Assembly: GCF_046293665.1 (NCBI RefSeq)
Contig: NZ_JBKBOL010000007.1
Location: 83,950 to 147,949, forward strand
Direction of reading: 5' to 3'
Length of the DNA stretch: 64,000 bases
From: Flavobacterium sp.
GTDB lineage: Bacteria; Bacteroidota; Bacteroidia; Flavobacteriales; Flavobacteriaceae
Shown: positions 1 to 64,000 of the stretch, in pieces
Position numbering within the stretch: the stretch's first letter is position 1
Layout: the number at the start of each line of letters is the position of its first letter
Notes under the pieces: generated by a model
Told to the model about the DNA's origin: nothing
Databases searched by the model: none
The model's input: only the letters and a program-made list of their open reading frames with translations
Position numbers and translations under genes: made by a program

Positions 1-1
1 C

Positions 2-301
2 AGTTCGATGGGTGGCATTCAAGGCAGTATGAAATTCCCGGGATTGGCGGCTTACAGTTCGAGTAAAGGCGCGGTAATTACGCTTTCAGAATTGTTAGCC
101 GAAGAATACAAAGAACACGGCATTGCTTTTAATGTTTTGGCACTCGGAGCCGTGAATACCGAAATGTTGCAAGAAGCTTTTCCGGGTTACGAAGCCCCAA
201 TTTCTGCAGCAGAAATGGCTAATTACATCTTCAATTTTGCTCTAACCGGTAATAAATACCACAATGGTAAAGTGATTCAAGTGTCTTCTTCAACACCATA
301 A
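2..301 (+). CDS. SDR-family oxidoreductase, C-terminal fragment (5' end upstream of window)
   Basis: Frame is open from the window edge. It contains the catalytic YxxxK motif ('AAYSSSKGAV') and a typical SDR C-terminal region. Confidence 0.7.
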   Translation, partial: SSMGGIQGSMKFPGLAAYSSSKGAVITLSELLAEEYKEHGIAFNVLALGAVNTEMLQEAFPGYEAPISAAEMANYIFNFALTGNKYHNGKVIQVSSSTP

Positions 302-310
302 TTTTTTAAC

Positions 311-331
311 CTGAAACTTGAAACCTGAAAC
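311..331 (+). repeat. Heptamer array ctgaaac/ttgaaac/ctgaaac in the SDR|SprT spacer
   Basis: Three direct 7-mers end 3 nt before the TTG start at 335. Confidence 0.8.
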
Positions 332-334
332 ACT

Positions 335-937
335 TTGAGCGAAGTCCTTTCCAAATATTTACCCGAACACGCAGTGTCGTTTTGCTTTGAACTAATCAAA
401 AGCAACAATGTGCATTTGAAAATCGTCAACGAACGTCAAACCCGTCATGGAGATTATCGCCGCGCAGTAGGAGGAAAGCATGAAATCACGGTGAATGCCA
501 ATTTAAATAAGTATCGTTTTCTGATTACTTTGGTTCACGAAATTGCACATTTGGTGGCTTATGAAAAATTTGGGAGATTAATCAAACCGCATGGCAACGA
601 ATGGAAGCATACTTTTCAAAGATTGATGGTGCCGTTTATTCGACCTGAGATTTTTCCGCATTCGGTGTTGCCTTTGGTGGCCAATCATTTTAGAAATCCA
701 ACCGCAAGTAGCGACACTGATGCCCGATTGGCTTTCGCCCTAAAACAATTCGACGAAAGAAAGCCTGATATTCATTTTGTTCATGAAGTACCAAGCGGAA
801 GTTTATTCAGAATCAAAAACGGCAGAATTTTTCAAAAGAAAGGCTTACGGGTTAAGCGTTACGAATGTTTGGAAGTCAAAACCGGAAGATTGTATTTATT
901 CAACGCCAACGCTGAAGTTGAAATAATTCCTGGATAA
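335..937 (+). CDS. SprT-like zinc metallopeptidase domain protein
   Basis: 200 aa with the HExxH motif 'LVHEIAHLV'. The start is TTG per the ORF track, and there is no in-frame ATG near the N-terminus. Confidence 0.7.
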   Translation: MSEVLSKYLPEHAVSFCFELIKSNNVHLKIVNERQTRHGDYRRAVGGKHEITVNANLNKYRFLITLVHEIAHLVAYEKFGRLIKPHGNEWKHTFQRLMVPFIRPEIFPHSVLPLVANHFRNPTASSDTDARLAFALKQFDERKPDIHFVHEVPSGSLFRIKNGRIFQKKGLRVKRYECLEVKTGRLYLFNANAEVEIIPG

Positions 938-938
938 G

Positions 939-1397
939 ATGATAAAGAGAAAGCCTTATTTGTTGTTGTTTGTGGTTATTGTAACACTAATGATTGGTTA
1001 TTTTTTGACCGATGCAAAAGCTACTACAATCTTAAATTGTCATGACATTTATTTTGTAACATTAAAGAGGACTATATTCCTTTTTTTTATTTTGCTGTTC
1101 GGAATATGTTCTCTCATCTATCTTATTCTGGATATGCTAAAAGTTCAATTATGGAAGAAGAGCATTTGGATACATATTATAGGAATTATTCTGTCAACTG
1201 GTTTATTCTTTTTGATAGATTATCTTTCGGAAATTTATGAGTATAGGCAAAAAACAGTTGAAGATTTGATTAGTCCTCCGAATTATCAATTATATTTTGG
1301 TGTGTCAATTTTGATTTCAATTTCACTACAATTGTTTTTTTTAATAAATATCTTTGCATCCATAATCAAAAAACTCAGAACCTCGGATTCTCAGTAA
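939..1397 (+). CDS. Hypothetical integral membrane protein
   Basis: 152 aa with several long hydrophobic segments. It starts 1 nt after the SprT-like stop. Confidence 0.6.
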   Translation: MIKRKPYLLLFVVIVTLMIGYFLTDAKATTILNCHDIYFVTLKRTIFLFFILLFGICSLIYLILDMLKVQLWKKSIWIHIIGIILSTGLFFLIDYLSEIYEYRQKTVEDLISPPNYQLYFGVSILISISLQLFFLINIFASIIKKLRTSDSQ

Positions 1398-1412
1398 CTC
1401 AGTACCTTAAAA

Positions 1413-2474
1413 ATGAACAACAATTATTACGCAATATTAATGGCCGGTGGCGTTGGTTCCCGATTTTGGCCGGTAAGTACTACCGATTTTCCAAAGCAAT
1501 TTCATGATATGTTAGGTTCGGGCGACACTTTGATTCAAAAGACCTTTAGTCGTTTGGCTAAGTTGATTCCGGCAGAAAATATTTTCATTTTGACTAATGA
1601 ACGTTACAATGGTTTGGTTTTGGAACAATTGCCCATGGTGAAGCAAGAGCAAGTGTTATTAGAACCGGCAATGCGTAATACGGCGCCGTGCATTTTATAT
1701 GCTTCGCTAAAAATTCAAAAACTAAACCCAAATGCCGTAATGGTTGTCGCGCCAAGCGATCATTGGATAGAAGATGAAATAGAGTTTACCAATAATTTAC
1801 AACAGTGTTTTGATTTTTGCCAAAAAGAAAATGCTTTAATGACTTTAGGCATTCAACCGACTTTCCCCAATACAGGTTTTGGTTATATAGAGTTTGATGA
1901 AAAAGACTTAAATCCGATAAAAAAAGTCAGTCAGTTTAGAGAAAAACCCGATTATGAAACCGCCAAATCGTTTTTAGAAGCCGGAAATTTCCTTTGGAAC
2001 GGCGGTATTTTTATTTGGAGTGTGAAGTCGGTAACCGAAGCTTTTGAAAAATTCCAACCACAAATGAATGCTTTGTTCCAAAAAGGTTCAGACAGTTATA
2101 ATACTCCAAACGAAAAGCAATTTATCAACGACAATTACAGTAAAGCTGAGAATGTTTCAATCGATTATGCCGTAATGGAAAAAGCCGACAATGTTTATGT
2201 TTTGCCGGCCACTTTCGATTGGAACGATTTGGGAACTTGGGGTTCGCTTCATGAAAAACTCGATAAAGACGATCAAAACAATGCCGTCGTAAATGCGACA
2301 GTAATTTTGGAAAATGCTTCTAATAATATCATTCGTTCCGATGCTAAAAAGCTTGTTGTTATTGATGGTTTAGATGATTATATTATTGTTGATAATGAAA
2401 ATGTACTGATGATTTATCCGAAAAGTAAAGAACAAGACATCAAAAAAATCACAGCCAGGGCTAACGAATTATAG
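1413..2474 (+). CDS. Mannose-1-phosphate guanylyltransferase (transferase domain only)
   Basis: 353 aa with the N-terminal nucleotidyltransferase motif 'LMAGGVGSRFWPVS'. Length is typical of the GDP-mannose pyrophosphorylase family. Confidence 0.85.
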   Translation: MNNNYYAILMAGGVGSRFWPVSTTDFPKQFHDMLGSGDTLIQKTFSRLAKLIPAENIFILTNERYNGLVLEQLPMVKQEQVLLEPAMRNTAPCILYASLKIQKLNPNAVMVVAPSDHWIEDEIEFTNNLQQCFDFCQKENALMTLGIQPTFPNTGFGYIEFDEKDLNPIKKVSQFREKPDYETAKSFLEAGNFLWNGGIFIWSVKSVTEAFEKFQPQMNALFQKGSDSYNTPNEKQFINDNYSKAENVSIDYAVMEKADNVYVLPATFDWNDLGTWGSLHEKLDKDDQNNAVVNATVILENASNNIIRSDAKKLVVIDGLDDYIIVDNENVLMIYPKSKEQDIKKITARANEL

Positions 2475-2585
2475 ATGAAAAGACCTCAATACTCATCTAG
2501 AAGTGTTAAAAACTAAGAATTTACGTAACCGCAAAGTTTTTATTGTATCTTTCCATTTAGTTTTGTCAGAAAAAAATAGTGCTAA

Positions 2586-5500
2586 ATGAACGGTTTTAAA
2601 TTGAAGTTTACTTTTGTCTTTTTGCTTATTACACAGTTGACGTTTGGTCAATTATCCAATTTTACTCTAACAGTCACCAGAACCAATGAAACTTGTACAG
2701 CCAATGGAACGTTGACATTCAATGTTTCAGGAACGACAACAGGATCAACTATTTTGTATTCCATATATCGTTTGCCTAATGTTTCCACTCCGGTATCGAT
2801 TCAATCAACAAATAATTTGGCCGGGCTAATTGCCGGAACTTATAGGGTTATTGCCACTCAGTCTTTAGGCGGTGATAACGGAACGCAACAACAAGATATT
2901 GTTATAGAAGATTTGGTTGTTGACTTAACTTATCAAGTAAGTAGTGTTAGGGAAACTTGTGGAAATGATGGAACAATAAGCGTGAATGTTTTATCGGGTA
3001 CCGTCGCAACCAACGGATTGATTTACGAATTGTTTTCCGGGCCAATGATCAGACCGTTGCAAACCTCCAATGTCTTCAATAATTTAACAGCCGGTGAATA
3101 TCTGATTAGGGTTTTTGACAATTGCGGAGAAGGTGTTGTACAAACGTATAATTTGCAAAGTGCTGATACCGATTTAGTATTTGATTTATTTCCACCTAAT
3201 TTAGCCAGCTGCACAACGGTTAGAATAGGCGCCGGTTTTGAATCTGTTTTGCCTTATCCTCAAGGGGTTGTGAAATTTCCTTTGCAAATAGTGACTACGC
3301 TTATTCCGCCTTCAGGACCAGCCATAACATATACGCAGACGATTTCAAATGGTATCGAGTTTTCGCAAATAGTTCCTTTGTTTGCCAATCAAAATTACAG
3401 CTATACTTTCACAATAACCGATGGTTGCGGCACAGTTTACACGTTAAATGGCCAAATAGATGATTTATCAGTCGAAGCCAGTTACCAAGTTTTACCTGAA
3501 GATTGTACGCACCAACAAGTTACTTTCTTTAGGGTAACAGATGTGATTTTAGTTTCAGCACCATCGGGTTTTTCGACAACATTGCCACAGAGTTATACTG
3601 CTTCTATTGTCAACAATTCCGTTACAATTGGGGGGTTAATTGCCGGGACTTATGTTTTTAATACCATAGATACTTGTGGGAATCCACAAGAATTTACTAT
3701 CGAGGTTATAATATCTGAAGTAGCGCCACCATTTACTTTTTTATACAATGTAAATTGTCTTACAGGCTCAGTAATCATCAGCGGAATATTAGAATTGGTG
3801 ATGATTTCCGCACCACCAACTTATAACGTTCCTTTACCACATGACTATACAAGCTTGATAAATGATGCCAATTATGCCACATTTGAAAATATCCCGGTTG
3901 GAACTTATGTTTTTGAGGTGTTGGATTTGTGTAACCAACCACAGCCAGTAGTAGTAGTTATTGCGCCGGTTTCTGTAAATCCAATTCTAACTGTTGCTGA
4001 AGGATGTCAAGATGGTTTTGGTACGATTCGATTGACAGGACAATTTACTTCAATTTCAATGACTGCTGCTCCCACATCCTATGGTGTAAATTTGCCGTTA
4101 AATTTGATGGGAAATCTAATTTCCAATGGAACTACACTTGTTTTAGACATGTTGCCTGCCGGAAATTATGTCATTCAGTCGATGAATCTTTGCAATGTTC
4201 CATACACTACCAATATCACGATTTTGGGTCATCAGGATATTACTAATGTTACGGTTACACCAAATTGCGGCTCATTTAATCTTAATTTAAATAACACAAC
4301 AAATACTGATATAACAACCTCTTATTGGTTGCAAAAGTTAAACACTGCGACTAATGATTGGGGTCATCCTCTGACCAATGTAGTTTATGACAATGGGACG
4401 TACCCAAATAACATTAATTCTGTTTTATTAACGAATAATAGCATCAATTATAATTTAGCTTACCAAGGTCATTTTAGAATTTTAAAAGTATTCGAAAGTT
4501 TTGAGTTGAATAATCCGGATCCTGTGAATTGTTTTAAAACGATTTATGAATTTGATTTCAACGGATTACCGCGAATTAATGATGTTTATGCTGTTTCTTG
4601 TGGTGGCACTTTTGAAGTTATTGTAATGGCAGAAGGTTTTGCCCCATTGCAGTATAGGATAACTACCAGAAATGGTGCGTCATTTGTAGTTGAGAACGGC
4701 AACTCCAATATTTTTACAGGTTTACAACCTGCTACTTATAACTTTCAAGTGGAAGATGCGTGCGGGAATTTTTTAAATAGCGCTTTTGAGATTTTGAGTC
4801 CAAATCCACTAACCATTTCCGCTAATGAAATCAATTGTGACGGAGAGAATCTTACATTGTCGGCACCTAATTTTTCCTTTTTTCAGTACGAATGGTGGAA
4901 AGACAACAATACTACAAATATTCTCAGTACTACAAGTTCATTAAGTTTTGCGCCTTTTAATTCAGCTGTCAATAACGGAACTTATCATGTTAGAATAACT
5001 TATGCCAATAATCAGAATTCGTGTTTAAATCAAGTGCTAAGTTATACGGTGACGGTTACCAATGTTCCTCCGGATGCAGGAATCGGTGGTTCGTTTACCT
5101 ATTGTGGTCGTCAAGGCAGTATCGATTTGTTTACTCTTTTACAAGGCACATTTGATACCGATGGCATTTGGGATGAAATGACTTCAAGCGGTGCACTTAC
5201 TAACAATATTTGGGATTCGAGCAATGTCGCTTTTGGTAGTTACGAATTCAGATATCATGTAGATGGTAGTTGTAATTTCTTTGAAGAAGCTTTTATCAAT
5301 ATTACTATAAATGAAATCCCAACAATTCCGACAGCTAGTGCAGCTAGTGTCATTTGCGAAGGCGGAAATCTTCAACTATATGCAACCAATGTTCCAAATG
5401 CCAATTACCAATGGACCGGACCAAACGGATTTACTTCAACAGTACAAAATCCTATTTTCAATACTATTTCTCCAAGTATCAATGGAACCTATACGGTTAC

Positions 5501-6056
5501 AGCTTCCCAAAACAATTGTCAATCCGGAAGTTCAAGTGTGGATGTTATGGTGAATGCTTTGCCGGAATTCGAGTTAAATCAAAATTGTATTGAAGGCGAA
5601 TATGTAGTAACGGCAACACCGGTCAACAATTCATTCGATCCTTTGACCGCTAATTATACTTGGACAGGGCCAAACAGTTTTACGTCCGCTCAAAATCCGA
5701 TTGTCATTACTCGTGGTGAAATAGGTATTTATAATTTGACAGTAACAGATGGCAATGGTTGTTCGGTGGCTCAATCGATAAATGTGATAAGAACGATTTG
5801 CTTTATTCCGAATGTGATAACACCGAACGATGATTTTACTAATGACAGCTTTAATCTTGCCGGTTTTGAGGTAGACAGAATTGAAATCTACAACCGTTGG
5901 GGCCGAAAAGTATATGAGAAAAACAATTATATTGATGAATGGCATGGCCAAAACATGAAAGGAGAAAGACTGCCTGATTCGACCTATTATTATATTCTCA
6001 GTTTAAGAACCGGTGAAAATAAAGTCGGTTGGGTTTTTGTCAGCAACAATCAGTAA
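2586..6056 (+). CDS. Giant cell-surface adhesin-like protein with SprB-repeat-like modules and a T9SS type B C-terminal sorting domain
   Basis: 1156 aa with a signal peptide. Modules of the form 'C..(N/D)G(T/S)(I/L)..V.G' recur about every 90 aa. The C-terminus 'FIPNVITPNDDFTNDSFNL...IEIYNRWGRKVYE...YYYIL...GWVFV' matches the gliding-motility-associated CTD (type B). Confidence 0.85.
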   Translation: MNGFKLKFTFVFLLITQLTFGQLSNFTLTVTRTNETCTANGTLTFNVSGTTTGSTILYSIYRLPNVSTPVSIQSTNNLAGLIAGTYRVIATQSLGGDNGTQQQDIVIEDLVVDLTYQVSSVRETCGNDGTISVNVLSGTVATNGLIYELFSGPMIRPLQTSNVFNNLTAGEYLIRVFDNCGEGVVQTYNLQSADTDLVFDLFPPNLASCTTVRIGAGFESVLPYPQGVVKFPLQIVTTLIPPSGPAITYTQTISNGIEFSQIVPLFANQNYSYTFTITDGCGTVYTLNGQIDDLSVEASYQVLPEDCTHQQVTFFRVTDVILVSAPSGFSTTLPQSYTASIVNNSVTIGGLIAGTYVFNTIDTCGNPQEFTIEVIISEVAPPFTFLYNVNCLTGSVIISGILELVMISAPPTYNVPLPHDYTSLINDANYATFENIPVGTYVFEVLDLCNQPQPVVVVIAPVSVNPILTVAEGCQDGFGTIRLTGQFTSISMTAAPTSYGVNLPLNLMGNLISNGTTLVLDMLPAGNYVIQSMNLCNVPYTTNITILGHQDITNVTVTPNCGSFNLNLNNTTNTDITTSYWLQKLNTATNDWGHPLTNVVYDNGTYPNNINSVLLTNNSINYNLAYQGHFRILKVFESFELNNPDPVNCFKTIYEFDFNGLPRINDVYAVSCGGTFEVIVMAEGFAPLQYRITTRNGASFVVENGNSNIFTGLQPATYNFQVEDACGNFLNSAFEILSPNPLTISANEINCDGENLTLSAPNFSFFQYEWWKDNNTTNILSTTSSLSFAPFNSAVNNGTYHVRITYANNQNSCLNQVLSYTVTVTNVPPDAGIGGSFTYCGRQGSIDLFTLLQGTFDTDGIWDEMTSSGALTNNIWDSSNVAFGSYEFRYHVDGSCNFFEEAFINITINEIPTIPTASAASVICEGGNLQLYATNVPNANYQWTGPNGFTSTVQNPIFNTISPSINGTYTVTASQNNCQSGSSSVDVMVNALPEFELNQNCIEGEYVVTATPVNNSFDPLTANYTWTGPNSFTSAQNPIVITRGEIGIYNLTVTDGNGCSVAQSINVIRTICFIPNVITPNDDFTNDSFNLAGFEVDRIEIYNRWGRKVYEKNNYIDEWHGQNMKGERLPDSTYYYILSLRTGENKVGWVFVSNNQ

Positions 6057-6057
6057 G

Positions 6058-6825
6058 CTATAAATCGCCTTTGTTCTGCGCTTTTCTGATTTTTTTGAAA
6101 AGATTGGAAGAATACACAAAATCGGTTATCGCTTCGTTATCGGTTTTGAAGATTTCTTTCTTCGTTCCTTCCCAAGCTAGAACGCCTTCTTTGAGGAATA
6201 TGATTTTTTCGCCAATTTCCATTACGGAATTCATATCGTGCGTATTGATTACTGTGGTGATGTTATATTCTACCGTAATTTCATGAATCAAGTTGTCAAT
6301 GACAATCGCCGTTTTTGGGTCAAGTCCTGAGTTAGGTTCGTCACAAAAAAGATACTTCGGATTGTTGACAATCGCTCTGGCAATCGCTACCCGTTTTTGC
6401 ATTCCACCTGAAATTTCAGAAGGTTTTTTATGATTGGCATCGATTAGATTCACACGGTTGATTACAAAATTGACACGTTCTTTAATTTCGGCTGCCGACT
6501 TGTTGGTAAACATTTTCAAAGGGAAACCAACGTTTTCTTCTACAGTCATACTGTCAAAAAGCGCACTGCCTTGAAATACCATTCCGATTTCGGTGCGCAA
6601 AGCTCTTTTTTCATCCGGAGTCAAATCAGAATAAATTCTGCCGTCAAAAGCAATAGTTCCTTTGTCAGGTGTATGAATTCCTAATAAACTTTTGAGTAAA
6701 ACCGTTTTTCCCGAACCACTTTGGCCAATTATCAAATTGGTTTTTCCGGTCTCAAAAACGGTAGAAATCCCTTTTAAAACTTTGCTTTCGCCAAATGACT
6801 TTTCGATGTCTTTTACTTCTATCAT
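6058..6825 (-). CDS. ABC transporter ATP-binding protein, MlaF-like
   Basis: Walker A 'GQSGSGKT', signature 'ISGGMQKR', Walker B 'LFCDEP'. The true start is taken as MIEVKDIEK (ATG at 6825), and the longer ORF-track N-terminus overlaps the permease gene. Confidence 0.85.
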   Translation of the reverse strand: MIEVKDIEKSFGESKVLKGISTVFETGKTNLIIGQSGSGKTVLLKSLLGIHTPDKGTIAFDGRIYSDLTPDEKRALRTEIGMVFQGSALFDSMTVEENVGFPLKMFTNKSAAEIKERVNFVINRVNLIDANHKKPSEISGGMQKRVAIARAIVNNPKYLFCDEPNSGLDPKTAIVIDNLIHEITVEYNITTVINTHDMNSVMEIGEKIIFLKEGVLAWEGTKKEIFKTDNEAITDFVYSSNLFKKIRKAQNKGDL

Positions 6826-7571
6826 TAGGTTAAAAGTAATTGTGTTAATATATAATTGGCCAAAATAATAGTTACCGATGTCCAAACAAAGGAAACCGTA
6901 CTGGCCTTTCCAACTTCTAAAGCGCCACCTTTCATATAATAGCCGTGAAATGAAGGAATCGTGGCCAATAACATAGCAAAGACAAAGGTTTTGATAAAGG
7001 CATAGGCAATATGAAACGGAATAAATTCTTGTTGAATTCCGGTGACAAATTCGTTGCTTGAAGCAAATCCGCCATAAACACAAGCAATATAACCACCAAA
7101 AACTCCCAAAAACATCGAAATTCCAATGACAAAAGGATAGAGTAAGAGGGCAATGATTTTTGGGAAAACCAAATAGTTCAAAGAATTAACTCCCATAACT
7201 TCCAAAGCATCAATTTGCTCGGTAACACGCATCGTTCCTATACTTGACGTAATAAATGAACCCATTTTCCCCGCCATGATAATTGAAATAAAGGTTGGCG
7301 CAAACTCTAAAATTACTGATTGTCTCGTTGCAAAACCGATGAGGTATTTCGGAATCAAAGGATTGGTTAAGTTTAATGCTGTTTGAATAGCCACTACACC
7401 GCCTACGAAGAAGGAAATAAAGCAAACAATTCCAAGCGAATCAATGATTAAATCATCAATTTCCTTGAAAATCAATTGCCTCATGGCCGACCATTTTGTG
7501 GGTTTGTTAAATACTTCTTTTAACATCAAGAAATATTTTCCTATTTGAGATAAATAGCGAACGAGCATCAT
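6825..7571 (-). CDS. ABC transporter permease, MlaE-like
   Basis: 248 aa polytopic membrane protein of MlaE/YrbE type. Its stop overlaps the ATG of the downstream ATPase by 1 nt (TAATG). Confidence 0.8.
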   Translation of the reverse strand: MMLVRYLSQIGKYFLMLKEVFNKPTKWSAMRQLIFKEIDDLIIDSLGIVCFISFFVGGVVAIQTALNLTNPLIPKYLIGFATRQSVILEFAPTFISIIMAGKMGSFITSSIGTMRVTEQIDALEVMGVNSLNYLVFPKIIALLLYPFVIGISMFLGVFGGYIACVYGGFASSNEFVTGIQQEFIPFHIAYAFIKTFVFAMLLATIPSFHGYYMKGGALEVGKASTVSFVWTSVTIILANYILTQLLLT

Positions 7572-7686
7572 AGGCTTAAAATAATGTCAAAAATAGTGAT
7601 AATAATGTGAAAATATACCAATTAATGAATGTAACAATTTTTGAAATGCATTAATACCATTGTTATATTACTACATTATTTAATTG

Positions 7687-8538
7687 TTACATTAATTTTT
7701 CTTTCATTTTCTTCCAACGGTAATTGCGGATGAATTGCGCTTGTTCTCTGGTGACTAATAATGGTTTTTTGGCTGATTTGGCTTTCCAAAATCCTTTGAT
7801 ATAATCAATAAAGAGTAGCAGTTTTCCTTTTCGCATCGCCAGTTTTAAAGAAGCAATGGCTGTGATGAAAAATCCGTAACCCAAAGAATAAAATGCTTCG
7901 CCTTGTTTGTAACGCGCTGTTTTGTTATAGTTCGCGCCGGTTGGTTTGAGGTGTTTGACTTTTAAAGATTCATCGGTAACGACTTTCCAGTTGTAAAATT
8001 TACAAAGGAGTTCGTCCACCGTGTCCCAACCCATAGCCGGTTTCAAACCGCCAATTTGTTCGAAAGTAGCTTTTCGATACGCTTTGAAAGCACCGCGGAT
8101 GTGGTCTTTATCAGTCAGGTTTTCCAAAATCCAGTCGCCGTTTTTCTCGATATAAGCAAAGCCGCCAACCATTCCGATTTGGTCATCCGATTGGAAATGT
8201 TTGATTATCGTTTCAAAATAATTCGGAGGAAAAATCAAATCGGCATCGGCTTTCACAATGATGTCATAGTCTTGATTAATAAAATTCAGCCCAAAATTAA
8301 AAGCATTGATTACTTTGCTTCCGGGTAAATGTTTAGCATCTGATTTAACGAAAACACTCGAAAAAAGTCCCGGATATTCAAAACAAAAAGAGTCAATGAT
8401 TGTCTTAGAGTTATCAGTTGAATTATCATTTATAACCATTACATTTTTGGGCAAAACGGTTTGTTCCAACAAGGATTGTAATGTTAAGCCAATGAATGCT
8501 TCTTCATTATGAGCCGGGATGATTATTTGATAATTCAT
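7687..8538 (-). CDS. Family 2 glycosyltransferase
   Basis: N-terminus 'IIIPAHNEEAFIGLTLQSLLEQT...VINDNSTDNS' and a 'DAD' motif. The start is set at the internal ATG (8538) because the ORF-track extension overlaps the upstream gene. Confidence 0.8.
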   Translation of the reverse strand: MNYQIIIPAHNEEAFIGLTLQSLLEQTVLPKNVMVINDNSTDNSKTIIDSFCFEYPGLFSSVFVKSDAKHLPGSKVINAFNFGLNFINQDYDIIVKADADLIFPPNYFETIIKHFQSDDQIGMVGGFAYIEKNGDWILENLTDKDHIRGAFKAYRKATFEQIGGLKPAMGWDTVDELLCKFYNWKVVTDESLKVKHLKPTGANYNKTARYKQGEAFYSLGYGFFITAIASLKLAMRKGKLLLFIDYIKGFWKAKSAKKPLLVTREQAQFIRNYRWKKMKEKLM

Positions 8539-8561
8539 GTTTGTTTTTATGAGACTGAAAA

Positions 8562-9083
8562 CTATTTTCGCTCTGCGTAAACCATATAATATCTCGGCGT
8601 GAAATACCTCAATAACGGTCGGAAACCTAATTTTTTTACAGGATGCGTAAACTTCACTCGGTCTACAATTTTCCAGCCGGTTTTTTCTAATAACCAATCG
8701 AGTTGCCAATCTTCAAATTCGTGGTAATGTCTGTCCCACATATCGGTTTTGCTTCGGTAAGCAGGAGAAAACCACAAACGCAGCGGAATAGAGATTAAAA
8801 TTTTATCGGCTTTTACGTTTTCTAAAACGGTATACGGATTGAGCAAATGTTCGAAAATTTCAAACGCGGTAAACACTTGGTAGTTTTCGCTTTGCAAAGC
8901 TTTTTGGTCATTGTCTACGTCTTCACCTTTGGTATTGATAACAGTATAACCATTGTCTTCCATGATTTTGGAAAATGGGTTGGGTACGCCTAAATCCAAA
9001 ATAGTTTCAGAAGTAGCAATGTGTTTTTTTAAAAACTGAAGGGTAATGTTAAAGCGTTTACTCGGATAGGTCTTCTCGTACAT
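8562..9083 (-). CDS. Small putative SAM-dependent methyltransferase
   Basis: 173 aa with a weak motif I-like 'ILDLGVPNP' and a Rossmann-like layout. The assignment is tentative. Confidence 0.45.
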   Translation of the reverse strand: MYEKTYPSKRFNITLQFLKKHIATSETILDLGVPNPFSKIMEDNGYTVINTKGEDVDNDQKALQSENYQVFTAFEIFEHLLNPYTVLENVKADKILISIPLRLWFSPAYRSKTDMWDRHYHEFEDWQLDWLLEKTGWKIVDRVKFTHPVKKLGFRPLLRYFTPRYYMVYAERK

Positions 9084-9090
9084 GTAAAAT

Positions 9091-9169
9091 GGTTTCAGGT
9101 TTCAAGTTGAAAAAAATTGTCTGTAAAATTAGTAATATAACCTGAAACTTTGAACTTTAAACTAGAAAC
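9091..9169. repeat. Inverted GAAAC-word repeats (gtttcag gtttcaag ... cctgaaac tttgaac tttaaac tagaaac)
   Basis: Lies in the spacer between the KAS III stop (9185) and the methyltransferase start (9083). 9092-9099 is the exact reverse complement of 9141-9148. Confidence 0.7.
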
Positions 9170-9184
9170 AAAAACTTTTTATGT

Positions 9185-10243
9185 TTACATCTGATACACA
9201 ATCGCATTCACATTCATTCCGGCACCAACAGAAGCAAAAAGAATCACATCGCCTTTTTGAAGGGAATGACCTTTCAATTCTCCTTTTACCAATAAGTCAT
9301 AAAGTGTTGGAACAGTAGCCACACTTGAGTTTCCTAATTTATGGATACTCATCGGCATGATATCATCGGGAGTTGTTTGCCCGAACAGTTTGTAGAATCT
9401 TTGAACGATGGCTTCATCCATTTTTTCGTTGGCTTGGTGAATCAAGACTTTTTTGATGTTGCTGATGTCAATACCGCTGGCTTCTACGCATTCTTTCATG
9501 GCTTTGGGTACCTGACTTAAAGCAAATTCATAGATTTTTCTGCCGTGCATTTTGATATAACGCACATCAGGATCATGGTCTTTATTGAAAGAGTTGCCAA
9601 AGAACAAATAATAAGCTTCATCATAAGTGAAAGTGGCAGAAGCATGGGCTAAAATTCCGCCATCATCTTCTGTAGCTTCAATAATTGTAGCACCTGCGCC
9701 ATCGGAATAAATCATGCTGTCGCGGTCGTGCATGTCGACTACACGAGATAAAGTTTCGGCACCGATAACCAGGCATTTTTTAGCCATTCCGGCTTTGATA
9801 AAAGCTTGTGCTTGGATTACACCTTCCACCCAGCCCGGACAACCAAAAAGCATATCGTAGCAAACACATTTTGGGTTTTTGATACGCAAATCAAATTTTA
9901 CTCTCGTAGCCAAACTCGGCAATAAATCGGTTTGAATGGCGCCTTTTTTTACGTTTCCGAAGTTGTGTGCAAAAATGATATAATCTAAAGTTTCAGGGTC
10001 AATGCCTGAGTCTTCAATGGCTTTTCGTGCAGCAATAGTGGCAATGTCCGAAGTTTGTAAATCATCCGTTACATAGCGGCGTTCTTCGATACCCGTGATG
10101 TCGTAAAATTTCTCAGTTATGACTTCATTCGGCAGCGGAAACGGTGTGCCATCATCATTAAGGAAAACGTGCTTGGTAAAGTCTGTATTGGTAACTATTT
10201 CAGTAGGGATATAACTTCCTGAACCCGTAATTTTTATGTTCAT
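9185..10243 (-). CDS. 3-oxoacyl-ACP synthase III (KAS III/FabH family)
   Basis: 352 aa with the catalytic triad context 'FGCPGW' (Cys), 'IHQANEK' (His) and 'GNSSVATV' (Asn). Confidence 0.85.
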   Translation of the reverse strand: MNIKITGSGSYIPTEIVTNTDFTKHVFLNDDGTPFPLPNEVITEKFYDITGIEERRYVTDDLQTSDIATIAARKAIEDSGIDPETLDYIIFAHNFGNVKKGAIQTDLLPSLATRVKFDLRIKNPKCVCYDMLFGCPGWVEGVIQAQAFIKAGMAKKCLVIGAETLSRVVDMHDRDSMIYSDGAGATIIEATEDDGGILAHASATFTYDEAYYLFFGNSFNKDHDPDVRYIKMHGRKIYEFALSQVPKAMKECVEASGIDISNIKKVLIHQANEKMDEAIVQRFYKLFGQTTPDDIMPMSIHKLGNSSVATVPTLYDLLVKGELKGHSLQKGDVILFASVGAGMNVNAIVYQM

Positions 10244-10363
10244 TGCTTTATGATTTCATTACTAAATTATTAATAAATTTTTTCAAGAGTGACTGTTTTT
10301 TTGAAATTTTGAAATAATTATGAAATGTTTATCAAAAGTTGGTTAAAATTATAAATACGATAA

Positions 10364-10747
10364 TTAATTGGTGTTCTGCTGCGCAATTTTTATCTGCATG
10401 ACGGTAGCAATACTCAAGGCTTGGGTTTTAATTTGTTCCGCTTTTTGACCTTTGAAATTCTCATCTACCGTGTTATAAAAATGGTTTAGCCAAATCTTGA
10501 ATAACTCAGGTGTTAACTGTTCTTTGGTGTTGATATCTAAATGAATTTGGGTTAAATTCTTGGTATAGCCACCGGTCCCCAAAATGGCTTGCGACCAAAA
10601 GGTCACTAAAATAGGCAAGTGCTCTTCGATTTTTATTTTGACTACGTCGGTGAAAATATAACTGATGGAATTGTCAGCCAACAGTTTTTTGTAGAACTCA
10701 TCTACCAATAAGTATAGGTCGTTTTGGTTTTGGATGTCTTGCATCAT
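10364..10747 (-). CDS. Group III truncated-hemoglobin-like globin
   Basis: About 127 aa, helical, starting 'LVDEFYKKLLAD...' in the style of truncated globins. The ATG at 10747 is preferred over the GTG at 10762. Confidence 0.55.
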   Translation of the reverse strand: MMQDIQNQNDLYLLVDEFYKKLLADNSISYIFTDVVKIKIEEHLPILVTFWSQAILGTGGYTKNLTQIHLDINTKEQLTPELFKIWLNHFYNTVDENFKGQKAEQIKTQALSIATVMQIKIAQQNTN

Positions 10748-10814
10748 TTCTTTATTTGGCACAAAAATAAAACTTTACAAGTTCAGATTTCCTGACTAAA
10801 ATCAGTTTTAAAAG

Positions 10815-10847
10815 AAAAGGTTCCAAATTCAAAACTTGAAACCTTTT
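10815..10847 (-). terminator. Putative intrinsic terminator of gcvP
   Basis: aaaaggtt/aacctttt arms flank a 17-nt loop, with a U-rich tail on the minus strand. It lies 35 nt past the gcvP stop. Confidence 0.4.
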
Positions 10848-10881
10848 ATTAATTACTAGTCACTAATGACTAATTACGCTA

Positions 10882-13725
10882 TTACATATACGCTTCAATC
10901 GGCGCACAAGAACAAACTAAGTTTCTGTCACCGTAAGCATCATCTACACGACGCACGCTTGGCCAGAATTTGTTTTCATGAACATAATCTAAAGGATAAG
11001 CCGCTTGTTCGCGAGTATATGGGTAAACCCAAGTATCATCGGTTAACATAGCTAAAGTATGAGGCGCATTTTTCAAGACATTATTACTGTCATCCGCTGA
11101 AGCCGCTGCTATTTCTTTTCTAATCGAAATCAAAGCATCGCAAAAACGATCTAATTCGGCTAAGTCTTCAGATTCGGTTGGTTCTACCATTAAAGTTCCG
11201 GCTACCGGGAATGAAACCGTTGGTGCGTGGAAACCGTAATCCATCAAACGCTTAGCGATATCTGTAACTTCGATACCGTTTTGTTTGAAAGCACGACAAT
11301 CTAAAATCATTTCGTGTGCTGCGCGTCCCATTTCTCCGGAATATAAAACCGGATAATGTTCTTCTAAGCGGGCTTTCATATAGTTAGCATTCAAAATCGC
11401 ATGTTCTGTCGATTTTTTTAAGCCTTCAGCACCCAACATGGTGATGTATCCATAAGAAATTAAACACACTAAAGCCGAACCATAAGGTGCAGCAGAAATA
11501 GCTGTAATTCCTTGTTCGCCACCAACTTTGATAATAGGATTGGTTGGTAGAAACGGTACTAACTTTTCATTGACACAAATAGGACCAACACCAGGTCCGC
11601 CACCACCGTGAGGAATTGCGAACGTTTTGTGCAAGTTTAAGTGACAAACATCAGCACCAATCGTGGCCGGATTGGTTAAGCCAACTTGCGCATTCATATT
11701 GGCACCATCCATATAAACCAAGCCACCATTGTCGTGGATGATTTTGGTGATTTCGCAAATAGCGCTTTCAAAAACACCGTGAGTAGAAGGGTAAGTTACC
11801 ATCAGTGCCGAAAGATTATCTTTATGCTCAATAGCTTTGGCTCTTAAATCTTCTACATCAATATTACCGTTTTCCATGGTTTTGGTTACGATGATTTGCA
11901 TACCTGCCATAGCCGCAGAAGCCGGATTGGTTCCGTGAGCTGAGGATGGAATCAAACACACATTTCTGTGGTTATCGCCACGAGATTGGTGGTAAGCACG
12001 AATTGCCATCAAACCGGCGTATTCACCTTGTGCACCGGAATTCGGTTGCAAAGTAGTTCCGGCAAAACCGGTCACAACATTCAATTGTTGCTCTAATTTT
12101 TTAAGCATCGTGATGTAACCTTCAGCTTGTTCGATAGGAGCAAATGGGTGAATACTGTTCCAATTCGCCATAGATAAAGGCAACATTTCTGCGGCAGCAT
12201 TGAGTTTCATCGTACAAGAACCTAACGAAATCATCGAGTGGTTTAACGACAAATCTTTGCGTTCTAATTTTTTGATATAACGCATCAACTGAGATTCAGA
12301 ATGATGGTTGTTGAAAACATCGTGCGTTAAGAACTCTGATTTTCTGATTAAAGTATCAGGAATCATTTTCAAATCTTCAAATTGACTAATTTTCAAATTA
12401 GATTTTCCGGTTGCTTCTGCAAAAATCGCTATGATTTGGTTCAAGTCGTTTAAGGAAGTGGTTTCATTTACAGAAATTGAAATAGTTCCACCATCTACAT
12501 AGAAGAAATTTACTTCGTGTTTTTCTGCAATTGCTCTTACTTTTGAAGCATCTGCTTTTACGGAAATCGTATCAAAGAAAGCAGTATTCGTTTGGTAAAC
12601 ACCTAATTTATTTAACGCATCGGCCAAAGTCACAGCTGAAGCATGTGTTTTATTGGCGATGTATTTTAATCCTTTTGGGCCGTGATACACCGCGTACATT
12701 CCGGCCATAACGGCTAGTAACACTTGTGCTGTACAAATGTTTGAAGTAGCTTTTTCACGTTTGATGTGTTGCTCGCGAGTTCCTAAAGCCATGCGCAAAG
12801 CACGTCTTCCGTTAGCATCGATAGAAACACCGATGATTCTTCCCGGCATGGAACGTTTGTATTCTTCTTTCGTGGCAAAGTATGCCGCGTGTGGTCCGCC
12901 GTAACCCATTGGAATACCAAAACGTTGAGTAGTTCCAACTACCACGGCAGCGCCCATTTCTCCCGGAGAAGTTAATTTGGCTAAGGATAAAATATCAGCA
13001 GCCACCGCTACTTTAATTTCGTTTTCATTGGCTTTAGTAATAAAAGCACTGTAATCGTTTACTTGACCATATTTCCCCGGATATTGTAAAATGGCTCCGA
13101 AGAAGTCAGTCGAGAAATCAAAAGTTTCGTGGTTGCCCACTACTAATTCTACTCCGATTGGTGTAGAACGTGTTTGTAAAACCGATAAAGTTTGGGGTAA
13201 AATTTCTTCAGAAACGAAGAATTTACAAACATTATTTTTCTTTTGGTCACGTGTACGAACATCAAACAACAAGGCCATAGCTTCTGCTGCAGCCGTTCCT
13301 TCGTCTAACAAAGAAGCATTGGCAATTTCCATTCCGGTCAACTCGATAACCATGGTTTGGAAATTCAAAATCGCTTCTAAACGACCTTGAGCAATTTCGG
13401 CTTGATAAGGCGTGTAGGCAGTATACCAACCCGGATTTTCAAAAATATTTCTTTGAATAACGGCCGGAACAATCGTTGGATGATAACCCAAACCGATGTA
13501 GGATTTGAATACTTTATTTTTTTTGCCCAATTCTTGAATATGCGTTAAATACTCATATTCGGTCATGGGTGCGTCAAGATTCAGGTCGTTTTTCAAACGA
13601 ATGTCATCCGGAATGGTTTCGTAAATTAATTGGTCAAAAGATTCGACTCCGATAGTTTTGAACATGTGGTTTAGGTCGCTCTCACGTGGACCTATGTGGC
13701 GTAATGCAAATGCGTCTGTTCTCAT
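10882..13725 (-). CDS. gcvP: Glycine dehydrogenase (decarboxylating), single-chain P protein
   Basis: 947 aa. Full-length similarity to GcvP is recognisable, for example '[11 protein letters not shown]' and '[16 protein letters not shown]' (PLP-Lys region). Confidence 0.95.
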
Positions 13726-13798
13726 TAAATGGTAAGTTCTAAAAGTGTGTTTAGTTGTGCGTGTTTTGTTAGAAAACGAGTTGGTTTTTTAACGCCAA

Positions 13799-13806
13799 CA
13801 AAAGTA
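13799..13806 (-). promoter_or_regulatory. Candidate Bacteroidota -7 box (TACTTTTG) for gcvP
   Basis: Exact TAnnTTTG on the minus strand, 73 nt upstream of the ATG. Confidence 0.35.
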
Positions 13807-13904
13807 ATTATTAATGTTCTAATTTTGTGCTAAACAAAGTCTAATATTTTGAGAATTTTTTAACCAAAAAGGCCTCTTATTAACACTTTGCTTACTTTTG
13901 AGTT

Positions 13905-14702
13905 ATGCTATTTTTAAAACGACTTCTCGACTTTTACATCAACAGCAGTATTCATGTGGGTTTGGCTTTGTTTTCTTTGACTTATGTTACGGCCTTTTCT
14001 AATGAATTGTGCCGACACATTACTTATCCCAGTTGTGTTTTATTTGGAACAATTATAGGGTATAATTTTTTGAAATATTTTGAGGTTTTTAGAACGGGTA
14101 AATTCTATTCTATTAAATATTACGGAATTGTTTTGGTTTGTCTTGTCTCTGTTTACGGATTTTATTTTTTCTTTAAAAGGATGGTCTATCCGATTCAGCT
14201 TCAAATTTTTATTGCCGGAACATTGGTTTTGATTTATCCGCTGCTGAGAAAGTATGGTGTTTTTAAAATGTTTTTTGTCAGTTTCGTAATCGCTTATTTG
14301 ACCGCTTTTGTTTTTATCAATGATTTGCCTGCTTACAAAGGAATCGCTGTACTTGAGTTTTTTAAACGATTTGTTTTCATCAGTGCTTTAATGATTCCGT
14401 TTGAAATTTATGACAGCCAACATGATGATAAAACGCTGAATACTTTACCTCAAAAATGGGGTATCGCTACTGCAAAAAAAGTTGGATATTTATTGCTAAT
14501 ATTGTTCGTTGTTTTAGAGATTGTCAATTTTAATATCAATAACAATGTCAAATTTCAATATTTGTTGATGGCTGTTGTTATTGCTTTTTTAGTTGCTATG
14601 GCCATTCGTTTTTCAACTACAGAAAGAAGCAGGTATTTTACTTCCTTTTGGACGGAAAGTATCCCGATATTGTGGTTTTTTTTAATCTTGATTTTCAGCT
14701 AA
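13905..14702 (+). CDS. Polytopic membrane protein with one UbiA-like Asp-rich motif
   Basis: 265 aa with about 8 hydrophobic helices. 'YDSQHDDKTLNTLPQKWG' resembles the second DxxxD...TL...G motif of UbiA prenyltransferases, but I found no first Asp-rich motif. Confidence 0.55.
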   Translation: MLFLKRLLDFYINSSIHVGLALFSLTYVTAFSNELCRHITYPSCVLFGTIIGYNFLKYFEVFRTGKFYSIKYYGIVLVCLVSVYGFYFFFKRMVYPIQLQIFIAGTLVLIYPLLRKYGVFKMFFVSFVIAYLTAFVFINDLPAYKGIAVLEFFKRFVFISALMIPFEIYDSQHDDKTLNTLPQKWGIATAKKVGYLLLILFVVLEIVNFNINNNVKFQYLLMAVVIAFLVAMAIRFSTTERSRYFTSFWTESIPILWFFLILIFS

Positions 14703-15137
14703 ATTTTTCAGTATTCTATTTCTTTTCGATAGTAAATTTTCCAAATGTTTTCGGAGAAGTATTTTGTTGAATAATTTGCCGACAATTCCAAATGGAACTT
14801 TGTATTGCAAAAAATCAATCATTGCAGTATGGCCGTTTTGAGTCACAAAAGTATGCTCGTGGCGGAAGTATTTAAACTGACCTTTGATCATCTCATCCAC
14901 AAAATAATTGGGCGATTCCATTTCGGTAATTTGGCTTTGGTGTTTCAGATAGAAACCAAAGTGTTTGCCTCGAAAAGTAACCGTTTCTCCGAGTTCAATC
15001 AAACCCGAAGTTCTTCCGGCAATGGCCTTTTCATTGGATTGCACCATTGATTGTTGGTGTACATCAATGTTTCGGGCCAAATCAAAAACAGTTTGAATCG
15101 GTGCGTTTATTTTGGTGATGAGACGAATGGTGGTCAT
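14682..15137 (-). CDS. SRPBCC (START/polyketide-cyclase-like) ligand-binding family protein
   Basis: 151 aa. 'INAPIQTVFDLARNIDVH' followed by a beta-rich core is typical of SRPBCC. Its 3' end overlaps the convergent gene by 21 nt. Confidence 0.65.
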   Translation of the reverse strand: MTTIRLITKINAPIQTVFDLARNIDVHQQSMVQSNEKAIAGRTSGLIELGETVTFRGKHFGFYLKHQSQITEMESPNYFVDEMIKGQFKYFRHEHTFVTQNGHTAMIDFLQYKVPFGIVGKLFNKILLRKHLENLLSKRNRILKNLAENQD

Positions 15138-15148
15138 GGGTTTAACTT

Positions 15149-15529
15149 TTAGGCAATCACATTTTGTTGGATTTGATTTTCTCTGGCTTTTCTTTTACCT
15201 CTGAAGAAGAAATACAGATTTAGGAATAACATTAAGCCAAGATAAATAGTAAAGCCTCCGATTTTATAGCTCAGTTTTTCGATTAAAAGTTGATAAGAGT
15301 TATTGTAAAGATTCATTTCTAAAATCATCAAAGCAAAGCCAAGATTGAGCAAATAAAATCCGGTTTCAAAAAGTTTGTTGGTGGCATTGGCAATTTCTTC
15401 TCTGCCTTTAAAAATGTCCAACATGTATATTTTACTGTTTTTGAAAAGTGTTTTAGAAACATAATAGGTAAGAAACAATACGATAGGTAAATAAATTGCG
15501 TAACCGATTAAAATTTTTGAAGTTTCCAT
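15149..15529 (-). CDS. Small 4-TM membrane protein (paralog A)
   Basis: 126 aa. It shares 'IGYAIYL', 'N..IY' and 'G(F/Y)YLLN(L/I)G(F/Y)' with the next gene. Confidence 0.65.
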   Translation of the reverse strand: METSKILIGYAIYLPIVLFLTYYVSKTLFKNSKIYMLDIFKGREEIANATNKLFETGFYLLNLGFALMILEMNLYNNSYQLLIEKLSYKIGGFTIYLGLMLFLNLYFFFRGKRKARENQIQQNVIA

Positions 15530-15541
15530 GATAATGAGTAT

Positions 15542-15886
15542 TTAAATTATTTTTTGAATGTATTTGGTAAGAACGTATAGGTTGATGTAATGCATAAGGG
15601 CAATTGTCCCGATAATAATCGCCGATTTTAGGGCAATGACCTCAATTAGTTGGTCGAAAGTCACTATTTTTTCCCAAGAAATTAAGGTCATGGCACAGTA
15701 GCCAATGTTCAGTAAGTAATAACCCAACAATAATACTTGATTGATTTTATGACACAACTCTATATGGTCGGGAATGAGTTGGGCGACATAAATATTGCCA
15801 TTTTGGTAGCAAATTCGGCCTACTTTGACAATGATAACAATGGTTATCGATAAGTAGATGGCGTAACCAATGATGTTGAGGTTCAT
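15542..15886 (-). CDS. Small 4-TM membrane protein (paralog B)
   Basis: 114 aa, a paralog of 15149-15529. It has an ATGA start/stop overlap with the upstream gene. Confidence 0.65.
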   Translation of the reverse strand: MNLNIIGYAIYLSITIVIIVKVGRICYQNGNIYVAQLIPDHIELCHKINQVLLLGYYLLNIGYCAMTLISWEKIVTFDQLIEVIALKSAIIIGTIALMHYINLYVLTKYIQKII

Positions 15887-16221
15887 GATGCTAATTTTTT
15901 ATAAATGATAAAGGATAAAAAAGCGGCTAAAAGTATCGGAATTAGGAATAGAAAATATGTTAAGTAATCTGAATAGAAACAATTCATATTAAAATACCAC
16001 AAGGAGAAGAATAAGATAACAAGTGATAAATAAGTTATAATAAATTTATTTTTGGGTTCAATAATTAAGATAAATAAAGATAGGATTACCTGAATAAAAC
16101 CTGTTATCATGGTAGAATAAAGAGAATATATTATTGAAACCTCTTTGTATATAGGATATGTTATTAGAATCAAAAATGGCAATCCAATTGCAAATGAGTT
16201 TAAGTGTTTAATGATTTTCAT
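15883..16221 (-). CDS. Small multi-TM membrane protein
   Basis: 112 aa, very hydrophobic. It is the first gene of the operon that follows the palindromic operator. Confidence 0.6.
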   Translation of the reverse strand: MKIIKHLNSFAIGLPFLILITYPIYKEVSIIYSLYSTMITGFIQVILSLFILIIEPKNKFIITYLSLVILFFSLWYFNMNCFYSDYLTYFLFLIPILLAAFLSFIIYKKLAS

Positions 16222-16237
16222 AATTATTTATTATTTT

Positions 16238-16263
16238 AAACTTTCAGAAAAAAATGAAAGTTT
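16238..16263. promoter_or_regulatory. Perfect palindrome AAACTTTCA-N8-TGAAAGTTT (candidate operator)
   Basis: 9-bp perfect inverted arms, 16 nt upstream of the ATG at 16221. A near-identical copy sits at 16898-16923. Confidence 0.6.
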
Positions 16264-16368
16264 TGATTAAAAAAAAGGTTATTTAATTCGTTTTTTTTCT
16301 ATTGTTTTTTATCTGTCTCATTGAATAGCCAATACAACTTCTTTTTTAATATCTAATTTTTGAATTGG

Positions 16369-16872
16369 CTATTTCATAAATTTTAATAAAATTTGTGCCA
16401 ACCAGTTGTCTTTGTATTCGGTCATCTTGTCTAAAACGTTGTCGGCTTTCAAAACAAAATCATACAATTTGGTGGTTTGTTCTACGAAATGTCTTTCTTC
16501 CGCTGTACCGTCAGCTTCGATAGAAGAGACTTCTTTCAGCACTTTTAAAGCTGGTTTGATTTCTCGTTTGCTGCGTTCTTTGGAGATTTTTACGGCCAAT
16601 TCATCTAAGTCTTTTTCGGCAGTGAAATATTCTCTGCGTTCCCCGGTTTTGTATTCTTTGTAAACAATGCCCCAATCCATCAAAGCTCTTAAGTTCATGC
16701 TGGCATTGCCACGAGATATTTGCAATTCCTCCATAATGTCTTCCATTGAAACGGCTTCGTTTGAAACCATCAATAAGGCATGAATTTGCGCCATGGTTTT
16801 GTTGATGCCCCATTGCGAACCTAATGCACCCCAAGTTTGAACGAACTTATTTTTTGCTTCTCTGAATTCCAT
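16369..16872 (-). CDS. GbsR/MarR-family winged-helix transcriptional regulator
   Basis: 167 aa. 'QWGINKTMAQIHALLMVSNEAVSMEDIMEELQISRGNASMNLRALMDWGIV' is the typical GbsR-type wHTH. Confidence 0.8.
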   Translation of the reverse strand: MEFREAKNKFVQTWGALGSQWGINKTMAQIHALLMVSNEAVSMEDIMEELQISRGNASMNLRALMDWGIVYKEYKTGERREYFTAEKDLDELAVKISKERSKREIKPALKVLKEVSSIEADGTAEERHFVEQTTKLYDFVLKADNVLDKMTEYKDNWLAQILLKFMK

Positions 16873-16876
16873 AAAT

Positions 16877-16884
16877 CAAAGGTA
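16877..16884 (-). promoter_or_regulatory. -7 box TACCTTTG only 4 nt upstream of the regulator ATG
   Basis: Exact TAnnTTTG on the minus strand, followed by the spacer 'attt' and the ATG at 16872. Confidence 0.4.
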
Positions 16885-16897
16885 AATAAAAGTTTTT

Positions 16898-16923
16898 AAA
16901 CTTTCAAAAAAAAATGAAACATT
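16898..16923. promoter_or_regulatory. Second copy of the operator-like palindrome (AAACTTTCA-N8-TGAAACATT)
   Basis: 25 of 27 nt match 16234-16260. It lies 26 nt upstream of the regulator ATG, in the divergent region shared with the 17128 gene. Confidence 0.55.
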
Positions 16924-17021
16924 CTGATATTTTTTTATTTTTCCCTAAAATGAAGCTTTGTTTAAAAAAAGAAATGTTTTTTTTATTTAACGATTTTCTT
17001 GTGTAAAAACCATCAAGATTG

Positions 17022-17029
17022 TAAATTTG
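17022..17029 (+). promoter_or_regulatory. Candidate -7 box (TAAATTTG) for the 1348-aa gene
   Basis: Exact TAnnTTTG, 98 nt upstream of the ATG at 17128. Confidence 0.3.
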
Positions 17030-17127
17030 TTGAAAATAAATCACTCTTAGAGTTAAATAGGTTTTATTGGTTTTTAAAAGCTGTAAAACAGCATAATTTA
17101 GCTCTGTTAACTAAAAATTATTAAACT

Positions 17128-20100
17128 ATGAAAAAAACTACTTTACTAGCAAAACAGGGAAACTCTGTTTTTTTTAAAAGCTGGTACTCGGTCTTTTTGT
17201 TGTTGCTGCTTTTTGTTTGTAGCAATACTGTATCGGCTCAGATAACCAATTATTCTTTTACGCAAACGGCAGCAACTTATGCGCCCATTTCAGGCGGTAC
17301 TGTGCTTTGGTCCGGTTATGACGGCTTTGATGACCAAACGGCTACTGTTACATTGCCAAATTCGTTTGTATATCAAGGTGTAACTTACACTTCAGTTTTT
17401 GTTAGTGCTAACGGATATGTTTTATTCGGAAGTACAACCACAACGAATACCCCAATTTCGGCTGGTCGTAATGCTGTAGCAGCTTTTGCAGCAGACTTAG
17501 ATGCTAAAGCTGCAAGTGCAGGTACAGGGGTTCCTGAAGTAAGATGGGAACAAGTGAATAATGAATTTGTGCTACAATGGGCAAATGTATGTAGGTATGC
17601 TGCTACAGGTGCTGGAGCTACATCAGCAGAAAACTTGAATTTTCAAATTCGTTTAAATACTTCAACCGGTGCAATTAAAATTGTTTATGGAGCTTGTGTT
17701 GATAGACTTGTTCCATTGACTAGCGTATACCCTCAAGTAGGTTTAGGTGGTGGTTCTACAACTGTTTACAGCAATAGAACTATTCTTGCCGGTGGTGGCG
17801 ATTGGATAAATTCTACAGCAGGTACTGCTAACAATAATACAATGGCGTTCAATGGTACTACTGTACCAAGTGACGGTTTGACTTACACATGGACACCACC
17901 AACTTGTATTGCGCCTTCAGGACTAACATCAGGTAATATAACACTGAACAGCGCTACTATTTCTTGGACAGCCTCAGTTTCAGTTCCAGCAAATGGATAT
18001 GAATATGAAGTAAGAACCTCAGGGACTGCCGGAAGTGGTGCTACCGGATTATTTACCAGTGGAACTACAAACGGACTAACTTTACCATTGTCGGGATTGA
18101 GTGCAAATACCGCTTACACCTATTATGTAAGAGCAGATTGTGGTTCTGGTGATTACAGTACTTGGGCTTCAGCAAGTTTGTATACAGGACATTGTATTCC
18201 GTCATCAACTTCGGGTGCAACTTACATCAATAACTTCTCAACTACAGGAGGTTCAACTAATATTTCAAATTTAGCTTCAGGTTATACGGCAACTGGATAC
18301 CAAAATAATTATGATACTGCAACAGTTAGTCAATATCCAACTGGGACAATCAATTTTGCTTCTGATATTGTAGGTGGTACTGTTGGAACTTCTATTTGGG
18401 TTGACTGGAACAATGATTTAATATTTGATAATGCTACAGAAAGAGTTTTTGTTACTACAGCTTTTGGTGGTAACCAAACAGGAAGTTTTGTAGTGCCAAA
18501 TGGGACTGCTTTAGGTGATTACAGGATGAGAATTAGAATTGACTTCAATGCTATTGCTCCTGATGCATGTGCTAGTACCAATTTAAGAACAGAGGCAGAA
18601 GACTACAAGCTTACAGTTGTTGCACAGCCTGCCTGTTTAGCGCCTTCAGGTTTATCGGTTAATGCTGTTACAGCTTTTACGGCCACACTTAATTGGACAG
18701 CATCAGTTTCCACTCCAAGTGATGGTTATGATTATTATTATTCGACTTCTAATACTGCTCCAACTTCTGGAACAGCTCCTACAGGAAGTGTTGGTGAAGG
18801 AATTATTACGGCTCCTATTTCTGGTTTAACACCAAGTACTGATTACTTTGTTTGGGTAAGAAGTAACTGTGGTTCTAACGGAACAAGTGATTGGACTTTA
18901 TCTCCGGTTACATTTAAAACTTTATGTGATCCACCGGTAATTACCGGAACTGCTTCTGGTTCAGTATGTGGTCAAGGAACTGTAAATTTATCAGCAACTT
19001 CCAATGAAGGAACTATCACATGGTATGCAAATCAAACAGGAGGAACTGCATTAGCTACCGGAGAAAATTTTACAACGCCAAGTATTAATGCTACAACTTC
19101 TTACTGGGTACAAGCAGCTACTGGAACAACACAATCTTCAGGTAAGCCTGCTCCACCAACAACAGCAACAGGGACGTCTATTGTTAACTGGGGAATTGTT
19201 TTCAATGCTACCGAAAGCGTTAATTTACAAAGCGTGTCATTATATTCAACTACTGCAGGTACGGTTAATATTAAAGTAACTAATGCAGCTTTAACGGAGT
19301 TGTATTCTACAGGTGATATCGCTATCGCTGCTGGTGGAACTACCACCCCTAATATTGTTCCTCTAAACTTTACAGTTCCTGCCGGAACGGGTTATAGAAT
19401 TTTAGTTAAAGCTTACACAGGAGTTACCCTTATTCGTGATTCATCTACCTTGGCTTTCCCTTACATTGGAACCGATGGTATTGTTAGCGTTACTTCTTCT
19501 GAATGGGGCGGAACTACAACAGGTACTTATTATTATTTTTATGATTTAAAATACAATACTGGATGTACTTCTGCCAGAACAGAGGTTGTGGCTACGGTTG
19601 CAACTCCTCCGGCTATAACATTAAGTACTAACAGTACTGCAGCAGTTTGTTCAGGTGAATCAACAAGTCCTGTTACTATTACTACAGGCGGTGATGATTA
19701 TGATACTTATGTTTGGTCTCCGACTACAGCTGTATCAGGTGACGCTTCCAACGGTTGGGTATTTAATCCAACAGCAACGGCAAGTTATACTTTAACCGCT
19801 ACACAATCTACAGGAGCATTGTGTTTAAACACAGCGAATGTAACAGTGAATGTTAATCAAAATCCGGTTGTAACGGCTTCAGCTTCTAATCCAACTATTT
19901 GTGAAGGAAGTTCAACCATGTTGACAGCATTGACCAATACATCCGTGCCGGGTTCTTTAGCGGTTGGAACTGCTACAACATTAACAGGTGCTACGACACA
20001 GCCAACTGCATTTTGTAATCGTTGGGCTCAATATTGGAACCAAACTGTTTTCACAGCCGCTGAACTTCAAGCATTAGGTTTGAGAGCCGGTAACATCAAT

Positions 20101-21174
20101 TCGATAGCTTATGAAATTACAACATTAGGATCTGGAACTAATGTGACTAATTTCTCTGTTAGAATAGGAACTACTACCAATTCAACCATGACCACATTTG
20201 TTACAACAGGTTTAACAACAGTTTATGGTCCGGCAACTTATGCTCACGCTGTGGGAGTAAATACAATAACTTTTGATACACCTTATGTTTGGGACGGTGT
20301 TTCTAATATTATTGTCGATATTAGACAAAACGGTGCTGATAGTACAAATAATGCGATTACTTATTATACAGCTACAACAAGCAACATGACCGTTTCAGCT
20401 ATTACCAGTACAACTTTTGCAACAAATCCAATTCAAAACTTAGTGGCAGCAAGTACTGTAACTCCAGCGCTATCATTACAACGTTTGAATGTTGTTTTCG
20501 GTGGACAAGTAGCGGCCACTGGTGCAGGTGATTTGGCATGGACATGGAATCCGGGTGCTTTAACCGGCAATTCAGTAACTGTTACGCCAACTACAGATAC
20601 AACTTATACTGTAAGAGGAACAAATACTACTACAGGCTGTTACACTGAAAACACCGTTGCTGTTGTTGTAAATGCAGCACCGGCTCCAACAGGAAATGCT
20701 GTGCAAACCATAGAAGTTGTTGATGCAGCTGACGCTACGGTTGCAGATTTAGTAGTAGTTGGAAATGATATTGCTTGGTACGCTTCTGAAGAAGACGCTA
20801 TTGACGATGTAAACCCATTAGCATTGACTACTCAATTGATTAGTGGCGCTACTTACTATGCTGTAAATACTTCAGTTGAAGGTTGTAGAAGTGTTGCTTT
20901 TGCAGTAACAGTAACCGTAACTTTAGGAAACACTTCATTCGATTTGGCTGGATTAAAACTATATCCAAATCCAACAAGTAATGAATTGAACGTTGAGTAC
21001 ACAACGGCCATTACTTCTATTGAAGTATACAACTTGGTGGGTCAAAGAATCGCTGCTAAAAATGTAAATGCCATCAGCACTACTGTTGACATGTCGCATT
21101 TAGCCAACGGCACTTACTTTGTAAAAGTTCAAGCCGAAAACGCTTCAAGAACCATCAAAGTAATGAAAAACTAA
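17128..21174 (+). CDS. Giant secreted protein with FN3-GEVED-FN3 modules, Ig-like repeats and a T9SS type A C-terminal sorting domain
   Basis: 1348 aa with a signal peptide. It has FN3-like segments ('CIAPSGL...ISWTAS', 'CLAPSGL...LNWTAS') and the GEVED-like 'TEAEDYKLTV'. The C-terminus 'LKLYPNPTSNELNV...IEVYNLVGQ...NGTYFVKV...IKVMKN' is a Por secretion tail. Confidence 0.85.
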   Translation: MKKTTLLAKQGNSVFFKSWYSVFLLLLLFVCSNTVSAQITNYSFTQTAATYAPISGGTVLWSGYDGFDDQTATVTLPNSFVYQGVTYTSVFVSANGYVLFGSTTTTNTPISAGRNAVAAFAADLDAKAASAGTGVPEVRWEQVNNEFVLQWANVCRYAATGAGATSAENLNFQIRLNTSTGAIKIVYGACVDRLVPLTSVYPQVGLGGGSTTVYSNRTILAGGGDWINSTAGTANNNTMAFNGTTVPSDGLTYTWTPPTCIAPSGLTSGNITLNSATISWTASVSVPANGYEYEVRTSGTAGSGATGLFTSGTTNGLTLPLSGLSANTAYTYYVRADCGSGDYSTWASASLYTGHCIPSSTSGATYINNFSTTGGSTNISNLASGYTATGYQNNYDTATVSQYPTGTINFASDIVGGTVGTSIWVDWNNDLIFDNATERVFVTTAFGGNQTGSFVVPNGTALGDYRMRIRIDFNAIAPDACASTNLRTEAEDYKLTVVAQPACLAPSGLSVNAVTAFTATLNWTASVSTPSDGYDYYYSTSNTAPTSGTAPTGSVGEGIITAPISGLTPSTDYFVWVRSNCGSNGTSDWTLSPVTFKTLCDPPVITGTASGSVCGQGTVNLSATSNEGTITWYANQTGGTALATGENFTTPSINATTSYWVQAATGTTQSSGKPAPPTTATGTSIVNWGIVFNATESVNLQSVSLYSTTAGTVNIKVTNAALTELYSTGDIAIAAGGTTTPNIVPLNFTVPAGTGYRILVKAYTGVTLIRDSSTLAFPYIGTDGIVSVTSSEWGGTTTGTYYYFYDLKYNTGCTSARTEVVATVATPPAITLSTNSTAAVCSGESTSPVTITTGGDDYDTYVWSPTTAVSGDASNGWVFNPTATASYTLTATQSTGALCLNTANVTVNVNQNPVVTASASNPTICEGSSTMLTALTNTSVPGSLAVGTATTLTGATTQPTAFCNRWAQYWNQTVFTAAELQALGLRAGNINSIAYEITTLGSGTNVTNFSVRIGTTTNSTMTTFVTTGLTTVYGPATYAHAVGVNTITFDTPYVWDGVSNIIVDIRQNGADSTNNAITYYTATTSNMTVSAITSTTFATNPIQNLVAASTVTPALSLQRLNVVFGGQVAATGAGDLAWTWNPGALTGNSVTVTPTTDTTYTVRGTNTTTGCYTENTVAVVVNAAPAPTGNAVQTIEVVDAADATVADLVVVGNDIAWYASEEDAIDDVNPLALTTQLISGATYYAVNTSVEGCRSVAFAVTVTVTLGNTSFDLAGLKLYPNPTSNELNVEYTTAITSIEVYNLVGQRIAAKNVNAISTTVDMSHLANGTYFVKVQAENASRTIKVMKN

Positions 21175-21196
21175 ACCTAGTTTATCACTATAGAGA

Positions 21197-21221
21197 AAGC
21201 CACCGAAAGGTGGCTTTTTTG
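21197..21221 (+). terminator. Intrinsic terminator of the 1348-aa gene
   Basis: agccacc-gaaa-ggtggct hairpin followed by TTTTTT. Confidence 0.8.
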
Positions 21222-21236
21222 TTTTAAATAAGATTA

Positions 21237-21310
21237 GGGCGTTCCCTTCGGGCCGCGCTTTCCGCAGTACACGGTACTTGCTCCAATCGCTAACGCGAAC
21301 CACTGTGCAT
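21237..21310. other. Isolated GC-rich intergenic element
   Basis: 'gggcgttcccttcgggccgcgctttccgcagtacacggtacttgctccaatcgctaacgcgaaccactgtgcat' is visibly far more GC-rich than the flanks. It contains the mini-hairpins cccTTCggg and gtacACGgtac. Confidence 0.5.
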
Positions 21311-21340
21311 AAAAAAAAACCGAAGCCTAAACTCCGGTTT
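21311..21340 (-). terminator. Intrinsic terminator of the M3 peptidase gene
   Basis: On the minus strand, ACCGGAG-uuuagg-CUUCGGU (7 bp including one G-U) is followed by U9. Confidence 0.7.
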
Positions 21341-21346
21341 CTAAAA

Positions 21347-21377
21347 ATCTAATGATCTAACAATCTAAGCAGTCTAA
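21347..21377. repeat. (a/g)tctaa x4 at 8-9-nt period
   Basis: atctaatg atctaaca atctaagca gtctaa. The last unit overlaps the stop codon of the peptidase gene. Confidence 0.7.
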
Positions 21378-23398
21378 ATCAATCCCGCGCGTTTCAACAA
21401 AGCTTCCGGTTTCGGTTCTTGTCCGCGGAAACGTTTGTATAATTCCATCGGTAATTCGGTACCGCCTTTGGAAAGGACGTTGTCTTTGAATTTCGTCGCA
21501 ACTTCTTTATTGAAAATGCCTTTTTCTTGGAAATACGCAAAAGCATCGGCATCCAAAACTTCCGCCCATTTATAACTGTAATAACCCGAAGAGTAACCAC
21601 CTTGGAAAATGTGCGAGAACGAAACACTCATACAATTTTCAGCAACATCAGGATACAATGCGGTGTGGTCCATGGCGGCTTTTTCAAAGGTTTTTACGTT
21701 GTCAATGGTTTGCGGTTTCGCATGATAAGCCATGTCTAATAAGCCGAAACTCAATTGGCGTAATGTCGCCATTCCTTCTAAGAAACTCGCGCTTTCTTTT
21801 ATTTTATCTACATATTGTTGAGGAATGATTTCTCCCGTTTCATAATGTTTGGCAAACAACGCCAAAGCTTCCGGTTCGTAGCACCAGTTTTCCATTACTT
21901 GACTCGGCAATTCCACAAAATCCCAATAAACAGAAGTTCCGGATAAACTCGGATAAGTCGTATTGGCCAACATGCCGTGTAAAGCGTGTCCGAATTCATG
22001 GAATAATGTCGTTACCTCGTTAAAGGTGAGAAGTGAAGGTTTGGTTTCGGTTGGTGGTGTAAAATTGCACACGATAGAAACATGCGGTCTTTCATTAACG
22101 CCGTTCTTTATATATTGCGGTTTAAACGATGTCATCCAAGCGCCGTTGCGTTTGCCTTTTCTCGGGAAAAAGTCGGAGTAGAAGATGGCAACCAATTTTC
22201 CTTCAAAGTCTAATACTTCAAAAGTTTGTACATCGGCGTGGTATTTATCGATGTCGAAAACTTCTTTAAACGTGATTCCGAATAATTTTTCAGCCACGGT
22301 AAACGCACCGTTTAATACGTTTTCCAATTGGAAATAAGGCTTTAAAATCTCGTCGTCCAAACTGAATAATTTTTGCTTCAATTTTTCCGAATAATAAGCG
22401 CCGTCCCATTTTTCCAGACTTTCTAATCCGTCGAGTTCTTTGGCGAAAGCCGTTAGTTCGGCAAATTCTTTTTGGGCAGCCGGTTTGGCTTTTTCCAATA
22501 AGTCATTCAAAAACGATTGTACTTTTTCGGGGTTTTGCGCCATTCGTTCTTCCAAGACAAAGTGCGAATGCGAGTTATAACCCAACAATTGTGCTCTTTC
22601 GTGACGCAAAGCCACTATCTTTTTGACATTTTCTTGGTTGTCGTATTCATTGTTTTGAAACGATTTTTTTCCGGCAGCGATTGCCATTTCTTTTCGCAAT
22701 TCTCTATTGTCAAGATAAGTTACAAAAGGCAAATAACTTGGAAAATCTAAAGTAAAAATCCAGCCTTCTAAATCTTTTGATTTGGCTAACGAACGCGCCA
22801 TTTCTTTAGCACCATCACGTAAACCTTGTAGATCGGCTTCGTTGGTGATGTGCAATTGGTAATTGTTGGTTTCTGCCAAGACATTTTCACCGAAAGTCAA
22901 TTTAAATTTGGCCAAATCAGCGTCAATTTCGCGTAAGCGGTTTTTTTTATCTTCTGAAAGTAGCGCTCCGTTTCGGGCAAAACTTTTGTATTTTTTGTCT
23001 AATAAAGTCGCTTGTTCAGGCGTTAAAGACAAATTATCTTTTTGATCGTGAATGGCTTTGACTCGTTTGAATAAATCTTCATTCAGCGCAATATCATTGC
23101 CAAAAGCAGTTAATAGCGGAGAAACATCTTGGGCGATTTTTTGCATTTCGTCACAAGTCTCGGCCGAGTTTAGGTTGAAGAAAATCGACGACAATCTGTC
23201 CAATTCCTGACCCGAAAAATCCAAAGCTTCAATGGTGTTTTCAAAAGTCGGCGCTTCCGAGTTGTTGATGATGGCATCGATTTCGGCTCTGGCTTTGGCA
23301 ATATTTTCTTCAAACGCTGGTTGGTAATCCTCCATTTTGATTTGAGAGAATGGCGCAGTATTGTGTTTGGTTTGGAAATTTTGAGTGAGTATTTTCAT
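21374..23398 (-). CDS. dcp: M3-family metallopeptidase (peptidyl-dipeptidase Dcp-like)
   Basis: 674 aa with the zinc motif 'LFHEFGHALHGML'. Length and architecture fit Dcp/oligopeptidase A. Confidence 0.85.
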   Translation of the reverse strand: MKILTQNFQTKHNTAPFSQIKMEDYQPAFEENIAKARAEIDAIINNSEAPTFENTIEALDFSGQELDRLSSIFFNLNSAETCDEMQKIAQDVSPLLTAFGNDIALNEDLFKRVKAIHDQKDNLSLTPEQATLLDKKYKSFARNGALLSEDKKNRLREIDADLAKFKLTFGENVLAETNNYQLHITNEADLQGLRDGAKEMARSLAKSKDLEGWIFTLDFPSYLPFVTYLDNRELRKEMAIAAGKKSFQNNEYDNQENVKKIVALRHERAQLLGYNSHSHFVLEERMAQNPEKVQSFLNDLLEKAKPAAQKEFAELTAFAKELDGLESLEKWDGAYYSEKLKQKLFSLDDEILKPYFQLENVLNGAFTVAEKLFGITFKEVFDIDKYHADVQTFEVLDFEGKLVAIFYSDFFPRKGKRNGAWMTSFKPQYIKNGVNERPHVSIVCNFTPPTETKPSLLTFNEVTTLFHEFGHALHGMLANTTYPSLSGTSVYWDFVELPSQVMENWCYEPEALALFAKHYETGEIIPQQYVDKIKESASFLEGMATLRQLSFGLLDMAYHAKPQTIDNVKTFEKAAMDHTALYPDVAENCMSVSFSHIFQGGYSSGYYSYKWAEVLDADAFAYFQEKGIFNKEVATKFKDNVLSKGGTELPMELYKRFRGQEPKPEALLKRAGLI

Positions 23399-23406
23399 TT
23401 TTTTGT

Positions 23407-23490
23407 TTCACAGAGTTTCACAGAGCATCTCAGAGATTCACAGAGTAATTCTTTGTGTAGCTCTGTTTTTTCTCTGTGTATCTCTGTGTA
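23407..23490. repeat. Composite palindrome: 4x (CACAGAG/CTCAGAG) then 4x (CTCTGTG-like), each at a 10-11-bp period
   Basis: Left units start at 23409, 23419, 23429 and 23439. Right units start at 23451, 23461, 23472 and 23482. The element lies between the dcp start and the purE stop. Confidence 0.85.
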
Positions 23491-23496
23491 ATAATT

Positions 23497-23982
23497 TTAT
23501 TTTTTCAGTTCATCCGATGATTTGTTCACCGCTTCTTTCAAGCTTTCTTTGTAGAAAATAATTTTATCGAGTACGCATTTGTCGTGACTTCCGATTATTT
23601 GTGCGGCTAAGATACCCGCGTTTTTGGCACCGTTTAAAGCCACAGTCGCCACCGGAACGCCGCCGGGCATTTGCAAAATAGACAAAACCGAATCCCAGCC
23701 GTCGATAGAATTACTCGATTTTACGGGAACGCCAATCACCGGCAAAGGCGACATGGAAGCAACCATACCCGGCAAATGCGCAGCGCCACCGGCACCGGCA
23801 ATAATCACCGAAATCCCGCGATGGTGTGCGTTTTTGCTAAACTCGAATAATTTTTCAGGCGTTCGATGGGCCGATACGATATCGACTTCTGTTTCGATGT
23901 CAAATCCTTGAAGGATGTCGATGGCTTCTTGCATTACGGGTAAATCTGATTTTGAACCCATGATGATGGCTACTTTGCTCAT
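23497..23982 (-). CDS. purE: N5-carboxyaminoimidazole ribonucleotide mutase
   Basis: 161 aa with 'VAIIMGSKSDLPVM', 'SAHRTP' and 'AGGAAHLPGMVA'. Confidence 0.95.
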   Translation of the reverse strand: MSKVAIIMGSKSDLPVMQEAIDILQGFDIETEVDIVSAHRTPEKLFEFSKNAHHRGISVIIAGAGGAAHLPGMVASMSPLPVIGVPVKSSNSIDGWDSVLSILQMPGGVPVATVALNGAKNAGILAAQIIGSHDKCVLDKIIFYKESLKEAVNKSSDELKK

Positions 23983-23992
23983 TTTATTTTTG

Positions 23993-24020
23993 TTTCAAGT
24001 TTCAAGTTTCAAGTTTCAAG
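23993..24020. repeat. (tttcaag)x4 perfect heptamer array in the purK|purE spacer
   Basis: On the coding (minus) strand this reads (cttgaaa)x4 and ends 10 nt before the purE ATG. Confidence 0.9.
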
Positions 24021-24033
24021 TTGTTTTTAGTGT

Positions 24034-25191
24034 CTATTGAACACTGATCACTCTGATACTATTTTTTACTTCTTCCGCAATCTTTCTCGCTTCAGTCATA
24101 TCTTCATTGACAATGGTAACATGTCCCATTTTTCGGAACGGACGGGTTTCACGTTTGCCGTAAATGTGTGGCGTTACGCCTTCAATGGCCATAATCTTTT
24201 CGATATTTTCGTAAACGACTTGTCCTGAAAAACCTTCTTCGCCCACCAAATTTACCATAATTCCGGCTACTTTGCTAGCGGTGTTGCCCAAAGGTAAATT
24301 TAAAATAGCGCGCAAATGGTTTTCAAACTGCGAAGTGTAACTCGCTTCGATGCTGTAATGACCCGAATTGTGTGGTCTTGGCGCGACTTCATTGACCAAT
24401 ATTTCATCGTCAGCAGTTTGGAACATTTCTACTGCAAGCAATCCAACGTGGTTAAATGCTTCTGAAACTTGTAGTGCAATTTCGGTGGCTTTTTGCGCTA
24501 CTTTTTCATCAATTCGTGCCGGACAGATTACATATTCTACTTGGTTGGCTTCGGGATGGAATTCCATTTCCACTACAGGATAAGTTTTTACTTCACCTGA
24601 AACCGAACGAGCAACGATAACCGCTAACTCATTTTTAAAAGGAACCATTTGCTCGGCAATACATTCTACATCGGGTAAGTTAATTAAATCAATAGCTGAA
24701 CGCACAATTTTTACTCCGTTGCCATCATAACCAAATTGGGCACATTTCCATACAAATGGAAATGCTAATTCGTCTTTTTCAATGGATTTTTTCAAATCGT
24801 TTAAATCTACAAAACGTTGGTGTGGTGAAGTTGGAATATTGTTAGATACGTAAAAATCTTTCTGCTTTCCTTTGTTTTGGATCATTCGCAACGTTTTTGG
24901 CGAAGGGAAAACCGGTAAACCTTCGGCTTCCAGTTTATCCAAAGCATCGAGATTGACATTCTCAATTTCGATAGTTAGTAAATTAACCAGTTTGCCAAAT
25001 TGGTACACGGTATCAAAATCCATCAAACTGCCTTGGTAAAAAGCGTGTGCACCAAAACGACTTGGTGCTTCTTCGCTGGAGTCGAGTACATAGGTTTGAA
25101 TGTCGAACTTTCGGGTTTCGGCCAAAATCATTTTGCCTAATTGTCCGCCACCGAGGATGCCGAGTTTAAAATCGGAGGAAAAGTAATTCAT
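24034..25191 (-). CDS. purK: N5-carboxyaminoimidazole ribonucleotide synthase
   Basis: ATP-grasp protein starting 'KLGILGGGQLGKM'. The ATG at 25191 is preferred over the TTG at 25215. Confidence 0.9.
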   Translation of the reverse strand: MNYFSSDFKLGILGGGQLGKMILAETRKFDIQTYVLDSSEEAPSRFGAHAFYQGSLMDFDTVYQFGKLVNLLTIEIENVNLDALDKLEAEGLPVFPSPKTLRMIQNKGKQKDFYVSNNIPTSPHQRFVDLNDLKKSIEKDELAFPFVWKCAQFGYDGNGVKIVRSAIDLINLPDVECIAEQMVPFKNELAVIVARSVSGEVKTYPVVEMEFHPEANQVEYVICPARIDEKVAQKATEIALQVSEAFNHVGLLAVEMFQTADDEILVNEVAPRPHNSGHYSIEASYTSQFENHLRAILNLPLGNTASKVAGIMVNLVGEEGFSGQVVYENIEKIMAIEGVTPHIYGKRETRPFRKMGHVTIVNEDMTEARKIAEEVKNSIRVISVQ

Positions 25192-25212
25192 AGTGTTGTT
25201 GTAGTTGTGGCG

Positions 25213-25220
25213 CAAAGATA
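25213..25220 (-). promoter_or_regulatory. Candidate -7 box TATCTTTG for purK-purE
   Basis: Exact TAnnTTTG, 21 nt upstream of the ATG. The same 12-mer, tatctttgcgcc, occurs upstream of rlmB. Confidence 0.45.
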
Positions 25221-25234
25221 AGTAATCCGTAAAA

Positions 25235-25768
25235 CTATCGCAATCGTTTTAAAAGGTCTTTCACTGCGGAGCGATATCCGGGTGTTTGGTTTTCGAATTC
25301 TCGGGATAAAATGAGTTTCAATTCTTCGTTTATCCAGGAATATTTTTTACCCAAATAGTATAAAGCTCTCATGCTGTAAGCAGCATTAGCAGCTTTGTCG
25401 GTTTGAATCAGCCAGTCTAAACAAGCTTCGATAATCTTTTCTTCTTGGGTTTCGGTTAAGGTTATTTTTTTACTTTGCGCCAAAAACAAACAAATTTTCG
25501 ACAAAGAACGGATGGCAGAATCAGAAGTATAGCACTTTAAATTTTGGCAAAAATCTTCCAGATGAGGTTGGATTAGTTCAAGCTTTTCTTCAAAAACCAA
25601 TTCTAAAATCCAACAAGCTTTGTGGTGGTTTTTATCCTTAGTGTTAAAGCTGATTTCGAGTAAATCTTTTAAATATTCAGGGTTTTGAAAGACAAAATTC
25701 TTATTATCGTCTCTGCTTTTTCGATGAGCTGTACTGTTGGCGATGGTTTTATAGTAATCGGGATTCAT
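25235..25768 (-). CDS. Hypothetical all-helical (HEAT/armadillo-like) protein
   Basis: About 177 aa from the internal ATG at 25768. The longer ORF-track N-terminus is encoded by the heptamer repeat and the hpt promoter, so it is unlikely to be real. Confidence 0.55.
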   Translation of the reverse strand: MNPDYYKTIANSTAHRKSRDDNKNFVFQNPEYLKDLLEISFNTKDKNHHKACWILELVFEEKLELIQPHLEDFCQNLKCYTSDSAIRSLSKICLFLAQSKKITLTETQEEKIIEACLDWLIQTDKAANAAYSMRALYYLGKKYSWINEELKLILSREFENQTPGYRSAVKDLLKRLR

Positions 25769-25803
25769 TTCGTAAATATACCAATTTTGCAAAAAAGTTA
25801 AAA

Positions 25804-25831
25804 TACTTGCTACTTGATACTTAATACTTGC
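25804..25831. repeat. (tacttgN)x4 heptamer array abutting the hpt -7 box
   Basis: tacttgc tacttga tacttaa tacttgc. It ends 1 nt before TAAATTTG. Confidence 0.85.
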
Positions 25832-25832
25832 G

Positions 25833-25840
25833 TAAATTTG
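25833..25840 (+). promoter_or_regulatory. Candidate -7 box TAAATTTG for hpt and downstream genes
   Basis: Exact TAnnTTTG, 25 nt upstream of the hpt ATG. Confidence 0.5.
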
Positions 25841-25865
25841 CACCTTATTTAAAATTCAATCCAAA

Positions 25866-26396
25866 ATGATACACCTACACGATAAAACTTTCGAGCCGTT
25901 TATTTCTTCAGAAGAAATTGATTTTGCGATTGCAAATATGGCCAAGCAAATGGACGACGATTTTTTTGACGATGTTCCGGTTTTTATAGGTGTTTTGAAT
26001 GGTGCTTTCATGGTTTTGAGTGACTTGATGAAGAAGTATCGCGGGATGTGTGAAGTGAGTTTTGTGAAAATGGCTTCGTATGAAGGCACGCAAACCACGA
26101 ATGATGTAAAACAATTAATCGGTTTGAATCAAGATTTAGAAGGTAGAACGATGGTAATCGTAGAAGATATCGTTGACACAGGAAACACTATCGAAGAATT
26201 AAAAGTCATCTTCAAAGAAAAAAAAGTGAAGCATTTAAAAATAGCGACCTTATTCTTCAAGCCGGAGGCTTATAAAAAAGACATCAAAATTGATTACGTT
26301 GGGATCAGAATTCCAAACAAATTCATCGTTGGTTACGGTTTAGATTACGATGGTTTAGGGAGAAATTTGCCCGACGTTTACCAATTGGCACAATAA
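25866..26396 (+). CDS. hpt: Hypoxanthine phosphoribosyltransferase
   Basis: 176 aa with the PRPP-binding motif 'VIVEDIVDTGNT'. Confidence 0.9.
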   Translation: MIHLHDKTFEPFISSEEIDFAIANMAKQMDDDFFDDVPVFIGVLNGAFMVLSDLMKKYRGMCEVSFVKMASYEGTQTTNDVKQLIGLNQDLEGRTMVIVEDIVDTGNTIEELKVIFKEKKVKHLKIATLFFKPEAYKKDIKIDYVGIRIPNKFIVGYGLDYDGLGRNLPDVYQLAQ

Positions 26397-26455
26397 AAAG
26401 TTGTCAGTTATCTGTTATCGGTTAAAGAATAATCGTAACAAGCTGATATTTAATT

Positions 26456-26483
26456 CATAACTTATAATTCATAACTCATAACT
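26456..26483 (+). repeat. (cataact/tataatt)x4 heptamer array
   Basis: cataact tataatt cataact cataact. It ends 6 nt before the adk ATG. Confidence 0.85.
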
Positions 26484-26489
26484 ACTAAA

Positions 26490-27062
26490 ATGATTAACAT
26501 CGTTCTTTTCGGAAAACCAGGTGCAGGAAAAGGCACACAAGCTGAATTTTTAAAAGGAAAATACAATTTGACTCATCTTTCTACAGGAGATATTTTCAGA
26601 TTTAATATTAAAAATAATACTGGATTAGGCCAATTAGCCAAGACTTTCATGGATAAAGGTGATTTGGTTCCCGATGAAGTAACGATTCAAATGTTGCAAA
26701 GTGAAGTGGATAAAAACCCAACATGTGCAGGATTTTTATTTGACGGTTTCCCGAGAACCATTGCGCAAGCAGAAGCTTTGGACAAATTCTTAGCATCAAA
26801 AGGACAAAACATCACCGCTACGGTAGCTTTGGAAGCTGATGATGAAATTTTAGTGCAGCGCTTGTTGGAAAGAGGAAAAACTTCGGGCAGGCCAGATGAT
26901 CAAGATGAGGAAAAAATCCGTAACCGTTACCAAGAATACAACGAAAAAACCGCACCTTTGATGGATTATTACGATGCGCAAGGTAAGTTTCACGCCGTAA
27001 ACGGAATTGGTTCAATCGAAGAAGTAACAGAGCGTTTAAGCAAAGTAATAGACAATTTATAA
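26490..27062 (+). CDS. adk: Adenylate kinase
   Basis: 190 aa with the P-loop 'GKPGAGKGTQ' and 'LSTGDIFR'. Confidence 0.95.
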   Translation: MINIVLFGKPGAGKGTQAEFLKGKYNLTHLSTGDIFRFNIKNNTGLGQLAKTFMDKGDLVPDEVTIQMLQSEVDKNPTCAGFLFDGFPRTIAQAEALDKFLASKGQNITATVALEADDEILVQRLLERGKTSGRPDDQDEEKIRNRYQEYNEKTAPLMDYYDAQGKFHAVNGIGSIEEVTERLSKVIDNL

Positions 27063-27092
27063 TTGAAATTTTTGGTTAGAAGGTTATATACT

Positions 27093-27120
27093 CATAACTT
27101 ATAACTTATAACTTATAACT
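27093..27120 (+). repeat. (yataact)x4 heptamer array
   Basis: cataact tataact tataact tataact. It ends 4 nt before the ATG at 27125. Confidence 0.9.
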
Positions 27121-27124
27121 CAAA

Positions 27125-28399
27125 ATGGAGATACTCATTATTCTTTTTTTAATCCTGTTAAACGGTGTTTTTTCGATGTCGGAAATAGCTCTGATATCGG
27201 CACGCAAAAACCGGTTAGAAACGGCGGCGAAGAAAGGAAATACGAATGCTAAAGTCGCTTTAGACTTAGCCAATTCTCCCAATAAATTTTTATCAACCGT
27301 ACAAATCGGAATTACTTTAATCGGAATTTTGACCGGTATTTATTCGGGCGATAAAATCACCTCAGATGTTCAACTATTTGTTGAGAGTTTTGAATTTTTA
27401 AAACCATTTGGTCATAGTGTTGCGGTGGGAATTGTGGTGGTTATTTTGACCTTTTTCTCTTTGGTTTTAGGCGAATTATTGCCCAAAAGAATAGGGTTGA
27501 ATTATCCCGAAGCCATTGCCAAAGCAGTAGCGGTTCCAATGAAAATGGTATCTATAGTTACTATGCCGTTCATTTGGTTACTGACGGTTTCAACGGATTT
27601 TATTTTAGATGTTTTAAAAATTAAACCAACTGCCGACGGGAAAGTAACCGAAGAAGAAATCAAAGCCATTATCAAAGAAGGAACTGAAGGTGGCGAAGTA
27701 CAAGAGATTGAACAAGATATAGTGGAACGTGTTTTCCACATTGGAGATAGAAAAGTAAACTCTTTAATGACACATCGAAAATCGATTGTATATCTTTCTT
27801 ATGACGATACAATCGAAGAATTAAAGGCTAAAGTGTTAGACGAATTGCACTCGGTTTATCCGGTTTGTCATGAGAATTTGGATGATGTTGTGGGAGTCGT
27901 TTTGCTGAAAGATTTGTTTGCCAGTTTTGAAAAAGGGCCATTCGATTTAAAAAATATTACTAAAGATCCGGTGTATTTGATTGAGCATACTTCAGCGTAT
28001 AAAGCGTTGGAAAATTTCAAAAAATCAAAAGTGCATTATGCTTTGGTAACCGACGAATATGGTGTTTTCCAAGGGATTATTACGCTGAATGATATTTTAG
28101 AGGCTTTGGTAGGTGATGCCGCCGATTTTTATGAAGATGAATTCAAATTAATTCCCCGAGAAGACGGAACGTGGTTGGTTGATGGACATTATTCGTTACA
28201 CGATTTCTTGACGTATTTCGATATGGATGAATTGATAAATGACTATGATGTAACCACACTTAGCGGTTTAATTATGACCGAATTAGGTAATATTCCCAAA
28301 ACAGGTGAGAAACTCATTTGGAACAAATTTGAATTAGAAGTCATCGATATGGATGGCGTAAAGATTGATAAAGTGCTTGTGAAAGCGATTAAAGAGTGA
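27125..28399 (+). CDS. CNNM/hemolysin-family protein (DUF21 - CBS pair - CorC/HlyC C-terminal domain)
   Basis: 424 aa with an N-terminal 4-TM DUF21-like region ('NGVFSMSEIALISARK'), a CBS-pair region and a C-terminal transporter-associated domain. Confidence 0.85.
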   Translation: MEILIILFLILLNGVFSMSEIALISARKNRLETAAKKGNTNAKVALDLANSPNKFLSTVQIGITLIGILTGIYSGDKITSDVQLFVESFEFLKPFGHSVAVGIVVVILTFFSLVLGELLPKRIGLNYPEAIAKAVAVPMKMVSIVTMPFIWLLTVSTDFILDVLKIKPTADGKVTEEEIKAIIKEGTEGGEVQEIEQDIVERVFHIGDRKVNSLMTHRKSIVYLSYDDTIEELKAKVLDELHSVYPVCHENLDDVVGVVLLKDLFASFEKGPFDLKNITKDPVYLIEHTSAYKALENFKKSKVHYALVTDEYGVFQGIITLNDILEALVGDAADFYEDEFKLIPREDGTWLVDGHYSLHDFLTYFDMDELINDYDVTTLSGLIMTELGNIPKTGEKLIWNKFELEVIDMDGVKIDKVLVKAIKE

Positions 28400-28409
28400 A
28401 ATAAGTTGA

Positions 28410-28487
28410 CAGTCCCAGTCGCAGTTTGCAGAAAGTTGTAAATTAAATAGCGAAACTGAGACTGAATACTGAGACTGAATACTGAAA
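28410..28487 (+). repeat. (cagtcN)x3 followed by (actgag actgaat)x2 + actgaaa
   Basis: The two halves are imperfect reverse complements (cagtc/gactg). The right half ends 2 nt before the obg ATG. Confidence 0.8.
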
Positions 28488-28489
28488 TT

Positions 28490-29524
28490 ATGACAGAAGG
28501 AAATTTTGTAGACTACGTAAAAATTTATGTTTCTTCCGGAAAAGGAGGAAAGGGTTCTTCGCATCTACACCGAGAGAAATTTATTGAAAAAGGTGGACCC
28601 GATGGTGGTGATGGAGGTCGCGGCGGTCATATTATATTGAAAGGAAATAAAAGTCTGTGGACCTTATTTCACTTAAAATTTGCCCGTCACGTCAAAGCCG
28701 GACACGGTGGCGATGGAGGAAGTTCAAGAAGTACGGGTCATGATGGAGAAGATAAAATAATCGAAGTGCCTTTAGGAACCGTTGTTCGAGATAAAGAAAC
28801 CGATGAGATTTTATTCGAAATCACGGAACATGGCGAAGAAAGAATTTTGATCAAAGGAGGTAAAGGAGGTTTAGGCAACTGGCATTTCAGAAGCTCAACG
28901 AATCAAACACCAAGATACGCCCAACCCGGAATGCCGGCGGAAGAATTGGACGTGATTTTAGAGTTGAAAGTCTTAGCCGATGTTGGTTTAGTAGGTTTTC
29001 CGAATGCCGGAAAATCGACTTTATTATCAGTGCTCACTTCTGCCAAACCCAAGATTGCCGATTATCCGTTTACGACTTTAAAACCAAATTTAGGCATTGT
29101 TGCTTACAGAGAATTCAAGTCTTTTGTGATGGCAGATATTCCCGGAATCATTGAAGGCGCTGCCGAAGGTAAAGGTCTAGGACATTACTTTTTGAGACAT
29201 ATCGAAAGAAATTCAACTTTGTTATTCTTAGTTCCGGCCGATGCGGATGATATCAAAAAGGAATATGAAATTTTGTTAGATGAATTACGTCGTTACAACC
29301 CGGAAATGCTCGATAAAGACCGTTTAATTGTGGTTTCCAAAAGCGATATGTTAGACGACGAATTAAAAGCAGAAATGCGCAAACAATTAGACAAAGACTT
29401 TAAAGGAATTCCTTATATGTTTATTTCTTCGGTAGCCAATCAAGGTTTGACGGAGTTGAAAGATAAGCTTTGGGAGATGCTCAATGTAGATACCCAAGAA
29501 CCTGAAAATAGTCATGGTATATAA
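28490..29524 (+). CDS. obg: GTPase Obg/CgtA
   Basis: 344 aa with the Gly-rich Obg fold '[16 protein letters not shown]...[12 protein letters not shown]' and G1 'GFPNAGKST'. Confidence 0.95.
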
Positions 29525-29525
29525 A

Positions 29526-29560
29526 TAAAAAAATCCCGTCAAAAATGGCGGGATTTTTTT
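29526..29560. terminator. Bidirectional intrinsic terminator
   Basis: A7-tcccg-(10-nt loop)-cggga-T7, between convergent obg and the OMP gene. Confidence 0.8.
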
Positions 29561-29573
29561 GTGGTTATAGAAA

Positions 29574-30155
29574 TTAAAATCGGTATCCTAAACCTAGTTT
29601 TATGAAATTGGCGGTTGTATTGTATTTGGAGTCCGGAACACCTTCAGGAGTACTACTCAATTTTATGCCATCATACTGAACTTGTGCAAACACTTTTTTA
29701 GTAATGTCAAAGGAAAAAGAGATATTGTAATTTAAGCCACTTAAACTTTCTGACTCATTACTATTGATTTCGCCTATTTCTTCATCAAAAGCACTACCAC
29801 TCGAATTGAATTGCATAAAAGTATAGCCTAAACCAAGCGCAGGATGTAATCTCGGAATGCCTTTTAGTTTAAGCTCACCAAATATTCGAGGTTGAAAATT
29901 ATAATTTTTAGTTTTAAAACTAATATCAGAACCGTTTAAGCTATAAGTTAAATAATTGGCATTTAAGGAAACACCAAAGGCAAAAGCTTCCTTGTCTGAA
30001 AATCTATATTTTATACCCACATCAACCAAACCATCATAGTTGCTTATAAAGTTGTCGCCGGATGGAATTGGGTAATTCAGTTCAATAGAAGTTTTTTCTT
30101 GTGAGAATGCTTGTAAAGCAAAAAATAAAAGTAATGAAGAGATAATTTTTTTCAT
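29574..30155 (-). CDS. Small outer-membrane beta-barrel protein (porin/OmpA-beta-barrel-like)
   Basis: 193 aa with a signal peptide, alternating amphipathic strands and the C-terminal '...LGLGYRF'. Confidence 0.7.
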   Translation of the reverse strand: MKKIISSLLLFFALQAFSQEKTSIELNYPIPSGDNFISNYDGLVDVGIKYRFSDKEAFAFGVSLNANYLTYSLNGSDISFKTKNYNFQPRIFGELKLKGIPRLHPALGLGYTFMQFNSSGSAFDEEIGEINSNESESLSGLNYNISFSFDITKKVFAQVQYDGIKLSSTPEGVPDSKYNTTANFIKLGLGYRF

Positions 30156-30321
30156 GAGTAAGGTTTATTGGGCTAAAGTAAAAAAAATAATTTTTAAAGA
30201 GAAACCTTATGTCATTATGCTGGAACAATTAATTAAGATATGCAATCACTATATCGTTGTAGTTTTTTAACAAAATTTTAAATTCATTTCCTCAAAAAAA
30301 AGTATCTTCGCAGTCGTTTTT

Positions 30322-30381
30322 AGACTATTTGATATAACAAGTATTTTTTTCAGATAGACTATTAACATTCAGACTATTAAC
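30322..30381 (+). repeat. agactatt(aac) direct repeats in the S46 peptidase leader
   Basis: agactatt at 30322. agactattaac at 30356 and 30371 (15-nt period). Confidence 0.7.
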
Positions 30382-30396
30382 TTTTATAACATAACA

Positions 30397-32547
30397 ATGA
30401 AGAAAATTATTTTATCCTTGATTGCAGCTATCATGCTTGTTCCAACGAGTGTAAAAGCTGACGAAGGAATGTGGTTTTTGATGTTTCTCGAAAGATTGAA
30501 CCACCGAGACATGCAAAAAATGGGCTTGCAATTGACAGCCGAAGAGATTTACAGTATCAACAATCACAGTTTGAAAGATGCTATTGTGCAATTCAACGGA
30601 GGTTGTACTGCGGAAATTATTTCTAAAGATGGTTTGGTTTTAACCAATCACCACTGTGGTTATGACGCGATTGCAGAATTATCTACTGCTGAGAAAAACT
30701 TATTGAAAGATGGTTTTTGGGCAGAAAACAGAAAAGCGGAAATCAAACCAGCTAGTTTGTTTGTTCGTTTTTTCGTAAGAATGGATGACTGTACCAAACG
30801 TATTTTAGCAGTTGTTACGCCTGGAATGAGCGAAGCAGATAGAGAAAAAGCCATCAATGCTGAAATCGCTAAAATTGAAAAAGAAAACAATGCCGGTGGA
30901 AAATACACCGTTTCTGTTCGTCCTTTTTTCCAAGGCAATGAATATTACTATTTCGTTTACCAAGATTACAAAGATGTTCGTTTGGTAGGAACGCCACCGG
31001 AAAGTTTAGGGAAATTTGGAGGTGATACTGATAACTGGGAATGGCCACGTCACACGGCCGATTTCTCTATGTTTAGAGTATATGCTGACAAAGACGGAAA
31101 TCCGGCTGATTATTCAGAAAGCAATGTTCCGTTACAACCAAAACACTATTTACCGGTTAATATTGGTGGTGTAAAAGAAAATGACTTTGCTATGATTTTA
31201 GGTTATCCTGGTAGAACCAACCGTTGGATGCCAGCTAGCGGAATTGAGCAAAACGTAAAATTTGCTTATCCTGCTTGGGTTGAAGGTGCTAAAACCGGTA
31301 TGGACAACATGAAAAAATACATGGACCAAAGTGATGCATTGAACTTGGTTTATGCTTCAAAGTATGCTTCAACTGCAAATTATTGGAAAAACCGTCAAGG
31401 AATGATTGATGCTTTGACCAAATTTGGTACCGCTAAAACAAAAGCAGCTCAAGAAGCTAAATTCAATACTTGGGCAAACAAACCAGCCAACAAGGCTAAA
31501 TATGGTAATGTAGTTTCCAATATCAATAAGTTTTACGCTTTGACCAATGAGAAATCAAGACATGATAACTATTTAACACAATTGTTCAGAACTACTTCTT
31601 TTGGAACCATCGGAAGAACTTTAGGAAGACAACTTGAGAATTACGTTAAAGCAGATGCAGCTAAACGTGCACAAATGGCTCCGGCTATTGAGGAAATGGC
31701 TACTGAAATGTACAAAGAATTACATGTTCCGGCAGAAAGAGATTTATTGGCAGCGCAATTGAAAGTGTATGCTACTAAATCAACCGGTTATGCAATTGCG
31801 CCTGCAGTAAAAAAGATTGCTGACGAAAACAACAACGACTTTACAAAATATGTAAATGCGGCTTTCGACATGAGTATTTTTACTTCTCTAGACAGAATTA
31901 AAGCATTCTTGGTTATTCCTAGTCAAGGTGTTTTAGAAAATGATCCTTTGTTTGTATTGTCAAATGATATGATTACTCATTTCAACTCAAAATCTGACGA
32001 AATCACTAAAGCACAAAATGATTACAGTGCTTCATTCCGATTATTAGTAGAAGGTTTAAGAGAGTCAAAAATTGCTTCTATCAAATATCCTGATGCTAAT
32101 TCAACGATGCGTTTGACTTACGGAAAAGTACGTTCGTTACCGGCGGATAAACGCAATGATGCTAAAATTAACAACTACACTACGCTTGACGGTCAAGTTA
32201 AGAAATACAAAAAAGGTGACCAAGAGTTTGATTTGCCGGTTAAAGTTTTGGAGATGAATAAAGCTAAAAACTACGGTAGATTTGCTGATAAAGACGGAAG
32301 TCTTCACGTGAATTTCTTGACGGATAACGATATTACAGGTGGAAATTCAGGTTCACCGGTATTGAATGGTAAAGGCGAATTAATCGGTTTGGCTTTTGAC
32401 GGAAATATTGAAGCTATGGCCGGTGACGTAATCTTTGATAGTAAATTACAAAGAACCATCAATGTTGATATTCGTTATGTGTTATGGGTAATTGAGAATT
32501 TCTCAGGAGCAAAGCACATTGTTGATGAAATGACTTTGATTAAATAA
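30397..32547 (+). CDS. S46-family dipeptidyl-peptidase (DPP7/DPP11-like)
   Basis: 716 aa. The mature N-terminus 'DEGMWF', 'TNHHCG' (His) and 'GGNSGSPV' (Ser) are hallmarks of family S46. Confidence 0.9.
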   Translation: MKKIILSLIAAIMLVPTSVKADEGMWFLMFLERLNHRDMQKMGLQLTAEEIYSINNHSLKDAIVQFNGGCTAEIISKDGLVLTNHHCGYDAIAELSTAEKNLLKDGFWAENRKAEIKPASLFVRFFVRMDDCTKRILAVVTPGMSEADREKAINAEIAKIEKENNAGGKYTVSVRPFFQGNEYYYFVYQDYKDVRLVGTPPESLGKFGGDTDNWEWPRHTADFSMFRVYADKDGNPADYSESNVPLQPKHYLPVNIGGVKENDFAMILGYPGRTNRWMPASGIEQNVKFAYPAWVEGAKTGMDNMKKYMDQSDALNLVYASKYASTANYWKNRQGMIDALTKFGTAKTKAAQEAKFNTWANKPANKAKYGNVVSNINKFYALTNEKSRHDNYLTQLFRTTSFGTIGRTLGRQLENYVKADAAKRAQMAPAIEEMATEMYKELHVPAERDLLAAQLKVYATKSTGYAIAPAVKKIADENNNDFTKYVNAAFDMSIFTSLDRIKAFLVIPSQGVLENDPLFVLSNDMITHFNSKSDEITKAQNDYSASFRLLVEGLRESKIASIKYPDANSTMRLTYGKVRSLPADKRNDAKINNYTTLDGQVKKYKKGDQEFDLPVKVLEMNKAKNYGRFADKDGSLHVNFLTDNDITGGNSGSPVLNGKGELIGLAFDGNIEAMAGDVIFDSKLQRTINVDIRYVLWVIENFSGAKHIVDEMTLIK

Positions 32548-32568
32548 TTTCACCTTAGTTTATATATT

Positions 32569-32605
32569 AAAAAAACGTCCCGAGCAATTGGGACGTTTTT
32601 TTTTT
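32569..32605. terminator. Bidirectional intrinsic terminator (copy 1 of an identical 34-nt hairpin)
   Basis: A7-cgtccc-gagcaatt-gggacg-T10. The T-run overlaps the stop codon of the A2M gene. Confidence 0.85.
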
Positions 32606-35600
32606 ATTCAGTTACCTTGATTCTGATACCTTTAGTATGGCTAGTGAATTCAGGCGCGTACATACTTTCTATGGTTGTAATTCCGTTCGAAAAATCGCCT
32701 TTGTTGTTTACTCGAATGTCATATTCAATCACATAAGTTCCTTGGTTTACATTATCAAAAAAGAAATGGGTTGCCGCGTCTTTCGTACTTTTATAATAAC
32801 TGGTTCTTTCCTTCCATTCATATTTAGAAAGTATGTCAACCGGCTCAAAGCAAGAAGCTCTCATATCTTTTAAATGTATGAATTCCATATCTTCTTTGGT
32901 TTCAATCACCAACCTTACCGTTACTAAATCGCCAATTTTCAAAGGATTTTTGGAAGTGATTTTTTCCAATTGTTTCCCTTCATTTGTGTTTTTCTTTAGG
33001 TACAATTCTTTTGTAACGGACATTACGCTTTTATCACTCGATTTTATTTGATCTAAATCTTCAAAATATTGCCAATAAATACCACCGTAATTGGGTACTT
33101 TCGAATTATTTTCAAAAGAAACATTTGCCATATCATTATTGATTTCATCAGCTTTCCAATTCATTTTTACATAACCGGTTTCAGCTTCTTTTTCGTTTTC
33201 TGTTAGTTTTGTGGTTAGGATTTTATTATTGCCAATTTTTATTTTGGTATTGTCTTTTACCGATAACCAATCACTTCCTTGGTATAATAATGCATAGATT
33301 GCTTCAGTAGTAGCTTTGGTGGTTTCCCAATTTTTGGTTTGTTTGTTTTTCAAAAGCCAAACCTTCATTGCCTCAACGGATTTATTGTCATTAGTGATTT
33401 CGGCGAATGCTTCAATTAATAACGCTTGGGTTTCTATTGGTGATTGGTACCAATACCAACCGGTTTTATTTTCAATCCAATACATCCCTGAATCTTCATT
33501 TGCGACTGATGTTTCTTTCAGGCTTTCGATGATTTTTTTGGCCGTAGTTTTATCTCCGAATCGATTTAAGACCATTGCGGCTAGTGCTTTGTTATGAATG
33601 GAATAAGTTCGCCAATCTGTTTTTATACTTTGCAACTGTTTGGTTGAGATAGCTTTAATTTTTTCGTTTATCGGATTACTTTCTAAATAAAATGTTCTCA
33701 TGTATAAATAATGTAAATCGGCATATTGTGTATTCCAAATTTTATAATCTTTTGAAATATTATTGTTATCCAAGTATTTATTGTCTAAATAATTAATGGC
33801 TTTTTTTGTAATTCCGGTGAAGCTATCGATGGTTTCTTTTTTAATCTTTAACTTTTGAAGATGTCCTAATCCACTGAGGATGTGTCTTGTAATGTATTCG
33901 TTTTCATTTCCGCCATCAAACCAAGCAAAGCCACCGGAAGGTTTTTGTTTTTCTTTTATTTTATGGAGGATGGCTTCTTCATTGGATTTGGTTTTCTCTA
34001 AATCGAAAAGTACAGCCATATTTTTTCGCTTTTCTTCTTCACTTTGGGCATCATTCATCCATGGTGTTTCGGCTAAAAGTAACGATTTTAACTCTTCGTT
34101 TTGTTCCAATTTAGAAATTGGTTTTCCTGATTTTCTCCATTGTTCAAAAACGTTGGCTATTTTTGGATTGTTATTGATAACCTCTGAGGCCAAGACATTG
34201 GCATAATATTTAGAAAATAATTGTTCGGCACAATCATGTTCATATTCCATCAAATAAGGTAAAGATTGAATAGCAATCCAAGTTGGATTACTCGTGTATT
34301 CCAAAGTAAACAAATGGTGGCGCAATGTAGCGGAAGTGTTGTTTTTTAAATTAGTCAACACATATTCTTTCTTACTGTTTTCTCTGACCCAAACCGGAAT
34401 CGTTTCGGTCACTAAAATGTTATTCGTCAATACCGGCAAAATACTTTCTTCACCATCAGAATAATTCCCTGCTTTGGCAATTACTTTGTATTGTAATCCT
34501 TGTAAACCTTGCGGGACTGTTATCTTCAAACTCACAACACTATTGCCGGAAGGCGTAATGGTAAAGTTGCGAATAGCATCAATATTCTTTGTTTTGGTAT
34601 CGATGTTTTCCATAGTTGTAGCATCAAAGAGTTGTAAAATGGCCATGCCGGTTTTGAGTTCGGGAGTTAGATTAGCCACTTTTGCCGAAATAACGATAGT
34701 GTCATTTTCTCTAAAAAATCTTGGCATATTAGGGAAAACCATTAATTCTTTTTGGGTTACCACACTTTTTTCTAAATAGCCTGTAAGTGCTTTTTTATTG
34801 TGTGCTAATAAGCGAAGTTTCCATTCTGTTAGTTCTTCAGGCGCATTGAATTTAAAACTTATTTTCCCTTCTTTATCGGTTCGAATTTGAGGAAAGAAAA
34901 AAGCGGTTTCGTTTCTGTTGGTTCGGGTTTTAACTTGGGTTAACTCTTCTATAGCTTTTAGGGTACTGATAATAATTACACCATTGCTTCCTCTATTGCC
35001 GTAAATGCTTGTCGCAGCAGCGTCTTTAAGTACTTTGGCATCTGCAATGTCATTCGGATTTAATTTTAAAAATGCATCTCTTGAGATTGGAACACCATCT
35101 ACCACATATAATGGTTCTGAATTTGAAGTAATTGCACCAACACCTCTTATTATAATACTAGTTCCGCTTCCTGGTGAACCTGTTCCTGTGGTTATGTTTA
35201 AACCGGCTATTTGACCTTGTAATGTTTGAATAAATGAGGCATTTGGTCGGTTTTCAATAGTTTCAGAATTAACCGTAGCTTGCGCGACTATCGTTGATGA
35301 TTTAGTAGTGTTTCTATATGCTTCTACTACTACTTGATCTAATTTTACACCGCCATCTATCAAGTTTACATTTATTTCATTGGTGTTTACAACTGCAATT
35401 CTATTATTATAACCTGTAAAAGAAATAATGAGTACTTCGCCAACGGCAGCTTCAATTTCGTAATAGCCATCAAAGTCAGCTTGGGTACTTCTGTTAGTTC
35501 CTTTTATAACTATGTTCGCTCCGGGTAACGGTCCGGTTCTATCCGAAACTATTCCGGTTATTAGTTTGGAATTGGTTGGTTTTATTGCTTTTTTGGTAAT

Positions 35601-38600
35601 TTGCTTTTGGTATTCCTTGAGAACACTTGGATTGTTGGTATTGTTTATGTCAAAACCGAACCACATTAGTTGGGTACTTTCATTTTGATATTCGAATCTT
35701 TTATTGTTTTGATTCTGATAGTTTATTTGAAAATATTGCATCCCGTTGCTAAGCTCTGTTTTGCCATAGTAATTATGAGATATTCTCTCATTATTTTTCA
35801 AGGTATTCCATTGGGTAGTTTTAAATTGGTCTAATGAAGCATCATACATAGAAGCCAAGACTTCAGCTTCTAATTTAGCATTGTTTTCTTTGATTTTGAA
35901 AGACCAATTTTCCTCATTTCCCGGTTCTAATTTATTTCTGAAGCTTTCGATTTCGAAACTAATTTTGGGAACATCTTCTTTAAGTACAATTATTTTATCT
36001 GTTCTAAAATATTGATTTTCAAATACATTTTCAACGGTGAGTTTAAATCCTTTGCGCACATAATTTGCAATTGGGATTCTAATTTCTTGTTGGTGGTTTT
36101 TCACCATAATATCATTTTCGTATATGAGACTGTCTTGAAAATGGGCACTAAGCGAAAGATTCAATTCCGGTAAAGCGGTTTTAATCAATATTTTGGCAAA
36201 GCCATCTTTTATCGGATTTTCGTTGACTTGTTCGATTGTTACCAAACTGTTTTCTGGAACATTATTAGTTTTCTTTTGGAAAAGTTGAAAATCAGTTGAG
36301 GTTTCAATCGGATTATTGAATTGATCACTGGCTGAAAAAACTACTTTGTAATGCCCTGATTTATAATTAGAAATAAAATTTAATGGCAGCGTTTTTTCCT
36401 TTGCAGTGTTGATTTTTTTTGTGTAAACTAATAATCCATTGATGTTACTCTCAGTTGCTTCTTCATTATTTTCATATGGGAACAGTTTTTCAAAATCTGA
36501 ATCAGAAATAGATTTTATTTCCGGTTGATTGAAAACTCTTTTTTTGAATTTATTAAGGAATGCTTTCTGATAATATATTTTTATTTCTCCTTCTACGGGA
36601 ATGAATTGATTATTGAGGTTAGTACTGTTTATCAACATGTTTCCTTTTTCATTGGAGTTCAAGATGGAAGGTATCAATACTTCTAATTTTAAAGTGTGAT
36701 AACCTACTTTAACAATGGTATTTGCTGAGTGAGTTTCTCCATTATTATCAGTTACATCGGCTGTGATTACATAGTTAAACGTTGGCAGATTCTCTCTGGG
36801 ATAATCTTTAGCCGGAATGGCATCGAATTCAATATTAAATTTACCATCAGCATCGGTTTTTGTTTCCGATGAAACTAGTGTTTCTTCATCATTTGACCAA
36901 TCATCTCTCCAATTGTTAAACGATTTTCTTTCAACTGTATAAGTTACTTTAGCGTCGGATATTTTACTTCCTGCAAAGGCTTTCGCTATTCCTACAACTT
37001 TTATTTTTTGGTTTACGGTATAAGTTTCTGTAACGGGTTCAAATTTGGTTTCAAACTTAGGGCGTTTGTATTCTTCTACACTAAAATACGTATAAGAGTC
37101 ATTCATTTCTCCATTGTCCCAAATAGGATGCTCTTCCAATATGGTATTGTAAAGCGCGTCTTTTTCGTAATCATCTGGTTCTTCAATACTTAGATTGTAT
37201 TGTCCGGTTATGCCATTTTTTGGCAGTACAAATTCGCCAACAAAAGATCCAAATTCATTAGTAGTTAGTTCAAATGATTTGAGTTCGTCTCCATTGGCAT
37301 CTTCTACAATGACTTTTAGTAAAAAATTGGGCAATATTTTTTGTTCATTATGCAACGTTTGTGTCGCAATGCCTTTGAAATAAACTGTTTGACCCGGACG
37401 ATATATTGCTCTATCGAGATAGAAATTTACTTTGGCTTCAATTTCAGAGTCGTAATCTGAATAATATTGTCTAATATAGTTGCCGAGTACCTGAATTGTG
37501 TCATTTAGATGGATTACTGCAATTTTTTTATCTTGAAACTTATAGTCTTTCTTTTGATGGTCAAGTTTAAAAAAGGCAATTCCCTTTTCGTTTGTTTTTA
37601 AATCGAAATAATCACTTTTTATTTGACAATCGACAATTGGTTGGCCTGTTTTTCTGTGGATAGTTTGAAAATACAGTTTATTTTCTTTTTGGTAACTCAA
37701 CAGTGTTGAATTAGTTACGGTGATTTTTTTGTAGATTGATTTCGATTTTATTTCGCTCAAGTCTTCAACTAAAACAATATAATTTCCCAATTCTAGTTCG
37801 GGAAAAAGAACCTCTGTGCTGTAGTTGAAATAATCCTTTTGGTTTGGTAAATAATATTTCTTAGAGATGTTTTTTTTGCTCTTGGATTTGTGATTTTTTA
37901 CTATACTATCATTAGTCAAATCGGCATGGAAAATTTTGCTGTTTACTTTGTAAAATGAGATCTGTATTGAATCTACATTTTTGAAATGAATTTGTGCTCT
38001 CGTTTTTTCTTTCTCGTAAGTATATTGCAACATGTTTAGGTCAAGCTCTTTCGAGATTATCCAATTTTTTTGCTGAATTCCTTTTTTGACTGCATTTGAT
38101 TTGTTTGGAATAGCTATGATACTATCCAAGATACTTAAAGCTTTAGCGTTGTAATTTTTAAAATCCTTTTTTGAAGCTGAATTTTTATATAGTATAGCTT
38201 TCTCAAGTTGGATTTTTTGGGTTAGATGGTTGTCTTTTGATTGTTTTTGTAAATTGTCAAGTCTCTTTAAAAGTTCATGGTCTTTCTTAATTATATATTT
38301 GTTGCAAAATAATAGACGATCTAATTCGAGTTCAGATGGAGTTGTTTTTAGATTTGCTTTTTGATATAACTCGAGTACTTTTGTTACAGACGGACTTTTT
38401 ATATTGGTTAGTTTTAACGAATTAAATTCTTCGTTATTTCCCAATAAATTCATATTGTAATTCGAGAATTGGAAATCTTGCATTTCCCAGTGGTTGATTT
38501 TTTGAATATAGTAATCAATATTCGCCCGTATTAAATAGTCATATAATGTAGTGTTGTTGAATTTTTCTATTTGGAAGTAATCAAAAATAGGATCATATTG

Positions 38601-39098
38601 TTTTAAGGGTGTATTTTTTAATATTTCAACTTCTTTTAAAGTATTAGTGTAGGCACTGTTTATTTGACTTTCAAAATCATTTAAACTCCAAGTGATAAAA
38701 TCTCTAATTTCAATAGTGTCTCGTTTAGTTCGGCTATAGATTTTATTTTGATTTTTGTCTAGATATGATTTTAAACATCGTGCATAAATTAAATTAAGGA
38801 TTGCTTTTGAAGCAATTGGAGCTTTGGTAATTCTGTCTTGAAGATTGAGAATTATTTTTCTTTGAGCATCTTCTTCCAAAGTCAGCATGTATTTTGAAGA
38901 ATAGAAAAATGTTTTTATAAGTTGCACTTCGTTTTTAGTGCTATTAGCTTTAGATTGAATTTTTGTTACAATTTCGTTGGCGGATTTTATTTTTCCTTCA
39001 TTTTCAAGTTGGATTACCTTGTCCCAGTTTTTGTCAAAGTTTTGAGTGAAGCCAAATGAAAAAATAAAGAATAGAATGGTAGTGTATATATATTTCAT
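32604..39098 (-). CDS. Thioester-containing alpha-2-macroglobulin family protein with an embedded SusC-type CarboxypepD_reg-like + Plug module
   Basis: About 2164 aa from the ATG at 39098, with signal peptide MKYIYTTILFFIFSFGFTQ. Features: MG-type 'YRPGQTVYFKGIAT', 'NETAFFFPQIRTD...LTEWKLR', the thioester 'CAEQ' (34221-34232), and the SusC-like 'GIVSD..GPLPGANIVIKGT...LQGQIAGLNI...EPLYVVDGVPI...IYGNRGSNGVIIIST' (about 34960-35566). Confidence 0.8.
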   Translation of the reverse strand: MKYIYTTILFFIFSFGFTQNFDKNWDKVIQLENEGKIKSANEIVTKIQSKANSTKNEVQLIKTFFYSSKYMLTLEEDAQRKIILNLQDRITKAPIASKAILNLIYARCLKSYLDKNQNKIYSRTKRDTIEIRDFITWSLNDFESQINSAYTNTLKEVEILKNTPLKQYDPIFDYFQIEKFNNTTLYDYLIRANIDYYIQKINHWEMQDFQFSNYNMNLLGNNEEFNSLKLTNIKSPSVTKVLELYQKANLKTTPSELELDRLLFCNKYIIKKDHELLKRLDNLQKQSKDNHLTQKIQLEKAILYKNSASKKDFKNYNAKALSILDSIIAIPNKSNAVKKGIQQKNWIISKELDLNMLQYTYEKEKTRAQIHFKNVDSIQISFYKVNSKIFHADLTNDSIVKNHKSKSKKNISKKYYLPNQKDYFNYSTEVLFPELELGNYIVLVEDLSEIKSKSIYKKITVTNSTLLSYQKENKLYFQTIHRKTGQPIVDCQIKSDYFDLKTNEKGIAFFKLDHQKKDYKFQDKKIAVIHLNDTIQVLGNYIRQYYSDYDSEIEAKVNFYLDRAIYRPGQTVYFKGIATQTLHNEQKILPNFLLKVIVEDANGDELKSFELTTNEFGSFVGEFVLPKNGITGQYNLSIEEPDDYEKDALYNTILEEHPIWDNGEMNDSYTYFSVEEYKRPKFETKFEPVTETYTVNQKIKVVGIAKAFAGSKISDAKVTYTVERKSFNNWRDDWSNDEETLVSSETKTDADGKFNIEFDAIPAKDYPRENLPTFNYVITADVTDNNGETHSANTIVKVGYHTLKLEVLIPSILNSNEKGNMLINSTNLNNQFIPVEGEIKIYYQKAFLNKFKKRVFNQPEIKSISDSDFEKLFPYENNEEATESNINGLLVYTKKINTAKEKTLPLNFISNYKSGHYKVVFSASDQFNNPIETSTDFQLFQKKTNNVPENSLVTIEQVNENPIKDGFAKILIKTALPELNLSLSAHFQDSLIYENDIMVKNHQQEIRIPIANYVRKGFKLTVENVFENQYFRTDKIIVLKEDVPKISFEIESFRNKLEPGNEENWSFKIKENNAKLEAEVLASMYDASLDQFKTTQWNTLKNNERISHNYYGKTELSNGMQYFQINYQNQNNKRFEYQNESTQLMWFGFDINNTNNPSVLKEYQKQITKKAIKPTNSKLITGIVSDRTGPLPGANIVIKGTNRSTQADFDGYYEIEAAVGEVLIISFTGYNNRIAVVNTNEINVNLIDGGVKLDQVVVEAYRNTTKSSTIVAQATVNSETIENRPNASFIQTLQGQIAGLNITTGTGSPGSGTSIIIRGVGAITSNSEPLYVVDGVPISRDAFLKLNPNDIADAKVLKDAAATSIYGNRGSNGVIIISTLKAIEELTQVKTRTNRNETAFFFPQIRTDKEGKISFKFNAPEELTEWKLRLLAHNKKALTGYLEKSVVTQKELMVFPNMPRFFRENDTIVISAKVANLTPELKTGMAILQLFDATTMENIDTKTKNIDAIRNFTITPSGNSVVSLKITVPQGLQGLQYKVIAKAGNYSDGEESILPVLTNNILVTETIPVWVRENSKKEYVLTNLKNNTSATLRHHLFTLEYTSNPTWIAIQSLPYLMEYEHDCAEQLFSKYYANVLASEVINNNPKIANVFEQWRKSGKPISKLEQNEELKSLLLAETPWMNDAQSEEEKRKNMAVLFDLEKTKSNEEAILHKIKEKQKPSGGFAWFDGGNENEYITRHILSGLGHLQKLKIKKETIDSFTGITKKAINYLDNKYLDNNNISKDYKIWNTQYADLHYLYMRTFYLESNPINEKIKAISTKQLQSIKTDWRTYSIHNKALAAMVLNRFGDKTTAKKIIESLKETSVANEDSGMYWIENKTGWYWYQSPIETQALLIEAFAEITNDNKSVEAMKVWLLKNKQTKNWETTKATTEAIYALLYQGSDWLSVKDNTKIKIGNNKILTTKLTENEKEAETGYVKMNWKADEINNDMANVSFENNSKVPNYGGIYWQYFEDLDQIKSSDKSVMSVTKELYLKKNTNEGKQLEKITSKNPLKIGDLVTVRLVIETKEDMEFIHLKDMRASCFEPVDILSKYEWKERTSYYKSTKDAATHFFFDNVNQGTYVIEYDIRVNNKGDFSNGITTIESMYAPEFTSHTKGIRIKVTE

Positions 39099-39219
39099 AA
39101 AATTTTTTTTCTTTATTGTATAGAGTGACAAAACTTAAGAAAGGTTGGAAAACTTTTAAAGATTTTCTAAAGTACTATTTTTTAAAAGATTTTAGCTAAA
39201 ATTTGTCATGATTGCAAAT

Positions 39220-39253
39220 AAAAAACGTCCCGAGCAATTGGGACGTTTTTTTT
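39220..39253 (-). terminator. Intrinsic terminator of the 1906-aa gene (copy 2 of the identical 34-nt hairpin)
   Basis: aaaaaacgtcccgagcaattgggacgtttttttt is identical to 32570-32603. It lies 18 nt past the stop at 39272. Confidence 0.85.
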
Positions 39254-39271
39254 ATGGGTTAAATGAGTGTT

Positions 39272-42200
39272 TTAATGAATCAATTTCTTTTTCACTACTA
39301 TATCATTCTCGAGTTTGATTTCAGCTATATAAATGCCATTAGGATAATTGAAACTGTCTGAGAGTTGTTTTGATGCATTCGACAGATTGTAGTGATTGAT
39401 TAATTTTCCTGAAATGTCAAAAATCTTAACAGATTCAATAAATTCACTCGAGGTCACTTTGATAGTATTATTAGAAATTGTTGCAAAAGTATTACTGTTG
39501 TCCGGATTGTTTACGTTTAAGGCATTGGTAACATATACTATTTCAAATCTATTTTCAAAAGTACCAGCAACCGAATTAAAGGTGTATGGACTTTGTTTGA
39601 TATTATGGTCAATAGAAAGTAAATTGTCTCTCAAGTAAATGGTTTGATCTCCTAAAAACAATCCGTCTAATTCATCCACTGCAATTGAATACATACCCGG
39701 ATTAGTGATTTTGTAGCCTAAAGGAACTACATCGTTTTCATCAAATGGTAATGCTCTTCCTTGGATTGCCAAGCTTTTATCATTTAAAATAGAATAGAGG
39801 TTTATCTCGTTGTTTGTAAAGCTTACACCATCATAATAGGTGTCGAAACCATTTGTAGCTTCTGCCTTATAATTAACCATCATCTGTCGGAATGTATTGT
39901 CGCTGTATAGGTTTAGCCAGATTCTGTTGTTTTCAGAACTATTTTCAGAATCAGTAGTGAAGTTGGAGGTTCTGAAAAACTGGTTATTATCATTCATTAC
40001 CCGCATGCTGTTGTTGAATGTAATGTTACCATCAGCATAAACTTGAGCAAAGAAACCTTGCCCTGCTGCAATTTTTCCATTTGGTTTTAAACTTGCATTA
40101 GAAGGGTCTGTTGAAGGAGCTGTTCCAACACCTCCTGAAAGATTCCAACTAGCGTAATCCAAAACATTATAAGGACCAAGTCCGTTATACAATGTAATTG
40201 ATGTCCAAAAGAATAAAGTTCCTCCTAATTCTGAATTGCTTTCAGGAAGACTTGTTGGTGATATACCATATTTTAAAAATTTCTCTCCGTCAATAGCGCT
40301 TGGATACGGATTTGAAAGTAAAACGGTGTTACCGGCAACAGTTGAGCTTGCGTCAAAACTATCAACAGGTACGGTTACTGCCCCATTTCCCGGAGTGCCT
40401 TGAAATACAAAATCTATAGTTCCTGTACCGGTACTAAAAGGAGCAATATTACTTACTCTGGTAATGAAACCTTGTCCGGGAACAACAGAAGATAAACTCA
40501 TCCACGCACCAGTTGAAGTGCCGGATTGCCATCTGTATTTCAAATCAAATTGGCTTGGGATTTGACTAAAGATGTTTTCTGCGACAGGCGTACCCCAATA
40601 AACATAACCCCATCGTGTCATTGGACGTGTTGTTCGCGTCATTTTTATAAATCCGTTATTGATGGCGGTGTCATTAATTTGGATTAAACTAGCACTGTTT
40701 TTTATGTCAAATAGTCCTCCGGTTTTAACAAGAACTTCATCGGTTATGGTGATGTTGTTGTTAGATTCGATGGTCAAATTTCCTCCGCTTTTCACAGTTA
40801 TGTTTTTACCATAAGCTTCATAATTTGTTCCGGAAATGATTGGGTCATGAGGCGTGTCGGGAATGATGATACAGTTGCTGGAGTCGGGTTTCCCCAATGG
40901 CATCCAATTTTCATCGTCATCCCAAAGACTGTCTGTTCCATTCCAAATTTTGGTTTTATTTGTTACTGTAATAACTTGAGAAGTTAAACACCCATTGTCT
41001 AAAATAGCATTTACACTGAAATTAAAACTGGCAAGTTCTAATTGCGCTAAAGTTGGTTTTACATAAATTACAGGTGCAGTTGTCAAAGGATCATAAGCAA
41101 TGGTACAGGCAGCATCTGTAAATGCCGGAATAGTGGTGTCCCAATTTAAATTGACATTCGGTCTATTACCAAACAATTTAATATCATCTACAGCTATTCC
41201 ATCACACCAGTTGTTATTGTAATATCTTACCCTAACCTTAAGTTGATTCACTCCAATGTAAGCAGATAAGTCATAAGTTAAAGTTTCAAATCTTGTTCCG
41301 ATTCCAACGTCTTCAGTAAAGCGCTTTATTTCAATCCAACTAGAACCGTTATTAGTAGAAACATCAATTGTAGCATATTCATCTGTCGGATAAGCACCAT
41401 CAATAAAATATCTAGAATAGAACAATCTCAAACTTAAAGTTAAGCTGGTGAAATTCACTGTACTCACAGTTGATGAAGCAATTTGATTGTGTACATACGG
41501 TATTGCGTTAGCAAAGTCTGAAGTAGCCATGGCAAATCCATTACCAGTAACGCCAGATGAAACCGCAGGATACCAAGTGTTCACTCCTGAAATGGCTGTT
41601 GGGATATAAGTGCTTGTTCTGTTTTGCCATTGCGTATCAGCATTACGAACACTCGATGTGATATTGGTGTTGGTGAAAGTGCCTAATCCTGAATTGAACA
41701 TTTCATTAATCAAATGTACTTCTTCTACATCTCCGGTGGCTGATAATTCAACACCAACGTCTTCACCGCAAGAAGTTGGATTAACGGGTAAATAAGTAAG
41801 AGTAGGAATCGGACTCACAATTGCTGTTACAGCTGTTCTGGTCAGCGATTCACATCCATTGTATGCCGTTACATAATAAGTTGTCGTAGCGCTTAAAGAT
41901 GGAGTTGTCCAAATTCCAGTTGCTGTTGTGGCCACTAATGTTGCTCCTGTTGGTGTGGTGTACCATCTGAATTCAGATACCGTAGGTACAACTACAGCAC
42001 TGGTAGTTTCGAGATTAACAGTTCCCGGTCCACAAGTTCTTCCGTCAGTTATAGAAGTAATTGCAGCATTACAACTGGCTACTACCGTGAACAAGTAATC
42101 TTCCGTTTCACCTCCGTTATTGAGGTTTCCACATGGTGTAAAAGTTGTTGATCCTAAGCCGCCATTGAGATCGACACGAATACGAATTCTGTAATTGCCT

Positions 42201-44992
42201 AATGCTTGACCGGAAGGAATAATGAATCCGAAAGTGGTTGAACCTGTTGAGATGGTTCCTGAATTATAGACCATCTCCGTTGTGTTGTCAAAAGTTCCGT
42301 CTTTATTCCAATCTACCCAAGCCTTCATAAAGGAAGAGTAGGTGGCTTGAACAGAAACATTAACACCATATCCTTGGGCTTGACGACATAAATTCGTCAA
42401 GTTTGTAAAATCCTGATAACCTAGTGGAGTTGATGAATAAGTTGAATAGTTCGAAACATCATTCAATGTTCCAATAAAACTAACTTCAGTTAAATAATTG
42501 TCATCTTCTCTACCGTTGGATACAGATGGAGTACAATAATTTGATATTATAGTCGCAATTGATCCATTTAAAGGAGTTGTTGTATTGTAAGCTGGGCCAC
42601 CGGTACAAGACGAATTATAGGCAAAAACAAAAATATAATAGGTTGTGGTAGCTGATAATCCTGACGCCAAAAATGTCACATTAGAGTCATTATCAACAAC
42701 GGTATTTCCGACACCAACGGTTCCTCCAATAGAATATGATGTACCATTGACTGGAGTTGGCGTAGTCCCGGTAGTGTTTATAACAACTAAATAATTATTC
42801 GGAGCCGGACTCGGGGCGGTGAAGCTACCATTTATTGTAGTTCCTGTAGAATTTAAAATTAAGGAAGAAGGTTGTGAAGTAGGAGCAACACAAACAATAG
42901 GGTCTATAATGGTAATAGTGTAATCCTCGGTTTCGCCAAAAGTTCCATTCATTGTACAACTTGATGATGAAGTGATATTAGTTTGTCTACCATATCTAAT
43001 TCTCATTCTGGTTGAACCTAATGCGGCACCTGCCGGGATTGCGACTGCGATGGTGTTAATCGAGTTAGCGATAACGCCATTCCCAAAAGTAAAGTATTCC
43101 GTAGCATCAAAAACTTGGTTTTGATTGAAGTCAATCCATGCAGCTAATCCGTGTTTTTTATTTCCAATACCTGTTCCTACACTTAAATTGTAGGTGTTTC
43201 CGCGAGTTACAGTAGTCGTTTGTGCTCCTGTTGGAGGATAATTAGTATATCCGGCTGAAGAGCAAGTTGTATTATTGACTAAAGTGTTCAAAGTTACATT
43301 GGCAATATAATCTCCGTTGGTAGTACAGTTTAAGTTGCCGGTAGGGATACAATAATTTGTAGACAAAGTTGTTGTGTTTCCGTTTAATGGCGTTGTGTTT
43401 AAATACAAAGGACCACCGGTACAAGAGGAGTTAAAAGAGAATACAAAGAAGTGATACTGGGTGCTGATTGTCAGTCCTGTAGCGGTAAATGTAGTGTCGT
43501 TGTCAATGTCTACTACAGTATTTCCAGCGCCAACAGTTCCTCCAATAGTATAAGTAGTTCCATTTACTGGTGTTGGAATTGTTCCGGAAGTATTTCTAAT
43601 AACCAAATAACTATTAGGCGCAGGAGAAGCTGCCGTAAATGTTCCTAAAACTGAGGTTCCGCCCGGAGTTAAAATCAGATTAGTTGCTTGTGCAGTTGGC
43701 GTACTACAAGGTAAAATTGCTTGTACATTAATTTTATAATCCTGAGCATCAGTTAGACTATTTGTGTTACACGGAGTTGCTGCACCTTCTGCATTAAAAG
43801 CCAGTTCGACTCTTAGTCTCGACAAATCAACTACGGCTGTTCCGGGAACAGTAAATGTGTTGGAGACAGTAACGCTTTGTGCAGCAGCAACGGTCGAAGT
43901 TGTTGATAAAACGGTTTCAGTTGCAATATCGAAAACACCATTTAAATTCCAATCAATCCAAGCCGAGATGTTCTTTTGCGAAGTTGTTTGGTTCCAAATA
44001 GTAACGCTGATTGTATAGGAGTTGGATTGAATTAAATTAGTTGAAATACTTGGATAATAGTTGATATAACCATTCCAAGCAGTATTGTTTTGATTGATGG
44101 TGTTTAGAGTAACATTGCTGATATAAGAGGTTGCAGGAGTATTTCCTCCAACAGAACAATAAGTCAAACAGCTTGAGCCATAGGCGGTAGTAATGATAAC
44201 ATCATCAAAAGAATTATCACATGAGCCATTTGAAATAGTCCATCTCAGTGTGGCTGATGTTCCCAAAGCCAATCCTGTTACACCAGAAGTTGGAGAGTTT
44301 GGGGTTGTAATTGTAGCCGTACCTGTTACAACTGACCAAGTTCCGGTTCCAACAGCAGGAGTGTTTCCTGATAAAGTTGTAGAAGTTGTGCAAGCTGTTA
44401 AAGTTTGATCGGTTCCGGCATAAGCTGATGATGGGGCCGTTCCGGTAGTGGATGTTAGGGTGTTTGTAACAGTTGTACCATTTACTAATCCTAGTATTGC
44501 ACCGTGAGTTACTCCAACTCTTGTCGTGTTTCTGGTGATATCTCCTGTACTTGCTGTGTTTGTAGCCCTTACTTGAATGCCACTAATCGTCATAGCGTCT
44601 GTTCTGTTTGTTCCTGAAACACTGTATGTTATTGTGATCATACTAGCGGTTACTGAAATAGCGGCAGCACTTATGTTTCTTCCACCGACAAATGCGACTG
44701 TTCCGGTTCCTGCCAGAAATTCGAAATTTGTTGGCGCAACTAAGTCGATTACATGGTTGGTAGCGGCAGAGAAATTTCCATTGGCAGCTTCGGTTACAAC
44801 AATGTCACCAAGGACTTTATAGCCTGAAGGGTAACCTGAACAAACGCTTATTGATAAGTTCGGTTTAGTGATGACTACTTGAGAATAACTTTCATAACTT
44901 GTGGTTAGTAACAGAAATAAAAAAAAGCTTTTTTTGACTACTGTGAATACTTTTAAGTAACAAGTAAATATTGTTTTGTAATTGTTTTTCAT
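39272..44992 (-). CDS. Giant T9SS-sorted surface protein with three (FN3-like)+GEVED modules, a jelly-roll (MAM-like) domain and a conserved C-terminal module
   Basis: 1906 aa with a signal peptide. GEVED-like 'AQDYKINV', 'GETEDYTITI' and 'GETEDYLFTV'. The C-terminal tail is '...VKIFDISGKLI...NGIYIAEIKLENDIVVKKKLIH'. Confidence 0.85.
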   Translation of the reverse strand: MKNNYKTIFTCYLKVFTVVKKSFFLFLLLTTSYESYSQVVITKPNLSISVCSGYPSGYKVLGDIVVTEAANGNFSAATNHVIDLVAPTNFEFLAGTGTVAFVGGRNISAAAISVTASMITITYSVSGTNRTDAMTISGIQVRATNTASTGDITRNTTRVGVTHGAILGLVNGTTVTNTLTSTTGTAPSSAYAGTDQTLTACTTSTTLSGNTPAVGTGTWSVVTGTATITTPNSPTSGVTGLALGTSATLRWTISNGSCDNSFDDVIITTAYGSSCLTYCSVGGNTPATSYISNVTLNTINQNNTAWNGYINYYPSISTNLIQSNSYTISVTIWNQTTSQKNISAWIDWNLNGVFDIATETVLSTTSTVAAAQSVTVSNTFTVPGTAVVDLSRLRVELAFNAEGAATPCNTNSLTDAQDYKINVQAILPCSTPTAQATNLILTPGGTSVLGTFTAASPAPNSYLVIRNTSGTIPTPVNGTTYTIGGTVGAGNTVVDIDNDTTFTATGLTISTQYHFFVFSFNSSCTGGPLYLNTTPLNGNTTTLSTNYCIPTGNLNCTTNGDYIANVTLNTLVNNTTCSSAGYTNYPPTGAQTTTVTRGNTYNLSVGTGIGNKKHGLAAWIDFNQNQVFDATEYFTFGNGVIANSINTIAVAIPAGAALGSTRMRIRYGRQTNITSSSSCTMNGTFGETEDYTITIIDPIVCVAPTSQPSSLILNSTGTTINGSFTAPSPAPNNYLVVINTTGTTPTPVNGTSYSIGGTVGVGNTVVDNDSNVTFLASGLSATTTYYIFVFAYNSSCTGGPAYNTTTPLNGSIATIISNYCTPSVSNGREDDNYLTEVSFIGTLNDVSNYSTYSSTPLGYQDFTNLTNLCRQAQGYGVNVSVQATYSSFMKAWVDWNKDGTFDNTTEMVYNSGTISTGSTTFGFIIPSGQALGNYRIRIRVDLNGGLGSTTFTPCGNLNNGGETEDYLFTVVASCNAAITSITDGRTCGPGTVNLETTSAVVVPTVSEFRWYTTPTGATLVATTATGIWTTPSLSATTTYYVTAYNGCESLTRTAVTAIVSPIPTLTYLPVNPTSCGEDVGVELSATGDVEEVHLINEMFNSGLGTFTNTNITSSVRNADTQWQNRTSTYIPTAISGVNTWYPAVSSGVTGNGFAMATSDFANAIPYVHNQIASSTVSTVNFTSLTLSLRLFYSRYFIDGAYPTDEYATIDVSTNNGSSWIEIKRFTEDVGIGTRFETLTYDLSAYIGVNQLKVRVRYYNNNWCDGIAVDDIKLFGNRPNVNLNWDTTIPAFTDAACTIAYDPLTTAPVIYVKPTLAQLELASFNFSVNAILDNGCLTSQVITVTNKTKIWNGTDSLWDDDENWMPLGKPDSSNCIIIPDTPHDPIISGTNYEAYGKNITVKSGGNLTIESNNNITITDEVLVKTGGLFDIKNSASLIQINDTAINNGFIKMTRTTRPMTRWGYVYWGTPVAENIFSQIPSQFDLKYRWQSGTSTGAWMSLSSVVPGQGFITRVSNIAPFSTGTGTIDFVFQGTPGNGAVTVPVDSFDASSTVAGNTVLLSNPYPSAIDGEKFLKYGISPTSLPESNSELGGTLFFWTSITLYNGLGPYNVLDYASWNLSGGVGTAPSTDPSNASLKPNGKIAAGQGFFAQVYADGNITFNNSMRVMNDNNQFFRTSNFTTDSENSSENNRIWLNLYSDNTFRQMMVNYKAEATNGFDTYYDGVSFTNNEINLYSILNDKSLAIQGRALPFDENDVVPLGYKITNPGMYSIAVDELDGLFLGDQTIYLRDNLLSIDHNIKQSPYTFNSVAGTFENRFEIVYVTNALNVNNPDNSNTFATISNNTIKVTSSEFIESVKIFDISGKLINHYNLSNASKQLSDSFNYPNGIYIAEIKLENDIVVKKKLIH

Positions 44993-45033
44993 AAACTAGT
45001 TCGATTTTCATTTAACAATTTAATTTTGACAAT

Positions 45034-45041
45034 CAAATATA
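45034..45041 (-). promoter_or_regulatory. Candidate -7 box TATATTTG for the 1906-aa gene
   Basis: Exact TAnnTTTG, 41 nt upstream of the ATG at 44992. Confidence 0.45.
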
Positions 45042-45193
45042 GTGAAATTAGCCTGTAATTCATTGTTTTTTAGTTAATATGTTAGTAAATATTTAGTTTT
45101 TAAACAATTTTAATGTATTGTTATTATTTTTAGTATTATACTGCTTTTTCATGAATAATTGTCAGGTATCCATGCTTTTTTAAAGCAATTCTG

Positions 45194-45226
45194 AAAAAAC
45201 TAAAGCACTTTGAAAAAGCGCTTTAG
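45194..45226 (-). terminator. Intrinsic terminator of the 1675-aa gene
   Basis: On the minus strand, CUAAAGCGC-(9-nt loop)-GUGCUUUAG (9 bp including one G-U) is followed by U6. Confidence 0.75.
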
Positions 45227-45255
45227 CGATAATTTATATAAATAAGAATTGACTT

Positions 45256-48200
45256 TTAGTTTTTCACAATTTTCTGGCTAAAATTTTTGTTAGAATTATC
45301 GCTGATTTTAACGATATATGTTCCGCTTGCTATATTAATAATAGGTATCTTTATCTCTTGTTGGTTGTTGTTTTCAATAGGATAAGTTGAAATTAATTGC
45401 CCTAATAAGTTGAAAAGGGTTACTGATTTTAAATTCAAATTTAAATCGGTATTTTTAATATTAAGACTACTGTCATTGTTGGTGAAATAGATAATAGGAT
45501 TGTTTTCTATTGGTGTATTTACTCCTAAAGTTTGTCCGGAAAAGCGCAATGAAAATCGGTTATTGTATTCGCCAATTGGCAAAGAAATAACAAAGTCATT
45601 ATTGCGGAGATTATGATCAATTCCTGTTTCATTGTCATGGATATAAATAGCCGTTGATTCTGAAATGTTTTCTAATTCAGCAATTTTTATCCTGCTTAAT
45701 CCTTCAATAGAGGTTTTGATTCCTATAGGGATTATTTGTTCAGCATTAAAATTTGGGACTGCTTGAATAGTGAATTTCCCATTACTTATATTCCAGTATA
45801 AATCATCAGAATTTAAATCAATCATCGCTGCATCATAACCAATATCAAACGCATTGGTTGAATTTTGATCAACTCCAACTAAAATTTGTCGGTATAATTG
45901 ATTTGGAGCCTCAAATAGTAATCTTATTTTCTGTCTTTCGTCATTAACGGAGTCTACATTTTCTGAACCATTCTGAGTTCTGAAAAACTGAGAGTCTGCT
46001 ACCGATTCTGCTTTGAAAGCACGTTGGCTGTTTTTAAAAGTAATAGTTCCTCCGGTCACAGGCGTGCTTAAACCTGGATTGTTTCCGGTCAAATCCGTAG
46101 TGGTGCCTGTTCCTATGAAAAAACCTTGGGCTACAGGAATGTATTTTTTTGGAGTTTTTGTTCCATTTGCACCGTTATTAGCCGTCAGAGGATCATTTGA
46201 TAATGCAACAACGCCTCCCATCAAAGTATAAGTGGCATATCCACCAACATATTGACCTAAAATATGAGTTTGTCCTCCAAAGTGATCCCAGAAATACAAC
46301 GCTCCGTTAAAAACATTGGTTGCGGCTCTTCCATCTCCATCTTTAATATTGTCTTTGATAAATTCGTCAGCATCCAAGGCAGAAGGATAAGGGTTTCCAA
46401 CCAAATAAGATTGATTCAAACTAATGTTTAAACCTATGTTTCCATTATTTGGTTTGCCTACGAAAACATAATTCTGTTCCGCCGAAGCCGAACCTAATCC
46501 GGTTACTCCTTTCATAGTGAAACCTTCACCAGGATTTGCAGTTCCGGTACTTCCCAGATGTTGCCATCCGGCATAAACTGTACTAATGCTTGTAAATTTA
46601 TAAATCCAACCGGTACTTAATTTGGCCGGAAAAGTTAAGGCACCGTCTGCAAAATTAACATCCGCACCATAGTTCAAAGCACTTGGGTTAAAAGGATTTA
46701 CGGCAGCATCTGAACCATCTCTTAGTACACCGCTAATGGAATAGTTTGTGCCATTTGTAGTAACGGGCGATGACCAGTAATTGTAATGATAACTACTTTG
46801 TGTTCCTTGTTGGTCTTTTAAAATTTTACCGGTTCCACTCGATGGATTGGCAGTTGTGCCATTCTGTACTATTTGTGCTTCGCCGGTTAAGCGCAAATCA
46901 CCATTTAATAATGACAGATGATTTTGAACAGTTAATTCAAAATGATTAACCAAACTGATTCCTCGGGCACTATTAGAATTGTTAAGCGTTAAATTGTAAA
47001 ATGTTTCGTTGGTTTTTATACCGGTATTTATAGTTTGAACCTGATTAACTGTTGCGCTATTAAAAGTTACTGTTCCCATTCCCGGTGTAAATGTTCCGCT
47101 GTTTCTCCAATCTCTACTAACGTATAAATTGGAGTTGGTAGCCATTGTTAATGATGCTGTATTGGCTATGATAACATCTTGTGCTCTGGCAATATTACTA
47201 TACAAAGCAGCAAAACTAGAGGTTGAAGGATCAATAAGTGGCATTCTCACGGCACCGGCCGGAATTTGAGCATTGACAGTAGCCGATGGCATTCCGCCAG
47301 CCCAGTTTTTACAATCAAACCAATCTGTACTTTCAGCTCCTGTCCATAATCCCGGGGTTCCATTTAGAACGGTAACTACGGCTGATCCGGTCATTCCGGC
47401 TGCATTTGCTGTACATCTTGAGTCACTTAAAGCAGTGATTGTAAATGTTCGATTTGTGGTTATCCCATTAACATTAAAAACATACGGATTAGTATTGATG
47501 TTGTTTACCGTTGTAGTTGTTGATCCATTGCTGTAAGTTATACTCCAAGGAGCAACACCTGTTAAAGCAATACTAAAAGTTGCCGGACTACCTGAACAAA
47601 TGGTTTGATTCGGACCAATATTTGCTGTTGGTCTTTGATTTACATTTACGGTGATATAAGTGGTTCCTTCAGGGCCATAACTGGTACAACCATTTAAAAA
47701 TGAAGTAACCGCATAAGTTGTAGTAACTGTTGGAGTTACATTTACAGATGAAGTATTGCTAATTACTTGACCGGTAATCGAATCAACCCATTGTGTAGTA
47801 AGATTAGAAGGCGTTTCCGGGATTAAGATATTGTCAATAGCCCATGAACTGTTAGCGGTTCCATTATATACAAATCGGATTCTTAAATTAGGTTGCCCGA
47901 TATAGCTACTTAAATCAATAGTTTGATTCGGAAAGGCATTATAAGGAGTTCTGGTGCTTGCTCCAGTAAAAGAAGCCAAAACAACAGTATAAGTAGTTCC
48001 ACCATCTAAAGACAACTCAATAGAAACAGAAGCTCCGGTTTGCAAATTGAATGCATGATTAAAGCTTAAACTTGCTGAGCTCAATCCAAAAGTATTAAAA
48101 ATCGGTGTTTGCATAATGGAGTTAAAATTTCCATTAGCTATAGCAAATTTTCCAATCGAAGTATAGTTAATTCCTGAATAAGTTCCGCCATTAGTTGCAC

Positions 48201-50283
48201 TCAGTCTGAAAGGTCCTTCTGCAGTATTACTTCCACCGGCATTCAAACAGTTTCCACAACCATCTACCAACCAATTATCAGGGTTGGCATTGCTAAAAGT
48301 TCCGCCATTGGCTAAATAAGAACTGGTTGAAAATCCGCTTTCAGAATACAATACTGAAGAACCGCCAACACAAATAGTTTGTGGAGTTGCTGTCACAGGA
48401 GTAGGTCTAATATTTGGAATAACATCAATTAAAGCAATATAAGAATAAGCCAAATTACAAGAAACACCATTCTGAACTACTGCTCTAAAAAAGGTTGTTT
48501 GAGTAATATTACTGTAAGTAAGAGCAGTAGTCGTATTCGTAATTGGTGTCCATGTAGTACCGCCATTGGTAGTAGATTCCCAACGAACAACATCTCCGGT
48601 ATGACCACTTAAATAAACAGTTCCGGAACCAAAATGACATACAGTTGTTGTTCTAACAACCGGACTAACATTTGGTAATGAAATGGAAGCAGTTCCACCA
48701 ACACTCTGACTGTTTACATTAATTGCAGCTTGATTAGTAGTTAAATCAGTATCGCATCCATTACTAATTACACAATAATAATCCGTAGCCGAATCTGCCG
48801 GAGTAATCAGATTAAAAATCAGATTAGAAGAGTTTACACCTGAAATAGTGCCGCCATTAATTAAAGCAGTTGGTCCTTTGTACCATTGGTAGTTTAAAAG
48901 ATCACCATTGACTATAACTGAGATTGAGGCTGAACCATTTTCACAAATATTTTGAGATGGATTTGGTTGTGTTTCTATAAACATTTGTTGAGGAATGCTT
49001 ATCGGGCTTGTAGTGTTGAAACAAGTTGTGTTGTTGTCTGTAAACGTGAAAGTTACAGAGCCGGAGCTCAAACCGGTTATTGTTCCCGAATTATCTATAC
49101 TGGCTTTTGTAACATCATTGCTAATCCATGAACCGCCTGAATTGGGCAATAATTGAGCAGTGCTTCCTATGCATATTTGGCTAGGACCACTAACTGTTGG
49201 AGCAGTATTTACAGTTATGTTTATAGAAGTGGAAGATGAGCAACCGTTTGCATCAGTTAAAGTATAGGAAATTATAGTGTTACCCGAAGCTATTCCTGTT
49301 ACAACTCCGGAAGCATTTACAGTAGCGATATTGGTTGATCCTGAACTCCAACTTCCTCCCAAACTTGTATTGGATAGCATTGTTGTGGCTCCCGGACAAA
49401 CGGTTGTGTTTCCGGTTATTGGGTCAACAATAGGAAGTGGATTAACTGTAAATGTGCCTAAACTGATTCCTGTTCCTTGAGTAGTGGTTAAGGAGATTGT
49501 TCCTGAAGTAGCTCCGGCCGGTAAAGATGCAGTTACTTGTGTATTGCTGTTTTGAATAAAAGTGGCATTCGTTCCGTTAAAACTTACAACGGTGGTACCG
49601 GCAATATGATTTCCGGTAATTACTACAGAGGCATTAGAGCCTATACAAGCGCTAGAGGGAGAAAAACCAATCATGGTGTAATGAACAGTTATCCTTATAT
49701 AATCAACAGTAGCAGTTAAACTATTATTGGCATTTACAGAAAGTACAGCACCAAAATTGGCAGCGTTAATTTCAGCAGGCGTCCAAGTGCTACCCCAAGT
49801 GTCTGTAGCAGATCCATAAGTAGCGATAGTTAATGAAGTTGTATAAGCAGTAGTCGTAGCTTTGTCAACACCAACAATCACTCCGTTTTTTACTAAATAA
49901 ACATCATTATCTCTTGTAACTCTACCACCAGTTGTACTACTAGTGCTTCTTCTAATATTTACTACAATTCCATTTATGATAGCGCTTGTTGGAATAGCAA
50001 AGCCATAATTGCTACCTAAAAGATAATCGGTATTTGCTGCACCACTAAAAATAGCTGTGGCATAATTAGTATCTCCAGTATTAGTGATGTTACCTGAATT
50101 TGTCCAATCAACATTGGCACCGGGGATAAAAGTCCCAGAACTCGGATTGTTTGGGCCGGCAGTTTGCGCTGTTGAAGATTGGCTTCCTAAAAGTAAAAGC
50201 ACAACTAGAAGTAGGATGTATTTTTTTGAAAAAAATAATTCTAGTGAAAATCTATTCTCTCTTTGTATGTAGTTTTTTTTCAT
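45256..50283 (-). CDS. Giant T9SS-sorted surface protein (IPT/TIG-like, Big_2-like, Ig arrays, jelly-roll domain, conserved C-terminal module)
   Basis: 1675 aa with a signal peptide, 'FSPSSACIGSNASVVITG' (IPT-like) and 'ATVNASGVVTGIASGNTIISY' (Big_2-like). The C-terminal tail is 'VTLFNLLGQLI...SGTYIVKISDNS...QKIVKN'. Its C-terminal about 700 aa are collinear with the 1906-aa neighbour. Confidence 0.85.
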   Translation of the reverse strand: MKKNYIQRENRFSLELFFSKKYILLLVVLLLLGSQSSTAQTAGPNNPSSGTFIPGANVDWTNSGNITNTGDTNYATAIFSGAANTDYLLGSNYGFAIPTSAIINGIVVNIRRSTSSTTGGRVTRDNDVYLVKNGVIVGVDKATTTAYTTSLTIATYGSATDTWGSTWTPAEINAANFGAVLSVNANNSLTATVDYIRITVHYTMIGFSPSSACIGSNASVVITGNHIAGTTVVSFNGTNATFIQNSNTQVTASLPAGATSGTISLTTTQGTGISLGTFTVNPLPIVDPITGNTTVCPGATTMLSNTSLGGSWSSGSTNIATVNASGVVTGIASGNTIISYTLTDANGCSSSTSINITVNTAPTVSGPSQICIGSTAQLLPNSGGSWISNDVTKASIDNSGTITGLSSGSVTFTFTDNNTTCFNTTSPISIPQQMFIETQPNPSQNICENGSASISVIVNGDLLNYQWYKGPTALINGGTISGVNSSNLIFNLITPADSATDYYCVISNGCDTDLTTNQAAINVNSQSVGGTASISLPNVSPVVRTTTVCHFGSGTVYLSGHTGDVVRWESTTNGGTTWTPITNTTTALTYSNITQTTFFRAVVQNGVSCNLAYSYIALIDVIPNIRPTPVTATPQTICVGGSSVLYSESGFSTSSYLANGGTFSNANPDNWLVDGCGNCLNAGGSNTAEGPFRLSATNGGTYSGINYTSIGKFAIANGNFNSIMQTPIFNTFGLSSASLSFNHAFNLQTGASVSIELSLDGGTTYTVVLASFTGASTRTPYNAFPNQTIDLSSYIGQPNLRIRFVYNGTANSSWAIDNILIPETPSNLTTQWVDSITGQVISNTSSVNVTPTVTTTYAVTSFLNGCTSYGPEGTTYITVNVNQRPTANIGPNQTICSGSPATFSIALTGVAPWSITYSNGSTTTTVNNINTNPYVFNVNGITTNRTFTITALSDSRCTANAAGMTGSAVVTVLNGTPGLWTGAESTDWFDCKNWAGGMPSATVNAQIPAGAVRMPLIDPSTSSFAALYSNIARAQDVIIANTASLTMATNSNLYVSRDWRNSGTFTPGMGTVTFNSATVNQVQTINTGIKTNETFYNLTLNNSNSARGISLVNHFELTVQNHLSLLNGDLRLTGEAQIVQNGTTANPSSGTGKILKDQQGTQSSYHYNYWSSPVTTNGTNYSISGVLRDGSDAAVNPFNPSALNYGADVNFADGALTFPAKLSTGWIYKFTSISTVYAGWQHLGSTGTANPGEGFTMKGVTGLGSASAEQNYVFVGKPNNGNIGLNISLNQSYLVGNPYPSALDADEFIKDNIKDGDGRAATNVFNGALYFWDHFGGQTHILGQYVGGYATYTLMGGVVALSNDPLTANNGANGTKTPKKYIPVAQGFFIGTGTTTDLTGNNPGLSTPVTGGTITFKNSQRAFKAESVADSQFFRTQNGSENVDSVNDERQKIRLLFEAPNQLYRQILVGVDQNSTNAFDIGYDAAMIDLNSDDLYWNISNGKFTIQAVPNFNAEQIIPIGIKTSIEGLSRIKIAELENISESTAIYIHDNETGIDHNLRNNDFVISLPIGEYNNRFSLRFSGQTLGVNTPIENNPIIYFTNNDSSLNIKNTDLNLNLKSVTLFNLLGQLISTYPIENNNQQEIKIPIINIASGTYIVKISDNSNKNFSQKIVKN

Positions 50284-50318
50284 AGGGCGATGAATTTTAA
50301 ACTTTGTTAATACTGATA

Positions 50319-50326
50319 CAAATTTA
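50319..50326 (-). promoter_or_regulatory. Candidate -7 box TAAATTTG for the 1675-aa gene
   Basis: Exact TAnnTTTG, 35 nt upstream of the ATG at 50283. Confidence 0.45.
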
Positions 50327-50623
50327 AAGTGCCTACTTTCAGATGGTTATCTTTTTAGTTGTATTGCTTCAAAAATCGATTAACTACCACTTTTCGAGTG
50401 TTTTTATGAATTTTACAAAGGTATATGGTCAAAAAACACGCTTGTAAGTTGTTTAAAAACAGGATTTTACGATATTTTAAAGATGCACTTTATCGTGTTT
50501 TTTTGCTGTTGAAAGATAGTTTTAACAGAAATGGATCTGTGGTACTCAGGCTTAATGGTTTTCATCAGAGTATTCTTTTAGTTTAATATGTTAATTCAGA
50601 TCGGGCAGATGTTATAAAATACC

Positions 50624-50631
50624 TATATTTG
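50624..50631 (+). promoter_or_regulatory. Candidate -7 box TATATTTG for the TPR gene and mpl
   Basis: Exact TAnnTTTG, 26 nt upstream of the ATG at 50658. Confidence 0.45.
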
Positions 50632-50657
50632 TTACTCTATAAAACCGAAAGTGTTTA

Positions 50658-51356
50658 ATGAAACTTATTCTTAAAATCATCTTTTTACTTCCACTAATGG
50701 GCTTTTCACAATCCGATTTTGAAAAAGCAGAGAAATTGTTTCACCAGTCGAAGCATGCTTTAGCCAAACCCATCTTTGAGAATATTCTAAAAGAAAAACC
50801 AAGTGATTTAAAAACTTTAGAGTATTTAGGTGACATTGAAGGCGCCAGTAAAGCATGGACTAATGCCATGTTTTATTATGACAAATTGAGGAAACTCAAG
50901 CCATCTGAAGCCAATTATCATTACAAATACGGTGGCTGTCTTGGGATGAAAGCCAAAGAATCTAATAAATTCAAAGCTTTGGGAATGATTGATGACATCA
51001 AATCATCTTTTGAAAAAGCCATTCAACTCAATCCTAATCATATAGAAGCGCGCTGGGCATTAATTGAATTGTATTTAGAATTACCCGGAATAGTAGGAGG
51101 AAGTGAAAAAAAAGCACACAAATATTCAGACGAGTTATTCAAAATTTCTCTCGTAGATGGCTATTTGTCCAAAGGACGCATAGCAGAATATTTTAATCGA
51201 TACAAAGAAGCCGAAAGTAATTATAAAAAAGCCATTGAAATTGGCGGTTCTAAAACTTCTTATCAAAAATTGGCTAATTTGTACAAAAACAAAATGAACC
51301 AGCCCGAAAAAGCCAAATTAGTCTTAGAAACCTATCAAGAAAAAAACAAGTCATAA
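50658..51356 (+). CDS. Secreted tetratricopeptide-repeat protein
   Basis: 232 aa with a signal peptide and TPR-like helical repeats ('AIQLNPNHIEARWALIELY', 'AESNYKKAIEIG'). Confidence 0.7.
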   Translation: MKLILKIIFLLPLMGFSQSDFEKAEKLFHQSKHALAKPIFENILKEKPSDLKTLEYLGDIEGASKAWTNAMFYYDKLRKLKPSEANYHYKYGGCLGMKAKESNKFKALGMIDDIKSSFEKAIQLNPNHIEARWALIELYLELPGIVGGSEKKAHKYSDELFKISLVDGYLSKGRIAEYFNRYKEAESNYKKAIEIGGSKTSYQKLANLYKNKMNQPEKAKLVLETYQEKNKS

Positions 51357-51360
51357 AAAC

Positions 51361-52716
51361 ATGCGAACTCATTTTATAGCTATTGGTGGCGCAGCCATGC
51401 ACAATTTAGCCTTGGCTTTACACAACAAAGGATATCAAGTTACCGGAAGCGATGATGCTATTTTTGAACCTTCCAAATCAAGATTACATAAGAAAGGATT
51501 GTTACCTGCCGAAATGGGTTGGTTTCCCGAAAAAATCACAACCGATATCGAAGCCATTATTTTAGGAATGCACGCCAAAGCAGACAATCCTGAATTGTTG
51601 AAAGCACAAGAACTCGGACTCAAAATTTATTCCTATCCCGAATTTTTATACGAACAATCCAAAAATAAAACCCGAGTGGTCATTGGTGGTTCACACGGGA
51701 AAACGACCATTACTTCCATGATTTTGCACGTGATGCATTTTCACAATATCGAAGTCGATTACATGGTCGGTGCCCAATTAGAAGGTTTTGATACCATGGT
51801 TCATCTCACGCATGACAATGATTTTATCGTTTTAGAAGGCGATGAATATTTGTCGTCACCCATCGACAGAAGACCAAAATTTCATTTGTACCAACCTAAT
51901 ATAGCCTTGCTTTCCGGCATTGCATGGGATCATATCAATGTATTTCCAACGTTTGAAAACTACGTAGAGCAATTTGAAATTTTTGTCAACCAAATTACCA
52001 AAGGCGGCATTCTAGTCTATAACGAAGAAGACGAAACTGTTAAAAAAGTAGCTGAAGAAAGTACCAATACCATTCGAAGATTGCCTTATCAAACGCCAAG
52101 CTATACCGTAAAAGACGGAACAACTTTATTAGATACGCCTGAAGGACCAATGCCAATTGAAGTTTTTGGAGCACACAATCTCAATAATTTAGCTGGCGCC
52201 AAATGGATTTGCCAAAATATGGGTGTAGACGAAGCCGATTTCTACGAAGCCATTGCCAGTTTCAAAGGCGCATCCAAACGTTTGGAAAAAATTGCCGAAA
52301 GCAAAGGCAAAGTAGCCTACAAAGATTTCGCCCATTCGCCAAGTAAAGTATCCGCAACAACCAAAGCGGTTAAATCGCAATATCCGGATAGAAAATTAGT
52401 AGCGTGTTTAGAATTGCATACTTACAGTAGTTTGAACGCCGAATTCCTAAAAGAATACGAAGGCGCATTAGATGCAGCTGATGTTGCCGTGGTTTTTTAT
52501 TCTCCCGATGCCGTTAAAATCAAACAATTAGAGGAAGTAACTTATGACCAAATCGCCCAATCGTTCAAACGAGATGATTTAATTATTTATACCAATCCAG
52601 CGGAGTTCAAAGACTTTTTGTTCTCCTATGATTTGAACAATTCAGCGTTGCTGTTAATGAGTTCAGGAAATTATGGCGGATTGAACTTTGATGAGGTGAA
52701 AAATTTAATTTCTTAA
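51361..52716 (+). CDS. mpl: UDP-N-acetylmuramate:L-alanyl-gamma-D-glutamyl-meso-DAP ligase (murein peptide ligase)
   Basis: 451 aa Mur ligase with 'HFIAIGGAAMHNLALAL', 'GSHGKTTITSM' and 'EGDEY'. Confidence 0.85.
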   Translation: MRTHFIAIGGAAMHNLALALHNKGYQVTGSDDAIFEPSKSRLHKKGLLPAEMGWFPEKITTDIEAIILGMHAKADNPELLKAQELGLKIYSYPEFLYEQSKNKTRVVIGGSHGKTTITSMILHVMHFHNIEVDYMVGAQLEGFDTMVHLTHDNDFIVLEGDEYLSSPIDRRPKFHLYQPNIALLSGIAWDHINVFPTFENYVEQFEIFVNQITKGGILVYNEEDETVKKVAEESTNTIRRLPYQTPSYTVKDGTTLLDTPEGPMPIEVFGAHNLNNLAGAKWICQNMGVDEADFYEAIASFKGASKRLEKIAESKGKVAYKDFAHSPSKVSATTKAVKSQYPDRKLVACLELHTYSSLNAEFLKEYEGALDAADVAVVFYSPDAVKIKQLEEVTYDQIAQSFKRDDLIIYTNPAEFKDFLFSYDLNNSALLLMSSGNYGGLNFDEVKNLIS

Positions 52717-52800
52717 TTTGAAAATTAAGTTTATCATTTTCAAATCTTCACCCGAGGGCAAAGCCTGAACTGAACGAAGTTAAATTGACTAATCTTCAAA

Positions 52801-53415
52801 TCAGTTTCCGTATTTAAAATGCCCAACAATTTCATAACTAAACAAGCAATCTTCTAAAACTTGTCCGCCACCAACATTATGCACTATCATCGGATTGCCG
52901 TCCGGTGATTTTTTATGGGTTATGATGCCAATGTGCGGCAATTTTCCGTTTATCATCCAAGTGACCATTTCACCGGTTTTGTAATCGTCAGGATTTTGGG
53001 TAACCGGTAGTTTTTTGCCTTTTCGAGTAAAGAATGTTTCCAGATTTGGTACTCTTCGGTGGTCAATATTGGTGTCCGTTTTCTTTAAACCCCATTTGGT
53101 CGGATATTTAGAAAAGTTGGCTTTCATATCTTCATGCACTTCTTTTTGCAAATCAATCCCTAATTTTCGATAAGCCCGAATCACAACATCGGTGCAAACT
53201 CCGGTTTTGGCAGGAACATCGCCATTCGGGTATTTTATAGCAACATAAGTTGGTGTGTAAATAATATTCGGGTCAATAATTGAAATCGCAGCCACTGCTA
53301 GTTTTTCTTCAAATGAGTTGGGCTTTGCTTCAATAACACCATTATTGATATCATTATTTTTTTGTCCACAAGTTAAAAATGTAAGTAAAATTAGCGAAAA
53401 ATAAAAAGTTTTCAT
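52801..53415 (-). CDS. DUF1287-family secreted protein
   Basis: 204 aa with a signal peptide. 'GVCTDVVIRAYRKLGIDLQ...DHRRVPNL' resembles DUF1287. This is recognised from memory, not searched. Confidence 0.6.
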   Translation of the reverse strand: MKTFYFSLILLTFLTCGQKNNDINNGVIEAKPNSFEEKLAVAAISIIDPNIIYTPTYVAIKYPNGDVPAKTGVCTDVVIRAYRKLGIDLQKEVHEDMKANFSKYPTKWGLKKTDTNIDHRRVPNLETFFTRKGKKLPVTQNPDDYKTGEMVTWMINGKLPHIGIITHKKSPDGNPMIVHNVGGGQVLEDCLFSYEIVGHFKYGN

Positions 53416-53465
53416 ACTTTTAGTGTTTAAATAACTAACGATAAATCTTTTATTTTAGTATTGCG

Positions 53466-54155
53466 TTGGAACAAAATTTCTCTATAAAGAATTGGGCTGA
53501 AGACGATAAGCCACGCGAAAAGCTCATGCTCAAAGGCAAAGCAGTTTTAAGTGACGCCGAGTTGATTGCCATTCTCATTGGTTCCGGAAGTCGGAATGAA
53601 AGCGCTGTTTCATTAAGTAAAAGAATTTTATCGAGTGTAAATAACAACCTCAATGCTTTGGGAAAATTGTCACAGAAACAGTTAATGGAATTCAAAGGAA
53701 TAGGCGAGGCAAAGGCTGTTTCCATTGCAGCAGCGTTAGAATTAGGCAGAAGGAGAAGAGCAGAAGAAACGGTAGACTTGCAAAAAATTACTTCTAGCAA
53801 AGCGGTTTTCGACATTATGCAACCCATCATTGGCGAATTGTTGCACGAAGAATTTTGGGTGTTGTATTTAAATAATTCCAATAAAGTGATTTATAAAGCA
53901 CAATTGTCAAAAGGCGGAATCACAGGTACTGTAGTCGATGTGCGTTTAATTTTCAAAATGGCTTTGGAGCACAATGCGACAGCAATAATTTTATCCCATA
54001 ATCATCCTTCGGGTAAACTATTGGCTAGTGATGCCGACCGAGATATCACTAAAAAACTTAAATTTGCCGGAGAGCAATTGGATATCAAAGTGCTCGACCA
54101 TATTATCATTACCGAAAACGGCTATTTGAGCTTTCAAGACGAAGGCATTTTTTAA
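53466..54155 (+). CDS. radC: RadC-family JAMM-motif protein
   Basis: 229 aa with 'DDKPREKL', HhH 'GIGEAKAVSIAAALELGRR' and JAMM 'ILSHNHPSGKLLASDADRDIT'. TTG start per the ORF track. Confidence 0.85.
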   Translation: MEQNFSIKNWAEDDKPREKLMLKGKAVLSDAELIAILIGSGSRNESAVSLSKRILSSVNNNLNALGKLSQKQLMEFKGIGEAKAVSIAAALELGRRRRAEETVDLQKITSSKAVFDIMQPIIGELLHEEFWVLYLNNSNKVIYKAQLSKGGITGTVVDVRLIFKMALEHNATAIILSHNHPSGKLLASDADRDITKKLKFAGEQLDIKVLDHIIITENGYLSFQDEGIF

Positions 54156-54156
54156 A

Positions 54157-54840
54157 ATGAAACACATCACCGATATTTTTTTTGACCTTGATCATACGCT
54201 TTGGGATTTTGACAGAAACTCTGTTTTGGCCTTTGACAAGATTTTTAAAGTACATCATCCATCTATTAATACAGACGAATTTATAGAAATTTACGCACCC
54301 ATAAACCAAGCGTGTTGGAAGTTGTACCAAGTAGATAAAATTACGCATGAAGAATTGCGTTACCAACGATTAAAGCAATCTTTTGACGCCATGAGTTATG
54401 CTATTTCAGATGAAGCTATCGATAAAATTTCACATGATTATATTGCTTTTTTACCCGACAATAATCAGCTGTTTGAAGGCGCTATTGAAGTCTTAGATTA
54501 TTTATCACCGAAATATAATTTGCATATTATTACCAATGGTTTTGCTGAGGTTCAGTATAAAAAAATAAACAATTCCGGATTGGGAAATTATTTTAAAACG
54601 ATAACCAATTCAGAAATGGCCGGCGTCAAAAAACCACACCGAAACATATTTGAATTTGCCCTATCTTTGGCCAAAACCAATAAAGAAAATGCCATTATGA
54701 TTGGCGATTGCATCGATGCTGATGTCAGAGGAGCCATTGATTTCGGAATGCAAGCCATTTTGTTTGATGAGAAAAACTTCCATAACATACCCGAAGTACT
54801 TACCATCAATCGTTTAGTGGAATTAAAAAATATTTTGTAA
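54157..54840 (+). CDS. HAD-IA hydrolase (YjjG-like nucleotidase)
   Basis: 227 aa with motif I 'FFDLDHTLWDF', 'ITNG' and 'MIGDCIDADVRGA'. Confidence 0.8.
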   Translation: MKHITDIFFDLDHTLWDFDRNSVLAFDKIFKVHHPSINTDEFIEIYAPINQACWKLYQVDKITHEELRYQRLKQSFDAMSYAISDEAIDKISHDYIAFLPDNNQLFEGAIEVLDYLSPKYNLHIITNGFAEVQYKKINNSGLGNYFKTITNSEMAGVKKPHRNIFEFALSLAKTNKENAIMIGDCIDADVRGAIDFGMQAILFDEKNFHNIPEVLTINRLVELKNIL

Positions 54841-54841
54841 T

Positions 54842-55591
54842 ATGAAAAAAATAGTATTGTCCCTGATTTTGTTGTTGTCTTTTGCCTCTTACTCGCAAAA
54901 CATCAATGATTATCAATATGTAATAGTGCCAATAAAGTTCGAATTTTTAAAAGAAAATGATCGTTACCGATTGAACACGACGACAAAATTTTTACTGCAG
55001 AAATATAAATTCAAATCTTATTTGTCAAACGAAGAATTACCTGTTGAAATAGCCAATAGCCGATGTGCTTTACTTTATGCTTCTTTGGCAGAAGACAATA
55101 CTATGTTTGTAACCAAAGTAAAAGTAGTCTTGAAAGATTGCTATGATAGGGTTGTATTCGAGACAGCATTTGGTACGAGCCGAACTAAAGAATATTTTGC
55201 CGCCTACAATGAAGCCTTAAGAGAAGCTTTCAAGTCATTTGATCAACTGAATTACCAATACAATGACAGTCAGCCTAAAGAAAAAAGCTTAGGAAAAATT
55301 GACGAACCGGCTGAAGTTAGAACTGCTTCAGAAAAGGCTATTCCGGCAACTGAACCCACAAAAGTTTTGGTTTCCGGACAATTGTATGCTCAGCCTATTG
55401 CCAACGGATTTCAATTGATTAATACAGAACCTAAAGTGATGTATAAAATTTATAATACTTCTCTAAAAGATTATTTCATCGCCTCAAAAGGAAGTCAACA
55501 AGGGGTTTTCTTTGCAAAAGATGGCAGTTGGTTTTTCGAATATTATCAAAACGATAAATTGATGTCGGAAAGAGTAGAAGTAAAGTTTTAG
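54842..55591 (+). CDS. Hypothetical secreted protein
   Basis: 249 aa with signal peptide MKKIVLSLILLLSFASYSQ. No domain recognised. Confidence 0.6.
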   Translation: MKKIVLSLILLLSFASYSQNINDYQYVIVPIKFEFLKENDRYRLNTTTKFLLQKYKFKSYLSNEELPVEIANSRCALLYASLAEDNTMFVTKVKVVLKDCYDRVVFETAFGTSRTKEYFAAYNEALREAFKSFDQLNYQYNDSQPKEKSLGKIDEPAEVRTASEKAIPATEPTKVLVSGQLYAQPIANGFQLINTEPKVMYKIYNTSLKDYFIASKGSQQGVFFAKDGSWFFEYYQNDKLMSERVEVKF

Positions 55592-55597
55592 TATTGA

Positions 55598-55623
55598 ACT
55601 GAAAACTGCGACTGCGACTTAAA
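55598..55623. repeat. actgaaa actgcg actgcg acttaaa array in a convergent spacer
   Basis: Four units at a 6-7-nt period, lying between two stop codons (55591 and 55632). Confidence 0.75.
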
Positions 55624-55631
55624 ACTATCAA

Positions 55632-56909
55632 TTAATACCCATACTTATCTTTCCAGCGATTCTTTAAAAAAGTACGCATTTCGTTTTCACGGGCATTGTT
55701 GCCGGGTTTGTAGAAATTGGTATTTTTAATTTCATCCGGTAAGTATTCTTGTTCCGAAAAATTATTGGCGTAATTATGTGAATATTGGTATTCTTCGCCA
55801 TAACCCAATTCTTTCATCAATTTAGTCGGGGCATTGCGCAAATGAATCGGTACCGATAAATCGCCGGTTTGTTTTACCAAAGCTTGGGCTTCGCCAATGG
55901 CCATATAACTAGCATTGCTTTTTGGTGATGTGGCTAAATAAATCGCACACTGACTCAAAATAATTCGGCTTTCCGGATTGCCAATAGTCGAAACGGCCTG
56001 AAACGTATTGTTGGCCATGATAAAAGCTGTCGGGTTCGCATTGCCGATATCTTCACTGGATAAAATCAACATGCGTCGGGCAATGAATTTTACATCTTCG
56101 CCACCTTCAATCATTCGGGCCAACCAATAAACTGCACCGTTTGGATCACTGCCACGAATCGATTTGATAAAGGCCGAAACAATATCGTAATGTTGCTCGC
56201 CGGTTTTGTCGTAAAGTACCGTGTTTTGCTGAACCAATTCTAAAACTTTGTCATTGGTAATCGTAATTTGGCCTTCAGGGCTGGCGTTTACCACGAGTTC
56301 AAAAATATTTAATAGTTTGCGTCCGTCACCGCCGGAAAGTCGCAATAAAGCTTCCGTTTCTTTTAATTTTATTTTTTTAGCCGAAATGATTTGGTCTTCT
56401 TTCATCGCACGGTTGAGCAAAGCCAACAAATCTTCTTTAGAAAACGGATTCAAAACATACACCTGACAACGTGACAACAAAGCGGGAATGACTTCAAAAC
56501 TCGGATTTTCAGTCGTGGCACCGATTAAAGTCACCCAACCTTTTTCGACCGCAGCCAATAAAGAATCTTGTTGCGACTTGCTGAAACGGTGAATCTCATC
56601 AATAAACAATATGGGGTTTTTGGCGGTGAATAAACCACCACTGGTTTTGGCTTTTTCAATCACATCGCGGATGTCTTTTACGCCACTGTTAATGGCACTC
56701 AATTCATAAAAAGGACGATTGCTTTGTTTGGCTATGATTTGGGCTAAAGTCGTTTTTCCGGTTCCGGGCGAACCCCAAAAAATCATTGACGGAATCACAC
56801 CACGGGCAATTTGTTGGGTCAACGAACCATTGTCGCCCACCAAATGCAATTGGCTGATGTACTCTTCTAAACGTTGCGGTCTGATGCGTTCGGCAAGTGG
56901 TGCTTCCAT
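55632..56909 (-). CDS. rarA: Replication-associated recombination protein A (AAA+ ATPase)
   Basis: 425 aa with Walker A '[11 protein letters not shown]', 'IDEIHRFSK' and a MgsA C-terminal region. Confidence 0.95.
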
Positions 56910-56930
56910 TTTTAATTTTAAAATGTGTCA

Positions 56931-57043
56931 ATTTGAAGATTTGAAAATGGTCAGGATTTTCAAGTCGGGAATAGTGCAAATTTAATTATATTAGATTGTT
57001 ATTTTGATAATTTTCAAATTATCTCATCTTCAAATTTTCAAAT
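56931..57043. repeat. Inverted 'TCTTCAAAT' word arrays in the rarA/rhomboid divergent region
   Basis: atttgaag atttgaaa at 56931-56946 faces ttttcaaat ... tcttcaaat tttcaaat at 57011-57043. The same word occurs at 52793-52801. Confidence 0.7.
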
Positions 57044-57114
57044 TTGTATGACAAATTAGCACTACTTTTATTTTGGCTGTGTTTTTGACAACAAGTATGT
57101 TTTAAAATAAAACC

Positions 57115-57879
57115 ATGAACGATTACCACCATTTTAAGTTTACGCCATCGGTTTGGATAGTGCCAAGCTTTTTACTGATTTTGATTTGGTCGGTTTTCTT
57201 TTTTGAAAACAGTTTTAACATTGATTTGACTTCACACGGAATTTTGCCAAGGACTTTTTCGGGTTTGCAAGGCGTTTTGTTTAGTCCGTTTTTGCATGGT
57301 GATTTGAATCACATTGCCAATAATTCTATTCCGTTGTTTATCTTGACTACAGCATTAATTTATTTCTATCGCGATGTTTCACTGAAGGTTTTGTGTTACG
57401 GGATTTTGCTTTCAGGGATTATTACTTGGATTATAGGTAGAAACTCTTTTCACATTGGAGCCAGCAGTTTGATTTATGTGTTGGTGTCCTTTATTTTCTT
57501 CAAAGGCATGATGACACAATATTACCGATTGATGGCTTTGTCATTAACAGTGGTAATGTTGTATGGCGGAATGATATGGTATGTTTTTCCCGAAGTAGAT
57601 AAGCAAATTTCTTGGGAAGGTCATTTGGCCGGATTAATCACCGGTTTTGCTTTCGCTGTTATTTTTAAAACTCCCGATTACAAAAAGACGATTCAATATG
57701 ACTGGGAAAAACCTGAATTCAATCCGGAGGAAGATATGTTTATGAAGCATTTTGATGACAACGGAAACTTCGTAAATACACCAAAACCAGAAGAAATTGA
57801 AGAAGAAATTCCGGCATCAACCATCAATTATATTTATCACTTTAAAGAAGCGACAGACGATAACAAATCAATCGAATAA
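57115..57879 (+). CDS. Rhomboid-family intramembrane serine protease
   Basis: 254 aa with 'HGDLNHIANN', the GxSx catalytic site 'HIGASSLIY' and His in 'WEGHLAGLITG'. Confidence 0.8.
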   Translation: MNDYHHFKFTPSVWIVPSFLLILIWSVFFFENSFNIDLTSHGILPRTFSGLQGVLFSPFLHGDLNHIANNSIPLFILTTALIYFYRDVSLKVLCYGILLSGIITWIIGRNSFHIGASSLIYVLVSFIFFKGMMTQYYRLMALSLTVVMLYGGMIWYVFPEVDKQISWEGHLAGLITGFAFAVIFKTPDYKKTIQYDWEKPEFNPEEDMFMKHFDDNGNFVNTPKPEEIEEEIPASTINYIYHFKEATDDNKSIE

Positions 57880-57910
57880 TTTACCGTTTAGCCCCGATAG
57901 TAATGGAAAT

Positions 57911-57939
57911 AAAAAATGTCCCGAATAGGGACATTTTTT
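57911..57939. terminator. Bidirectional intrinsic terminator
   Basis: A6-tgtccc-gaata-gggaca-T6, between convergent rhomboid and rlmB. Confidence 0.8.
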
Positions 57940-57994
57940 ATTGTATTGAATAGCGGGAAAATGGTTAGCTGATTAATCCCAAGCCATTCGCTCC

Positions 57995-58729
57995 TTACTG
58001 TCTTTGTCTTACGGTTTCATACAAAAACGCGCCACAAGCCACAGAAACGTTCAAGGAGCCGATAGTTCCGAACATGGGTAATTTGGCTTTCTCATCTACA
58101 ATTTTCAAGACTGATGGATTGATGCCTCGGTCTTCGCTGCCCATGATGATGGCTACGGGTTGGTTTAAGTCAATGCTATAAATATTGTCTTCTGTTTTTT
58201 CGGTAGCGGCTACGGTTTTGATACCACTGCCTTGTAAGTAAAAAATAGCATCTTTGATGTGGTCCACTTTGCAGATGGGCACATTGAAAACGGCTCCGGC
58301 AGAAGTTTTTACGGTATCGCCATTGACTGGTGCAGAACCTGTTTTTTGGACAATGATTCCGTCAACGCCGGTGCATTCTGCAGTTCTGATGATGGCGCCG
58401 AAGTTACGGGCATCGCTTAGTTGGTCGAGAATTAAAAATAGTGGCGTTTTGCCGCTTTCGACAACACTGTCCACTAAAGTTTCTAACTTCACGAAAGTGA
58501 TTGGAGCAATCGTGGCTACTGCGCCTTGGTGGTTGTTGGGTGTTAATCGGTTTAATTTTTCCACGGGAACGTAGGAGAAATTGATGCTGTGTTTTTTCAT
58601 GGCTTTCATGAGTTCCTGCATCAATTCGCTTTGCGCATCGCTTTGGATAAATACTTTGTCGATTTCTTTTCCTGCGCTGATGGCTTCGATAATGGCTCTG
58701 ATTCCGAAGATTTGGTTTTCTTTTTCCAT
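57995..58729 (-). CDS. rlmB: 23S rRNA (guanosine-2'-O)-methyltransferase RlmB (SpoU/TrmH family)
   Basis: 244 aa from MEKENQIFGIRAI, with the SpoU motifs 'NFGAIIRTAE', 'IIMGSEDRGI' and 'SLNVSVACG'. The ORF-track extension overlaps the upstream gene and terminator. Confidence 0.85.
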   Translation of the reverse strand: MEKENQIFGIRAIIEAISAGKEIDKVFIQSDAQSELMQELMKAMKKHSINFSYVPVEKLNRLTPNNHQGAVATIAPITFVKLETLVDSVVESGKTPLFLILDQLSDARNFGAIIRTAECTGVDGIIVQKTGSAPVNGDTVKTSAGAVFNVPICKVDHIKDAIFYLQGSGIKTVAATEKTEDNIYSIDLNQPVAIIMGSEDRGINPSVLKIVDEKAKLPMFGTIGSLNVSVACGAFLYETVRQRQ

Positions 58730-58733
58730 GGCG

Positions 58734-58741
58734 CAAAGATA
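58734..58741 (-). promoter_or_regulatory. -7 box TATCTTTG only 4 nt upstream of the rlmB ATG
   Basis: The minus strand reads tatctttg-cgcc-ATG. The box directly abuts the upstream terminator. Confidence 0.45.
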
Positions 58742-58773
58742 TAAAAAAACCACCAGCGAAAACTGGTGGTTTT
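58742..58773 (-). terminator. Intrinsic terminator of the SusC/D-lipoprotein operon
   Basis: accaccag-cgaaaa-ctggtggt hairpin, followed on the minus strand by U7. Confidence 0.8.
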
Positions 58774-58790
58774 GAAAGCGTTTTAAAACT

Positions 58791-59774
58791 TTATCTTCGA
58801 CTCTTTTGTCTAGAGCTTTTGATGTGGTTTGATTGTTTGCCTTGAAACACGGTATCTCCATCGCTATTTGTAATGGTATAAATGGACCCAGCCTTAATAA
58901 TCGTATATTCAACGGCCGCGTTTGGATTACCATCATCTAAACCACCGTCTTGCATCGGGAAGAAACCGGAAAGATCGTAAGTTTGGTTAAAAGCCGTTCC
59001 CGGTTTAACAAATTGAATATTTGCCGGGATGTTGACATTTTCCAAATATCCGGCGGTTGTCCAAAGACTTGCATATAAATAATAAGTTCCATCAGCTAAA
59101 TCTGCAGTACTTAGAATCAAGCCTTCCGGGCAGTTGGTATAACTGAAATCTAACAAATCAAAGTCTGAGCTGTATAATTCCAAATCTAAATCCAAATCGC
59201 AATTGTCAATTTCTTCACCACCTGATTGGAAAGTTCCGCCCCAATCTAATCTAACATGTAAGTCATTAGAAACGGAGTTGGTGATGGTGATGTCAAAAAA
59301 CAAATTATCAACTGTTCCGAGTAGTGTTCTGTTTGATATTACTTGAAGTTTTAGTGTTTCAGTTTGTTCTCCTAAGTCATCAAAAATGGTTGCGATATTT
59401 ACACTGTATTCAGTAGTATAGGCAGGGATTTCAAAAATATAGCCAACCGGTCCGCCATTTTCTTCAATAGCAACACAATCCGGATCGTTGCTTCTACAGC
59501 CCGGAATGACATAGTCAAGTTGATCCGTAGCAGTACTTTCATCATTTATCATAACAAGCCTATACTGTATGGGTTTGTTTATGGCTTTATCTAGTTTAAA
59601 AGACAGGACAGCATCTTGACCTTCAGCAACGGTAATAGCGGTTGGTCCATCTGCAGTTAAAACAGGTTTAACTTTGCTTCCTAAATCTTCTACATCATCA
59701 TTACAAGCAATAAATAGCGCTGTTAGGCAAAGTATTGCTAAGATGTTATATTTATAATTTGATATTTTTTTCAT
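58791..59774 (-). CDS. Surface lipoprotein with a Calx-beta-like and a PPC/jelly-roll-like domain
   Basis: 327 aa with the lipobox 'LFIAC'. 'DQLDYVIPG' follows an Ig-like segment. The C-terminal half is Asp-rich, 'DLDLDLELYSSDFDLLDF'. Confidence 0.6.
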   Translation of the reverse strand: MKKISNYKYNILAILCLTALFIACNDDVEDLGSKVKPVLTADGPTAITVAEGQDAVLSFKLDKAINKPIQYRLVMINDESTATDQLDYVIPGCRSNDPDCVAIEENGGPVGYIFEIPAYTTEYSVNIATIFDDLGEQTETLKLQVISNRTLLGTVDNLFFDITITNSVSNDLHVRLDWGGTFQSGGEEIDNCDLDLDLELYSSDFDLLDFSYTNCPEGLILSTADLADGTYYLYASLWTTAGYLENVNIPANIQFVKPGTAFNQTYDLSGFFPMQDGGLDDGNPNAAVEYTIIKAGSIYTITNSDGDTVFQGKQSNHIKSSRQKSRR

Positions 59775-59784
59775 AAAATAATTA

Positions 59785-60642
59785 TTAAAGTTTTGTATAA
59801 ACAGCCGTGAAATACCTACGATTTGGTGCTGCTGAGAAACCTCTGATAGAATAATTCATGGTGATTGATACTACCTCTCCGGTTACCGGGTCTAATGTAA
59901 CAGCGCCTGCGTTGGCATCTCCTTCCACCAAGTTTGTGTAGAAATCTCCTAAATATTGTTCATCGATTACAATAGATTGACAAACATCTTTAAAAATGAA
60001 GCCATTTCTAGGTGCGCCATCATCAGTTAAATCGAAATAAGGTCCGGTTGTTGAAGTTACATATTCACCCAGCGATAATTGGGTTATTACTTCGTTTGGA
60101 AAATTGAAAACGGCACCGTTATCTTGTCTCGTAACTGTTAAAGAGTACATTCCGGCTAAATCGGATTCACATTTGGCAATTGTTATGGTTATGGTTCTTT
60201 TATTGTCAGCTATTACGGCATTAGAACTTAAAGGTTGACCAAGACTAACCACAATAGTTTTCGGGACATTTCCCGGAAGTACTGCAGGATTTACGGTGAA
60301 TGGTAATTGAATAAAATCAGCACCTGCCGGTAAAGAAATGGTGTTTCCGGTTATGTTTACAGTATAATCAGTACCGGCGATTGCCGTGCTGGATGGATCG
60401 ATAGTAAAAGGGATAACTATATCTTCCTCGGACGGAGTACCATTGCTACCACCTAATAAATTAATTGGTTCAGCAATTTGAACCGGGTCTACATCATTGT
60501 CTGTGTAAATGTAAGAACCTTGTGCGTTTCTAAAGCCTACGATGTGTGGACCGTTACTGTTATTTTCTGCATCATCCTCAACACATGATTGTAAGGACAC
60601 CAACGATAGTATCGTTAAAACGATCAATTTTATTTTTTTCAT
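59785..60642 (-). CDS. Surface lipoprotein with a Calx-beta-like domain
   Basis: 285 aa from MKKIKLIVLTILSLVSLQSC (lipobox). 'IPFTIDPSSTAIAGTDYTV' is Calx-beta-like. Confidence 0.6.
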   Translation of the reverse strand: MKKIKLIVLTILSLVSLQSCVEDDAENNSNGPHIVGFRNAQGSYIYTDNDVDPVQIAEPINLLGGSNGTPSEEDIVIPFTIDPSSTAIAGTDYTVNITGNTISLPAGADFIQLPFTVNPAVLPGNVPKTIVVSLGQPLSSNAVIADNKRTITITIAKCESDLAGMYSLTVTRQDNGAVFNFPNEVITQLSLGEYVTSTTGPYFDLTDDGAPRNGFIFKDVCQSIVIDEQYLGDFYTNLVEGDANAGAVTLDPVTGEVVSITMNYSIRGFSAAPNRRYFTAVYTKL

Positions 60643-60647
60643 ATCTT

Positions 60648-62180
60648 TTATTGTTGATTCCAAAATATTTTACTTGTGAAAGCCTGAGATTCGCTTTGCT
60701 GCGGAACATTTGCAGTATTTCCTGAAATTTCAGAGCTTGGATATAATAATCTTATTGGTCTTGATGTTCCTGGTGCAACAGTAGACAAAGGAACATGACT
60801 TGGGAAACCTGTTCTGGTATTTTCAATCCATGTTTCTCCACCATTTATTCCGTTTAAAGCAATCCATTTTTGATTGATTATGGCTTCAATTTGATTGCCT
60901 CCGGAAGCATTCCATCCTACTAAGTTAATAGATTGATTGTAATAAGCGCTGGCTTGAGCACTACTTAACCCTAAAAGTTTGTATGACTCAGTTATTCCGC
61001 TTTCGTATAGGTTTTTTGCCGTCCCGTTTAAATAGCCTCTTTGAACAGCTTCAGCTTGAAGAAAAAGACTTTCGGCGGCTGTAAATACGATACCGTCTTG
61101 AGAAGAATTGACCAATAATCCCGGGCCAACGTGAGATACAGGGTAATTAGTACTTGTGTTTAAAACATCACCTTGTTGGTGGCCGTTATAAGTTCCTGGG
61201 CCAGCTGATGTTGCAGAGTAGATTCTTCCTAATCTTGCATCGTTTGTGGCTTGTAAATAGTTGATGGTATATTTGGTTGCTCCCGTAGAAGACCAATTGT
61301 TTTTAAAAGCATCATTGGTATTTAGGAACGTTGAGGCAAATCCGTTTTGTTGATTGGCCGTTGGGTTATAACCCGGATTGATTTTAACATTATCATTAGG
61401 GCCTAAAAATTCGGCATTGCTACTTTGTAATTCGGCCATTTTTGCAGTAATGTAAGTTGATGAAGCCGCTCTGCCCGATTCTCTTAAGAGTATTCTAAGT
61501 TTAAGTGTATTGGCAAACTTTTTCCACATGTTCATATCACCGTTTAGCATAACATCGTTTGCGCCAGGATTTAAAGTTCCTGAAGGTGCATTGTCAATTA
61601 ACTCAAGCGCTTCATCCAGCTGGACAATTAGATCTCTATATATGGTTTGAGCATCATCGTAAACAGGAGTTAAGTTATTTCCTCTAAGATGTGCTTCAGA
61701 GTATGGGATGTCACCATACAAGTCAACTAAATATTGAAAATAGAAAGACTTCAGTATTTTGGCAATAGCTTTATAATTGTCATATCCAGGTCGTGTAGTA
61801 TTTTGTATAAAAGTAAAGTTGGAAGTTCTTAAATACAAGTTTTCAAATATTCCTGCATAGAAATCTGAAGTAACATTATAAGTATGTTCGTTAAAATAGT
61901 AGCTTGAATTTGAAGCGCCGACATCTCTGGTCCAATTGTTCATCATTAGATTACCCAATTGATTCATGTTGTCTTGTACAAAATTCGGATTGTTATTGTT
62001 AACGTAACCTGCTAAAATATTGTAAGTATACACTTGTGAGGCTGCTAAAACAATCTCGGGGTTTACATTTTCAGCAGAAGGATTATTCGGATCTTCATTG
62101 ACATCCAAAAAATTATCGCAGGAGTATAATACTGAGAGAAGCAGAAAACCACTCAATATTTTTGTTTTTATATTTTTCAT
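60648..62180 (-). CDS. SusD/RagB-family nutrient-binding outer-membrane lipoprotein
   Basis: 510 aa with the lipobox 'VLYSC' and TPR-like SusD hallmarks ('ESLFLQAEAVQRGYL', 'NQKWIALNG'). It lies directly downstream of SusC. Confidence 0.85.
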   Translation of the reverse strand: MKNIKTKILSGFLLLSVLYSCDNFLDVNEDPNNPSAENVNPEIVLAASQVYTYNILAGYVNNNNPNFVQDNMNQLGNLMMNNWTRDVGASNSSYYFNEHTYNVTSDFYAGIFENLYLRTSNFTFIQNTTRPGYDNYKAIAKILKSFYFQYLVDLYGDIPYSEAHLRGNNLTPVYDDAQTIYRDLIVQLDEALELIDNAPSGTLNPGANDVMLNGDMNMWKKFANTLKLRILLRESGRAASSTYITAKMAELQSSNAEFLGPNDNVKINPGYNPTANQQNGFASTFLNTNDAFKNNWSSTGATKYTINYLQATNDARLGRIYSATSAGPGTYNGHQQGDVLNTSTNYPVSHVGPGLLVNSSQDGIVFTAAESLFLQAEAVQRGYLNGTAKNLYESGITESYKLLGLSSAQASAYYNQSINLVGWNASGGNQIEAIINQKWIALNGINGGETWIENTRTGFPSHVPLSTVAPGTSRPIRLLYPSSEISGNTANVPQQSESQAFTSKIFWNQQ

Positions 62181-62192
62181 TTTAAATTTTAT

Positions 62193-64000
62193 TTAAAAGG
62201 TTATGTTGATGTTAAAACCGTATGTTCTTGTTGGAGGTGCTTGTGCTCCTGTGCTTAAACCAACATTATTTCCGGTTGTAAACGAGAATTCGGGATCAGT
62301 GTAATTTCTGTTTTGTTTTGGCAAAATCATAAATACATTTCTGGCGTTTAAACCTATTGATATGCCGTCAACTTTCAGGTTTTGAATCATTTTTTGGCTG
62401 AAAGTGTACGAAAGGGCAATCTCTCTACATTTGAATGCAGTAGCATCTAAAACAAAGTTCTCGTCAATTTCTCTATAAATTCCGGTAAAGTAATCTTGTC
62501 CACCGGAAGTTGTTACGCCTGTATTTTGAGTGTAAACTCCTGGGGCGGTTTCAATTACGGAATTAGGGAAAATGAAAGGTTCTCTTCCGTTTTGAGCTGT
62601 TACAATATCCGATCCGTTTTGAATCAAGCCATCTTTAACCCCGGCATAAAAAACGTGACCTGTTCTGTAGTCAAATACGCCCGTAAGTTTTAAGTTTTTG
62701 TATCTGATGTTTGTGGTAAGGCCTAAAATATAATCCGGAGTGGTTTTTCCAAGTTTTACATTGGTTGCTTTTAATGGGTCTCCGGTAGCGGCATCGATTA
62801 CTACGTTCCCGTTGTTGTCTCTCAAATAACCTGTTCCAACTATCATTGGGAATTGTTCTCCTTTTATAGCTGCAATTCCGGCAGTTCCTATATAACCGCC
62901 AACGGCTACTTGGTCAGAATTTGGTGTTACTTTAGTCACTTCAGTCTTTGGCGCACTATAACCAAATCTGAAATCCCATGTAAAATCTTCAGTTTTAACA
63001 GGTGTTACACCCAAATCAAATTCGATACCTTGAGAAACAGTTTCACCAATATTTATAGTTGCAGAAGCTGCACCTGAAGTCGTTGATGGAGAGGTTTGTA
63101 AAATTTGGTTTTTGTTATCTGAGTAATAGTAACTAGCATCAAAAGTAATTCTTCTTTTAAAGAATTCTAAGTTGACATTGAACTCTCTTGAAAGATTAAA
63201 TTCGTTTTCTAAATTAGCATCTGCTAAACTAATAGTTTGACCAAAAGAGTTAATGGTTGAATAAGGGAATCCTACAGCAGCGGCACTTACAAAACGATCA
63301 TTGATGTCGTATGGTCCAACAATGGCATTTCCAACTTTAACATAACTGGCAGATAGTTTGGCAAAAGTTAATGCTTTACCACCAAAGCCAGGGAAAGCTT
63401 TTGTTGGGATGAAAGAAACACCTCCGCTGTAGTAAAAGAATGGGTCATTGATCACTGATGTCCAGTCTTTTCTTGCGGTTAAGTTGAAGAATAGGTAATC
63501 TTTATAGCCCAAATCGACATTGGCAAAATAAGCAAAAGTTCTTTCTCTTGATTTAAAATCTGATGGTATGGCATTTCCTGTAATGTTTGACATATTGTAC
63601 AAACCAGGAATCACCAGTTTTTCGCCTCTTACCGATAAAGCATTGATTTCTGAATTCGTTATGTTGTTACCTACATTGGCTTTTAGTGTGATGTCTTTTG
63701 TCAATTCATAATCAAAGTTCAGTAAAACATCAGAATAAAGTGTTCTGGTATTGGTATTTCCAACTTCATATGAGGAAACATAATCAAATGGAGAATCCCA
63801 ATACACCACATCTGTTTTATAACCGTTAAAAAATTCGACTCTATTAAATGAGGTACTTCTGTAGCTGGCTCTGTAAGTAAGATCGATATTTTTGTTGAAC
63901 TTGTAATTCAGTTCGCCAACTCCTTCAAAGGTTTGTCCTTTATTGGAGATTCTTTCATTTTTCAACTTCCAGTATGGACTTAATTCCCAGTAAGTCCAGT
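62193..64000 (-). CDS. SusC/RagA-family TonB-dependent outer-membrane transporter, C-terminal part (5' end beyond window)
   Basis: The frame stays open to position 64000. It has beta-barrel strand periodicity and the terminal '...RTYGFNINITF'. Confidence 0.85.
   Translation of the reverse strand, partial: WTYWELSPYWKLKNERISNKGQTFEGVGELNYKFNKNIDLTYRASYRSTSFNRVEFFNGYKTDVVYWDSPFDYVSSYEVGNTNTRTLYSDVLLNFDYELTKDITLKANVGNNITNSEINALSVRGEKLVIPGLYNMSNITGNAIPSDFKSRERTFAYFANVDLGYKDYLFFNLTARKDWTSVINDPFFYYSGGVSFIPTKAFPGFGGKALTFAKLSASYVKVGNAIVGPYDINDRFVSAAAVGFPYSTINSFGQTISLADANLENEFNLSREFNVNLEFFKRRITFDASYYYSDNKNQILQTSPSTTSGAASATINIGETVSQGIEFDLGVTPVKTEDFTWDFRFGYSAPKTEVTKVTPNSDQVAVGGYIGTAGIAAIKGEQFPMIVGTGYLRDNNGNVVIDAATGDPLKATNVKLGKTTPDYILGLTTNIRYKNLKLTGVFDYRTGHVFYAGVKDGLIQNGSDIVTAQNGREPFIFPNSVIETAPGVYTQNTGVTTSGGQDYFTGIYREIDENFVLDATAFKCREIALSYTFSQKMIQNLKVDGISIGLNARNVFMILPKQNRNYTDPEFSFTTGNNVGLSTGAQAPPTRTYGFNINITF

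Follow-up and report, generated by a model that had tools for sequence, protein, structure and literature searches.

Heptamer repeat arrays ahead of start codons in Flavobacterium gene spacers

How internal start codons are found without Shine-Dalgarno pairing in Bacteroidota is a question on which the short repeat arrays described here bear. The locus that raised it lies in a metagenome-assembled genome of Flavobacterium sp. (GCF_046293665.1, contig NZ_JBKBOL010000007.1, positions 83,950-147,949 of the forward strand); we refer to this whole stretch of 64,000 nt as the window. It carries, in order, hpt, adk, a CNNM gene and obg, whose products match the Pfam families Pribosyltran, ADK, CNNM+CBS+CorC_HlyC and GTP1_OBG. 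An earlier note, made from the sequence, had reported a heptamer array ahead of each of these genes and an opposite-sense CAGTCN array preceding that of obg. Direct reading together with Tandem Repeats Finder (scores 42-62) recovers the four arrays, and the opposite-sense array is likewise read directly.

25804-25831, no strand assigned: (TACTTGN)x4 array of hpt, between divergent promoters, followed after 1 nt by the -7 box TAAATTTG at 25833-25840
26456-26483, + strand: (CATAACT/TATAATT)x4 leader array of adk, unit order cataact/tataatt/cataact/cataact, 6-nt gap to the adk ATG at 26490; 3' arm of a predicted hairpin
27093-27120, + strand: (YATAACT)x4 leader array of CNNM, 4-nt gap to the CNNM ATG at 27125
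28410-28431, + strand: inverted (CAGTCN)x3 array after the CNNM stop codon (cagtcc/cagtcg/cagttt at 28410-28427); predicted 5' arm of the CNNM-obg hairpin
28455-28487, + strand: (ACTGAG ACTGAAT)x2 + ACTGAAA leader array of obg, 2-nt gap to the obg ATG at 28490; 3' arm of a predicted hairpin

Four copies, which had been taken as the design, turns out to be no rule. Arrays with at least four copies span 4.0-7.0 copies by length, core chains in orthologues reach six or, counted by eye, nine in the relative L099, and copy number across species runs from 3 to 9.

Promoter DNA and leader RNA

The hpt array is a separate case from the three internal ones. It is promoter DNA adjoining the -7 box rather than leader RNA, and more precisely heptamer-repeat DNA in the -33 region between two divergent promoters. 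In most species in which an orthologous hpt array was detected, 0-3 nt separate it from the -7 box downstream; in the L032 clade it lies about 20 nt upstream of the box. The unit families of these arrays differ among orthologues. The earlier proposal that the arrays are intercistronic RNA of a single transcript therefore fails for hpt, where the array is DNA upstream of the -7 box, but it is probably right for the three internal spacers. As had been claimed, a scan of the + strand finds no TAnnTTTG in these spacers, and they also contain no canonical terminator: downstream of their 3' arms come A-rich sequence and the ATG, and the G+C-rich stem plus U-tract of an intrinsic terminator is not found. 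(A sigma-70 promoter scan is uninformative for Bacteroidota.) In addition, T-runs are depleted in array-bearing spacers (5/31 versus 68/171, p=0.014).

RNA-seq of F. columnare reveals read-through of the orthologous adk-CNNM spacer, whose array is weak, together with an internal promoter. Within this spacer no discrete ends of RNA were detected, and RNA coverage differs strongly between adjacent cistrons in this species. A search for RNA data containing the source sequence found none: metatranscriptomes share no more than 17% of its words, versus 0.97 for metagenomic DNA X1. An internal promoter giving leaderless mRNA was also considered and rejected because no TAnnTTTG lies between array and ATG.

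Frequency, position and conservation in Flavobacterium

The 7-base arrays before adk, CNNM and obg are a real, conserved and genus-wide feature of Flavobacterium gene spacers. In two independent sets of non-redundant orthologous spacers, period 7 is the main enriched period (32/112 and 20/95, versus 0.3-0.45 expected); periods 8 and 13 exhibit smaller excesses, and period 14 is a harmonic of 7. Period-7 arrays occur at 0.50/kb in intergenic and 0.0015/kb in coding DNA, a difference of about 300-fold. At a strict threshold, shuffled spacers yield about 0-0.04 arrays per 70 spacers versus 3-15 observed, which excludes a chance origin. Half of the non-redundant arrays (20/40) end no more than 12 nt from a start codon, where random placement predicts 8.1, and this bias persists even in spacers of 130-185 nt. 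Of the same arrays, 12/40 begin within 12 nt of a stop codon (8.1 expected), and convergent spacers hold no arrays (0/44). Among surveyed orthologous spacers of two operons from about 160 Flavobacterium genomes or contigs, roughly one quarter carry a heptamer leader, often with a predicted stop-to-start hairpin.

Near-start arrays are rich in A and C and poor in G (A.50, C.19, G.07, T.20), and near-stop arrays have the complementary composition. Units near starts are of 24 types. Five-nucleotide cores (ACTGA, ATAAC, TACTT) are constant, while one or two positions per unit vary; mismatches between units cluster on those one or two positions (p=0.016). Although 23/24 unit types lack ATG, GTG and TTG, we rejected this avoidance as separate evidence, since by our estimate the G-poor composition predicts about the same.

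The same design had been noted near 311-331, 9092-9106 and 23993-24020 of the window, and these arrays too are real:

308-331, + strand: (AACYTGA)x3.4 array, 3-nt gap to the TTG start (335) of a SprT-like gene; MFE -0.3 kcal/mol
9091-9108, - strand: AACTTGAAACCTGAAACC array, 7-nt gap to a start codon at 9083, with a partly complementary array at about 9141-9171
23992-24022, - strand: (AACTTGA)x4.4 leader array, 10-nt gap to the purE ATG, without a partner and wholly unstructured (MFE 0)

Dimers of AACYTGA recur at three unlinked sites (308-328 on the + strand, 9095-9108 and 23995-24022 on the - strand), each time in sense and just upstream of a start, with 7 matches versus 0.30 expected. An orthologous purE array, AACTTGAAACCTTAAACTTGAAAC, is present in at least eight species.

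Orthologous spacers reveal what is retained. The adk-CNNM spacer is 97% identical to that of L001 and 79-84% identical to those of L006, L008, L059 and L023, where four-fold sites are at 0.38-0.72; the CNNM-obg spacer is 78-82% identical to those of relatives. Four-fold sites of the genes flanking conserved spacers have identities of 0.35-0.72 (random, 0.26), and the near-start array persists at four-fold-site identities as low as 0.36-0.47. That the cores ATAAC and ACTGA are kept where four-fold sites are nearly randomized argues for constraint, and judged from these alignments the near-start array is the conserved part of the spacers. Chains of at least three ACTGA cores precede obg at 18 loci, the same four units precede CNNM in the window and in L001, and the CAGTCN 5' arm of the CNNM-obg spacer is conserved in L008, L016, L040, L092, L101 and L113. 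Ahead of adk, the conserved element is a lone 3' array rather than a hairpin: the array stands without a 5' arm in L006, L023, L065, L092, L093 and L099, and the hpt-adk spacer of the closest relative, L001, is wholly different.

The arrays are evolutionarily dispensable: many orthologous spacers carry none. At some orthologous loci adk and CNNM are just 14-15 nt apart; at others the spacer includes a terminator, a promoter and a leader. Among F. columnare strains, which are very similar and carry weak arrays, no indels were seen in the orthologous arrays. The source sample contained no variant contigs, and the overlapping metagenome contigs belong to other species with replaced spacers.

Predicted hairpins and described heptamer repeats

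The arrays alone are essentially structure-free (MFE 0, -1.4 and -1.6 kcal/mol), in keeping with the earlier statement that such RNA cannot fold on itself. That statement does not extend to the whole spacers. In all three internal spacers the array forms the 3' arm of a predicted hairpin whose 5' arm is an inverted array beginning 3-10 nt after the upstream stop codon. That each of the three has such a partner had been missed in the earlier reading. In addition to the CAGTCN array listed above, the 5' arms are:

26399-26424, + strand: inverted array agttgtc/agttatc/tgttatc/ggtta, beginning 3 nt past the hpt stop codon, predicted 5' arm for hpt-adk; its minus strand reads ATAACNGATAACT
27070-27088, + strand: 5' arm tttttggttag-aaggttat, 8 nt after the adk stop codon

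The predicted hairpins have folding energies of -15.6 kcal/mol for hpt-adk (z -2.73), -10.0 for adk-CNNM (z -1.88) and -23.8 for CNNM-obg (z -4.03); in the adk-CNNM fold, the last YATAACT units and CAAAAU are predicted to pair with the 5' arm. The array at 9091-9108 folded with its partly complementary neighbor gives no significant structure (z -0.16). Across the genus, 8-10 of 19 non-redundant near-start arrays, about half, have a significantly complementary partner, and the median fold z is -3.1 for array-bearing spacers versus -1.7 for other spacers. The predicted stems are long and imperfect (up to about 25 bp), with a median distance of 3 nt from the stop codon to their first base. Because a median of 16 nt before the ATG is left unpaired, masking of the start region would often be only partial, and in the adk-CNNM clade the stem base takes in the AU of the AUG.

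In the adk-CNNM stem, 92% of cells are paired across 11 species. Covariation assessed in two clades by RNAalifold and pair counting is weak, as 26/500 shuffles reach the observed score; pairing is conserved in these alignments while compensatory change is almost absent. There is no excess of G-U pairs on the sense strand (86 sense versus 74 antisense, p=0.38), and the two strands fold equally well. Searching the arrays with the curated covariance models of Rfam 15 gave no match, either above the gathering threshold or with a relaxed cutoff of E<=1. The arms share no palindromic consensus, and agttatc, ggttata, cagtcn and cacagag differ by locus.

The arrays are a variant of the little-understood heptamer repeats of bacteria, with the frequent inverted copy that gives a predicted stop-to-start hairpin as the new element. 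The earlier remark that no function is described for them holds, although repeats of this kind are on record as heptamer LSSRs, as TAACTGA repeats and in the SSR hairpin of hmw. Heptanucleotide long SSRs (Mrazek et al. 2007, cited in PMC4679880 and PMC4692102), the STRR of cyanobacteria and the heptamers of Nostoc (bioRxiv 10.1101/2022.06.06.494920) and Xanthomonas GGGAATC repeats resemble the Flavobacterium arrays in being over-represented, mostly intergenic, often near starts or promoters, and variable in length and sequence between relatives. The window arrays are likewise tandem direct repeats longer than composition predicts, and those of the genus are predominantly heptameric and mainly intergenic. 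However, arrays of those repeats are often long, with as many as tens of copies, and the ones in Xanthomonas and Nostoc are G-rich or form quadruplexes. For none of them was a stop-to-start hairpin described, and Flavobacterium lies outside the taxa analyzed there.

TAACTGA direct repeats, for which a translational role has been proposed, occur in marine Beggiatoaceae, cyanobacteria and five Bacteroidetes (MacGregor 2015, PMC4679880). There, too, 2-6 forward tandem heptamers stand a few nucleotides upstream of starts, in genes that lack Shine-Dalgarno sites and are often housekeeping genes, and the forward arrays in our window, with gaps of 2, 4 and 6 nt, have the same placement. Window units come within one or two mismatches of that unit (TAACTYA, ATACTGA), but no exact TAACTGA dimer is present in the window. 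The TAACTGA system also has one dominant unit in 169 sets genome-wide, with related heptamers seldom repeated, a single inverted set and a proposed horizontal spread, whereas Flavobacterium has many unit families, about half of its near-start arrays paired with an inverted array in a predicted hairpin, and orthologous arrays that are inherited and conserved.

The (ATCTTTC)n repeats of Haemophilus influenzae hmw1A/hmw2A form a 5'-UTR hairpin that is cut by RNase III (PMC12721329). As proposed for Flavobacterium, a transcribed heptamer array there supplies one of the two arms of a long hairpin that immediately precedes a coding region. The window spacers are predicted to fold with z -1.9 to -4.0, and their transcription is suggested by the lack of promoters and terminators and by the F. 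columnare read-through. The hmw hairpin controls protein output post-transcriptionally, whereas those of Flavobacterium are known from predicted folds. Furthermore, the hmw arrays have at least 11 repeats, are phase-variable, pair with a G-rich region and control a virulence adhesin; the Flavobacterium arrays have 3-9 copies, pair with an inverted repeat array and precede housekeeping genes internal to operons.

REP/BIME elements and E. coli coupling hairpins are similar in being imperfect, lying in co-directional spacers and beginning within the footprint of a terminating ribosome, from where they could influence how the upstream gene terminates, how the downstream one initiates and how stable the mRNA is. 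REPs have one genome-wide consensus and are mobilized by RAYT transposases, whereas the Flavobacterium stems consist of locus-specific tandem units with arms that differ by locus, and no dispersed palindromic consensus of the REPIN type was found. As for coupling hairpins, the stems do start close to the stop codon (median distance 3 nt), yet a median of 16 nt ahead of the ATG is left single-stranded.

Origin and possible roles

We tentatively favor, at somewhat less than even confidence, the reading that the arrays before adk, CNNM, obg, purE and the genes at 335 and 9083 are slippage-born, cis-acting leaders of internal cistrons that initiate without Shine-Dalgarno pairing, with optional coupling or processing hairpins. 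Replication slippage, which favors 7-nt units in many bacteria, would have generated the arrays and would explain both their period and the drift in copy number. They would then be kept where a non-folding, A/C-rich and G-poor stretch is useful, in the last 20-35 nt ahead of the start codon. In F. johnsoniae, upstream regions that are unstructured and A-rich favor initiation (PMC6847099). An inverted copy placed directly after the upstream stop codon would, in about half of the cases, add a long imperfect hairpin that brings stop and start codons together at its base. Perhaps this hairpin gates the leader: a terminating ribosome would melt the 5' arm and free the array for 30S loading, as in translational coupling. 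Alternatively or in addition, RNase III might cut the hairpin to leave a downstream mRNA with an unstructured leader. The earlier idea of structure-free landing pads is thereby kept in part. The arrays are unstructured, near starts and conserved, but about half of those near starts have a complementary inverted arm, and while the position, composition and conservation of the leaders are established, their benefit is what we infer. As concrete mutable elements, the arrays would suit reporter and ribosome-profiling systems of the F. johnsoniae type, and they tie the unexplained heptamer repeats of Beggiatoaceae and cyanobacteria to a tractable genus.

It is possible, though rather unlikely, that the arrays are instead near-neutral heptanucleotide microsatellites that slippage creates, that quasi-palindrome template switching inverts and that persist only where nothing else is encoded. 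Heptamers are the most abundant class of long SSR in many bacteria and a slippage origin has been proposed for them (Mrazek 2007, via PMC4679880 and PMC4692102). Variable copy number, the diversity of units, the many spacers without arrays and the lack of G-U excess or strand asymmetry are all consistent with neutrality, and the hpt-adk 5' arm is present in the window and absent in L006, L092 and L099, as inverted duplication predicts. The CATAACT/TATAATT unit family, moreover, also occurs in the non-transcribed promoter DNA of other species, and this sharing of units between promoters and leaders points to a mutational repertoire more readily than to a function specific to RNA. Neutrality accounts poorly, however, for cores and whole spacers that are far better conserved than four-fold sites, for a positional bias that holds in long spacers, for AACYTGA at unlinked loci always in sense before a start, and for the clustering of mismatches within units; the stability of the arrays among F. 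columnare strains also runs against it, in strains too similar and arrays too weak to decide. Even neutral arrays would record a sharp 7-nt slippage signature and would counsel care when RNA motifs and promoters are predicted in these genomes.

Constant cores that persist at saturated synonymous divergence and recur at unlinked loci could also mark multimeric protein-binding sites, with one heptad per domain or subunit, although we consider this unlikely. In RNA, the binder might be bS1, a cold-shock protein or some other protein with affinity for single strands, and it would either recruit ribosomes or block them; at hpt, where throughout the genus the array borders the -7 box and lies in non-transcribed DNA, it might be a regulator or architectural protein. 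S1, Csp and CsrA have been proposed for TAACTGA repeats (PMC4679880), and a binding partner has been proposed for the Nostoc heptamers. Yet the candidate protein is itself hypothetical, the units are too diverse for one specific binder, a single-strand binder needs no complementary arms, and duplication of two-unit blocks (13-14-nt super-repeats) could also explain the mismatch clustering. We give little credence to a bolder form, that the arrays are the recognition element of a dedicated Flavobacteriia initiation system that replaces Shine-Dalgarno pairing, in which each unit engages one domain of bS1 or another multi-domain single-strand binder and the inverted arm makes loading depend on upstream translation. 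If true, this would amount to a genus-wide modular coupling device for internal cistrons.

The hairpins rather than the repeats might be what matters, acting like REP elements or RNase III sites as mRNA stabilizers or processing sites that set segment stabilities. Long stems just after stop codons, hairpins found only between co-directional genes, the RNase III processing documented for hmw (PMC12721329) and the unequal F. columnare coverage of adjacent cistrons all suit this role. It is nonetheless quite improbable, as roughly half of the near-start arrays lack a partner, hpt-adk conserves a lone array, no discrete RNA ends appear in the weakly repetitive F. columnare spacer, and the arms share no palindromic consensus. 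Phase variation by gain or loss of units, known from the heptamer SSRs upstream of Haemophilus hmw1A (PMC12721329) and in line with the copy-number differences between species, is very improbable for short arrays of 3-7 copies before housekeeping genes (adk, obg, purE, hpt) that show the same four CNNM units in L001, no variant contigs in the source sample and no indels among F. columnare strains.

One further spacer in the window also carries opposed arrays:

23405-23490, - strand: two opposed period-10 arrays, TACACAGAGA x4 and CTCTGTGAAN x4, filling the purE-peptidase M3 spacer

These two arrays are predicted to form a long hairpin of -31.4 kcal/mol (z -6.71).

Heptamer arrays before internal start codons

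All four heptamer arrays reported in the earlier note for the hpt-adk-CNNM-obg string lie at exactly the coordinates assigned to them, and Pfam bears out the identities of the genes (hpt, adk, a CNNM/CBS/CorC protein gene, and obg). The arrays of the string, their inverted 5′ arms, and two arrays found elsewhere in the window are as follows.

25804-25831: (tacttgN)x4, 1 base before TAAATTTG at 25833-25840
26399-26424: agttgtc/agttatc/tgttatc/ggtta, 5′ arm of the hpt-adk spacer, reverse complement of cataact-type units
26456-26483: cataact/tataatt/cataact/cataact, 6 nt before the adk ATG
27070-27088: tttttggttag-aaggttat, 5′ arm of the adk-CNNM spacer
27093-27120: (yataact)x4, 4 nt before the CNNM ATG
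28410-28431: cagtcN array (cagtcc/cagtcg/cagttt from 28410), 5′ arm of the CNNM-obg spacer, ahead of the obg leader array
28455-28487: actgag/actgaat/actgag/actgaat/actgaaa, 2 nt before the obg ATG
308-331: array stopping 3 nt before the TTG start at 335
23992-24022, minus strand: purE leader array, fully unstructured and without a partner

Recurrence of this design elsewhere in the window is real, as the 308-331 array illustrates. In addition, AACYTGA dimers occur at three unlinked sites, all in the sense orientation and just upstream of starts (7 matches versus 0.3 expected). The purE-peptidase spacer carries two opposed period-10 arrays, with a fold of -31.4 kcal/mol (z -6.7).

The plus strand of the three internal spacers (hpt-adk, adk-CNNM and CNNM-obg) indeed lacks a TAnnTTTG box, and no intrinsic terminator was found in them. 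A search for RNA runs of the source organism itself found none. In stranded RNA-seq data from F. columnare, sense coverage is unbroken across hpt-adk-CNNM-obg, with large steps between cistrons. Read-through of the adk-CNNM spacer, whose array is weak in this species, is ~55x, and coverage climbs further from approximately position 3905, downstream of a TATATTTG box.

Orthologous spacers were extracted from 80 syntenic loci of species genomes and 80 of metagenomes. Cultured relatives with the arrays include F. cheonhonense JCM 17064 and F. terrisoli PT-3. When period 7 is defined as a self-match of at least 12 of 14 positions, 32 of 112 non-redundant orthologous spacers in the genome set and 20 of 95 in the metagenome set qualify, compared with 0.3-0.45 in shuffles. 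Periods 3-6 and 9-12 are near chance (0-1 observed), there is a small excess at 8 and 13, and 14 is a harmonic. Across the window and the 80 loci, period-7 arrays reach 0.50 per kb of intergenic DNA versus 0.0015 per kb of coding DNA. Among 104 arrays, 89 are in co-directional spacers and 15 in divergent spacers, and none is present in 44 convergent spacers.

Position and composition are likewise nonrandom. Of the 40 arrays in non-redundant co-directional spacers, 20 have their 3′ end no more than 12 nt from the next start and 12 have their 5′ end no more than 12 nt from the stop before them, where random placement predicts 8.1 for each; the positional bias is also present in spacers of 130-185 nt. 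Near-start arrays are A-rich and G-poor (A.50, C.19, G.07, T.20), and near-stop arrays are T-rich, the complement of the near-start arrays. Between spacer groups of equal median length, T-runs are rarer in array-bearing spacers than in others (5/31 versus 68/171, p=0.014), and -7 boxes tend to be rarer as well (3/31 versus 40/171, p=0.10). These low contents fit an operon-internal position.

Inverted arms, conservation and turnover

A feature that the earlier note missed is an inverted array in every internal spacer, immediately 3′ of the upstream stop codon. Its proposal that such RNA cannot fold holds for the arrays alone (MFE 0, -1.4 and -1.6 kcal/mol) and fails for the whole spacers, which are predicted to form hairpins with the array as the 3′ arm (-15.6, -10.0 and -23.8 kcal/mol; z -2.73, -1.88 and -4.03). 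For 8-10 of 19 non-redundant near-start arrays, complementarity to the upstream partner significantly exceeds that found in shuffles or other spacers, with ~1 expected, and the median folding z is -3.1 for array-bearing spacers versus -1.7 for other spacers (p=0.002). Stems in hairpin-type spacers begin at a median distance of 3 nt past the stop codon, and thus should be reachable by a terminating ribosome. The median distance from stem end to start codon is 16 nt, and the final array units are often predicted to be left single-stranded ahead of the AUG.

Folding is equally good on the sense and antisense strands, and G-U pairs show no sense-strand excess (86 versus 74, p=0.38). Pairing covers 92% of cells within the adk-CNNM clade, with weak covariation (the observed score is reached by 26 of 500 shuffles), and no double changes occur at any pair in the CNNM-obg clade.

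Identity between the window and its relatives at four-fold degenerate sites is 0.35-0.72, where random identity is 0.26. Both the adk-CNNM spacer (97% identity to the window in L001, the closest relative, and 79-84% in loci L006, L008, L059 and L023) and the CNNM-obg spacer (82% in L008 and 78% in L016) are better kept than the four-fold sites of their flanking genes. Chains of at least three ACTGA cores precede obg in 18 loci, and at least three ATAAC cores precede CNNM in 9; such chains persist down to four-fold identities of 0.36-0.38. Mismatches within arrays cluster at 1-2 unit positions (p=0.016), although duplication of two-unit blocks is a possible alternative cause.

Turnover is also evident. 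These spacers lack an array in many species and are just 14-15 nt long in some of them, and the closest relative has a different sequence in place of the hpt-adk spacer. Arrays have 3 to 9 copies, and no indels were found in these arrays among F. columnare strains. The hpt-adk 3′ array without an inverted arm is common to at least six species (L006, L023, L065, L092, L093 and L099), whereas the arm was found in the window only. Thus, the leader array appears to be older and more conserved, with hairpin arms being gained and lost.

Origin and possible functions of the arrays

Heptamers are the commonest long SSRs of bacteria, for which a slippage origin has been proposed (Mrazek 2007, via PMC4679880 and PMC4692102). 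TAACTGA direct repeats, with S1, Csp and CsrA suggested as their binders, precede start codons by a few nucleotides in Beggiatoaceae, cyanobacteria and five Bacteroidetes, and other heptamer repeats are on record for Gramella, Aequorivita and Elizabethkingia (PMC4679880). The arrays described here, which match no Rfam family, are a variant form of the known heptamer repeat type. Nostoc heptamers near starts or promoters alter reporter output (bioRxiv 10.1101/2022.06.06.494920). The Haemophilus hmw (ATCTTTC)n tract is transcribed and forms one arm of a long 5′-UTR hairpin that is processed by RNase III (PMC12721329). In F. johnsoniae, unstructured, A-rich upstream regions favor initiation, in a study that does not mention repeats (PMC6847099).

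The observations of the earlier note stand in full and its interpretation in part. The best-supported explanation is a slippage origin combined with selection for unstructured leaders at internal cistrons. Heptamer slippage would supply the raw material, and selection would retain arrays where an unstructured, G-poor leader aids initiation. Approximately half of the cases, the three internal spacers here among them, have an inverted copy of the array behind the upstream stop codon; this copy would add a hairpin, which might plausibly couple downstream initiation to upstream translation or act as a processing site. The main rival to selected leaders is near-neutral microsatellite turnover accompanied by inverted duplication.

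It is also possible that the arrays are binding-site arrays, above all at the hpt promoter. Nearly all species carry a heptamer array just upstream of the hpt -7 box, where it covers the -33 region and separates this box from the promoter region of a divergent gene. Different clades use different unit families here (ATACTTN, CTAACTT, CATAACT/TATAATT or TTAATTG). The earlier assignment of this array to intercistronic RNA fails because it is non-transcribed DNA upstream of the -7 box. Units of the hpt promoter array can match leader-array units found elsewhere, which points to a shared mutational repertoire and possibly to a DNA-level role. With their position, composition, conservation and predicted pairing established, the Flavobacterium heptamer arrays matter as a pervasive, conserved feature that is open to experiment.

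Other elements of the window and of related loci

The motif GTAAATATATCAAATTTGCAAAAAAGT (25770-25800), which adjoins the start of the divergent neighbor of hpt (25235-25768, without a Pfam match), is very strongly conserved genus-wide and is probably the promoter and leader of that neighbor.

Contigs of X1, the hot spring metagenome whose DNA contains the window sequence, share the CATAACT array (window 26451-26490 and 27090-27122) and then diverge in sequence, indicating that this array also precedes other genes in that community. On one such contig, it runs straight into a different ATG (ATGGACTACGGAAAAGAA...).

Three further kinds of element occupy these spacers at the following loci.

Short G+C-rich inserts breaking up arrays: CNNM-obg in L088, L094; adk-CNNM in L002, L004, L005, L016, L043, L084/L097; hpt-adk in L043
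Conserved ~100-nt CNNM-obg insert: L003, L006, L007, L015, L036, L044, L045, L055, L067, L069, L070, L080, L081, L096, L104, L125, L130, L132, L137, L144, L146
Terminator/promoter/hairpin leader before CNNM: L015, L017-L020, L024, L029-L031, L033, L037, L049, L053-L058, L061, L064, L067, L069, L070, L074, many of L082-L159

The G+C-rich inserts (e.g., CCCGAGCGCAGCGAGCTGACGCAGT and GCTTTGCTCGGGTCGAG) are possibly miniature mobile elements with the arrays as target sites. The ~100-nt insert opens with ATGACAGARGATTTGAWATTAARAGGAG, its first bases repeating the first obg codons (ATGACAGAAG), and a GGACAGCCRGTGGCTGTCAGG-type hairpin lies within it. Possible identities are a small mobile element, a leader peptide or a duplicate of the obg start; an Rfam search of L007, L015 and L045 gave no match. 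In certain adk-CNNM spacers without arrays, the CNNM/CorC gene is instead preceded by a terminator, a promoter-like AGATATTTGCA, and a conserved hairpin that includes a T-run (AAAAGGAGCTATTTCCG...GCTCTTTTTTT). This leader, which had no Rfam match in L015 or L033, resembles an attenuator or a riboswitch-like element, and the gene that it precedes is a putative Mg/Co transporter gene.

An Rfam match to Flavo-1 RNA (RF01705) at 57886-57964 (+) scores 50.8 bits against a gathering score of 42 and sits within 57880-58790, where simple ATG-ORF calling gave short ORFs only. A further Flavo-1 copy is present at L045:5293-5372.

Period-8 arrays also occur in the window. One, (TTAGATNN)x4.6 at 21340-21377 (minus-strand sense), lies between the peptidase M3 stop codon and the terminator hairpin of that gene, which is a 3′ UTR rather than a pre-start location. 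Opposed period-8 arrays occupy a divergent promoter region at 56925-57045, where TTTGAAGA/TTTGAAAA is followed by AATTTTCA x4.6, and the latter continues into a -7-box-like CAAATTTG box.

Follow-up and report, generated by a model that had tools for sequence, protein, structure and literature searches.

Organization of the locus

The window analysed here, a 64,000-nucleotide stretch of DNA from Flavobacterium sp., carries a complete gene for a 2164-residue protein of the alpha-2-macroglobulin (A2M) family, hereafter called the window A2M, whose features are collected in Table 1. Its neighbours are genes for an S46 peptidase and for T9SS cargo proteins. A 22-nt core of the terminator hairpin at its 3' end is found again at 39225-39246, upstream of the gene.

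Table 1. Features of the window A2M gene and its product (positions in the window; aa, residues of the window A2M)
Feature	Position	Strand	Basis
Bidirectional terminator hairpin, common to the A2M gene and the convergent S46 peptidase gene	32569..32602	.	terminator scan
Complete CDS, 2164-aa alpha-2-macroglobulin family protein, stop codon included	32604..39098	-	uninterrupted translation
Sec-type signal peptide MKYIYTTILFFIFSFGFTQ, aa 1-19, no lipobox Cys	39042..39098	-	read from sequence
Family-specific N-terminal region, aa 20-~540, motif W.KV..LE..G..KSA	37476..39041	-	conserved across family
MG2 domain, aa 559-645, with YRPGQTVYFKG	37164..37424	-	Pfam PF01835, 7.5e-18
Final conserved macroglobulin element ahead of the bait, aa 1041-1150, WFGF anchor at its end	35649..35978	-	kept in all family members
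SusC-type NTE (CarboxypepD_reg-like Ig fold), aa 1180-1250	35349..35561	-	PF13715, 2.3e-14
TonB-box homolog LDQVVVEAY, aa 1253-1261	35316..35342	-	aligns to BT1763 TonB box
Hypervariable, probably disordered stretch, aa 1262-1316: post-TonB-box linker and N-terminal Plug half	35151..35315	-	dN, indels, AF2
Conserved C-terminal Plug half, aa 1317-1382: IRG, PLYVVDG, VLKD, YG..G.NGVIIIST	34953..35150	-	PF07715 match (part)
Alpha'NT-like segment and A2M PF00207 domain, aa 1392-1480	34659..34925	-	PF00207 match and invariant columns
Thioester domain, aa ~1601-1940	33279..34298	-	CAEQ motif, AF2 model, Foldseek matches
C-terminal MG10 domain (bMG10), aa 2026-2150	32649..33023	-	PF17973, 1.1e-32

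In E. coli, pbpC lies directly downstream of yfhM. The first-pass annotation of this DNA had remarked that pbpC is not adjacent here, and none was found within the neighbouring genes of the window A2M. Across 80 loci of the family, the conserved neighbours are housekeeping genes (Mpl-type Mur ligase, TPR protein, DUF4136, Obg, Adk/Hpt); neither pbpC nor a plug-less barrel gene is among them, a transglycosylase is absent from the 14 commonest neighbour clusters, and the synteny search found no linked tonB/exbBD genes.

The unusual architecture described below is the sole reason to consider an assembly or annotation artefact, in which an A2M ORF and a SusC-fragment ORF would have been joined by a frameshift or a chimeric contig. 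This reading, which the first-pass annotation had itself raised, found no support and is refuted, with a residual probability that is negligible: the frame is continuous, A2M domains flank the module on both sides in that same frame, an NCBI protein (P0001, Flavobacterium sp.) is 100% identical, and more than 200 full-length orthologs, from isolates and MAGs and with complete chromosomes included, share the A2M plus module architecture. Among the matches listed, at least 119 Flavobacterium proteins besides P0001 are of equal length; most of the listed Flavobacterium orthologs have the same Pfam set, the Plug or the NTE match being absent from some, and several are encoded on complete replicons of 4-6 Mb.

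The A2M body and its thioester

All Pfam matches in the window A2M exceed their gathering thresholds. The YRPGQTVYFKG motif spans residues 566-576, PF00207 covers residues 1398-1480 from profile position 1 (7.7e-16), and the CAEQ thioester motif occupies residues 1623-1626 (DNA 34221-34232), so that the MG-type repeats and the thioester motif singled out in the first-pass annotation stand exactly as described. Within the family, C1623 is conserved at 90% or more, E1625 and Q1626 are invariant, and so are the alignment columns of R1392 and F1400/F1401. The MG10 domain contains KDMR (residues 2077-2080) and ESMY (residues 2144-2147, DNA 32658-32669). The RDDR and EXMY motifs of ECAM, the E. coli A2M, hold either the TED (thioester domain) or the bait once it is cut (PMC4498604); judged by sequence, KDMR and ESMY are their counterparts.

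In the AF2 model, the thioester domain is all-helical and toroid-like over model residues 641-974, and the top Foldseek matches are Salmonella A2M (4u48) and ECAM (5a42/4ziu), with E values of 1e-23 to 1e-27; TEP1, A2ML1 and C3 are also matched, the range together with SaA2M and ECAM being 1e-19 to 1e-27. A phmmer search with the C-terminal 781 residues against PDB sequences returned nothing even at E<=1. The family profile reaches ECAM weakly and in the MG2 area only, and hhalign with the single ECAM sequence covered no more than residues 372-705 of the window protein, the MG2 region pairing with ECAM residues 189-504. Taken by its domains and motif, the window protein is a member of the alpha-2-macroglobulin/thioester-containing protein superfamily with an intact CxEQ motif, and, by analogy with ECAM and given the conserved KDMR and ESMY counterparts, it would undergo a protease-triggered conformational change and trap covalently.

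A SusC-type module at the bait position

Residues 1180-1382 of the window A2M form a module composed of an NTE, a TonB box and a Plug. The module begins with ITGIVSDRTG at residue 1180 (DNA 35532-35561), ends with IIISTLKA at residue 1382, and is followed by RTNRNETAFFFP (residues 1392-1403); the first-pass annotation had delimited it as 34960-35566, which corresponds to residues 1178-1380. CarbopepD_reg_2 matches residues 1180-1258 (2.3e-14, 53.6 bits for a cut-off of 32.2) and Plug matches residues 1267-1374 (4.9e-15, 56.4 bits for a cut-off of 23.9, profile positions 3-107 of 107). NCBIfam TIGR04056 (SusC/RagA) matches residues 1180-1394 with an E value of 5.9e-64, over model positions 3-218 of 981. 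In a search of PDB sequences, RagA (1.7e-32) and SusC BT1763 (1e-28), to whose NTEs the window NTE aligns, matched these 200 residues. Pfam, TIGR04056 and PDB matches thus agree with the earlier description of a segment of about 200 residues that is the SusC N-terminal module devoid of its barrel, and both component domains score above threshold. No 22-stranded outer-membrane barrel follows the Plug; the PF00207 A2M domain comes after residue 1382 instead. Since the barrel is missing and an A2M domain follows the Plug, the window protein is not a member of the SusC family, and its TIGR04056 score is 216.9 bits for a cut-off of 368.25. The TonB-box-like segment that the first-pass annotation proposed to look for is present in the module; its counterpart in BT1763, 81-VDEVVV-86, is an experimentally validated TonB box that is flexible and exposed in solution (PMC7782687).

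The claim that this module occupies the bait position had been based on the human protein, in which the bait loop is said to lie directly N-terminal to a 'YFPETWIWDL...DTITEWKA' block. Because direct alignment to ECAM is weak and partial, the bait was located here by means of Pfam anchors and module-less orthologs. In ECAM, A2M_BRD covers residues 759-905 and PF00207 starts at 976; the bait defined by experiment, Arg923-Leu942, which is lost after elastase treatment (PMC4498604), falls between the two, and residues 956-963 rebind the C-terminal MG domain (PMC4498604). The same order is found in the relative P0181 (A2M_BRD 947-1059, Plug 1160-1247, PF00207 from 1271). In relatives, the A2M_BRD match ends at the equivalent of residue ~1060 of the window A2M, where AF2 predicts beta strands (residues ~1040-1090, pLDDT 74-89). 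Module-less orthologs have an acidic, unconserved linker of 60-100 residues between the anchors WFGF and R.N..ETAFF, and 242 residues separate the WFGF anchor from the invariant R1392 in the window A2M. The thioester Cys lies 241 residues beyond the module, the bait-to-Cys distance in ECAM being ~230-260. Finally, every A2M-family protein has the alpha'NT (R732/F735 in human A2M) after its cleavable moiety (PMC9352918), and the R1392...F1400/F1401 segment directly after the module is the putative counterpart of R732/F735. Four independent anchors thus bear out the position claimed for the module, which is internal, between the A2M_BRD equivalent and PF00207, and no N- or C-terminal appendage. 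Together they support the view that a SusC-type NTE plus Plug module occupies the place of the bait in a thioester A2M that is intact in other respects.

Conserved and variable parts of the module

Conservation is unevenly distributed along the module. Among close orthologs, dN/dS is 0.14 for the NTE, 0.46 for residues 1251-1290 and 0.17 for Plug residues 1291-1382, the last value reflecting mainly the C-terminal half of the Plug, as compared to 0.126 for the whole gene. The nine highest-dN windows out of 425 sliding 40-codon windows all lie inside residues 1226-1306; the hypervariable stretch is the fastest-evolving part of the gene. Its information content is 0.5-1 bit in A2M inserts versus 1.3-3.9 bits in SusC, and the N-terminal Plug half displays indels and deletions across orthologs. 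The NTE, on the other hand, is as conserved in A2M inserts as in genuine SusC proteins, and almost every module-bearing ortholog keeps the C-terminal Plug half, whose conservation equals that in SusC. At the SusC-conserved Arg of YGSRG, A2M inserts have Lys at only 0.40. The conserved positions of the TonB-box core L-x-E-V-V-V reach frequencies of 0.94/0.81/0.90/0.84/0.83 in 173 non-redundant A2M inserts and 0.75/0.78/0.75/0.81/0.77 in 93 SusC proteins. These values indicate that the NTE, the TonB box and the C-terminal Plug half are under purifying selection.

The AF2 models follow the same partition, with pLDDT values of 80-92 for the NTE, 27-48 for residues 1252-1326, which is no proof of disorder, and 61-79 for the C-terminal Plug half. 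Global confidence is low (pTM 0.53 and 0.35), a second run on a reduced alignment giving good local and poor global confidence. Taking variability and prediction together, residues ~1262-1316 are probably the real cleavable bait. The earlier proposal of a transporter module acting as bait holds for position, but the bait probably does not extend over the complete Plug, in which hypervariability is confined to the N-terminal half.

Exchange of cassettes with SusC genes

Compared with genuine SusC N-termini, the module of the window A2M shows 57-62% identity (59-62% for its two best matches), and certain A2M Plugs share 72-77% of their residues with genuine SusC fragments. A protein search with the ~200-residue module returned only short proteins, which are N-terminal fragments of genuine SusC from short contigs; they served as SusC references and not for the survey of architectures. 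Over the TonB-box and Plug region, the window protein is 60% identical to SusC P0281 but only 34% to the insert of its ortholog P0007, which is itself 62% identical to SusC P0399; the SusC types P0281 and P0399 are mutually 28% identical. Plugs that are 34% alike and yet 60-62% identical to different SusC subfamilies argue for recurrent exchange with SusC paralogs. In a first module tree, A2M and SusC tips were interleaved with weak support (61-77%); mixed A2M plus SusC clades were then obtained at 81% bootstrap, the range of 61-81% overall being not decisive. Polyphyly became convincing only with a further search, which brought in the SusC subfamily to which the P0007-type insert corresponds. 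On this comparison the Plug cassettes are polyphyletic. A single ancient insertion inherited only vertically thereafter was rejected on two grounds: insert and backbone identities are decoupled (Spearman 0.29), and the Plug similarities are subfamily-specific.

Such exchange has a bearing on the preceding section, since part of the apparent conservation could come from SusC gene conversion and not from selection in place. For the TonB box, conservation in inserts that have diverged from SusC argues against this import: in 62 non-redundant inserts whose identity to every sampled SusC is below 42%, it is kept at 0.84-0.94, while the mean top-residue frequency of the adjacent N-terminal Plug half is 0.24. 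Selection within the A2M is therefore needed to account for the difference.

Distribution, loss and export

The survey of Bacteroidota suggested by the first-pass annotation revealed a widespread architecture, the module being carried by hundreds of species of the phylum. It drew on at least 120 listed full-length Flavobacterium orthologs, 150 cluster representatives and 80 GTDB species. The A2M family spans the phylum, with members in some neighbouring phyla, and several classes of Bacteroidota have kept the full module, which is present also in Lutibacter, Tenacibaculum, Polaribacter, Wocania, Aquimarina, Fulvivirga and Cytophagales; in Pedobacter, the NTE and TonB box are accompanied by an incomplete Plug. 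Conversely, 89 of the 345 family members examined lack any module and 52 have parts only, and module states are mixed even among sister species. From this pattern, many lineages appear to have trimmed or wholly lost the module, and its frequent absence together with the mixed states implies that TonB docking is not essential to the core function of the family.

As noted at first pass, the signal peptide has no lipobox: MKYIYTTILFFIFSFGFTQ contains no Cys. Family-wide, N-termini end in FAQ/AQ-type sites for type I signal peptidase (SPI), and no systematic lipobox was found in orthologs, whether module-bearing or module-less. A T9SS C-terminal domain is absent from the window A2M, whose location is most likely periplasmic. 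The idea that the TonB box substitutes for a lost lipid anchor is unsupported in that form, because orthologs with and without the module alike lack a systematic lipobox. Residues 1-560 gave no Pfam match even at E<=1, and the alignment to ECAM begins only at residue ~372.

Discussion

Previously described bacterial A2Ms are lipid-anchored, paired with PBP1c and endowed with a short disordered bait. The window A2M shares with ECAM/YfhM and SaA2M (4u48, 5a42, 4ziq, 4rtd) the MG2 and PF00207 domains, the CxEQ thioester domain, a bMG10 with an EXMY-type motif, a cleavable region between A2M_BRD and PF00207 and Sec export to the envelope, and these proteins are the best structural matches to its model. 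However, it is ~500 residues longer, with an unmatched N-terminal region, has neither a lipoprotein signal nor an adjacent pbpC, is too dissimilar in sequence for phmmer, and has a 242-residue bait with SusC-derived folded domains in place of a disordered loop of ~40-60 residues. With SusC/RagA transporters (BT1763, RagA; TIGR04056) it has in common the NTE (PF13715), TonB box and Plug (PF07715) in the same order and spacing, the TonB box being conserved to an equal degree, but here the module is internal, has no signal peptide preceding it, is covalently followed by an MG domain and lacks the 22-strand barrel, and its N-terminal Plug half is relaxed in most orthologs. No description of an A2M with a Plug or a TonB box was found in the searched literature, within which the first-pass statement to that effect holds. 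The arrangement suggests an undescribed way of baiting or anchoring a trap.

Each of its two peculiarities has a partial precedent. Colicins and pyocins are soluble non-transporters that engage TonB through a TonB-box strand of their own, and thus exemplify a TonB box outside a transporter; theirs serves import via the transporter of a target cell, whereas that of the window A2M is internal to a resident envelope protein. As to a structured cleavable moiety, C3, C4 and C5 have a folded domain (ANA) at the bait position, with the cut adjoining it, upstream of the alpha'NT (PMC9352918), so that a structured insert is compatible with the trigger mechanism of the A2M family. ANA is nonetheless an unrelated small helical eukaryotic domain cut by dedicated convertases, while the inserts described here would be a beta-sandwich plus half-Plug of bacterial transporter origin. 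Lengthening the bait of human A2M lowered the yield of native protein (PMC9352918), and a 240-residue bait may therefore need special accommodation.

The reading that I favour, at somewhat better than even chances, is that the window A2M is a periplasmic protease trap whose bait bears a SusC-derived domain and is probably docked to TonB. Members of the family, which have an additional N-terminal region and neither a lipid anchor nor a pbpC partner, would be Sec-exported thioester traps, and their cleavable moiety would be a SusC N-terminal cassette (Ig-like NTE, TonB box, Plug) and not a simple disordered loop. By homology, MG10 would shield the Cys1623-Gln1626 thioester in the native state through ESMY and KDMR. 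An endopeptidase reaching the periplasm would cut within residues ~1262-1316, between the TonB box and the half-Plug; by reference to ECAM and human A2M, the cut would free the alpha'NT-like segment R1392...FFF, a conformational change would ensue and the thioester would bond the protease covalently. The NTE and TonB box would probably dock the trap on the C-terminal domain of TonB by strand addition, which would tether it at a transducer linked to the inner membrane, a role played by the lipid anchor in E. coli ECAM. Recombination with SusC paralogs would time and again have exchanged the cassette or restored it, and many lineages would have trimmed or lost it. Among the roles that the first-pass annotation had envisaged, TonB coupling is favoured by the conservation of the TonB box, whereas docking into an outer-membrane barrel loses support because of the decay of the N-terminal Plug half and the lack of a linked barrel gene. 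A more elaborate form of TonB coupling, conceivable although rather doubtful, is a trap with a self-renewing bait, in which the NTE and TonB box station the trap at TonB-ExbBD, a machine driven by the proton motive force, or even let it be mechanically actuated there: a pull on the TonB box could unfold the half-Plug and withdraw the alpha'NT without proteolysis, and gene conversion from the large SusC repertoire of the genome would continually rewrite the cleavable segment, giving a decoy that tracks the cell's own transporters.

These readings have to be weighed against others. The module might be a neutral passenger, a 5' fragment of a SusC gene recombined into a permissive bait loop, serving only as a long, cleavable spacer and borrowing its conservation from SusC, with later gene conversion, decay and loss all neutral. 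Human A2M does tolerate wholesale replacement of its bait (PMC9352918), and the decay of the N-terminal Plug half, the clear signs of exchange with SusC genes and the frequent partial or complete losses, even among sister species, all accord with such a passenger. Nevertheless, I regard it as unlikely: dN/dS of 0.14-0.17 over the NTE and Plug residues 1291-1382 is no higher than for most of the protein, the full module persists across several classes of the phylum, and the TonB-box core remains at 0.84-0.94 in the 62 SusC-diverged inserts beside a Plug half at 0.24. That same Plug half, decayed or deleted in most Flavobacterium orthologs, shows the opposite of the faithful mimicry on which another reading depends, namely that the bait copies the periplasm-exposed face of SusC and recombination keeps the decoy matched to its targets. 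Since the bait would mimic the cell's own SusC, proteases or toxins attacking TonB-dependent transporters from the periplasm would be trapped. This would account for cassettes that have stayed at 55-77% identity to the N-termini of genuine SusC proteins from two or more different subfamilies, for recurrent replacement instead of simple divergence, and for the capture of a whole periplasm-facing unit and no arbitrary fragment. Yet many species manage without the module and I am aware of no protease or toxin attacking the Plug of SusC from the periplasmic side, which makes the decoy quite improbable.

Hardly plausible is a Plug that enters a plug-less SusC-like barrel in trans, to anchor the trap under the outer membrane or gate a channel. 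The Plug does score complete in the window protein and its C-terminal half is conserved, IRG and PLYVIDG motifs included, but the N-terminal half is relaxed, indel-rich or deleted in many orthologs, the Arg of YGSRG is poorly kept, with Lys at 0.40, no barrel gene belongs to the conserved neighbours at the 80 loci, and a Plug tied at both ends to a 240-kDa protein would be hard to fit into a barrel lumen.

In the reading of a TonB-docked protease trap, a large family spanning the Bacteroidota would solve the problem of bait and anchor differently, and a TonB box under selection inside the bait would provide a testable link between TonB energy transduction and protease defence of the envelope. 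F. johnsoniae, which has an ortholog (P0031), is genetically tractable, so that direct testing is possible. For the still unexplained NTE of SusC, the search for a binding partner gains a second setting that is simpler than the transporter. The family would also show that, in nature and not only in complement, a folded domain can be the cleavable moiety of an A2M-family protein. The repeated swapping of Plug cassettes with different SusC subfamilies appears to be a clear instance from nature of recombination at the level of domains, one partner being a single-copy gene and the other a multi-copy family, and it may diversify bait specificity; a self-renewing bait, if true, would be a bacterial counterpart of the bait diversification seen in innate immunity.

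Architecture of the A2M protein

The A2M gene translates as an unbroken ORF, and its product is identical to an NCBI protein of Flavobacterium sp. At least 119 more full-length Flavobacterium orthologs (~2080-2220 aa) are among the matches listed; most share its Pfam set, some having no Plug match or no match for the N-terminal extension (NTE). The identical protein and the many full-length orthologs exclude a frameshift or chimera, the fusion that the first-pass annotation had named as a danger, and the chance of an artefact is negligible. All strings quoted in that annotation, including the thioester motif CAEQ, were recovered from the protein at the positions it gave, and its module coordinates translate into aa 1178-1380. 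Pfam places the module between MG2 and PF00207, with A2M domains on both sides. The SusC/RagA model TIGR04056 (NCBIfam) matches aa 1180-1394 (E 5.9e-64), covering only model positions 3-218 of 981 with a score below the family cut-off. The protein therefore contains the N-terminal module known from SusC transporters, without a barrel, as had been read from the sequence. In a PDB sequence search, RagA and SusC chains matched over exactly the module residues; the best structural matches of an AlphaFold2 model of aa 965-2164 were Salmonella A2M and ECAM, the E. coli lipoprotein. Since it has the testable defining features, the protein belongs to the A2M/thioester superfamily; its thioester motif is intact, it carries a Sec signal but no lipid anchor, and it is presumably periplasmic.

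The region that precedes MG2 is kept throughout the Bacteroidota A2M family (motif W.KV..LE..G..KSA). Pfam finds nothing in its ~520 residues, even with the limit relaxed to E<=1, and they have no counterpart in ECAM; the first ~350 aa are probably helical or TPR-like.

Features of the A2M protein and of the surrounding window
Feature	Residues (aa)	Window position (strand)	Remarks
A2M gene		32604-39098 (-)	2164 codons
Conserved N-terminal region	20-~540	37476-39041	
MG2	559-645		Pfam, above gathering score
CarbopepD_reg_2	1180-1258		Pfam, above gathering score
TonB box LDQVVVEAY	1253-1261		PDB sequence search
Plug	1267-1374		Pfam, above gathering score; profile positions 3-107 of 107
A2M domain PF00207	1398-1480		Pfam, above gathering score; from profile position 1
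Thioester motif CAEQ		34221-34232	
bMG10	2026-2150		Pfam, above gathering score
Peptidase S46 (DPP7/DPP11-type)		30397-32547 (+)	E 3.5e-219
Hairpin core ACGTCCCAATTGCTCGGGACGT		32575-32596 and 39225-39246 (-)	22 nt
T9SS cargo genes		39272-44992 and 45256-50283 (-)	GEVED x3, Ig_7 and Por_Secre_tail in one of the pair; Big_2, Reelin-like repeat and Por_Secre_tail in the other
TPR protein / Mur ligase pair		50658-52716	

Position of the module

Direct alignment to ECAM (E. coli K-12 sequence) fails, the two families being too distant, and the position of the module was therefore mapped from anchors. In ECAM, Pfam places A2M_BRD at 759-905 and the start of PF00207 at 976. After elastase treatment ECAM lacks Arg923-Leu942, and its C-terminal MG domain is bound again by residues 956-963 (PMC4498604); the experimentally defined bait falls between A2M_BRD and PF00207. 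The same order is found in P0181, a relative, where A2M_BRD (947-1059) is followed by the Plug (1160-1247) and then by PF00207 (1271-1358). In module-less orthologs, only 60-100 residues separate the anchors WFGF and R.N..ETAFF, and they form an acidic linker that is low in complexity and not conserved. Linker lengths measured between these anchors fall into two modes, 60-100 aa and 220-280 aa, the window protein having 242 aa. Directly after the module comes an invariant R1392 ... F1400/F1401 segment. In all A2M-family proteins, alpha'NT follows the cleavable moiety and threads the central channel (PMC9352918), and this segment probably corresponds to it. Because the ECAM, P0181, linker and alpha'NT anchors agree, the SusC-derived NTE, TonB box and Plug are assigned to the position of the cleavable moiety, and the bait location proposed in the first-pass annotation is upheld with high confidence. 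In complement factors this same position is taken by a structured ANA domain (PMC9352918), which gives a folded bait insert a precedent.

A hypervariable stretch between constrained parts

In SusC the Ig-like NTE is followed by the TonB box and then by the Plug. A TonB-box-like segment was looked for in the module and found: LDQVVVEAY aligns with precisely the TonB box of BT1763 (81-VDEVVV-86), which is needed for function and flexible in solution (PMC7782687).

Non-redundant A2M inserts (173) were compared column by column with non-redundant N-termini of genuine SusC proteins (93). Conservation of the NTE is the same in both sets, as is that of the Plug C-terminal half (IRG, PLYVIDG, VLKD, YG..G.NGVIIITTK), and the TonB-box core L-x-E-V-V-V scores 0.94/0.81/0.90/0.84/0.83 in A2M inserts vs 0.75/0.78/0.75/0.81/0.77 in SusC. 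By contrast, the Plug N-terminal half (aa ~1274-1316) is relaxed, with 0.5-1 bit in A2M inserts vs 1.3-3.9 bits in SusC and an occupancy of 0.6-0.7 in its most gapped A2M columns; in Flavobacterium orthologs it is indel-rich or deleted. Between the window gene and its closest ortholog (87% amino-acid identity), dN/dS is 0.126 for the whole gene, 0.14 for the NTE, 0.17 for Plug aa 1291-1382 and 0.46 for aa 1251-1290. Of 425 sliding 40-codon windows, the nine with the highest dN all lie inside aa 1226-1306. In two AlphaFold2 models, pLDDT is 80-92 for the NTE and 61-79 for the half-Plug, and only 27-48 for aa 1252-1326. The NTE, TonB box and half-Plug are thus constrained in A2Ms of this type. 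The stretch after the TonB box, being hypervariable, indel-tolerant and of low pLDDT, behaves like a bait; flanked by clearly constrained parts, it is probably exposed or disordered, as judged from sequence and models.

Probable exchange of the cassette with SusC genes

Identity of inserts to the window insert is almost unlinked to A2M backbone identity (Spearman 0.29): backbones 65-73% identical carry inserts only 34-44% identical, yet some orthologs with 45-58% backbone identity have inserts 48-55% identical. Queried with the window module, the search returned genuine SusC N-terminal fragments, with signal peptide and barrel start, up to 59-62% identical; the module of P0007, a Flavobacterium ortholog, returned another SusC subfamily, of the GAMGIKRTKD type (55%). 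In the TonB-box-plus-Plug region the window is 60% identical to SusC type 1 (P0281) and 34% to the P0007 insert, which is 62% identical to SusC type 2 (P0399); the two SusC types share 28%. P0007-type A2M inserts group with type 2 SusC (bootstrap 81%), as do P0101/P0116 with SusC P0285/P0286 (likewise 81%). Some A2M Plugs reach 72-77% identity to genuine SusC fragments, and L002, the sister backbone of the window among GTDB loci, has a Plug of the other type. Rate variation alone was rejected as an explanation, being unable to yield motif sharing that is specific to subfamilies. This sharing suggests that the Plug cassette was swapped or re-acquired several times from different SusC paralogs, and exchange between A2M and SusC genes is considered likely. 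The SusC subfamilies of P0281 and P0399 themselves have near-identical signal peptides, NTEs 67% identical and Plugs only 28% identical, which hints at a shuffling of NTEs and Plugs between SusC paralogs as well.

Conservation of the inserts could be imported from SusC and not selected in place. I therefore considered a non-redundant set of 62 inserts with Plugs that reach <42% identity to every SusC sampled. Here the TonB-box core remains at 0.84-0.94, with a mean top-residue frequency of 0.24 in the Plug N-terminal half. Retention of the core in these SusC-diverged inserts indicates that the TonB box is under selection within A2M.

Distribution and loss

The spread of the module was surveyed in 1.84 billion cluster representatives, by local scanning and in 80 loci from GTDB species genomes. 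The family, of 2000-2200 aa with a characteristic shared N-terminal region, extends across Bacteroidota (Flavobacteriia, Cytophagia, Sphingobacteriia, Chitinophagia, Bacteroidales). It also occurs in some metagenome-assembled genomes labelled Cloacimonadota, Calditrichota or WOR-3 (L025, L068, L075, L077), where horizontal transfer or misbinning may be the cause; the WOR-3 copy keeps the NTE in its bait. NTE and full Plug are present in 204 of the 345 members examined, and 79% of the 204 fit a strict TonB-box pattern. The module is absent from 89, and the other 52 have parts of it (NTE only; NTE, TonB box and Plug start; Plug C-terminal half only; Plug without NTE). A tree built from the C-terminal 779 columns shows the states interspersed, even between sister species of Tenacibaculum or Lutibacter, so losses must be frequent and gains possibly too. 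Exchange and loss of the cassette are recurrent.

Gene neighbourhood

The missing lipobox Cys and the missing adjacent pbpC that the first-pass annotation had noticed extend to the family: no systematic lipobox was found with or without the module, and pbpC, tonB/exbBD and barrel genes are absent from the conserved neighbours in the 80 loci surveyed. Those neighbours are, divergently upstream, an Mpl-type Mur ligase (38/80 loci) and a secreted TPR protein (24/80, 23 of these at <=1 kb) and, downstream, DUF4136, Obg and Adk/Hpt. The pairing with a Mur ligase, an enzyme of peptidoglycan recycling, loosely echoes the proteobacterial A2M-PBP1c pair, and may be plain synteny.

Many other Flavobacteriaceae have the TPR / Mur ligase pair immediately upstream of A2M; in the window two huge T9SS cargo genes intervene, and L082, the nearest relative, has a 3126-aa PKD_6/Ig_7 protein at the same spot. 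The region resembles a hotspot at which varying surface-protein genes are inserted. The hairpin core belongs to an A-run/stem/T-run terminator and has exactly two identical copies in the 64-kb window, one on either side of A2M and in direct orientation; L082 has the downstream core only (1 mismatch) and another terminator upstream. This suggests rearrangement or insertion upstream of A2M in the lineage of the window. The peptidase S46 gene is convergent with A2M and shares its terminator, as in L082. A cluster with a 718-aa representative, probably the same enzyme, lies downstream in 14/80 loci, >4 kb away, a distance that makes a functional link doubtful.

Discussion

The protein is very probably an A2M-type protease trap. 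Proteases entering the envelope would cut the hypervariable segment between TonB box and half-Plug; the cut would free the alpha'NT-like segment and trigger a change of conformation with covalent capture of the protease, on the model of ECAM. The stretch aa ~1262-1316 is somewhat favoured as the main site of cleavage. The NTE and TonB box might further dock the trap onto TonB, a possibility that I hold tentatively.

Other readings attribute less, or something else, to the module. As a neutral passenger it could come and go as its losses show; the TonB box kept in SusC-diverged inserts speaks for selection, and this reading is unlikely. A self-mimic decoy of the periplasmic face of SusC would agree with the closeness of the cassettes to genuine SusC N-termini and less well with the relaxed Plug N-terminal half, and appears a little less likely still. 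The conserved C-terminal half of the Plug could also point to a plug acting in trans or an outer-membrane anchor; with half of the Plug relaxed and barrel genes missing from the conserved neighbours, this is very improbable.

The trap preferred here departs from known systems. Without lipoprotein signal or pbpC it is not of the ECAM type, and without a barrel it is not a SusC transporter; its likeness to complement factors is limited to the structured cleavable moiety, and that to bacteriocins to the TonB box outside a transporter. The architecture is already visible in databases under inconsistent automatic labels ('alpha-2-macroglobulin family', 'TonB-dependent receptor plug domain-containing', 'carboxypeptidase-like regulatory domain-containing'). 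A full-text literature search found no paper describing or interpreting an A2M with a SusC-type module, in line with the first-pass annotation, which knew of no description. F. johnsoniae, which has an ortholog (P0031), provides a direct experimental route. A selected TonB box in a protease inhibitor, together with the swapping of its cassette, would be surprising for specialists of A2M or of TonB systems.
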